The notes beneath the pieces were generated by a model. It worked only from the letters and a program-made list of their open reading frames with translations, searched no databases and was not told the origin of the DNA. A program made the translations under genes and the position numbers. From Octopus bimaculoides (taxonomy: Eukaryota), in contig NC_068990.1 of assembly GCF_001194135.2 (NCBI RefSeq), forward strand, positions 14,826,644 through 14,889,137: a stretch of 62,494 bases of DNA. The letters are read 5' to 3'. This document shows, piece after piece, positions 1 through 62,494 of the stretch (the stretch's first letter is position 1; every line of letters begins with the position of its first letter).

Positions 1-49
<49 letters not shown>

Positions 50-538
50 ATATAGATAGATAGATAGATATATAGATAGATATATATACACACACACACA
101 ACATTGTATTTGATAGCTTATAAGACACACATAAATTTTATAATAATAATAATAATGAAATTATTGTGTATAGTGCTCGGGTGCACTACAACCCATCAAA
201 GGTGCATATACAGTGCATAGAATTATGTACAAAAGTCAGGAAAGTGAACAGTGTACGTGTCATGATATGCACGTGTGCATCTGAGAGGGATATCAGGTGT
301 ACTGTTGGTGATCCCTTTCTTGGATTACCATATGACATTAACTAAAACCTTAGCTTTGTGTTTACATACATACACGCACACATACGTTACTGACTTTTCT
401 TTTCATTCAATCCTTTTCGAAGAAGAGCGTATACTCAAAGCGTTAAAGACTTTTTCCAATTTTCCTGAGCTTCAGCCTAATACGATCTTTTCCTTTTGAC
501 CTTGTTTTCGTCTTTTAAAAAAACTTTCTAACATCTCT

Positions 539-621
<83 letters not shown>

Positions 622-728
622 GTGTTAGGTGTGATGTACAGAAATTGAATATTGAGAAAAAAAGTCGTCAGAATTTCGAAAAATAATCTTTTTATTTCTT
701 CATTATTATTAGCGCTTTCGTTTGCTTC

Positions 729-1620
729 NNNNNNNNNNNNNNNNNNNNNNNNNNNNNNNNNNNNNNNNNNNNNNNNNNNNNNNNNNNNNNNNNNNNNNNN
801 NNNNNNNNNNNNNNNNNNNNNNNNNNNNNNNNNNNNNNNNNNNNNNNNNNNNNNNNNNNNNNNNNNNNNNNNNNNNNNNNNNNNNNNNNNNNNNNNNNNN
901 NNNNNNNNNNNNNNNNNNNNNNNNNNNNNNNNNNNNNNNNNNNNNNNNNNNNNNNNNNNNNNNNNNNNNNNNNNNNNNNNNNNNNNNNNNNNNNNNNNNN
1001 NNNNNNNNNNNNNNNNNNNNNNNNNNNNNNNNNNNNNNNNNNNNNNNNNNNNNNNNNNNNNNNNNNNNNNNNNNNNNNNNNNNNNNNNNNNNNNNNNNNN
1101 NNNNNNNNNNNNNNNNNNNNNNNNNNNNNNNNNNNNNNNNNNNNNNNNNNNNNNNNNNNNNNNNNNNNNNNNNNNNNNNNNNNNNNNNNNNNNNNNNNNN
1201 NNNNNNNNNNNNNNNNNNNNNNNNNNNNNNNNNNNNNNNNNNNNNNNNNNNNNNNNNNNNNNNNNNNNNNNNNNNNNNNNNNNNNNNNNNNNNNNNNNNN
1301 NNNNNNNNNNNNNNNNNNNNNNNNNNNNNNNNNNNNNNNNNNNNNNNNNNNNNNNNNNNNNNNNNNNNNNNNNNNNNNNNNNNNNNNNNNNNNNNNNNNN
1401 NNNNNNNNNNNNNNNNNNNNNNNNNNNNNNNNNNNNNNNNNNNNNNNNNNNNNNNNNNNNNNNNNNNNNNNNNNNNNNNNNNNNNNNNNNNNNNNNNNNN
1501 NNNNNNNNNNNNNNNNNNNNNNNNNNNNNNNNNNNNNNNNNNNNNNNNNNNNNNNNNNNNNNNNNNNNNNNNNNNNNNNNNNNNNNNNNNNNNNNNNNNN
1601 NNNNNNNNNNNNNNNNNNNN
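729..1620. other. Assembly gap (N run)
   Basis: Other gaps: 7442-7847, 18763-19758, 21369-21418, 29584-29701, 34022-34158, 37078-37087, 58193-58495 and 59401-59845. Confidence 1.
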
Positions 1621-1665
<45 letters not shown>

Positions 1666-1704
1666 AGGTATTTAGGGCAAATCCCAGCTGTTTCCTCTTG
1701 GAGC

Positions 1705-1738
<34 letters not shown>

Positions 1739-2332
1739 ATTTGTGCAGGCTGTGTTTGGACACTGCTTTGAAAGGTTTCTAGTTGAACAAATCGTACTTG
1801 TTTTTTAAGTTTGATGCTTATTCTGTCGGGACACTATTTTTGCCGAACTGTTAACTTACGGAGGACGTTAACCATATATTCTTTTGAATTCAAAATCGTT
1901 TGTTAATTGATCAATGTAACGTATGGTACGTTGCATAAATCATTCATCATCTGATGAAGTCTGTATTGATTGAAACGATCTGCTAACTATAAAGGATTAT
2001 ATTCGCCATACATACATACATACATACATATATATATCGTAATGATGCTTAATGAGCATCTACCTGCTAGAAATAAGAGCCAAGTCTTAAATAATCCACC
2101 GTAGCGCACCAATATAACAGAGAAAAACAGTATGCGAGGAAAACAAACCGAATTAAAACATTTAACAACACAAATAAAAATATTAAGCAATTACGGATAT
2201 TCACAAACCAGGTTTCTGCTTTTGGTTATTCAACCTTGAGCTTCGTCATATATATATATATATATACACACATATATATATATATGCTTCAAGAAGAAAC
2301 AGCTGTGATTTGTCCTAAATACCTACATGATA

Positions 2333-2547
2333 TACTCTTTACTCTTTTACTTGTTTCAGTCATTTGACTGTGGCCATGCTGGAGCACCGCCTTTAGTTGA
2401 GAAAATCGAACCCAGGACTTATCTTTTGTTAAGCCTAGTACTTATTCTATCGGTCTCTTTTGCCGAACCGCTAAGTTACAAGGACGTAAACACACCAGCA
2501 TCGGTTGTCAAGCGATGTTGGGGGGACAAACACAGACACACAAAGAT

Positions 2548-2633
<86 letters not shown>

Positions 2634-2793
2634 GACGGCCTTCTTTCTGTTTCCGTCTACCAAATACACTCACAAGGCTTTGGTCGGCCCAAGGCTATAG
2701 TACAAGACACTTGACCAAGGTGCCACGCAGTGAGACTGAACCCGGAACCATGTGGTTCGTAAGCAAGCTACTTACCACACAGCCACTCCTACG
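2333..2793 (-). mobile_element. tRNA-derived SINE family B, full-length copy with an internal microsatellite
   Basis: Minus-strand head gtggctgtgtggtaag...ggttccgggttcagtc has Pol III A/B-box-like motifs; tail ...gactgaaacaagtaaaagag. Other minus copies at about 14045-14375, 14493-14710, 27374-27775, 42535-42875, 44675-45210, 57165-57525 and 62215-62440. Plus copies or parts at about 22715-22880, 25547-25870, 43522-43700, 44210-44450, 49955-50140 and 50805-50960. Confidence 0.85.
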
Positions 2794-3332
2794 TATGTAT
2801 GTATATAGTCTCAGATATCGTAATCGTTTGTAGCGTAAGATTTAAGGATTTACATTCTCCCGAAACCGGTTCTTATGTATCCTGTTGCTCCAATAATAGG
2901 TACGAGGCTGAAAGTGTTTCTTGGGTACTGGATTTGCAAACTCCTTATCAATGGTCCATAGAGATCTTTTTCTCTTTATTTTTTTTTAAAATCTACGCGG
3001 GAAAATACAGAAATTAAGAATATGGGGGAAAAAAACAAAACAAATTTTAATTTCAAATTCTTTAATGAAAAACTCCAAAACTGATCCACACCCCATCCTG
3101 CTGTCTAAAAGTGAAAATGAACGACTGTTTTGTCCGTTTCAGCATGCGTAGGTTTATAGTGAAACAGCAAAAGGACAACGGCATGTGAACCCCTTAGCAC
3201 GAAACTCAATATGCTAAAAGTAACAGCTAAATGTCAGGAGAATTTTTGTGTTTCTGTATGCGCGCGCAACAATTTCTACAGCTTGTCCGAATGAACAGAG
3301 AAAGTAGTACACAGAAATATATTTTACATACA

Positions 3333-4017
3333 GGGGATGAGATAAACAAATTGAAAAAATTAGATCCTCTTAGTTGAGATTATGCTGGCGACCGAAGAGA
3401 AGAAATTAACTACTCAGTCCGCAGGGAAGTGTCCACCATATTTAAACGGAAAACTACAAACCAGTTGTCACTTCTACAGGAACAGATGAAGAAGAAGTTG
3501 TAAGGAGGAGAGGCCATTGATATCGGCTGCTGTGAGTCAGTGATGTCACACCTGAATGCACACATTGCAAGGACAAGGCTCAGAGAAAGGCATCAAGATG
3601 TTCTCCTCCAGAAATTATTCAAACTGAAACAAGAGCAACGAATTGAGTCTGCTCCGCTGTTTCCTATCTTGAGTGAAAGCGAGGGTTCACAGAGAGTTCC
3701 TGTGAACAATAATGTACCACAGTCAAGTTCAAGTTCAGCTGATGGTGGAAGTGAATCTGTAACAACACAGAATAAAATCGACTCCAGTGTAACAGCACCA
3801 ACAAACACTTCTGCAAGATGGGATCATTTCTGAACCTGTTTTTACTGAACAAGTCTTAGTCAATCAGTGCCAAGATAACTATGAAAATGGTGGATACAGC
3901 CCAAAACTTCTTCGTTTGGATGAATTGGAGTTTGATGCCATTGTCTTTGATCCTGTGGATGATCTGAAGAAATTACAGCTAATTCGAGAACAGGTGTTAA
4001 CTACAGGTCGAGTCAAA
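3333..4017 (+). pseudogene. CACTIN: Disabled cactin gene fragment (mid-domain)
   Basis: Translation gives DEINKLKKLD...GDRREEIN...HIARTRLRERHQDVLLQKLFKLKQEQRIESAPLFPIL, then GGYSPKLL...DPVDDLKKLQL. This matches recalled cactin HMARARLRERHQDVLRQKLYKLKQEQGVESEPLFPIL and GRYSPRLL...EPDEDLQRLQL. In-frame stops at 3375 and 3501, and a frameshift near 3830. Confidence 0.85.
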
Positions 4018-4945
4018 TTGGATACCTGTCGTATACGTCGGTTTTGTTTTCTTGCATTAAAGGTAAACGATTCTGATAGAAGCAATTACTTCGCTGCCAA
4101 TTCAGTGGTTTAATCCCAACAAAATACTACAAGTTTAGTCACTGGTTCAGCGCCTATGTTTGTGTTGTTCATTCCAAAATAATCTGGTGAAAAAAAAAAT
4201 CGGAAAGATCAGTTTAGGGAGTGGGTGTGACAGTGCGCCAGGTCCCGCCTGTGTGTGTGTATATGTATGTGTGTATGTATTTGTGTGTGTATATATATAT
4301 GTGTGTATATATGTATATATATGTGTGTATATATATGTGTGTATATATGTATGTGTGTGTATATGTATGCGTGTGTATATGTGTGTGTGTATATATCTGC
4401 GCGTGTGGCGATAACAATGCATTATTTCCGAATCAATGGAACTACCTCTTGGTTAAATCTCTAATTTTTACAAGTGCACCTTAACCATTATTTTTTCTTT
4501 GCATATTCGTAATCTCCGATATCTAAATAAATCTTAGGATTCCGAAGAAATTTCAAAAAATGCATTTTTGAAGGTGAGGTTCGAAACTGCATTAGCACCA
4601 TTTCGGTAAATTTCTTTACCCATATTTTTAGATAACATTTTGCAGAAATATGTTTTCGAAAGTGTGGAATAAGTGAAAATGCTAAAGCTTAGTGGTAAGG
4701 AAGCCTGGACAGGACAGGTAAAGAATGATACAAAATTCTTAAAAAACAACAAAAAGAAAAACAAAAACGTTAGTGCTTGTGTGAAACAAGAAAAAGTATA
4801 ATATAATTTTTTCGGACTTCATAAAAATCACTGGATATATTAATCCCAGATTGCAGAATAGATCTGAAGGAAAAGTTTCACTTTGCTATTGCAGGTTTTC
4901 CTGTGCAACTTGTAATTGGGGTAACTTAATGCATTTCATTTTGAT

Positions 4946-5052
4946 GGGATGCCAGTGTGTCACAGAATGGGATGCCAGTGTGTCACAGAATGGGATGCCA
5001 GTGTGTCAGGATGGGATGCCAGTGTCTTGCAGGATGGGATGCCAGTCTGTCC
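4946..5052 (+). repeat. About 23-bp tandem repeat (5 units)
   Basis: GGGATGCCAGTGTGTCACAGAAT twice, then three shorter diverged units. Confidence 0.85.
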
Positions 5053-5246
5053 AGCTGAGTGGACTGGACCAAGGTGAAATGAAGTGTTTTGCTCAAGATC
5101 TCAGGAATTGAAACTACAATCTAGCAATATTGAGTCCAACACCCCTAACCACTAAGCCATGTGCCTCCACACATATCTGCTATATTTAACAAACTGTCTC
5201 ATCTGTGTTATTTTATGTTTGCTTTTCTCTTTTCTTTACAGAAAAT

Positions 5247-5316
5247 ATGAATAGCAAGATGTCACCAGTCTTACTCTTCCTCTTCTTCAGTTTATCCATT
5301 AATTTCACGAATGGAG
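5247..5316 (+). CDS. Chitinase coding exon 1 (signal peptide MNSKMSPVLLFLFFSLSINFTNG)
   Basis: A pyrimidine tract and acceptor (tttctttacag, ending 5241) precede the ATG at 5247. The peptide is hydrophobic and signal-like. Donor G|gtaaga is phase 1, matching exon 2. Confidence 0.85.
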
Positions 5317-7866
5317 GTAAGAATGATGTGCTCTTTCTTTCTTTCTATCATCATCATCCTCATCATCATCATCACCACCACCATTATCATCATTATCACC
5401 ACCCCCACCCTCACGACTATCATCATCATCACCCTTTAATATCTGTCTTCCATGCTGTAATGGCCTGGATGCCCTTTCTAATACCAACTATTTTAAAGTT
5501 TGCTGGGTACCTTTTTTTTTATAACACCAGCTCTAGTGAGGTTGCCATGTAGCTTATAAGACTAAGATCTTCTTTGACAATGCAGAAAGGCAGTAGAAAG
5601 AAGGATTTCTATTGATGCAGACCATCACCACAAGTTTCCATTGATCCCTTCAGGGTTAGTAATGTACCAGTCCAGTAGTGGGTTATATTCTTATCACTCC
5701 CTGTTTCTCTCTGGGCTGTAGCTTTAATTAAAAGGTCCCTCCTTCTCAGATCATCATGTCCCAAACTGATTTGGCCTGAAAATTGCAGTATATGCATACA
5801 TATCCATGAAATGCTCAGTTGCTTATATGCAAACTTCTTGAGTAACGAGTTCAGTTGGTGAGCAGATGACTGTTTAATTTCAAGAGTAATGGAGAATCTG
5901 CAATCTTACATACATGGGAGTGCTTAAAAGTTCCTGGTTCCTGGCTTTAAGGGTACCACGAAAGGCCTGGCTGGAGGCCCAAACTTCCGAGTTCTTTTAC
6001 AGGGTCTTAGAAAAACTGAAGGACCACTGCAATAAGTTTGTGAATCTGAGAGGGGGAATATCATCATCGTTTAATGTCCAATTTCCATGCTGGCATGGGT
6101 TGGATGGTTTGACAGGAGCTGGCCAGGCAGGGGGCTATGCAGACTCCAATTGTCTGTTGTGGCATGATTTCTATGGCTGGATGCCCTTCCTATTGCCAAC
6201 CACTTTACAGATTATGTTGGGTGCTCTTTTCATGCCACTTGCACCAATGCATTTACACAGCACTGGCACAAGTGCATTTTATGTGGCACCGGCACCTGTA
6301 AGGAACAAGCCTGTATGTATAGATAACAGTGATGTTACTTAGCATGATGCATCTCATCAAGCACAGCAAATCGCCACATCTCCTGGTCCCTTGTCATTTC
6401 CTCAGTGAAGCCTAGCATCCGTAGATACTTTCTCACCACTTTGCCTCACTTCTTCCTGGGTCTACCCCTTCCACAAGTTTCCCCTACAGTTAGAGCTCAA
6501 TACTTCTTTATGCAGCTGTCCTCATATTCCTGATATTCAGCATGTTCCCCCGAGTGGGGAACATCTTGAATGCAATTATACTTAACTGATTCTTTTGTAT
6601 TTTCTTTCACCCAAAACCAGGAACTTTTCAGCACCCTCTCATATACGTATATTTCTATCTAAATGGTATTGTGGATTTAGAAAAGAAGAAACGCTGAAAA
6701 CAATATACCCAACACATGCACTTTAAACAACAGGTGCATTGTTAATTTTACAGTCAAACTTCAAACAGGCTTTACACCACATATTGACACTTCTGTTTAC
6801 ATCAAATGTTGTCTGTGTACCTCACGTTATTTGACCAAGAATTATTTTATTTAAATAGTTGCACCTATTTAAATACCTTATGATATACATGCACTTACTA
6901 CACACACACACATACACGTTCACGAACACACACACACACACGTTCACAAACGCACACACTCTCATGTGTATGTATGTGTGCTTGTTCGTATAGATATGTA
7001 CAGATACCGAGTCCAGATACACAGCTGTGTATTTGGGTTTGTGTGTTCCTTTGAATACACAGACACTCAATCAAGATACACTGCATCCTTTAAAAATTCC
7101 ATGCTTTCTGAAAGTTACCAACATTACTCAACTTTGCCTTTCATTCTTTCAGGTTCAATAAAATAAGTACTGGTCGGGGGGGTCAATGTAATTGTAAAAT
7201 AAGCACTGGGGTCAATGTAATTGACTTGCCTGTTCTGTTAAAAAAAATTGCTGATCTTGTGCCTATAGTAGAAAGGATCATCATCACCACCACCACTGTC
7301 ACCACCGCTGCCGCTGCTACCACCGCCATCACCACCACTGCCACCACCACCGTCACCACTACCACTGCCGCCACCATCACTGCCACCGCTGCCACCACCG
7401 CCACAACCACCACTGCTCCCACCACCACCGCTCCCACCACCNNNNNNNNNNNNNNNNNNNNNNNNNNNNNNNNNNNNNNNNNNNNNNNNNNNNNNNNNNN
7501 NNNNNNNNNNNNNNNNNNNNNNNNNNNNNNNNNNNNNNNNNNNNNNNNNNNNNNNNNNNNNNNNNNNNNNNNNNNNNNNNNNNNNNNNNNNNNNNNNNNN
7601 NNNNNNNNNNNNNNNNNNNNNNNNNNNNNNNNNNNNNNNNNNNNNNNNNNNNNNNNNNNNNNNNNNNNNNNNNNNNNNNNNNNNNNNNNNNNNNNNNNNN
7701 NNNNNNNNNNNNNNNNNNNNNNNNNNNNNNNNNNNNNNNNNNNNNNNNNNNNNNNNNNNNNNNNNNNNNNNNNNNNNNNNNNNNNNNNNNNNNNNNNNNN
7801 NNNNNNNNNNNNNNNNNNNNNNNNNNNNNNNNNNNNNNNNNNNNNNNATATATATATGTATGTATG

Positions 7867-7905
<39 letters not shown>

Positions 7906-10900
7906 TCATCATCATCATCATTTAACGTCTGCCTTCCATGCTGGCATGGGTGGGATGCACACGTATGCACATGCTCTTCCTTCCATATATTCACAATACA
8001 ATAATGAGGAACAGCTAATCATTAAAATTCTTTGTGAAATTCCCCTGTAATTATGACAACATATTTACTGTAATCCCTAACAAAAAAAGGGTATATTTTA
8101 GTGTATTTATAAACATAAATATATAGCTAAACACATTTGTGTGACACATATAGATTACTTACAGCTGTCTCCCAACTAATTGCTTTGAGGTTCGTATTCA
8201 TTCACCAGCACTAACACCAGTTGTAAATAAGTACAATGGGGTACTTATTTCACTAAATAGCTCAGTTTAAAATGACTAATAACATTGTATAATTTAATGC
8301 CGTATTTTCCAACATACAAGCTGACCTGATATAAAGCGTGAACATACAGTGTTAAGTCGTAGAGTAAACATTCCAGCATCATTACTATCTATCTAAATAG
8401 TGTTGCATTTCAGGTGAAATTTTCAGTCTTGCAATGCTGTCATGATGTATAAATTGACCTACTTTTCTTGAATATGTGTTTTGGTCTAAAGAATTTTACC
8501 TGCTAGAAATATCAACCAAATTCCTTCAAATCACATTTTTTTTTTTTTTTTTTAAGCCATAATCATTGCTCACAGGCTATTGTAACCTAGTAACATGAAT
8601 CATGCTTTTGCTGATTGTTTGGTGTCTTTGAAGTAATGTGTGGGTAGACGTCCTTGTAGCTTTTCATCTTTGATCCAGTGGAACATTGTGGATATGACTA
8701 CGAGGGTGAGAAAGAGAGGAGAGGGGGAGGGGGGTGAGAGGGAAGGAGAGGGTGAGAGGGAGGGAGAGCAAGAGGAGAGGGAGAGATGGAGAGATAGGTA
8801 GAACAAGAGAGAGAGGGAGAGCAACATATGTACACTTTCTCTGTAGCTTCTCATTCTGTTTTCCAGGAAAATCAAAATACATAAGTGCATGCTACTATAC
8901 CAATTGGTCTCCAGTGAAGCAGGAAGCAAAAGCTCGCTTATTTCCTGAGAATTTGCCTGGCAACTTGTGTACGCATCTTATGTATGCGTTTGTCAAAATC
9001 AAAGATGATTTATCCATATATACATCAGAAGAAAAAGATCTTACCGGTAATTATGAGAAGTTTAATGCACTTAAGAAAAAGTACAACACCATTACATTAC
9101 TTTCAGTCGGTGGAGAGGCTGCTGAAAACAGACACTTTGAAATGGTATCAGCAACAGCGGAAAACCGAACAAAATTTGCTGATAATATTATTAATTATGT
9201 ACGGAAGTACAATTTTGATGGAATTGATATTGATTGGGAATATCCAAATTCTGTTACAAAACATAACTTCACTTTGCTTCTAAAGGTAAGGAGTCTTTCT
9301 CATTTCTTTTATTTTAACTGCTTCATAGTTACTTATTCTATTGGTCTCTTTTGATGAACCACTAAGTTATGACAGTGTAAACAAACCAGCTCTAGTTGTA
9401 AAGTAGTGGTAGAGTGAACTGGTACTTCTTAGGTCAGGATGAAGTGAGAGTACCAGGATCTGGTCAACAGAACAGACTGCTCATGAAAATTAATGTGGAA
9501 GTGGCTGAACACTCCACGGACACATGCATCCTCTAGATGTAACCATAGAATATTGACTCAAGAAACCCATGCCAATGTGAAAAAAGCTGACATTAAAGTA
9601 AATCAAGCTTTTTTTTCCCCCCATCAGTAAGTAAATGGAAATTTACTATGTGGTGAGTGGATTGCAAGAGAAATCTTGAGAAGAACTCTTGTCAAGCAAG
9701 CATTTCAGCTTTTAGTAGCAGAGGCTCTAAAGGAGCCAGGCCCACTTGGGTCATGACTCCTAAATGTTGTCTTGTTGTTTATGAAATACTGCCTTTAGTG
9801 GGACTTGAACATGGATCCTTTGGCTGATCTTATTTCCATGAACTGTGGTGCATATTGCTCAGCCACATAGACCGCCGCAAGAACTTGCAATGTGGATCTG
9901 TTTCTAACTGGGTTTCCTTCCAACTATGTTTACTAGTTTACAGTCTTTCTTTTCAGCTTCAGCAAACATCTCTCTTTGCCTGTATCCACATTGAGCTTTT
10001 TTTCTCAGCTGATTCTAACAGGCATTTCATTGTCACTGTTCTTTTGCTTCAGACAGTAATATAAGTTATGAATGAGCAACATTGACTTTGGTGTATGGCT
10101 GTGTCTGCACCAATAAATTTAGTTATAGATACAACAACCCTTAGTGTCTGTGTAGCTGTTCATAAGACCTGGTCAATATCTGTATGGACATCTACACTGG
10201 ACTGTGTGAGCATATCCATATGCATGTATGACAGTTACTTTAGAATATGTCTGTATGTGTTTGTAGGTAGATGAAGGGTACCATTGTTCTCTCCAAATTT
10301 TGTGCACTACATGTACACATGTTTTGTTGTCAGTACATAAGAAATTAAAATGTGCATGAAAGGTAAGCTACTTAAAGTAACAAAGCAATTAATAATTATA
10401 CTTATCATACACTGATCATGCACATACTTTTGTCCCCCATTGTACCCCATAAGATTCCAGTACATGCTGACAACTACAAATTAACACCAGTTCTGTCAAG
10501 TGTCATTAATCTTAGGTTCTGTGATTTTGAAATAAATGCTTGTTTTAGTTGCTTGCAAGAAAAAAATATTTTTAAATATGTTTTATTCTAATTTCTTAAG
10601 ACATTAAGAGATTCTATTGAGAAAGAAGTAAAAATATCAAAGAGAAACAAGTTGGTATTATCAGCTGCAGTTGGCGTTGGTAAACAACGTATAACAAATG
10701 GTTATGAAGTGGATAAAGTCTCTGAGTAAGTTTTTATCATTGCCTTTATATTTTAATTAAACATGTCACTAGTCTTTTTCTTTTTTTCTTTTTAAGTTAG
10801 TCAAAGAAAGTGTCAGTCACATTTGCCTCCTCCTCTCCAAGACTTATGAGATTAATGTGATTGATGTTTGCAGTTTAGTTGTGAAAATAAAACAACAAAA

Positions 10901-13900
10901 AAATAAACATGATGAAATTCTAGAGTATGGCAGTTTTGGAAAGGAAAGTTTGAGTTAATGTTTAGTTCATAAGTAGGGATAATGAGAAGAGAAGAGACAG
11001 ATTTTAAATGGGAATGGCTTGAGAGGATATGCATTTAGCTAGGTCAGAGGAACTGAAACCATTTTTGTGATAAAAGAAGCAATGGCTTGTATGTGAGCAA
11101 ATGATGGTGTTATCTTACAGCATGAGCATACTGAACAATTGCTTGGGGCCTCATAGATCTAGGGCCCCAATTCTAATCTATGTATACTATGGTTTGCTAT
11201 CACTAAATAAATACTATAGGCTCAGTAATTTGATTTCCTTGGGGACCTAGAATGCTTCTAAGATGGCCCTAGCTAGTGACTGAAGTATTTTTTTGAAATT
11301 TTTTTATGCGCCCTTTTAAAGCCTAGCCAGGCTCATGGGCCCGGTTTCCCGGTTTCTATGGCGTATGTGTTCCCCACCCCAGCTGGACGGGACGCCAGTC
11401 CATCGCAGTGTTACTCAAAAAATAGGAAGAAAGAGCAAGAGAAAGTTGGGACGAAAGAGTACAACAGGGGTTGCCACCACCCTCTGCTGGAGCCTTGTGG
11501 AGCTTAGGTGTTTTCACTCAATGAACACACACAACACCCAGTCTGAGAATCAAAACCGCGATCCTCCAACCGCGAGTCTGCTGCCCTAACCACTGGGCCA
11601 TTGTGCTTCCACTGAAGTATTTTGGTAAATCTGTAATTATCGATGTGAGATGGAGTAAGCAGTGTTGTCTTCTTTCTATATATTGCAACCGTGTGTACAT
11701 GATGGTAAAACTTAGCTTGTAGAGAAAGATTTTTTTGAATTTGGAGGACTTTTGGAAGTAAGGCGACTGCAGATGTAGATTTTAATTTCACCAGAAATGC
11801 TACTAATAGAGATATCTAGATTAGGAAGTAGTGAATTGAAAGGAATCGGGAGAGTTTGTAGAAAATCTCTTGGCAAGGAAGCAGAAAACTCTGCTATAAT
11901 TTCACATGCGGAAGAGCTTGCAGGCTGTGTTTTACATGAAGCTAACCTGTATTTCTCTGATAGTAGTCTTGCACATATAGAAAGAATCAATAGAAGTCAC
12001 TCAATTGTTGGTGGTGGGTAACTTTCTCTATGTTAAGGATGTTTTACCTCTACTTCTATAAGTTTGGGGAGTTGAGGATTTGAAATTTAAAGATATGGTC
12101 ATGTGAGAGATATGAAATGAGATGCCTAGGTGAACATGTTTGGTCACCTACTAAGTTATGTCAGATGGGTCAGGCTGTTAAATAATTACTACCAAGGGTA
12201 GCTGATATAAAACTGGCAACGCTGAAATCAAACCTGAAGTACTAGAAGCTTTAGGTGGAGAGGGTTTTGCAATATAACAAAAGGTATTTTAAGCAAGGAT
12301 CAAGAAATCTAATTAATGCAAGGTCAGCAGTGATTACTGCATAAAGACTAAGTTGAGTGATGGGAAAGGGGTCAATTATTTGTAGTTATTAACTGATACA
12401 AACAGTTCAGAATTGCAAACAATTCAGCTTCTGCACCAACAGAATTTATATTAGAGGAACAGCAGAGCCAAGAAGAGCTGTGCAATGAAGTCATTGGAGG
12501 TGATGATATGAGATAGAGAGGTGAGGTGAAATTGAAGTCTCTAATGCACGAAATGAGATTACATTGACTCCAGTGCTTGACTGGAACTTATTTTATCAAC
12601 TCAACTCCACCCCCCAAAAAATGGAGGGCAAAGTCAACTTTAGCAGAATTATAACTCAAAAACATAAAGCTGGAACAAATGCCTCAGAGCATTTTGTCTG
12701 GCAATGATTCTAGCTTGCTGCTATTACCATCATTAAAATGGTTTTAAATGTTTTAGTTCCATCAGGTCACTACTTTTACTAACCTCTCCCACCAGAGTTC
12801 AGGCCTTGTGCCTATAGTAGTGTGAATTATTATTACTGTTATTTTTGTTGTTGTTGTTGCCTTGTTTTACATGAGTTATTCCAAGTTTCAGCAAGAGACC
12901 TCAGTAACAGCAAGTTACTTAATTCAGGAGCCTGAAATAAGTACAAGAATTGCAGGGAGCTGGTAGAAATGTTAGCATGCCGGGCAAAATGCTTATTGGT
13001 ATTTCATCTGTCTTTATGTTCTAAGTTCAAATTCTGCTGAAATTGACTTTGCCTTTCATCCTTTCGGGGGTCGATAAATTAAGTACCAGTTGCGTACTGG
13101 GGTCGATCTAATCGACTGGCCCCTCCCCCAAAATTTTGGGCCTTGTGCCTAGAGTGGGAAAAAAAAAAAAAGAATTGAAGGAGCTGGTGCCGTAATGTAC
13201 CAGCTTCTGCATTCAGTCATCAGTAGAAGGGAAGTAAGTGCAAAAGCCAAATTTGCTGTCTTCAGTTCAGTGTCCATGCCTATCCTTTCTTATGATCAAG
13301 CGTTTTGGGTAATGTCTAAAAGAATATATCACGAATACAGGCAGCCAAAATGGGGTTCCTTCAAAAGGTCTTTCGTTGCTTAATAAAGTGTGAAACTTAA
13401 GATCAGAAAGGCACTGCAGGTATAGCCACAAGTTCTCCAGATTGAGAGATCACAGCTCCAGTATTATGGACATGTGGTAAGAATGTTCCAGGAAAGAATT
13501 GCTAAATGAGTTTTATGAACAAAACCAACTGGCAGGAGACCAAGGCTTGACTACTAGTAAGATAGTTAGATAATGTCCATAAGCTCAGTTGGTGATCCAT
13601 CTAGATGAATAGGAGATGGTTGCTTCTGACAGGACCTGATGGAAGGTGTGTTTGAGGACTCTGCCCCCATGATCCTTCTTGGAATAAGTGGGTGAAAACG
13701 AGATGAAATGAGATTCCTCATATGTATGTGACAAACTGAATTTTTTTTTTTTCACATTTTAGATATGTAGACTTTCTGAATGTGATGGCTTATGATTTTC
13801 ATGGCAGTTGGAACAGAATAACAGGATTTAAAAGTCCTCTCTATGCTCGAAAAAACGATTTAAGATATGAAAAGGAACTCAGTCAGGTTGGTATTTTATC

Positions 13901-14709
13901 GAATTTAATCTGAATCATTTCTTTTTCTTTCATCTATGATTTTCTGTATCATGTGGAAGCTCGCATGGTGCCATGTAAAAGCATCGATCTTGAAATTACT
14001 TAAAGCAAAGCATACTTCTTAATCACTTGGTCATGCCAGTACATTTGTCTTTAACTTGTTTCAGTCTTTGGATTGTGGGGCACCATGTTGGGGCACCATC
14101 AAACAAACTGACCCCAATTGCTTATTTTTTTCAAGTCTGGCACTTATTCTATTGGTCTTTTATTGCTGAACCATTAAGTTATGGGAGACATAAACAAACC
14201 AACACAGTTTGTCAGACAGTGGTGGGACAGACAGACACCACCCCCTCACACACACGATGGGCTTCCTTCACTTTCTGTCTACCACATCCACTCACAAATC
14301 TTTGGTTTTCCTGTATCTGTAGTAGAAGACACTTGCCCAGGGTTCCACACAGTGGGACTGAACCTGGAATCATATGCACCTATTTATATATATATTTTAA
14401 AATTTAATTTCAATAAAGAATATAATAAAGTTTAAAAAATCTCACAAAGTTTCACCATCAAGTGTTTACCTTTATTGATTCTTCTTCTTTCTTTTACTTG
14501 TTTCAGTCAGTTGGCTGTGGCCATGCTGGAGCACTGCATTGAAAAATTTTTTTTAATCAAACAAATTAACTTCAGGACTTATTGTTTAAGCCTAGTACTT
14601 ATTCTAGTGTTCTCTTTTACTGAACTACTAAGTTACGGGGATGTAAATGCACCAACACTGGTTGTCAAATAGTGATGGCGGAGGTGGAGACACAAAGACA
14701 CACAATACA

Positions 14710-14758
<49 letters not shown>

Positions 14759-17461
14759 AAAATTTAGAAAATGGAGATGTGGCATTAATATAATTTATCA
14801 TATGCAAAAATACAACATATTCTCTTACAGCTGTTTCAGTTTAGTCTAAAAGATTAAGACCCACAAAGACCATAAGCATTTAAAACATTTTGGTGTCCCA
14901 ATTTTTATGTAATTCAAAATATAAACAATAATAAACTGTAAGATAAATTTTTATTTTTCAATATGAAAGAAAACTAACTGTAAGATAGAAAATAATATTT
15001 TTTTTTGTATACTTCCACTTTATTTATATTTGAAAAGTCTTTGATTAGATCCTCACTATGACAATATAAACACTTTGAAATTATATTTCCAATCATATAA
15101 AACACTTCGAATATTATTTTAGCAAGTTTAAAGTAATTTCTTTTGTGCTGTAAATCATTTACCATTTCTGTGGTACTCTGCTTCCTGCGATGTTCTAAAC
15201 TTATTTTGCTTAATGGTTAATCCAGTGCTGCTGTTAGGGATTTCTCTGATTTATTTATATTTTTTCTTTCAAGACCAGCCAGTATATTAAAAATATATTG
15301 CCAAAAATGCATTGCTTTTACTACAGGTACCCAAAGACTTTATTAGAGAATTTCATTTTTTATTTATTTGGCAGGAATGGTCGATAGAGTATTGGTTAAA
15401 ACTGGGAGCCCCCAAAAATAAGCTCGTTTTGGGAATGACAGCAGCTGGTAATACGTATACCTTAAAGAATGCAAGTCAGCACGGTTTAGGAGCACCAGTG
15501 GAGAAAGCAGGAAATAAAGGACCATATACAAAAGAAGAGGGATTTCTGTCTTATTATGAGGTGACAAGTAGTTTATACTTATATCTGTTTCATTATAAAG
15601 TACCATTAAACCAGATTTAATTGATTATGTTTTTTTATTTTGTTTTTTTTTAATCAAAATCAGAACTTTTTGATTCTATTCTCCCTTTGAACTGAAGATG
15701 TTAGACTCTCTCCTAGATCTGTTACACTTTGTCCTAACTCTGGCCTGAAATTGTTAGTCTTTGTCTACCTTGAGACTAAATGAGGTATCCATCTTTGTTC
15801 TATATATGCACCAGAGACTCTACATTTGAACTGGTGCTGTGAGATTCTGCTCAGCATCTGGAACAGAGCTGTTGGGCTCTGCTCTATACCTAGACCAGAG
15901 CTGTTGGGCTTTGCTCTGCATTCGGAGCATAGTTTTTAGACCCTGATCTGCATCAAGACAAGAGCTGTTAGATTCTACTCTGCATTTAGTGTATAGCAGT
16001 TTCAGACCCTGATCAGCATTTGGATCAGAGCAGTTAAACTCTTGTCTATATCTAGAGCAGAGCTTTAAAAGTCAACTCAGCATCAAAACTAGAGCTTTTA
16101 GACTTTGCTTTAAATCTGGAATAGAACTTTTAAACTCTGCTCCGCATTTGAGACAGGAGCTGTTTAACTCTGTTTTATGGATTGGAGATGCTATAACCTT
16201 TTCTGCATCTGTACTAGAATTGTTAGACCATCTCTGAATCTGAACCAGAATTGTTAGAACCTTTTCTACTTCTCAAACAGAGGAGATGTTAAATTCTGCT
16301 ATATATCTAGTTTGGACATTTTAGAGTCCGCTCTATGTCTGAACTCAAGGAATTGTAAGATAACAATTTGTTCTTTATTTACCCAGTTTAAATTACTCAG
16401 TCAGTTGCATTTGTTTGACATTCAATTATAACTTCACCATGTATTTTTCATGTGTTTTCAGACATTGAAACAAAACTCATGATAAACATAAATCTCTGAT
16501 TAAGCTGACTGTTTATATTAACACTCATACTTTAATGCTCTTTACTCTGTAAAGATTTGGAAGATTAGCTCTCAGAATATGTCTTCCACCACAGTCAGTC
16601 TTAATAACACCAACATATTGATCATCATCATCATCATCATCGTTTAACGTCCGCTTTCCATGCTAGCATGGGTTGGACGACTTGACTAAGGACTGGTGAA
16701 ACCGGATGGCAACACCAGGCTCCAATCTAAATTTGGCAGAGTTTCTACAGCTGGATGCCCTTCCTAACGCCAACCTTTATATAAATAATTTACGGTTAAC
16801 TATGATTTTAATACACTATTTATTGACTTTATTCACCAATTCTATTCTCTTTATAATATCATGTGCTGACAAAAATGCTTCAATTTTAAAAGATGCTGCT
16901 TCATACACTAATTAATGCTATCGTTTTTTTAGCTATGTTTTGACACTAAAGCTTCTTCAGACATACCAATATTCTTGTATACTGTTTTGACATATTGTCA
17001 CCATACATTATACAGTGAATGAATGTATCTATAAATGTATTTATGTAAGTACATATGTATATATGTATATGTATATATGTATATGTATATATGCATGCAT
17101 GTATGTATGTATGTATGCATTTATGTATGCATGTATGAATGCATGTATGTATATATGCACGTATGCATGAATGTATGTATGCATATATATATATTATATA
17201 TATATATATATACATAAATAGTTATCGCCAAGCTAACATGGCAGTCCAGAAAAATAGGATGAATGCTACTGTTGATTAGTTCCAAGAGGCCATCGCCTCT
17301 AGCTAGCTGTGTCACACCTGAACCTGTGTCCATTATAGCCTTCGAAGGTTATAATGGACACAGGTTCGTGTGTGACATAGCTAGCTAGAGGCGATGGCTT
17401 CTTGGAGTTAATCAACAACAGCATTCATCCTATTTTGGGGATTGCCATGTTAGCTTGGCGA

Positions 17462-17551
<90 letters not shown>

Positions 17552-20500
17552 ACATATGTTTACATGTATGTATACATATATATATTATATGTTGTTGCAT
17601 TACATTGGCTCATTAACCCTACTTTTAAACTTGTTCTTCCACAGATATGTAATAAACTAAACAAAGATAATTACACTTATGAATGGGATGATATCCAAAC
17701 AGTACCATTTGCTTACAAAGGAGATCAGTGGATTGGCTTTGATGATTACAAGAGCATACAACTGAAGGTAAAACAACTACAGTAGTCAATTTCTATAGTA
17801 ACCTAATTTTTCTCTAATTAATTAATCTTTATCACAGGCCTTTGATGTAAGACTCTATATGGTTACTGAATAACATATCTTTTATTGTTTGCGTGTTTCA
17901 GTCAAAAATGAAAATAACACTGACATCTCATTCTAACAGATATATTTACCAAAATTACATAAAGATATCTTGAAATACTAAAGGGTAAATTTATTCAATA
18001 AAATCGCCATTGTCTTTAACCATGGCCTCCAGACAACTTTGGAATCTCCTGCAGCTCTTCTGGATGGTCTCCTTGTTTAAGTTAGTGAATACTGCCATAA
18101 TCCTTGCCTTCGGTTCATCTTTGGTGTTTTAAGGAATTTTGTTGCTCTTTCGCTTAACTGTGCCACACACATAATGATCAAGAGGGTTGCAGTCTGAGGA
18201 GTTAGGGGCCAGATGTTAGGGGTGATGTGGTCACAGAAATTGTCTGACAGTCATGACTGGGTTCTCCTGCTTGTGTGGCATGGTGCAGAGTCCTGTTGCC
18301 AGACATAGGGTCTTCCAGCAGCCACCTTCTTGACCCAGGGCAGCACTACCTCCTTCAGGCACTTGATGTAGGCCTCTGTGTTGAGTCTGAGGGCATGCTG
18401 GAAGATGAAAAGAGGCATAACATCAACATCACTAGTGATCACTCAAAACAAGATGATGTTGACTGGATGTTTGATTTTTATCACTCTCAGTACATGTCCT
18501 CAGGTTGCACTGTCCTCAGATTGACACCCAAAGACTCTGAAATGTTTGTACTGGAGCTTCTGGTGTGAATGCCAAACAGTACAGCATCTCGTTTTCGAAT
18601 TTCTGGCAGAGTGAATTGCGTCATGGTGCTGTTTTTCTCACAGATGGTGCCCAACGGACCCTACTATACTGTGTAGTCAACAAATTCAAAAACAAACAAT
18701 GCACATGTGCGAAATTAAAAATATAAAATGGCAACAACTTCTCCATTGCACCCTGTATATATNNNNNNNNNNNNNNNNNNNNNNNNNNNNNNNNNNNNNN
18801 NNNNNNNNNNNNNNNNNNNNNNNNNNNNNNNNNNNNNNNNNNNNNNNNNNNNNNNNNNNNNNNNNNNNNNNNNNNNNNNNNNNNNNNNNNNNNNNNNNNN
18901 NNNNNNNNNNNNNNNNNNNNNNNNNNNNNNNNNNNNNNNNNNNNNNNNNNNNNNNNNNNNNNNNNNNNNNNNNNNNNNNNNNNNNNNNNNNNNNNNNNNN
19001 NNNNNNNNNNNNNNNNNNNNNNNNNNNNNNNNNNNNNNNNNNNNNNNNNNNNNNNNNNNNNNNNNNNNNNNNNNNNNNNNNNNNNNNNNNNNNNNNNNNN
19101 NNNNNNNNNNNNNNNNNNNNNNNNNNNNNNNNNNNNNNNNNNNNNNNNNNNNNNNNNNNNNNNNNNNNNNNNNNNNNNNNNNNNNNNNNNNNNNNNNNNN
19201 NNNNNNNNNNNNNNNNNNNNNNNNNNNNNNNNNNNNNNNNNNNNNNNNNNNNNNNNNNNNNNNNNNNNNNNNNNNNNNNNNNNNNNNNNNNNNNNNNNNN
19301 NNNNNNNNNNNNNNNNNNNNNNNNNNNNNNNNNNNNNNNNNNNNNNNNNNNNNNNNNNNNNNNNNNNNNNNNNNNNNNNNNNNNNNNNNNNNNNNNNNNN
19401 NNNNNNNNNNNNNNNNNNNNNNNNNNNNNNNNNNNNNNNNNNNNNNNNNNNNNNNNNNNNNNNNNNNNNNNNNNNNNNNNNNNNNNNNNNNNNNNNNNNN
19501 NNNNNNNNNNNNNNNNNNNNNNNNNNNNNNNNNNNNNNNNNNNNNNNNNNNNNNNNNNNNNNNNNNNNNNNNNNNNNNNNNNNNNNNNNNNNNNNNNNNN
19601 NNNNNNNNNNNNNNNNNNNNNNNNNNNNNNNNNNNNNNNNNNNNNNNNNNNNNNNNNNNNNNNNNNNNNNNNNNNNNNNNNNNNNNNNNNNNNNNNNNNN
19701 NNNNNNNNNNNNNNNNNNNNNNNNNNNNNNNNNNNNNNNNNNNNNNNNNNNNNNNNNNCTCAAGAGTGGGCAGCAACAAAAAACCTATTTGTATATGCTC
19801 CACAAGGGAAAACAAGGAACATAGTTTACAATGAGGTGTTATAATCACAACAGCAAGAAAGTATGTACATGATCACCTTCTTTTACGAAACTTCATTGAC
19901 TTTCATATATTTATATTGATATACATATATATACGTGTGTTTGGGTGCGTGTGTGTATATACATCTCTATATATAAAGACGATGCGTAGTCTCGACAGCG
20001 TTTTTAGATTTCATTATTCTCTTTAACCCGGTCAACGCCGGGTATTTCTGCTAGTATATATATATATATAAAGAATCCATTGAATTAGGTACTTAAATTG
20101 AGACACCTTGCTAAGTCAGTATAATCCACACACCCAAACAATATTAATTGATTGTTGAATAACAAGACTCCATGCAGGGGCGTTTGTACCTGATTTCCTT
20201 GTGTGTACAGACAATGTAACCCAACAAAGTGAAGATATCTGCTCTTGGTAATTCAGACATGTACTTTCTATAGTATTTCCAAAGTGCTGGTTTCAAATTA
20301 GGTGAATAATATATAAATGAGTAACAAAGATGTACAGGTATCAATTCATTACAGCCATTTCAAGTATCTCCTTTAATTGATTAATGAAAACATTTAATCA
20401 TTTGAAAGAAACTGTTCTTGGCAGATGACTGCATAGACTTCAAACAAAATGGATACCACCATTTTCTCAACATATTCCCATCAATAATGGAACTCAAAAT

Positions 20501-21565
20501 ATTTACATTGTTCCTTTTGAGTTCCATTATTGATGGGAATATATTTGAAATTTATGCGATCATCTGACGAGAACAGTTTCTTTCAAATGATGTAGTTGCA
20601 TTAATCAATTAAAGGAGTCTCTTGAAATGGCCGTAATGATTTGACACCTGTACAGCTTTGTTACTCATTTATATTACAAGGGCTGTTACTATAAGTAAAG
20701 CCGCACGCTGGAAAGGGACGCTGAAGTCAAACTACTTTATCAAAAATATACACACTTATACACACAATGTATTTCTAAAAATTATATACTGAGTATTAAT
20801 CTTTTACCTTAATTGGTTTTACATGCTGGCTACTTGATAAAATCAAGTATAGATTTTCTCCTTATATTTAATTGATATATATTTTATATCATCATCATCA
20901 TCATCATCATTTAACGTTTGCTTTCCATGCTAGCATGGGTTGGGCGATTTAACTGGGCACTGGCGAACCAGATAGCTACACCAGATTCCAATCTGATCTG
21001 GTATAGTTTCTACAGCTGGATGCCCTTCCTAATGCCAACCACTCTGAGAGTGTAGTGGGTGCTTTTTACATGCCACTGGCACGAGGGCCAGTCTGGCGGT
21101 ACAGGCAACGGCCACGCTCAAATGGTGTTTTTTACGTGCCACCTGCACAGGAGTCAGTCCATGTTTTGTTCACATGCCACCAGCACAAGTGCCAGTAAGG
21201 CAAAGCTGGAAACAATCGCGCTTAAATGGTGCTTTTTATGTGTCACTGGCATGGGAGTGAGACGGCTACTCTGGCAGTGATCCCGCTTGGATGGTGCTGT
21301 TAGCGCTCCACTGGCACGGGTGCCAGTCATCAAATTTGGTTCAGTTTCAATCTCACTTGCCGCAACAGNNNNNNNNNNNNNNNNNNNNNNNNNNNNNNNN
21401 NNNNNNNNNNNNNNNNNNGTGTCCAATGAAGGAAGGTTGGCATGGGTGCCAGTCATCGAATATGGTTCAATTTCAATTTCGATTTCACTTCCCACAACAG
21501 GCTTTCGCAAGCAGGGTTTTGTGTCCATATAGAAAGTTACATACATATGCATGTGTGTGTGTATA

Positions 21566-21608
<43 letters not shown>

Positions 21609-21955
21609 GTGCATGTGTGTTTGGGCACTCCCATAAGAATTCTGTAAATTATATTGTAATACTTTTGTTTTTCCTTTTGCAGACCAAATGGCTAATTTCT
21701 CAACAGTTAGCAGGAGCAATGTTGTGGTCACTGGACTTAGACGATTTTAGCAACATGTGCGGGAAAGAAGCCTTTCCACTAACCAAAGCTATCCGTTATA
21801 CTCTTGATCGCGATGTAGGACTTGTTACTACCACAGAATCTCCTGCAACAAAAAGACCAAAACTTACAACTACTGCAGGTGCCACTTATGTTCACATGTC
21901 ATACTACTTAGCAGCATATATTCTTACAGCTTATATCTTCTATTATAATATGTGA
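5247..21955 (+). CDS. GH18 chitinase (CHIA/chitotriosidase-like), 7 coding exons, 439 aa (gene span)
   Basis: Exons 5247-5316, 8867-9285, 10601-10725, 13763-13886, 15375-15560, 17645-17767 and 21683-21955 all have AG/GT boundaries and compatible phases (1,0,2,0,0,0), totalling 1320 nt. Family motifs CYYTNW, CTHLMYAF, FDGIDIDWEYP, MAYDFHGSW, QWIGFDD and WSLDLDDF occur in order. Confidence 0.95.
5911..6646. mobile_element. Mariner-derived non-autonomous element with a nested RTE 3' fragment
   Basis: Imperfect TIRs tacatgggagtgcttaaaagttcctggtt (5911-5939) and aaccaggaactttttcagcaccctctcatata (6615-6646). A mariner C-terminus-like segment lies near 6010-6055. An RTE tail is inserted from about 6058. 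Confidence 0.6.
6058..6540 (-). mobile_element. RTE LINE 3' fragment (diverged)
   Basis: Begins with the (CAT)n tail and tttaatgtcc...ccatgctggcatggg head shared with many copies. It ends in a decayed GRPRKxW-type RT C-terminus at about 6380-6490. Confidence 0.65.
7280..7441 (+). repeat. (ACC)-rich microsatellite running into a gap
   Basis: Imperfect CAC/ACC trinucleotide repeats. It is intronic and lacks a plausible exon context. Confidence 0.85.
8867..9285 (+). CDS. Chitinase exon 2 (contains catalytic DxxDxDxE)
   Basis: Acceptor ttttccag. Encodes KSKYISACYYTNW...NFDGIDIDWEYP...LLLK. Donor AAG|gtaagg. Confidence 0.97.
10601..10725 (+). CDS. Chitinase exon 3
   Basis: Acceptor tttcttaag. 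Encodes TLRDSIEKE...KLVLSAAVGVGKQRITNGYEVDKVS, matching GH18 LLLSAAV...GYEV. Donor GA|gtaagt. Confidence 0.93.
11307..11612 (-). mobile_element. SINE sharing the family D 3' tail but with a different body
   Basis: 11307-11410 is the reverse complement of the 35170-35270 tail. The tRNA-like head tggcccagtggttaggg...gttttgattc lies at about 11545-11605. Confidence 0.75.
13155..13700 (+). mobile_element. RTE/Rex3 (Expander)-like LINE 3' remnant
   Basis: Decayed translation AGAVMYQLLHSVISRREVSAKAKFAVF...QAAKMGF...IERSQLQYYGHVVRM...PTGRRPR, typical of the RTE RT C-terminus. Confidence 0.8.
13763..13886 (+). CDS. Chitinase exon 4
   Basis: Acceptor cacattttag. Encodes YVDFLNVMAYDFHGSWNRITGFKSPLY...ELSQ. 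Donor CAG|gttggt. Confidence 0.96.
15375..15560 (+). CDS. Chitinase exon 5
   Basis: Acceptor ttggcag. Encodes EWSIEYWLKLGAPKNKLVLGM...GPYTKEEGFLSYYE. Donor GAG|gtgaca. Confidence 0.95.
15690..16345 (+). repeat. Degenerate 32-bp minisatellite (about 20 units)
   Basis: Recurrent unit approximately AGAGCTGTTAGACTCTGCTCTGCATCTGGAAC; a 32-nt period was counted in adjacent units. Confidence 0.8.
16990..17550. repeat. (ATGT)n and (TA)n microsatellite cluster around the palindrome
   Basis: Seen directly. Similar TA/CA/CAT/AAT arrays occur throughout the window, e.g. 1-100, 2548-2632, 4250-4400, 33200-33620, 44880-45060 and 51948-52010. Confidence 0.95.
17218..17468. repeat. 251-bp near-perfect palindrome (MITE-like) between (TA)n tracts
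   Basis: Arms 17218-17343 and 17344-17468, centre ccttc|gaagg, no spacer, about 12 mismatches and one indel. Confidence 0.95.
17645..17767 (+). CDS. Chitinase exon 6
   Basis: Acceptor cttccacag. Encodes ICNKL...VPFAYKGDQWIGFDDYKSIQLK. Donor AAG|gtaaaa. Confidence 0.96.
17991..18760 (-). mobile_element. DD37D (maT-type) Tc1/mariner transposon relic
   Basis: Translation ...YVWQQDSAPCHTSRRTQS...PNSSDCNPLDHYV...NGDFIE*, with 37 residues between the 2nd and 3rd Asp after correcting a frameshift. A terminal ...ttgcaccctgta (TACAGGGTG-type end) lies at about 18735-18758. The other TIR is not seen. Confidence 0.85.
19964..20054 (+). mobile_element. 91-bp non-autonomous Helitron-like element
   Basis: 5' end A|TCTCTATATATAAA. 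3' hairpin acccgg-tcaacg-ccgggt (20026-20043) followed by CTAG|T at 20051-20055. Confidence 0.7.
20311..20674. repeat. About 365-bp imperfect foldback (MITE-like)
   Basis: atataaatgagtaacaaag.tgtacagg...catttgaaagaaactgttct...catattcccatcaataatggaactcaaaa is mirrored by reverse-complement segments up to 20674. Confidence 0.9.
20888..21500 (-). mobile_element. RTE LINE 3' UTR copy (spans a 50-bp gap)
   Basis: Same 3' UTR as 36592-36975. Further copies at about 7902-7960, 16617-16775, 22955-23170, 27846-27962, 28800-28890, 39270-39620, 43935-44190, 52290-52460, 54745-54870 and 61005-61330 (minus), and 38050-38355, 40445-40735 and 55760-56050 (plus). Confidence 0.8.
21683..21955 (+). CDS. Chitinase exon 7 (end of the barrel, Thr-rich stalk, hydrophobic C-terminus)
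   Basis: Acceptor ccttttgcag. Encodes TKWLISQQLAGAMLWSLDLDDFSNMCG...TTTESPATKRPKLTTTAGATYVHMSYYLAAYILTAYIFYYNM*. The 3' end is less certain because a weak donor AG|gtgcca exists at 21879. Confidence 0.85.
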   Translation, partial: TKWLISQQLAGAMLWSLDLDDFSNMCGKEAFPLTKAIRYTLDRDVGLVTTTESPATKRPKLTTTAGATYVHMSYYLAAYILTAYIFYYNM

Positions 21956-22093
21956 AGAATGATATCAGTTATGACATGGGAAGAAAATAGAGGAACAGCA
22001 TCTCTAACATCCTTATTTATAACACCCATGTCTTTACTTCATTGTGGTTTAATATCTGTAACTTTTAATTTGGTATTTTTAAAATGTTTTATA

Positions 22094-22099
22094 AATAAA
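22094..22099 (+). terminator. Candidate poly(A) signal of the chitinase
   Basis: AATAAA about 140 nt after the stop at 21955, followed by a T/GT-rich tract. The hexamer is common in AT-rich DNA. Confidence 0.35.
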
Positions 22100-23239
22100 T
22101 ATATAAACAAAAAGAATCTTGTTTGACATTTTCTTTTCATCATCATCATCATCATCACCATGACCACGACCACGACCACCAGAATTTGAACTCAGAATGT
22201 AAGGACAGAAGAAATGCTGCAAAGCATTTTGTCTGACGTGCTAACGATTCAACCAGCTCATTACCTTTATAATAATAATAATAATAATAACAACAGCAAT
22301 AATAGTAATAATAATAATAATAATAATAAAGAAGTGAAATAGAACCTGTGTGTGTGTTTATTATTGGCATAATGACCCTCCTGTGTTACAACAAAATCTG
22401 TTTCTACTCATGGGTTCACATCAAATATCTTACAAACCAAATACAAAAACAAAACATTTGTATTTATCCAGATATGATTGCTATTTAATTAATCTCATTC
22501 TGTTGTTTATTTAGTTCTTGTGATTCAATCAACACTTAGCTGGGTCAGCACAGATTTAAGGTCATTATAAACAGAGTGTAAAAGAATTTGAAGTTGTGCA
22601 GGAATCTGTTGATTGAATATGAAATTACCCAAATATTTCACCACAGATCTTTTTTCTTTGTTGTCTGTTACACACACATGATATGTTGGAGACATTTTTT
22701 TAAAAAGCTATGTGTGTGTGTGTGTGTGTGTCATTGTGTTTGTGTATGCCCCAGTGACTGACAGAATAAACATCAGGCATTAAAATCAAAAAATGTACTG
22801 GGGTCACTTCATTCGACTGATATCCCCTTAACATGGTGCCCCAGCATGGCCTCAGTCTAATAATTGAAACAAGTAAAAGAATAAAAGAATATATAAAACA
22901 ACACAGCACACATGACTTTTGGAAACAATTTTTTCACACTCAGAATTATCGAAGCATCATCCTCATTTAATGTCCATTGTCCATGCTGGCATGGGTTGTA
23001 TGATTTGACCAGGGCTGGTAAGCTGAGGGGCTTGCATCAGACTCCATTCTCATTTGGCATGGTTTCTACAGTTGGATGCCCTTCCTAATGCTCCCCCAGT
23101 TTACCAATTTTCAGTCAAACCGTCCAGTCCATGCCAGCACGGAAAGTGGGTGTTAAATGATGACGATGGTGGTGGCAGCGGCAGCGATGAGGACACACAA
23201 CAGATTAGACAGTCAGAAAAAAAATTCCTAACATTGGGC

Positions 23240-23640
23240 TACAACAAGTAATCTGAGATGCCAAGGGCCTTCCTAAATATCCTAGGTGACCCTAATAATA
23301 CTGTTACCTGGAGCAGCACTAAACTAGGTTTTGCCTATTTCCTCTATCCATCTGTTCAAATCTTTAGGAAGAGTTCCTAATGCATCTATAACTTCAGGGG
23401 TACATTTTATTAAGACTTTCCATAGCCACTGTAACTCAGTGGCTAGGTCCTGGTACTTTGCTATTTTCCAATCTTCAAAACCTGCTGAATATCCAAGAAG
23501 CAATACTGGCTGTGTTTTCCAACCTTCACTAGACTCATGCCATTTAGCTTTGACTTGCATTTCTATAGTTCATCCTCTGTCAAATTTTAATACTCCTAGA
23601 TACTTATAATTCAATGACACCACCCGTTCTTTGGTGCCTT
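23240..23640 (-). mobile_element. Non-LTR retrotransposon remnant with a restriction-like endonuclease C-terminus (R4/Dong/NeSL-like)
   Basis: YKYLG (RT end) followed by KIAKYQDLATELQWLWKV...VIDALGTLPK and LLGSPRIFRKAL. Confidence 0.7.
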
Positions 23641-23795
23641 TAGCAAAGTCTATTCTGTGGTAAGCATTTGGGAACAGGGGCAAGGTTTAAGAACGCCTTC
23701 CTCAAACCTGTCTCGGAAGTCCGACAACAGGTCATAGGCATTGCTGTTCTCTCCCAAGCACACACACGCACAAGCTATCTCAGGCCACAATTAGT

Positions 23796-23951
23796 CAGTG
23801 GCGCAGCTAGAGTGTATGCCGCCCGGGGCAGCCCTTGTGTTTACTCCCTACTCTGGACCCCAAAATGCCACCACTCTGAAAACGTCGCCTGACACGGACT
23901 GCCTCCTCCTCCTCCTCCTCCTCTATGGCACGCCTCCTAGCTACGCTTCTG
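23796..23951. mobile_element. hAT-type MITE
   Basis: TIRs cagtggcgcagctag / ctagctacgcttctg. The 8-bp flanks caattagt / tgattagt match at 6 of 8 positions. Confidence 0.6.
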
Positions 23952-24056
23952 TGATTAGTTTCCTTGGTTTGTGTTATTGACATCTCTATAAGGCGGCGAG
24001 CTGGCAGAATCGTTAACGAGTCGAACAGAATGCTTAGCGGAATTTCTTTCAGCTTT

Positions 24057-24155
24057 TTACGGTTAGGGTTTGGGTTTTAGGGTTTGCGTTAGGGAATTCC
24101 GTCCTTAACCGTAACACTAACCCTAACCCTGACACTAAAACCCTAACCCTAACAC
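24057..24155. repeat. Telomere-like (TTAGGG)/(CCCTAA) repeats in inverted arrangement
   Basis: ggttagggtttgggttttagggtttgcgttaggg followed by ctaaccctaaccctgacactaaaaccctaaccctaac. Confidence 0.8.
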
Positions 24156-27100
24156 CGTAGTGAAGATCGCGCGGGTATTACGGAAAAGCCGATCTTTGGT
24201 AAAGATCGCTGAAGACACTTTTTACGGAAAAGGCCGATATTTAGGATTCGTACCGAAAGATCGCCTACGTCTGTCCTTTCGGAGTTGATAAAATAATGCC
24301 ATCCATATAATCGCCTAGCTCCTTACTCCATCCAATTTCAGGTTTTCTGTCTGTTACAAGAAGAATTAAGAGCTTTGGATTATCTCCCCTGTTGGGAAAC
24401 CACATTACAGTGTTATTTACAGCACCTGTCATTTGTTTACATGAATGTCAGTTTCTGATCAACACAAACATGATTTTGTAATTAATGTTCTATTTACTTA
24501 AATATCTATTTAAATTTTTTAAATTGAATCTCAAATCTCAGAATGTGTAAAGGTAAGAGACGTGTGTTATATTTATATATCAACTATATCTTTTCAAATG
24601 TTTCGCACACGACACTTGAACGATAAAGAGAGATAAAGCATGCTTCTTCAAAGATTAGTTTGAATTTAATCAGTCGAGTATTTATATCTACAAACATTAT
24701 CAATGCAATTAACTTACACTTCAATCCAAAAGTTTAAGCGTTTACTTAGTTATTGGTTCCAGAAGAAATAATGTGATCAGTACACAAAATATAGGGTAGA
24801 AACACCTGCAAAAAACTTATTTCCTCCCTCCAAAAACGTATCAATTTTCTTTACCTCTGTGGAGTGTATGTTTAAACATATTTATAAATTTGTGCTCGAG
24901 ATATCCAGTATTTTCAGAAGATTTCAATATTAGTATTTTTTTCCCCGCAGCATTTTGTAATTTCGTGTCCTATTCCTTCCTTCTGCGGTAATGATAGCTG
25001 TTCCCAAACCCTGCCTATATCTTAGTTTCCAGTATACATTAAAGATCAATAAACTAATTTTTTAAACTTGGCCTTTTAAAATTAAACAATCAAACTGCAT
25101 TTCTGTTCATGCTTAACATAATTTGTCTTTAATACAGAAATCTTTAAAAGAAGAACTTATAAGTCGGAGGACCTTATCAATAATCTGTTTCGGATAATCA
25201 TTACAGTAGCTAAAATATATCCGATCAATTTGGATCCCCTATTTTATTACATAATAATTTTCTGTAACCCATTTCAAAAGTGAAAGCTAACGTCAATTTT
25301 TTACCCCTCTGGTACCAATAGAAACTATCCCATATATATACACTTATTTATGCAAAAACCCACGTGGAAGCCTCTAAATGGTCGCTCTAGCTGAAGAAAA
25401 CAGCAGCTAAATATTCATTAAATAAGACCCTACTCTCTTAAAAACTGAAGGACACCATGCGTGATGTATTTCGAATAAAAATGGAATAAATTGGAACACC
25501 TTTGGTCAGCTCTGTCCGGGTTGATCTCGTCAATAGTAACTGATGGAAACGTCTTCCTCTGCTTTGCAGCCATGTAGTCTTGGATTCAGTCCCATTTCGC
25601 GGCATCTTGGGCAAGTGTCGTCTACTATAACCCTGGGCCGCCCTATGCCTTGTGAGTTAATTTCGTTGACGGAAACTGTGCGGAAGCTTGTCATATATAT
25701 ATATGTAATTGTATGTATTATGTATGTACACATTTGAGTTTGTCTTCCACTACTTGACAACAGGTGCTGGCTTGTTTACGGACCCGTTTCTTAGCTGTTT
25801 GGCAAAACAGTTCTACAGAATAAGTACCAGACAGCATGGCCAGAGTCCAATGACTGAAACAAATAAAAGATAGGAATTATTGATAAGGAAAGACGGACCG
25901 ATTTCAGCTCTAATATCATTTCTACCAGTCAGTGTTGACTCTGGATGTAATTGTTATTATTGCTGTTGTTTACCCTAGAGGTGTTTCAGGCCTGACCATT
26001 TCTCTTAACCAATGCATCCTTTCCCTTTTTAAGACAGTTGTGTGTAAAGGAAGAGTGGTTTGGTCGTTATTTTTAGTAGGGTGCACTGCTTAGGTCTATC
26101 AAATTTACTCAAAAGTCATTAGTTGACCTAGGGCTACAGTAGAAGACACTTGCCCTAGGCAGTATGCAGTGGGTCCGAACCTGAAACCATGTGATTTCTA
26201 TATGAATCTTAGTTTAAGTTGTAAGCCTCCGATGTGTATCAATGTTAGCACACAACATGCCACCTCAGCTAAATATAGAGTGTACATGCCTGTCTACTTC
26301 TGATGGTAACTCTATACCCCCAAGGTGTCAGTCACGCTGGCCAAAGTGCACCCACAAACTTTCTAAAGATTCTAGTTTTGCTTATGCAAGTTAAACTTCT
26401 TTGTGACGTGATTTAATTTAGAAAGACGTAAAAGACAAAACAGTTCTACATATGTTGAGTGTAAATATGTAAAAGTTAATCACATCCGGGATGCATATGA
26501 TCCCATCTCATTTATATGTAATTAGGCACAGGCATAGCTGTGTGATTAAAAAGTCTGTTTCTGAACTAGTTTACAATCCCACAACTTAGTTTGACACAAA
26601 GGGACCGATAGAATAAGCGGCAGGCTTTTTAAAAAAATTGTAACCTAAAAATTAACGACATTTGAAGTACATACCCACCTCATATGTCTCTTTCTCTCTC
26701 TCTGTCTCTCTCTGTGTCTGTCTGTCTCTCTCTGTCTCTCTCTCTATATATATGTTATTAGCTAAGCTAAGATACCAAATGCATTACTCAGGGTGTAATT
26801 ATCTTTGCTTCAGTGACTGTATTCACGAGTGTATATAAAGTGGATACGCTGGGCAGATACATTTTGAGATTGTGTTTTATATTGACTACACTGCTTGACT
26901 GCTACTTATTTCATCAAACCCAAAACAACAAAAAGAATAGAATCCAATGCGTTTGATCTCAAAATGTAAAGTCATGTAACCCGATATAGTAATGCATTGG
27001 TTATGCTCTATTGATTTTTTTCAGTTCACCATCTTTTAAAATATATCTTGTATCTCTTACCTTTTACTTGTTTCTGTCATTGGCCTGTTGCCATTCTGGA

Positions 27101-27174
27101 GCATCATAGGCAAGGGATAAGTGGAACAAATTGACCCCAGTTCTTTTATGCTTTTTTTCTTTGACTTGTCTCAA

Positions 27175-27370
27175 AGGCGGCGAGCTGGCAGAACCGTTAG
27201 GATGTCGGGCGAAAGACGTCTGTCTTTATGTTCTGAGTTCAAATTCTGCCGAGGTTGACTTTGCCTTTCATACTTTCGGGGTCGATTATTAAGTACCATT
27301 TGTGTACTGCGGTTGATCTTTGTGTTTGACTGGCACCCTCCCTAAAGATTTTGTGCCTAAAGTAGAAAAG
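27175..27370 (+). mobile_element. tRNA-derived SINE family A
   Basis: aggcggcgagctggcagaa...gttctgagttcaaattc (A/B-box-like)...gactttgcctttcatcc...ccttgtgcc. Other plus copies at about 12955-13150, 23987-24300 (interrupted), 51040-51192, 51212-51430, 51815-51947, 52013-52230, 53362-53578 and 56897-57110. Minus copies at about 12540-12725, 22175-22265, 31168-31375, 47145-47380, 49600-49730, 53030-53240 and 61395-61820. Confidence 0.85.
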
Positions 27371-28061
27371 ATTCTTTGACTTGTCTCAGTCATTAGACTG
27401 TGGCCATGCTGGGGCACAATGTTGAAAATGTTTTGGTTGAACGAATTGACCCCTGTACTTGATTTTTTTTTAAAGCCTGGTACTTATTGTATCGGTCACT
27501 TTTACTGAACTGCTAAGTTAGGGTGATGTGAACACACCAAAACTGGTTGTCAAGCAGTGGTGAGGAGACAGACACAAAGATACACACACACACACACACA
27601 CACACACATATGACAGGCTTCTTTCAGTTTCCATGTACCAAATCCACTCACAAGGTTTTGGTTGCCCTGAAGCTAAGGTAAGAAGACACTTGCACAAGGT
27701 GCCATGCAGTAGGACTGAACCAGAAACTGTGTGGTTAGGAAGGCAAGCTTCTTACCACACAGCCACACCTGTACCTATAGTACTTGTATTGTTTTTAAAG
27801 TCTAGTATTTATTCTATTAGTTACTTTTGATGAACTTATGGGGATATCATCATCATCGTCGTTTAACGTCCGCTTTCCATGCTAGCATGGGTTGGACGAT
27901 TTGACTGAGGACTGGTGAAACCAGAAGGCTAAACCAGGCTCGAATCTGATTTGGCAGAGTTTCTACATATAAAAAAAAAAAACCAACAGCAGTTATCAGG
28001 TAGTAGAGGAGGTCAAACACAAATATATACACACACACACACAGAGAGATATGTATGTGTG

Positions 28062-28107
<46 letters not shown>

Positions 28108-28189
28108 ATCCTTGCTGTATGTGGCCGAGTATTATCCTGATGGAAGAACACCTTTTGTCTTGAAACCAAAGATGGTCGTTTTTCTTCTA

Positions 28190-28390
28190 GCGCTGACTTG
28201 AATGACTGGTTGAATGACCAAATCCAAGCTTCTCTGCTAGTTCCTCAACAGTTACGATGGGATTTTGTTCCACCAGGGTTTGCAGGATGTCTACGTCAAG
28301 CTCTTCAGATCTTCCAGGACAATGCTCATCTTCTAGGCTGTATTTTCTGTCTCGGAATTTCTAGAACCACTGTTGACACTGGCTTATATA
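28190..28390 (-). mobile_element. Mariner transposase N-terminal (HTH) fragment
   Basis: QQWF*KFRDRKYSLEDEHCPGRSEELDVDILQTLVEQNPIVTVEELAEKLGFGHST resembles mariner WFxKF...SLEDEERSGRP...REVAEEL...HST. Confidence 0.8.
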
Positions 28391-30809
28391 TGTAAAAAAA
28401 GATAATAAATAATTTCTAATGAGCATGATACTACAAATTGGAGGGAAAGGTTACCCAGTCAAATTGGTTCCATAATTTGACTGATGTTTTCATTTGTCAT
28501 TCCCAGGACAAAAACCCAAGTTGACCTAAGTAGGATTTGAAATCAGAATGCAAAGAGTTGTAACTGCACACTGCAAGACAATTTAATTGATGCTCTAATA
28601 ATTCTGAAAATCTATTGTCCTTTGCACAATTGTTTAAGACATTTGCTATCACTCTATCACATACGTACTTTCATTACACTCTACCATAAGTATTTATCAA
28701 GCATCCTTATATTTTTAATTGCAAAATAAATGAACGACACTCACTATGAATACACACACATCTATATACATATGTTCATACATTATACTTTTTAGTTGCA
28801 TCATCATCAGCAACACCGTTTTAATGTCCACTTGTTAACACATGTATGGGTTAGTTGGAGACAGGTTTTCTTTAGCTGGATGCCCTTCCTGTCACACACA
28901 CACAGATATGAAGGCAATTATGCAGATAAACAAAATTAAATATAACAGCGTGGATTTGATATCCAAAAGATATATATGTGTACATGCAAACAGAAAGAAT
29001 GCAATCAAACAAAGACAAGATTTTCAGGTGATAAATATTTAAGTATAAATATATCGACATTTATATATTAATAGATCAAACTCACACGGAGGAGAACTGA
29101 CAGAAAATTAAAGGGGAGGAAGTTAGGTGTTATAAGTCCAACAGCTGTTTCTGGGGACTCGGAGATCCATCATAATATTGGTAGATATAGTTCAGCAAAA
29201 TACACACACATACAAAAATAAGAGGGATGACCAGCAAAAGTGGACTCCTATATGCTAGAAATAGATGCCGAATCATCTAACCACGAAAAAAATATATGTT
29301 CTCAGTAAAAATTCAGCGACACAACAGACTGTGTCATCCCTCTTATTTTTGTATGTAATATAATTTTAATCTTTGGATTTTTTTAATATGCTAGACCACT
29401 GGTTCAAATTGATTAATATCAATTTCTACCCTCATAAATAAATTTTTATACACACACATATATATGTAGTTCACCAAAATACCATATATATGTATTTCAC
29501 CAAAATACACACACATATATATGTAGTTCCGGAAAATTGTCAAAAATCGGCATTGTTAGATTCCCCCCACCCCAAATTCTTCGNNNNNNNNNNNNNNNNN
29601 NNNNNNNNNNNNNNNNNNNNNNNNNNNNNNNNNNNNNNNNNNNNNNNNNNNNNNNNNNNNNNNNNNNNNNNNNNNNNNNNNNNNNNNNNNNNNNNNNNNN
29701 NCCCTAAAACCCTAACCGTAACTACAGAAATGTTTTGAAGTTTTCGTCGGAATCATAATGTCTGTATTTTTCCGCATATTTAAAAAAAAAAATTCTGAAA
29801 AAAAATTTTACAAAAATTTTTGGAAATTTTTTTCAGAATTATAATCTCCGTATTTTTCTGCATATTTTGAAAAGAAAAAAATTCTGAAAAAAGTAGAAAA
29901 TGAAGGATATAGGGGTAGGGGTGGAGTGGTAATTTAAAAATGCCGATTTTTGCCAATTTTTTTTGCAGATTCGTATTCCCCGTAGCCGAAAAATTTTTTT
30001 AGACGGTGGTTTTTTGGGGGAGGGACGGGTGGAAGTCTTGCTTCCGTTACATTCAAACTTCACTATTCAACCGTAACTGTGTGTGTGTGTGAATATATGC
30101 ATGCAAAGAGATCTAGATATGAACATACATGCATGTATGCATAACAATTTAAATAGTAGCTGCTATACAAATACATATATGGATGCGTATGCATACAATC
30201 ATATATTTGTTTAACAGTTGCGGTCTAAATTGTATTTATACAAGCGATTCTAATTTTTGCATTGCGAATTTGAAACCTTCAGAATATGTACGACTTGCCT
30301 TGCCATGAACGGTAACTAAGCAAAACTGTATGCATGAGTTCCTTCCCTTGATCTAGTTTCTTTTTTTTTTTTTTTATCAATAGATGATGAAGTTCTATTT
30401 GAGAACAACGTCATAACGAGTGCATAAGTGAGATAAACTTAACACGTGTGTGTTTACATCCTTGCACGCTTATTCGAAATTATCATTGCTTGAGTGGTGT
30501 TGGCAATTCTATCAATAACTTATACGTTTACTTCTTGTTTTCGAAGTCGTGTTTAATAAGAGATCCGTTATTAAAGACAAGTAGTGTTTAGTGTTAGGAG
30601 GGGTCATCCGACTGTAAAAGAATAACATATTTGTCCAACTCCACTTTGATTTTCTCCACAAAACCTAACCTCACTTGGGTTTTTCCTAAAAAGCCGCGTC
30701 CACCACGAACAAAGAAAATTATATATATATGCACAAAAGTATGTCTATGTCACGCTAGTATGAGACATCGCACTAGCGTGCCCATGTAGCTAAGCCATAC
30801 CCGAACTAT

Positions 30810-31010
30810 TGGAATTTCATTCCGGATGACCAGTTTCGAAGATTGAAGCAGCAGTTGAACATTCATAATAAACAAGTGGAAAATGAAACCGATGCTGAAA
30901 TAATACAATGCTGTAGTATATGTGAACAGCTTTTCAAATGCCTTTCAAGGCTCAAAAGTTATTTCAGATCTCATGCTAGGAAAGAGCAGTTTTGTAGATA
31001 CAAGAAGGTT
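30810..31010 (+). mobile_element. LINE ORF2 3' remnant with a degenerate C2H2 finger
   Basis: CSICEQLFKCLSRLKSYFRSH resembles the terminal CxxC..F....GL.SH.R.H finger of RTE-type ORF2. It is isolated and lacks exon context. Confidence 0.5.
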
Positions 31011-31569
31011 AAGCTCTGCAAAGAGCAGACAGCCACCACCACCACCACCACCACACACACACACACATTCAAAAGAAGTTTTAATTAAAACATCTTTTGC
31101 ACTTTTCTTCTAATGTTACTTGCTTATGTCTCATTCTAAAATAATTCATACCCCACCAGAATATTGATTTCAAATTATGGCACAAGGCCAACAATTTTGG
31201 GAAAAGGAATAAGTTGAGTACATCGACCCCTGTGCTCAACTGGTACTTATTTTATTGACGCCCAAAGGATGAAAGGCAATGACTTCCTTGGTGGAATTTG
31301 AACTAAGAACATGAAGACAAATGAAATGCAGCTAAGCGTTTTGCCTGGCATGCTAACTATTTTGCATTCCTGCCGCTCTTATATGCCCTACCAAAATATT
31401 GCCACACTTTATTAGTTGGGTGTGCATCCCACTTTGAGAAACATTGATCTAATCCATGCTACCATGAAAAAAAACAAACATAATGAAAAAACGGAAATGA
31501 AATGCGGTTTCAGGAAATGCTGCTACCATATTCAGAAGTGTGAAATAAATTTACTTTTATCATATTAAT

Positions 31570-32420
31570 GATAATATGTTAAACAAATTATGTCACATGT
31601 CAACAAGAAGCATTTGTATCAAGGTCACATGCAAGTTTTATGGTCATACCTTTTGTAAGGAAAAGTGTCTTGCTTTTGATAAGATATGCAATATTTGTAA
31701 CATGAAGAACCATATTCAGTCTCGCTTCCTGTCTTTTAAGGAAACATTTGAGAAAGGGCATGAAGTTGATACTGATGCAGGTAGTGACCAGGAATTGAGC
31801 CATGCCTTCAACATGGGGAACAGTGACGTCAACTCACTGACCTCCCTTAAATTAAAAGATACTGAAATACAGATACAAGCATGTCCGTTGCTAAGGGGCT
31901 GCACTGGATAGCACTGTCCCCTCACCATTCAGTATTACATCCTCAGATTTACAGTGATACACTTATTTCAAAACTCCACTTTAGCATTATTACAAATTAG
32001 TGCCCCCTGGCATCAAAGTCTGGTGATAGGCCTGGATATAAGTAAAAATTAGTAGCAACATTACCGTTATTCCCAAGGAATAGTTTGATAAAACTAGGGT
32101 CTCTCAATCTAGAATCTTGCGATGCTTGCCACAAACAGTTTGATTGTTTGGGAAACAAACTGTTGGGGAAGTCTGAAACTGTATTTGAGGTAGAAACAAG
32201 GAATGATATAGTTTCCTGAAGTGCAAATGACAAAAAAAGTCTCTAATCTTGACTTGGCCAATGTCTCTGAAAGGAATTCCTCAACCATGACAAGAACTTG
32301 CTGTGTAATTCAGTGATAGTCTCTACCCAATCTGCTTGTCAGTAGCCAGAATTCCTGAGGACCCTATACTCATGTCGGTTCTTGCTGACTATCCATGCCA
32401 AAGAGAGGACATTCAAATCA
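31570..32420 (+). mobile_element. Decayed Ty3/Gypsy-like LTR retrotransposon fragments
   Basis: A gag-knuckle-like KEKCLAFDKICNICNMKNH, and an integrase-proximal-like GHQ and PEDPILMSVLADYPCQ. Multiple stops. Confidence 0.5.
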
Positions 32421-32734
32421 CCTGTTTTTTTTTTTTTCCCTTGACTTCTCTTTCCCTGTCACTTCTGGTGCAGCACCCACTAACCTCTCCTTACAATTGT
32501 GGATTGTCACCAACTGTGTCACATTCCCATGGTTTTTGCTGAATGCTATAAAAAGCAAGGACTGATTAGATGTGCTGAGTCCCATTATTATGTCCCCTCA
32601 CTTCACACATGCCGTCTGACTATAATGAATGATTAAAAGATATAAAAGCTAAAATCAGATTGACAGTAAATAACATTAAATCTGCGTATTATGAATCTCG
32701 ACTGCTTTCTGTACATATTTATTCCCCTTGTAGT

Positions 32735-32843
32735 GAAATTAGAGGACATGCACCCTTATCAGACGGGTAGTCATGATGGGTATAATGGGCTTCGTATATT
32801 TTACCCCAGTGTAACTTTGATGGCATGCACTGCTCTCTCACTC

Positions 32844-32880
<37 letters not shown>
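32735..32880 (+). mobile_element. Retroposon 3' end with an (AAT)n tail
   Basis: Moderately GC-rich segment ending ...ctctctcactc(AAT)n. Family assignment is from recall only. Confidence 0.4.
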
Positions 32881-33218
32881 TTAATAGGAAATGAGCTTCT
32901 GTTGCAATGAAATAAAATTTTTGAGTGGTGAAATATGTCAAAGCTGGTATACAAATATGTATTGTTACTAACAACATATGAAGTTACTTTATGTGGACTT
33001 TTCTGAGTCTAGTACCATCACCAGATGGTGAATTGGTGATTTCAGTCACATCTCAGCCTCAGTACAAGTCAAAAGATTAGTTTCTGTGTAGATAAGCAAT
33101 TAGTATGTTAGAGATAAAGCACTCTTTAACTATGATCTGAATAAATGAACTTCATTGTCATATTATCTAGCTTTGTTTACATTCCAAGTACATGAAAAAA
33201 AATTTATATGTATATATA

Positions 33219-33280
<62 letters not shown>

Positions 33281-33314
33281 CCCTCACAAGTAGACAAATG
33301 TATGTAAGCGCACG

Positions 33315-33381
<67 letters not shown>

Positions 33382-33590
33382 GTATATATTATGACACTGC
33401 ATACATGCTAACACACACACATACATAGACGCATGTTTGTATGTATGTATATACGTATATCTAAATAAATAAAGTACCGCTTGCAAAAGAAAGAAAAAAT
33501 TCTGAAGTATTTTTCCTTTCAGACAAAAAATGTTTTATACACACACACACATATATATATACATACATACACACACACATACATAGACGC

Positions 33591-33626
<36 letters not shown>

Positions 33627-33768
33627 CTTGACTTACTACACCGGTCTATACATCAATGCTTAAGGATAAACAAAAATAATAATAACAACAAAAAAAACAA
33701 ACAATACTTTCTCACGATATCAGTTTTTTGTTTAGTGGTTTAATCACTTAGAAGCATAACATATTATC

Positions 33769-51751
<17,983 letters not shown>

Positions 51752-51946
51752 TAGCAGCAAAAGTGGTTTATTATTAATATTACTATCATTATTATTATTA
51801 TCATCATTATTAAGGTGGCTGCTGAGGTCGACTTTGCCTTTCATCCTTTTAGGGTTGATAAAATAAATACCAGTTGATCACTGGGGTTGATGAAATTGGC
51901 TTACTCCTTCCCACCAAACTCCTGGCCTTGTTCCAAAATTTGAAAC

Positions 51947-52001
<55 letters not shown>

Positions 52002-55000
52002 GTTATTATTAAGGCGGTGAACTGGCAGAATCGTTAGCTTACTAGGCAAAATGCTTTGAGATATTTCATGTCTATATGTTCTGAGTTCAAATTCCACCAA
52101 GGTTGACTTTGCCTTTCATCCTTTTGAGGTTGATAAAATAAATGCTAGTTGAACACTGGGGGTCAATGTAGTCAACTTATCCCCTCCCTGCTGAAATTTC
52201 AAGCCATGTGCCTACAGTAGAAAGGATTCTTATTAATACTTTTTGCCAATTATTCAGGTGGGAAGTGAACTTTATCTTGTTAGGTGAGTTCATCATCATC
52301 ATCATTTAACATCAGCTTTCCATGGGTTGGACGATTTGACTGGAGACTGGCGAATCAGATGGCTACACCAGGCTCCAATCTGATCTGGCAGAGCTTCTAC
52401 AGCTGGATGCCCTTCTTAACGCCAACCACTCCGAGAGTGTAGTGGGTGCTTTTTACGTGCCAAAAAAAAAGAAAAGCACCCACTACACTCTCGGAGTGGT
52501 TGGCATTAGGAAGGGCATCCAATCTTATATTATTTAATATTGATATCTCATCTGCATGTTTTTGTTTCAAACTTTGATTAAAATTGTAGCCATAATCACT
52601 GTTTTGGAGAAATTAGCATCAAAGAAATATTGCACAATGATTTATTAGTAGTTGTGTAATATTTATGAGACATAAACTGGTGCATTGCAGGGACTAAAAC
52701 AGATTGTGGTGAATATAAGGTAAACTTTAAGTATTATTTTAATGGAAGAACTTAGCAGAGATAAAACGATAAGTAATTATTTCTACAATTTGTACAACGT
52801 TTTATATCCTTGTATGTTGGATATATAATATAATGAAGCAGGAGGGAAAGAAAGTGTTTACATGATGCAATACGATTACTATTACATGAGACTCAATGCT
52901 TTATATCAATGGCTCACAGTGAACTACTAGTTAACCCAAACTGCCAATTGTTCACAGTTTTTAATTTATAACAATGAGTCAATCCACCTTTAGTCACTTG
53001 AGCAGGAAATTGGAATCCTTCCACAACACAAAGCCTGAAATTTGGGTGGGAGGGAGCTAGTCAGTTACATTGACCCAAGTGCTTTAAACTGGTACTTATT
53101 TTATCACCCACCACCACCACCACCACTGTCAAAAAAAAAAATGAGAGTAAGTCAGCCCCAGCAGGATTTCAACTCGGAACTTAAAGATACAAAGGAAATG
53201 CTCTTAAACGTTTTATGTTTTCCCAGTGTGCTAACAAATCTGCCAGCTTACCACTCTGATAAAGTTATAAATAATAGCACATACATATTGGGCTAACCCC
53301 TACCTGCCAACTATTTTCCATGCAAGTGTTTTCTTAAATCAATTTTCTACATGTTATTTAATGTGGCAAACTGGCAGATTCGTTACCATGCCAAGCAAAA
53401 TGCTTAGTGGCATTTTGTCTATCTTTAAGTTCTATGTTCAAATTCCACTGGGATCGACTTTGCCTTTCATCCTTCCAGGATCAATAAATAAGTACCAGTT
53501 GAGCAATGGGGTCAATGTAATCAACTTATCCCCTCCCCTAAAATTGCTGGCCTTGTGCCAAAATTTGAAACCAATATTCTACATGCTACTATTTATAGCT
53601 CTATCCATCATTAAAATGATTTATTTCATATTTCAAAGTTTTTAAAAAAAATTTTTTTTTTTTTTAATAAAATAATGGCTATATGTATCAACGCCATATA
53701 AATGTAAATAAGTTGATAAATAGAGTGATAATAGTTTGTAAATAGATTGACAAAATTTTTTGTAAAAGATGGGAAATACTAAAATATGTGTAGTGGTCTT
53801 CTCACTCTCTTTCCTCAGTTCAAAACTTCCCAAACTCAACTTTGGCAGTTATGACTTTGGGTTCAATAATGTCATATAATCATTTGATTCTCTCATTCAT
53901 ATTCATTACAGACAAATTGTAGTCATGTTCAAGTTTAAGGAATCATTGTTTAACATACTTGTTTTCTTATATCATCTATCCATCCATCAGAAACCACAGT
54001 GCCTTGGTGCAGGGATTCAATTCTCTGCAAACTTAACCCTAATTTTTGTTCAATGTTCTCTTGAAATTATTTGACTTAATGTCCTAATACATCAGGAAAA
54101 AATACTGCAATTCATAATTCTTTAGTTTCCGATCCTTATAATAATTGTGTTGTATAATGTCATAACACTATATTTTTTAGGAAGGTTTTACCAAAAGAAT
54201 CTTTTTTGATATGTAGCCAGTACTTATTTTATGTATACAACAGAGAACAAGTACAAAATAGATGCTAACAGCACCTAAACCCATGACTTTTTCTAGATGA
54301 ATATGGTATTTTCTGACACACAAGTTAATGTAGTATACAGTGTAAACATGTGTAAGCATTCAAATACCTTTCCAAAATCCTGCTGCATTTCACATGGAAT
54401 TTTTGGTCCCCCAAAGTCATCTTGGTGTAGAAGTCAAACTTATATTCTTTGGCTGTAAATTTTGGTTTGCAGAATTTGACTTGTTTGCCAGAAAATTTGG
54501 TAAATACTTCAATGCATTTAGACAGGAACTTTACCCTTTTATGTTACTATCAGTATAATTTTTTACCTCTTGACAAATTCCATCCAAAACTTAATCAAAA
54601 CAAAATGCCTTAATCCTCATCAACAATCATTAGTCAACTGATTCATACATAACATCACTGCATTTATCTAGTTTTCATTACTATTCATTACTTTGAATGG
54701 TTTTCTGTTGTAAAATTATAATTCCTAGTTTCAGTTTCTAAAATCATCATCATCATCATCATCGTCATTTAACGTCTGCTTTCCATGCTAGCATGGGTTG
54801 GACGATTTGACTGAGGACTGGTGAAACCAGATGGCTACACCAGGCTCCAATCTGATTTGGCAGAGATGAAACTAAATTAACTCAGTGACAAACTAGTTTC
54901 TTCTTGTTTTTATATTTTGGTTTTTAAATTCTAATTGTACATTAATTTCTATGTTTTCCATAGTTTTTGAATTAAATTAATATATTTTTCGTACTTCTCC

Positions 55001-56619
55001 ATTCTGTGTTTTTGTTGTTTCTTGTTATGAATATAAAATAAAAAGTTATTGAGAAGGTTTAAAGGTTAATGCTTGTCTTTACAGAAACAGAACCTTTTGG
55101 CCTAAAATGCTCACTTTCTGTGTATAAAATTGTAAACATGTTGGTTTATTATGTCATCATCATCATCATCATCACTATGTCACCACCATCATATCACCAC
55201 AATTACCACCACCACCACTGCCACCACCGCCATCATCATCACCATCATTTTCATTAACCTCATCATCATCAGCTTCATATCTAATTTCCCATGCAGAAAT
55301 AATTGAGTGAGAGCCTACTCTCTGTACTTCATTAAGTTATGGCTGTTTTTAACCCTCACAGAGGGAAACAAAATTCAAATTACATTTCCTTTGTGTTCCA
55401 CATCATTGACTGTCGTACTCTTTTGGTCTCTTACTAGATACAGTCATTGGACTGTGACTATGCTAAACCACTGCCTTCAAAGATTATAGTTGTTTATATC
55501 AACCCTATATCAAACTCTGTTTGTCAAACCGCTAAGTGTAGGGACGTTCTGACACTTTGGGCAAGTGTTTGATATAGTCTTGACTGACAAAAGCCTTGTT
55601 GAGTGGATTTAGTGAATAGAAACTGAAAGAAGCCCATTGTATATATACATACATTCACACACATATGTATACCTTAAAAAGACATGGGATGAGGTTGTGA
55701 AATATGATCTTCAAATGTTGGGCCTAACGAAGGTGATGACAAGTGACTGAGACCCTTGATGATATGCTGTTCTTGGGAAGACTCGTCAAGCCAAGTGAAA
55801 TCTGAGTTGTGGCTGTTGCCTGTGTCATGTTAATGGCACTCGTGAAATCATAATTGTGGTCACTGCCAGTGTCATGTAAATAGCACCCATGCCAGTTGCA
55901 CCCATTACTCTCTCGAAGTGGTTGGCATTAGGAAGGACATCCAACTGTAAAAATCAGACTGGAGCCTGGTTCAACCCACCAGCTTAACAGTTCCAGTCTA
56001 ACCATGTAACCCATGCCAGCATAGAAAGCAGATGCTAAGTGATGATGATGATACAATATATATATGTGCATGTGTGTGTACATACATAAATGTCACTGCC
56101 ATACAAGCAGTGTTGTTACATTTCCATGTAAACAAGTTCATCCATTGCACTATTATGTTTGAAGAAATAGGAGAAATATTACCTTACATGGAAACAGATG
56201 AAGGTGAGCAATGGCAAGAGCATCCAGGTTTAGAAAATCTGTCTCAATGAATTTTGTCCACCCCATACAAGCATAGAAAAGTGAATGTTGAAACAACAGA
56301 GGTGGTGACAGCTCTCTTGTTTTTCTGAATCCAGTAAAGATCAAATTTGCCTTTAATCTATATGGATCATTTACAGCATAGGATTTACGTTATCTTAAAA
56401 ATGGTCATTTCAGTATCTGAGATATAGCAACATTCTTCAATGCAGGAGAGATCAATGTCCTAAACCATCAGTGTTATTGATTGATAGTTTTGATCTGTTG
56501 CGAACACACTCCCCTTGTTTCACTGTGTTTACTGACTTTCAGGAATTCTCTTTGAAGTAACAAGCTGTAAGACAATAGGAGGAGAGTTATATTGGCAAAA
56601 TATGTGAGTGATCTGTGGT

Positions 56620-56844
56620 TTAACCTTTCAGTATTCAAACCAGCCATATCTGACCCAAATATTCTACATGTTTTATGTTCAAACTGGCCAGTTCCAGCTT
56701 CTCACACCTACCCGACATACGATGTCCTAAAAATAAACACATCTTCAAAATCTCAAAGCTACAAGATAAGGCATGATTAATTCAAAACAGTGTGAATAGA
56801 TAAGAATTACATTTGACAGAGTAATCGGAATGTTAAAGAATTAA
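56620..56844. mobile_element. piggyBac-like MITE
   Basis: Bounded by TTAA at both ends, with imperfect TIRs (cctttcagtattc / gaatgttaaagaa). Confidence 0.55.
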
Positions 56845-57164
56845 AATTAGTAAAAGTTTTAATTTTGTTTTTTAATATTTTTCTCTCAGCAAAAGTGGTG
56901 TAGCTGGCAGAATCATTATCACGCTAGACAAAATATTTAGTAGCATTTTGTCTGTCTTTATGTTTTGAGTTCAAATTCTGCCATGGTTGTCTTTGCTTGC
57001 CATCCTTTCAGGGTCAATAAAATAAGTACAAGTTGGGCCCTGGGGTCAATGTAATCGACTCCCATAAAAATAAACTGTTGTCCTTGTGCCAAAATTTGAA
57101 ACCAATATTTTTCTCTTGGAAGCACACTTGTAACAGTTGATAAAGGAGAGTACCAACTCTCCTT

Positions 57165-57525
57165 TAATTGTTTCAGTCTTTTGACTGCAGCCATGCTGGA
57201 GCACCGCCTTTAGTCAAGCAAATCGACCCCAGGACTTATTCTTTGTAAGGCTAGTACTTATTCTATCGGTCTCTTTTGCTGGACCGCTAAGTTACGGGGA
57301 CGTAAACGCACCAGCATCGGTTGTCAAGCGATGTTGGGGGGGACAAACAGACACACAAACACACACATATACATATATACGACGGGCTTCTTTCAGTTTC
57401 CGTCTACCAAATCCACTCACAAGGCTTTGGTCGGCCCGAGTGCCCAAGGTGCCACGCAGTGGGACTGGACCCGGAACCATGTGGTTGGGAAGCAAGCTAC
57501 TTACCACACAACCACTCCTGCGCCT
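57165..57525 (-). mobile_element. SINE family B copy (high identity)
   Basis: Near-identical to 2333-2793, with a small internal deletion near 57440. Confidence 0.85.
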
Positions 57526-59367
57526 ATCAAATTAACTTTTTTAAACAATGTATCATGGGGAATAGAAGCAGGTCCCATAGCCTTTGTAGATTCCCTCAGT
57601 CTAGTGAGACTGATGCTGTCAATACCTGCAAATTAATTTCTGTGAAAAATATGCCCAGGGAGGGATCTGTAAGCCTGGTCTAAAGCAGATTGATCTTCGG
57701 TAAAGGACCAGATAATGGTGCCATTCTTAAATGCAATTTTAAATTCTTCCTAGTGACTTTTGGACTACAACATTTATCAAAATATTACGCTGAGATTGAT
57801 TCAGTAGGCTCTACACTGAACCCCAGTAAAAATTAACCTCATGGCTAACTCCAATCAAATCCTAAAATATTCATGTTTCTAAAATCACAAATTGAAAATA
57901 TATAACTTGGCTATGAAGCAATAAACAAGAAGATGCTAGGTAATGTCTTCAGTTTAGGCCAGCTAAAAGAGGGTGGATAATATATAAAACATGTGCATCC
58001 ATACATTACATGTACACATTCATACGGTCACAAAAACATCCAATGTCAGCATGGAAAACGGACATTAAATAATAATCCATACAGACAGACATGCACACAT
58101 ACACAGTAACACATCCATATAGTTACACATACACATCCTCATGCATACACAAACGTGTGTATATCTATATATATTTATATATATATATATATNNNNNNNN
58201 NNNNNNNNNNNNNNNNNNNNNNNNNNNNNNNNNNNNNNNNNNNNNNNNNNNNNNNNNNNNNNNNNNNNNNNNNNNNNNNNNNNNNNNNNNNNNNNNNNNN
58301 NNNNNNNNNNNNNNNNNNNNNNNNNNNNNNNNNNNNNNNNNNNNNNNNNNNNNNNNNNNNNNNNNNNNNNNNNNNNNNNNNNNNNNNNNNNNNNNNNNNN
58401 NNNNNNNNNNNNNNNNNNNNNNNNNNNNNNNNNNNNNNNNNNNNNNNNNNNNNNNNNNNNNNNNNNNNNNNNNNNNNNNNNNNNNNNNNNNNNNNTATAT
58501 ATACAAGAACACTGCTACTGAATACTATTAGAAAAAATATATACTTCTAAAATTTGCAAATGTTAAAGTAAAATTTAGCTTTCACTTGTTTGATTATGAA
58601 CAATAATGTGAATTTTGTCTTCAACAGCTGCTACAATTTGCATAGTTTATGTGCTAGACAGATGCTGCACAAATGTTCAGCGTGTTAGCACTTTAGTAGA
58701 TGTTGACTTATTCAATAATTTCTAATAGGCATGCAAATTAATCCTCGTGTGTGCTCTTCATGCCATAAGAAGGAATATTTAACTCATTAACAGTAGCTGG
58801 TTGGTTAGATTAAGAAACTTATAGTCTTTAGGTGATCAGTCGAAATCCTGAATAATTCATAATGGTGTATTTTTTACAAAGTCTGCTTCTCTACTTGTCA
58901 AAAGTCTACTCAGGTTGAAAATAAATACTTGCAACATTTTATGTCCGAACAGAAACAAGATACATCCAGTAACTTCTTGGATAACAGGGGCATGCTTAAA
59001 AAATATGACCCAAATCAAACGAGTTTCCTGTCTTACTTGCAATGTTAAAGCTTCTAATTTGGTGGTTGAAAGCCATCAAGTCTCTCTGGTGTAGGGATAT
59101 CATGGCTCACCAGCTAAACAAATTTCTTTTCACGCTTGCAAGACTAAAACTTCTAATTCGATGGTTGAAAGTTACCAACACCTGCTACTTGCTGCATCCA
59201 GTGGGTTTTTTTCAATGAAATTTTATAGAAATACCTTTCAAACGGCATACATTACGATTATAAAGAAATTTGTGGGGAAAATCTTTTCCAAGGGGGTGGG
59301 GAAAGGATTTCGGAAAATTCACAAGATCCGAGTTTTTCTCTCATAATTGGATATATATGTGTATGTG

Positions 59368-59400
<33 letters not shown>

Positions 59401-59855
59401 NNNNNNNNNNNNNNNNNNNNNNNNNNNNNNNNNNNNNNNNNNNNNNNNNNNNNNNNNNNNNNNNNNNNNNNNNNNNNNNNNNNNNNNNNNNNNNNNNNNN
59501 NNNNNNNNNNNNNNNNNNNNNNNNNNNNNNNNNNNNNNNNNNNNNNNNNNNNNNNNNNNNNNNNNNNNNNNNNNNNNNNNNNNNNNNNNNNNNNNNNNNN
59601 NNNNNNNNNNNNNNNNNNNNNNNNNNNNNNNNNNNNNNNNNNNNNNNNNNNNNNNNNNNNNNNNNNNNNNNNNNNNNNNNNNNNNNNNNNNNNNNNNNNN
59701 NNNNNNNNNNNNNNNNNNNNNNNNNNNNNNNNNNNNNNNNNNNNNNNNNNNNNNNNNNNNNNNNNNNNNNNNNNNNNNNNNNNNNNNNNNNNNNNNNNNN
59801 NNNNNNNNNNNNNNNNNNNNNNNNNNNNNNNNNNNNNNNNNNNNNATATATATAT

Positions 59856-60510
59856 ATATATAAAATTTATTAATGAGGGTAGAAATTGATATTAATCAAT
59901 TAAAACCAGTGGTCTAGCATATTAAAAAAATCCGAAGATTAAAATTATATTACATACAAAAATAAGAGGAATGACCAGCAAAAGTGGACTCCTATATGCT
60001 AGAAATAGATGCCGAATCATCTAACCACAAAAAAATATATGTTCTCAGTAAAAATTCAGCGACACAACAGACTGTAAAAGGGCAAGACAAATGAAAAAAT
60101 ACTAAATAAAAAAACGATTAACCTACATACCATGGTTTCACCTGTTAAAATTTACATGAGTAAATATCAGCAGGATCGTCAGCGTAGTCCGTCAATTCGC
60201 AATGCAATTTCCAGAACTAGACACGAGACGTCCACCCGAAATGGGAGCACGTGTAGAGTTCTACAAATTACATTCAGTGTATCATTTCAAATGTCCTCAA
60301 TCTGGTGCGCTAAGTCCGGAAATAATTCTGCAGTTAATAAATTTTTGCAGCTAATTTACCGGTATGAGAACATTATTATATGTAATATAATTCTATGTAA
60401 TATAATTGTACGTAATATAATTTTAATCTTCGGATTTTTTTAATATGCTAGACCACTGGTTTTAATTGATTAATATCAATTTCTACCCTCATTAATAAAT
60501 TTTATATAAT
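59856..60510. mobile_element. Foldback element with about 100-bp inverted termini
   Basis: 59856-59955 is the near-perfect reverse complement of 60411-60510. A deleted relative lies at about 29209-29455. Class unresolved. Confidence 0.75.
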
Positions 60511-60935
60511 AATGTTCTGCCTTGGCTGTTGGAGTTGTCAGTAATGAAGGACATGTGATGCTTACTCACTTCTTTTCACAAGGCCTTAGAGTTAACTCTG
60601 CTGGCTCATTGAGGTCCTGGAAACAGCAGGACTCTGACCCATCAAGTAAGGCTCAAGCAACCCAATAATGGATGGCTGACAATTTTCATGACCAGATAAC
60701 CCCTAAAATTTGGTTTTCAAGCTCATCAGATCTAAATCCATTGGACTACTTTGTGTGAAGCCATGTTGAGAGAGAGTGGTCAAACAACATCCCCATAAGA
60801 CCAAGGTTTCTTTGAAAGCTGTCATAGTCAGATTAATGTCCAATATGAACCAGAATCATTTGATTCGGGCATGCAGATGATTCAGATCTCACATAGAAAC
60901 AGTTACTGATGTTGAAGGTGACTTCATTGAAATAA
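60510..60935 (+). mobile_element. Second, diverged DD37D (maT-type) transposase fragment
   Basis: SNEGHVM...QGLRVNS, WKQQDSDP...IWFSSSSDLNPLDYFV...EGDFIE, with stops and deletions. Confidence 0.8.
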
Positions 60936-61394
60936 ATTATAAAGAAGATAATCTAGTTTATATGTACAATTTTTTTCATTAATAAAGTTGTTTTCTGTTG
61001 TTATCATCATCATAGTTTAACGTCCGCTTTCCATGCTAGCATGGGTTAGACGATTTGACTGAGGACTGGTGAAACCGGATGGCAACACCAGGCTCCAATC
61101 TGATTTGGCAGAGCTTCTACAGCTGGATGCCCTTCCTAACGTCAACCACTCAGAGAGTGTAGTGAGTGCTTTTACGTGTCACCCACACGAAGGCCAGTCA
61201 GGTGGTACTGGCAACAGCCACGCTCAAAATGGTGTATTTTATGTGCCACCCGCACAAGAGCCAGTCCAGGGGCACTGGCAACGATCTTGCTTGAAAATCC
61301 TACGAAGGCCAGTCAGGCGGTACTGGCCACGAGAAACAGATTTGTCCTCAAATACCTTATGCATCCTAAGCATTCAATTGCTCTTATCTACTCT

Positions 61395-61820
61395 AGGCAC
61401 AAGGCCTGAAATTTTTAGGGGTGAGGCAGGTGATTAGATCAACTCCAGTACGCAACTGGTATTTAATTTAACGACCCTGAAGGAATGAAAGGCAAAGTCA
61501 ACCTTGGTGGAATTTGAACTGAGAATGTAAAGACAGATGAAATACCACTAAGCATTTCACCTGGTGTGCTAATGTTTCTTATTTCTTATTTCTTTATTGC
61601 CCACAAGGGGCTAAACATAGAGGGGAAAAACAAGGACATACAAAGGGATCAAGTCGATTACATTTCCCCCACAGTGTGTAACTGGTACTTAATTTATCAA
61701 CCCTGAAAGGATGAAAGGCAAAGTCGACCTCGGTGGAATTCGAACTCAGAACTTAATGGCAGACGAAATACCGCTAAGCATTTCGCCCGGCGTGCTAACG
61801 TTTCTGCCAGCTTACCGCCT
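61395..61820 (-). mobile_element. Two tandem SINE family A copies
   Basis: The reverse complement of the family A body is repeated twice. Confidence 0.8.
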
Positions 61821-62462
61821 TCTTTATGGTCTAAATTAAAACCAAAATGGGTTTGACTGTGTCTATCGATTACTCCAAGACTCTTGCAACTAGAACCAAT
61901 GGCAAACTGAATTAACTCTTACAAATTTGTGGTCATACACCAATGCAGTAAATATTAAAAAAAAATTATATATATCAAAATGATTTATGAAATCTTTTCG
62001 TAGCTCTTAATGAATTTTCATGTTAGAATGAAATAAAATATATTTTCTTCCATGGAGTTAGTGCTGCCTTTGTTTTCTTTCAATCAATCTGGTACCATTT
62101 AATGATTTTCTTTTCTTCCAGAATTGAGAGGATAAAAAGTAACAGATGGTTTTAAATCAACATTACAATAATCTTGGGATTTTTTTTCTCAGATATGTTA
62201 GATATTTGAATGATTAATTTTTATCTTTTACTTGTTTTAGTCATTGGATTGTGGCCATGCTGGGGCACTGCCTTGAAGAGATCAATCAGATCAACCCAAA
62301 CACTTGTTTCTTTTTTAAAGTTTGGTAACTATTCTATTAATTTCTTTAACTTAACCACTAAGTTACAGGGATTTAAACAAACCAACATTGGCTGTCAAGT
62401 GGAGGTGAGGGGAAATCCCAAAGACACACACACATACACAAGTATATGTATATGTATGTATT

Positions 62463-62494
<32 letters not shown>

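What the first reader, a model, noticed from the sequence alone, without database searches (positions are those of the whole stretch)
21820..21955. Chitinase ends in a GPI-anchor-like signal instead of a chitin-binding domain
Seen: after the barrel comes a Thr/Pro stalk (TTTESPATKRPKLTTT), small residues A-G-A 26-24 aa from the end, a short spacer, then a hydrophobic, charge-free tail (YYLAAYILTAYIFYYNM*). An AATAAA follows at 22094, and no CBM14-like exon was recognised before the next gene. Established: signal peptide, small omega/omega+2 residues and a hydrophobic C-terminus define GPI addition; GPI-anchored chitinases are known in fungi, while typical animal GH18 chitinases are secreted, often with CBM14. 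Inference: a cell-surface-tethered chitinase, perhaps remodelling chitin at the epithelium of beak, radula, sucker or gut lining. A weak phase-1 donor (AG|gtgcca, 21879) sits exactly at the stalk end, so secreted and anchored isoforms are possible. This is the most promising lead in the window.
Basis: partly seen in the sequence, partly recalled or inferred. Interest (0 to 1): 0.75.

Follow-up and report, generated by a model that had tools for sequence, protein, structure and literature searches.

The report
Octopus chitinase with membrane-anchor tail
An Octopus bimaculoides chitin-degrading enzyme ends in a flexible stalk and a short greasy tail that looks like a lipid (GPI) anchor signal. 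The same layout is inherited across molluscs, an annelid and a rotifer, so it is a real but not unique feature that probably holds the enzyme on the cell surface.

Summary
The window holds a complete 7-exon GH18 gene (5247-21955, + strand, 439 aa). It is identical to RefSeq XP_014778450/XP_052827003 of Octopus bimaculoides, named 'chitinase-3-like protein 1'. The protein has a signal peptide, a barrel with an intact DGIDIDWE catalytic motif, and a Thr/Pro stalk. It ends in A-G-A, a 6-residue spacer and a 17-residue charge-free, Tyr-rich tail.

The tail is not an artefact:
- Three Octopus species, Argonauta and cuttlefish mRNAs all end the same way.
- On a tree built from the barrel alone, the gene sits in a spiralian clade where 26 of 30 members carry such a tail. 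The clade includes chiton, gastropods, bivalves and an annelid.
- All members checked keep the catalytic motif.

No CBM14 exon exists anywhere in the window. The 'donor' at 21879 is an ordinary chance GT, and no isoform uses it.

A rule set built from the published five-region GPI definition is met. The octopod tail is too weakly hydrophobic to be a convincing transmembrane helix. No dedicated GPI predictor or experiment was available, so GPI versus transmembrane anchoring remains an inference.

Oyster GH18 chitinases with a Thr-rich linker and a C-terminal membrane anchor have been described since 2007, and GPI-anchored GH18s are known in fungi. This is a new member of a known kind, of modest interest.

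The parts
5247..5316 (+). Exon 1: start codon and signal peptide (MNSKMSPVLLFLFFSLSINFTNG, residues 1-23)
   Evidence: tblastn of the O. sinensis orthologue and the GT-AG model. Second-longest charge-free run in the protein. AF2 helix 7-21. The cleavage site was judged by eye only.
8867..9285 (+). Exon 2: N-terminal part of the GH18 barrel, including the catalytic motif
   Evidence: Pfam PF00704 covers residues 31-369, E 1.3e-92.
9217..9240 (+). Catalytic motif DGIDIDWE (D141-E148), the DxxDxDxE motif with its Glu intact
   Evidence: Translation. Aligned against CHI3L1 DGLDLAWL. The motif is kept in all tail-bearing relatives checked.
10601..10725 (+). Exon 3
13763..13886 (+). Exon 4
15375..15560 (+). 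Exon 5
17645..17767 (+). Exon 6
21683..21826 (+). Exon 7, first part: last strand and helices of the barrel (residues 350-397)
   Evidence: The AF2 barrel is confident up to about residue 393.
21827..21874 (+). Thr/Pro-rich stalk TTTESPATKRPKLTTT (residues 398-413). It is a flexible linker and probably O-glycosylated (inference).
   Evidence: Translation. AF2 pLDDT is below 50 for residues 395-423. Thr-rich linkers sit at the same place in relatives.
21875..21883 (+). Candidate GPI attachment triplet A414-G415-A416 (omega, omega+1, omega+2)
   Evidence: Rule-based scan. AGA is conserved in Octopus species and Argonauta. The accepted residues for these positions are given in bioRxiv 10.1101/838680.
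21884..21901 (+). Spacer TYVHMS (omega+3 to omega+8)
21902..21952 (+). Charge-free, Tyr-rich hydrophobic tail YYLAAYILTAYIFYYNM (residues 423-439)
   Evidence: AF2 helix 421-438. The omega-to-tail stretch (21874-21952) is 78 of 79 nt identical to O. sinensis, and the one change is synonymous.
21953..21955 (+). Stop codon TGA. O. sinensis has TAA at the same codon.
22094..22099 (+). AATAAA poly(A) signal, 139 nt after the stop
   Evidence: The 3' UTR is 95.5% identical to O. sinensis.

Best explanation
The gene encodes a catalytically competent GH18 chitinase. Its RefSeq name, 'chitinase-3-like protein 1', is misleading.

Proposed route, step by step:
1. The N-terminal signal peptide takes the protein into the secretory pathway.
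2. In the ER, GPI transamidase cleaves at or next to A414 and replaces the last roughly 25 residues with a GPI lipid.
3. [quoted passage not shown]
4. There it can cut or remodel chitin close to the cell that makes or meets it.

**Shown:** the gene model, the intact catalytic motif, the anatomy of the C-terminus, its conservation, and the absence of a CBM14 exon.

**Inferred:** that the tail is used as a GPI signal rather than a transmembrane helix, that the protein sits at the cell surface, and what its biological substrate is.

The architecture was inherited from an early spiralian ancestor. It is not an octopus invention.
For: **1. The anatomy fits the published five-region GPI signal** (10.1101/838680).
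- A polar flexible linker precedes the site.
- Omega is Ala, one of the six residues seen at experimentally verified sites.
- Omega+2 is Ala.
- A 6-residue spacer follows.
- A hydrophobic stretch starts at omega+9 to omega+11 and runs to the C-terminus.
- My rule set built on that definition passes the window protein and all cephalopod orthologues. It passes 36 of 282 unique GH18 relatives, all of them tail-bearers. No vertebrate or CBM14-bearing control passes.

**2. There is a hydrophobic segment at each end and none inside.** This is the principle used by FT-GPI (PMC9876418). The two longest charge-free runs are residues 410-439 and 5-24. AF2 gives helices 7-21 and 421-438 around a confident barrel and a disordered stalk.

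**3. The tail is a poor transmembrane candidate.**
- The best 19-residue window sums to about +4.6 kcal/mol on the Hessa scale. Argonauta gives +5.0.
- No basic residue follows the tail.
- Only 2 residues follow the hydrophobic stretch.

**4. The physico-chemistry is conserved while the sequence diverges.**
- O. sinensis and O. vulgaris have an identical tail.
- Argonauta has AGAAFVHMHSSYLAAAIVTAYIVYQNL.
- The Sepia esculenta transcript ends SSASNLLIATMTEILLLFASFILVMQYLSNVS. It was found as an uninterrupted ORF in 67 RNA-seq assemblies.
- The stop position is conserved even though the stop codon differs, TGA versus TAA.

**5. The tail looks ancestral.**
- In an NJ tree built from the barrel only, Octopus, Argonauta, Sepia, a chiton and the annelid Owenia group together. 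They nest in a 30-tip clade with 26 tail-bearers.
- Named members come from Pinctada, Tegillarca, Ostrea, Saccostrea, Sinanodonta, Haliotis, Lottia, Babylonia and Liolophura.

**6. The enzyme looks active.** DxxDxDxE is intact in all 23 tail-bearers checked.

**7. There is no alternative 3' end.** No CBM14 exon was found in the window, and no other isoform is annotated.
Against: - No dedicated predictor (NetGPI, PredGPI, big-PI) and no experiment was available. My rule set is home-made. It was not benchmarked on proven GPI proteins.
- The octopod tail is unusual. Six of 17 residues are Tyr, and its Kyte-Doolittle hydropathy (1.33-1.45) is the lowest among tail-bearers and only just above the control maximum of 1.23-1.24. 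A predictor that counts Tyr as polar might reject it.
- Ala is the rarest of the accepted omega residues.
- Authors of the oyster relatives interpreted the equivalent segment as a 23-residue transmembrane domain (PMC4457423).
- Small residues are common in any Ser/Thr/Ala-rich linker, so the omega motif alone is weak evidence.
- No open paper found here describes a GPI-anchored animal chitinase. No octopus transcript was seen directly.
Confidence: 0.6

Rival explanations
1. The tail is a C-terminal single-pass transmembrane anchor (type I, almost no cytoplasmic tail) that is not cleaved. This is how the oyster chitinases Cg-Chit and Ca-Chit were interpreted. The enzyme would still sit on the cell surface, held by a helix instead of a lipid.
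For: - Ca-Chit and Cg-Chit are described as GH18 plus a Thr-rich region plus a C-terminal transmembrane/membrane-anchor domain (PMC4457423).
- AF2 models residues 421-438 as a helix.
- Several relatives have much more hydrophobic tails. Hessa 19-residue sums run from -3.2 to about 0 in Babylonia, Sepia and Sinanodonta.
- A second tail-bearing clade has a conserved Lys 3-4 residues from the end.
Against: - In Octopus and Argonauta the best 19-residue window sums to +4.6 and +5.0 kcal/mol, which is unfavourable for membrane insertion.
- The hydrophobic stretch is about 15-17 residues long and ends 2 residues from the C-terminus, with no basic residue after it.
- A small-residue triplet sits at the expected distance upstream in every cephalopod orthologue.
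Confidence: 0.17
2. The protein is simply secreted. The C-terminal extension would be a sorting or retention peptide, a cleaved propeptide, or a self-association segment, and not a membrane anchor.
For: - The octopod tail is only marginally hydrophobic and rich in Tyr.
- Half of the tails in this clade share an Asn 2-3 residues from the end. That is more sequence conservation than a disposable hydrophobic peptide would seem to need.
- From general knowledge: some plant chitinases carry short C-terminal sorting propeptides.
Against: - What is conserved across phyla is hydrophobicity and the absence of charge at the very C-terminus after a signal peptide. That is the signature of anchoring signals.
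- No such sorting peptide is known for animal GH18s. This rests on my knowledge and was not tested.
Confidence: 0.15
3. Alternative splicing at the GT at 21879 joins the stalk to a downstream exon, such as CBM14, to give a secreted isoform alongside the anchored one.
For: CAG|GTGCCA matches 6 of 9 donor consensus positions. That equals the two weakest real donors of this gene.
Against: - Sites this good occur 9.1 times per kb in the window and 7 times inside this gene's exons.
- No CBM14-like fragment was found in any frame of the window. The best E-value was 0.024, in intron 3, while held-out CBM14 controls scored 2e-24 to 2e-4.
- The next annotated coding exon, 2.6 kb downstream, belongs to ferroportin.
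- All annotated isoforms in O. bimaculoides, O. sinensis and O. vulgaris end in the tail.
- The Sepia mRNA has no GT at the equivalent place and reads through.
Confidence: 0.04
4. The tail is a gene-model or assembly artefact: read-through into intron or UTR sequence caused by a missed splice site or an assembly gap.
For: The window has N-gaps in intron 6 (18763-19758 and 21369-21418), close to exon 7.
Against: - The tail lies in the same exon as conserved barrel residues, with no gap in between.
- An independent O. sinensis assembly gives the same ORF and the same stop position.
- Spliced cuttlefish cDNAs encode the same architecture.
- Proteins from many mollusc genomes do too.
Confidence: 0.02

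Closest known systems
Oyster 'atypical' GH18 chitinases Cg-Chit (Crassostrea gigas, Badariotti et al. 2007) and Ca-Chit (C. angulata, PMC4457423)
   Same: Molluscan GH18 with active-site motif(s), a Thr-rich region after the catalytic part, and a hydrophobic C-terminal segment described as a membrane anchor.
   Different: Ca-Chit is about 1,095 aa with two active sites. Its anchor was called a 23-residue transmembrane domain by TMHMM, and GPI was not considered. The octopus protein is a single-domain 439-aa enzyme with a shorter, weaker, Tyr-rich tail. I did not have the oyster sequences, so orthology was not tested.
Fungal GPI-anchored GH18 chitinases (Aspergillus nidulans ChiA and its A. fumigatus orthologue; yeast Cts1p and Candida CHT2/CHT3 are related enzymes)
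   Same: Signal peptide, GH18 barrel, Ser/Thr-rich linker and a GPI signal. The enzyme is held at the surface where chitin is laid down or reshaped (PMC3257436).
   Different: A distant GH18 subgroup (fungal subgroup B) in another kingdom. GPI anchoring of ChiA has been shown by experiment, whereas here it is only inferred. The resemblance is in how it would work, not in common descent of the anchor.
Vertebrate chitotriosidase (CHIT1) and acidic mammalian chitinase, and insect group II chitinases
   Same: They are the closest solved structures (5wup, 5hbf, 1waw, 3fxy; E 1e-92 to 1e-102) and share the DxxDxDxE motif.
   Different: Those enzymes are secreted, and full-length forms end in a CBM14 chitin-binding domain. 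The octopus gene has none and ends in a stalk plus hydrophobic tail.
Chitinase-3-like protein 1 (CHI3L1/YKL-40), the name the gene carries in RefSeq
   Same: GH18 fold, about 38% identity, and no CBM14.
   Different: CHI3L1 has lost the catalytic Asp and Glu (DGLDLAWL) and is a secreted lectin. The octopus protein keeps DGIDIDWE and has the extra stalk and tail. The name is a best-hit label, not a description.
Insect chitinases with a transmembrane segment
   Same: GH18 enzymes tethered to a membrane while acting on apical chitin matrix. Protein-specific transmembrane domains are noted in PMC4738247.
   Different: From my own knowledge, the insect anchor is an N-terminal transmembrane segment. 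The means of tethering and the lineage differ. Not tested here.

Membership tests
Glycoside hydrolase family 18 (active chitinase type) | GH18 (beta/alpha)8 barrel domain | tested here: met
   Pfam PF00704, E 1.3e-92, residues 31-369 covering profile positions 3-317 of 317. The AF2 barrel is confident (mean pLDDT 82). PDB relatives score E about 1e-100.
Glycoside hydrolase family 18 (active chitinase type) | Catalytic DxxDxDxE motif with the proton-donor Glu | tested here: met
   DGIDIDWE at residues 141-148, window 9217-9240.
Glycoside hydrolase family 18 (active chitinase type) | Measured chitinolytic activity | not testable with these tools
   Needs recombinant enzyme and a 4-MU-chitooligosaccharide or colloidal chitin assay.
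Chi-lectins (CHI3L1-type chitinase-like proteins) | Loss of the catalytic Glu or Asp in the DxxDxDxE motif | tested here: not met
   The motif is intact here. The CHI3L1 row in alignment A1 has DGLDLAWL.
CBM14-bearing animal chitinases (CHIT1/AMCase type) | C-terminal six-Cys chitin-binding domain (PF01607) | tested here: not met
   Pfam finds only GH18 in the protein. An HMM built from 18 CBM14 domains finds nothing in any frame of the window (best E 0.024). Three held-out CBM14 proteins score 2e-24 to 2e-4.
GPI-anchored proteins | N-terminal ER signal peptide | tested here: inconclusive
   A typical n/h/c layout is visible (MNSK / MSPVLLFLFFSLSI / NFTNG) with a charge-free run at 5-24 and a helix at 7-21. 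No SignalP-type predictor was run.
GPI-anchored proteins | Small omega residue (S, N, G, D, C or A) with G, A or S at omega+2, after a polar flexible linker | tested here: met
   A414-G415-A416 follows TTTESPATKRPKLTTT. The criteria come from 10.1101/838680. The motif has low specificity in Ser/Thr/Ala-rich linkers.
GPI-anchored proteins | Spacer followed by a hydrophobic tail that starts near omega+10 and runs to the C-terminus with no charged residues | tested here: met
   Spacer TYVHMS; a 10-residue window with KD 1.87 starts at omega+11; the last 30 residues are charge-free. Hydrophobicity is marginal because of 6 Tyr.
GPI-anchored proteins | Positive call by a trained predictor (NetGPI, PredGPI, big-PI) | not testable with these tools
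   None is installed and there is no network access. Only a home-made rule set was applied.
GPI-anchored proteins | Experimental proof: PI-PLC release, Triton X-114 partition, or a C-terminal peptide carrying ethanolamine phosphate | not testable with these tools
   Bench experiment.
Molluscan membrane-anchored GH18 chitinases (Cg-Chit/Ca-Chit type) | GH18 domain(s), then a Thr-rich region, then a C-terminal hydrophobic anchor segment | tested here: met
   The architecture matches the description in PMC4457423. Tail-bearing relatives from Ostrea and Saccostrea fall in the same barrel-based clade.
Molluscan membrane-anchored GH18 chitinases (Cg-Chit/Ca-Chit type) | Orthology with Cg-Chit or Ca-Chit themselves | not tested
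Ca-Chit is a two-site protein of about 1,095 aa, so it is at best a paralogue.

The most novel reading that the evidence does not exclude
An old, spiralian-wide clade of catalytically intact GH18 chitinases is GPI-anchored. The clade spans cephalopods, gastropods, bivalves, chitons, an annelid and possibly rotifers. These would be the first GPI-anchored chitinases recognised in animals, convergent with the fungal ones. They would work at the apical membrane next to the membrane-bound chitin synthase, trimming or remodelling nascent chitin in radula, beak, shell matrix, chaetae or cuticular linings. The earlier 'transmembrane domain' reading of the oyster enzymes would then need revising.
Probability: 0.45. 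Interest if true: 0.5.

Novelty: new member of a known kind. Interest (0 to 1): 0.3.

Why it matters
**If the anchor is real.** Octopus and many other spiralians would keep an active chitinase fixed on the cell surface rather than releasing it. That would point to local, cell-controlled chitin remodelling in structures such as beak, radula, stylets, sucker and gut cuticle, or shell matrix. It would not point to digestion or humoral defence. It would also be an animal counterpart of the fungal GPI-anchored wall chitinases.

**For annotation.**
- 'Chitinase-3-like protein 1' is a misleading name for an enzyme with an intact active site.
- Domain-based annotation (Pfam) does not register this recurring C-terminal signal.

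**Limits.** The feature is conserved and predicted only. A very similar architecture has been published for oysters, so the gain is incremental.

Tried and rejected
- **Pfam scan of raw frame translations downstream of the gene.** I replaced it with my own CBM14 HMM run against all 2,611 open fragments of the window, with held-out controls.
- **Second word-index homology search with the C-terminal 131 aa,** meant to catch partial octopus transcripts. It returned 4 candidates and nothing useful.
- **Direct octopus transcript evidence.** Exact-protein look-ups for O. sinensis and O. bimaculoides returned only genome records.
- **Literature searches.**
  - 'GPI-anchored chitinase' occurs only in fungal papers.
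  - Accession numbers of the octopus proteins occur in no paper held.
  - A broad 'membrane-bound chitinase / glycosylphosphatidylinositol' search was uninformative.
  - The Rhodnius and tick papers looked for GPI signals in chitinases or other candidates and reported none.
  - A molluscan GH-family survey does not discuss anchors.
- **O. bimaculoides versus O. sinensis DNA comparison.** The stretch from the omega triplet to the end of the tail (21874-21952) is 98.7% identical and the 3' UTR 95.5%. The species are too close for this to prove selection on the tail.
- **FT-GPI.** I read the method to see whether its published rules could be implemented. It depends on TMPred matrices that were not available, so only its principle was used.
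- **Gene-model artefact and the 21879 splice isoform.** Both were considered and rejected; see the rival explanations.
Full report
**What is in the window.**
- The window is Octopus bimaculoides DNA. It is 100% identical and colinear with chromosome record CM046610.1 of assembly GCA_001194135.2.
- Mapping the O. sinensis orthologue with tblastn and reading the junctions gives a complete gene on the + strand.
- The gene has seven exons, all with GT-AG introns: 5247-5316, 8867-9285, 10601-10725, 13763-13886, 15375-15560, 17645-17767 and 21683-21955.
- Its 439-aa product is letter for letter the public protein XP_014778450.1 / XP_052827003.1 / UniRef A0A0L8GSN7, named 'chitinase-3-like protein 1'.
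- No exon is lost in the assembly gaps, which all lie in introns.

**Checking the observation.**
- Exon 7 reads ...LDRDVGLV-TTTESPATKRPKLTTT-AGA-TYVHMS-YYLAAYILTAYIFYYNM-stop.
- The feature is not a chance property of the sequence. The last 30 residues are the longest run without D, E, K or R in the protein. The second longest is the signal peptide.
- Shuffling the protein gave a charge-free last 28 residues at frequency 0.00055.
- On Kyte-Doolittle, Hessa and both Wimley-White scales, the tail falls outside the range of 107 GH18 relatives that lack a tail.
- One qualification: six of the 17 tail residues are Tyr, so on Kyte-Doolittle it is the weakest of all tail-bearing relatives.

**The protein.**
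- Pfam finds one GH18 domain, residues 31-369, E 1.3e-92, and nothing else of note.
- The catalytic motif DGIDIDWE is intact (window 9217-9240). Real CHI3L1 has DGLDLAWL. The RefSeq name is therefore a best-hit label, and the protein should be regarded as a probable active chitinase.
- The closest solved structures are an insect chitinase (5wup), human chitotriosidase and acidic mammalian chitinase.
- An AlphaFold2 model from a 20-sequence alignment has mean pLDDT 82. It shows a confident barrel (29-393), a disordered stretch (395-423, pLDDT below 50) and a terminal helix (421-438, pLDDT 61-70).

**Is the tail real mRNA, and is there another 3' end?**
- All annotated products in O. bimaculoides, O. 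sinensis and O. vulgaris end in the identical tail, including a 446-aa alternative N-terminus.
- Between O. bimaculoides and O. sinensis, the stretch from the omega triplet to the end of the tail (21874-21952) differs by one synonymous base in 79. The stop falls at the same codon although the stop codon itself differs, TGA versus TAA.
- The nearest decapodiform relative, P0003, occurs as an uninterrupted 1,353-nt ORF on 2.4-2.6 kb contigs from 67 RNA-seq assemblies.
- One of those runs is named in two papers as Sepia esculenta larval RNA-seq. That mRNA reads through stalk and tail into about 690 nt of 3' UTR.
- I built a CBM14 HMM from 18 chitinase C-termini. It detected three held-out CBM14 proteins (E 2e-24 to 2e-4) but nothing in 2,611 open fragments from all six frames of the window. 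The best fragment scored E 0.024 and lies in intron 3.
- The next annotated coding exon starts at 24543, only 2.6 kb after the stop, and belongs to ferroportin.
- The GT at 21879 matches 6 of 9 donor consensus positions. Such sites occur 9.1 times per kb in the window and seven times inside this gene's exons.
- I found no support for a second, secreted isoform.

**Conservation.**
- Argonauta hians ends ...TTTHAGAAFVHMHSSYLAAAIVTAYIVYQNL.
- The two decapodiform transcripts end ...SSASNLLIATMTEILLLFASFILVMQYLSNVS and ...SAASHLVAITMVQMVSTFIVLTFITQYLSNIF.
- Beyond cephalopods, the same layout of Thr-rich linker, small residues, spacer and charge-free hydrophobic end appears widely. Named examples are Ostrea, Saccostrea, Pinctada, Tegillarca, Sinanodonta, Haliotis, Lottia, Babylonia, the chiton Liolophura, the annelid Owenia and the rotifer Seison.
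- I built a neighbour-joining tree from barrel columns only, so that the tail could not influence it. It groups Octopus, Argonauta, the decapodiforms, the chiton and Owenia together, inside a 30-tip clade of which 26 carry the tail. A second small clade, which includes Seison, is all tail-bearing.
- All 23 tail-bearers checked keep DxxDxDxE.
- The simplest reading is that the tail was present in an early spiralian GH18 and has been kept by selection for its physical properties. Inside octopods it is also kept partly in sequence: 11 of 17 tail residues are shared by Octopus and Argonauta, by inspection.
- The tree is distance-based and has no support values, so 'ancestral' is a reasonable inference, not a demonstration.

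**What the tail does.**
- The published description of GPI signals lists five regions (bioRxiv 10.1101/838680):
  1. a polar flexible linker;
  2. the omega residue;
  3. a restrictive omega+2, mostly G, A or S;
  4. a spacer;
  5. a hydrophobic stretch from about omega+10.
- The verified omega residues are S, N, G, D, C and A.
- I turned that description into an explicit rule set. The window protein passes with omega = A414, as do all cephalopod orthologues. In all, 36 of 282 unique relatives pass. All are tail-bearers, and none is a vertebrate or CBM14 protein.
- The layout of 'one hydrophobic helix at each end, none inside' is also the principle of the FT-GPI predictor (PMC9876418).
- Three things argue against a true transmembrane helix in octopods. 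The best 19-residue window is about +4.6 kcal/mol on the Hessa scale. The hydrophobic stretch is only 15-17 residues. No basic residue follows it.
- In some relatives (Babylonia, Sepia, Sinanodonta) the tail is hydrophobic enough for either reading.
- I therefore put about 0.6 on GPI anchoring, 0.17 on an uncleaved transmembrane anchor, and 0.15 on a non-anchoring role.
- None of this could be checked with a trained predictor or at the bench.

**Comparison with what is known.**
- Functionally, the closest analogues are the fungal GPI-anchored GH18 chitinases, such as Aspergillus nidulans ChiA. ChiA sits at sites of polarised wall growth (PMC3257436).
- By lineage and architecture, the closest described proteins are the oyster 'atypical' chitinases Cg-Chit (2007) and Ca-Chit (2015). 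They are reported as GH18 plus a Thr-rich region plus a C-terminal membrane anchor read as a 23-residue transmembrane domain (PMC4457423).
- In the library searched, the phrase 'GPI-anchored chitinase' occurs only in fungal papers. No paper mentions the octopus accessions.
- So the octopus gene is a new, single-domain member of a known kind, the membrane-anchored molluscan GH18. Two modest additions come out of this work: the anchor looks more like a GPI signal than a transmembrane helix, and the architecture defines a conserved spiralian clade.

**Verdict.**
The anchor-like signal and the absence of CBM14 hold up. The two-isoform idea does not. The anchor chemistry and the tissue of action remain open.
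- Interest is modest (0.3).

Noticed in passing
window 9217-9240 (and the whole gene 5247-21955): The public name 'chitinase-3-like protein 1' suggests an inactive lectin, but the catalytic DGIDIDWE motif is intact. The same naming problem affects tail-bearing relatives in Haliotis, Babylonia, Ostrea and Saccostrea.
   Followed up: yes
window 21941-21952 (…YYNM); relatives P0002, P0003, P0004, P0012, P0104, P0196, P0206, P0289: Ten of 20 tail-bearing members of the Octopus clade have an Asn within the last 6 residues, usually 2-3 from the end (YYNM, YQNL, LSNVS, LSNIF, IANLV, FTNLM, FMNM, IFNMI). None of 13 tail-bearers outside the clade does. The Haliotis tail GAGATTLY...FMNM resembles Octopus TAGATYVH...YYNM. 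Such sequence conservation is unexplained for a peptide that is supposed to be cut off and discarded.
   Followed up: partly
relatives P0005, P0006, P0011, P0199 (Seison nebaliae): A second, separate clade of tail-bearing GH18s has a conserved Lys 3-4 residues from the C-terminus (ITKYL, LAKFFY, LIKIF, IIKFY). These tails might work differently, for example as a transmembrane helix with a minimal cytoplasmic stub.
   Followed up: no
relatives P0008 and P0057 (Montipora capricornis): These GH18s end in a different Cys-rich module after a Pro/Thr/Ser linker (P0008: CQAIGAWQGNANMDQWCKDNCAAGNCPANMCVCT). It aligns outside the CBM14 domains, and Pfam lists no PF01607 for either protein. Its identity was not pursued.
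   Followed up: no
window 24543-24552, 40961-41146, 50290-50745 (+ strand): The next gene is ferroportin (Pfam FPN1, E 1.8e-14 and 2.3e-21). The public model starts with a 10-nt coding exon ATGTGTAAAG|gtaaga only 2.6 kb after the chitinase stop. That start looks like a weak automatic prediction.
   Followed up: partly
window 16622-16775, 36592-36787, 39268-39412, 43938-44190, 61003-61147, 40498-40740 (-); also 2331-2566, 42531-42757, 57159-57367, 49972-50143 (-): Two families of short interspersed repeats, 87-97% identical between copies, are scattered through the introns and intergenic DNA. Their open frames (e.g. [37 protein letters not shown]...) recur in the ORF list and are not genes.
   Followed up: partly
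window 18080-18442 (- strand, intron 6): Two adjacent open frames (…VVLPWVKKVAAGRPYVWQQDSAPCHTSRRTQS…) look like a decayed transposase remnant, but the fragment tested had no Pfam hit.
   Followed up: partly
window 21540-21625, 22130-22185, 22270-22330: Microsatellites flank exon 7: (TG)n just upstream of the acceptor, and a (CAT/CAC)n run and an (AAT)n run just after the poly(A) signal. N-gaps at 18763-19758 and 21369-21418 lie in intron 6.
   Followed up: no
locus L002 and protein P0007 (Sepia esculenta RNA-seq): A 200-aa variant of the cuttlefish orthologue diverges right after ...FTLLLK, the position of the exon 2/3 boundary in Octopus. It continues into unrelated sequence, which looks like an intron-retaining transcript.
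   Followed up: no
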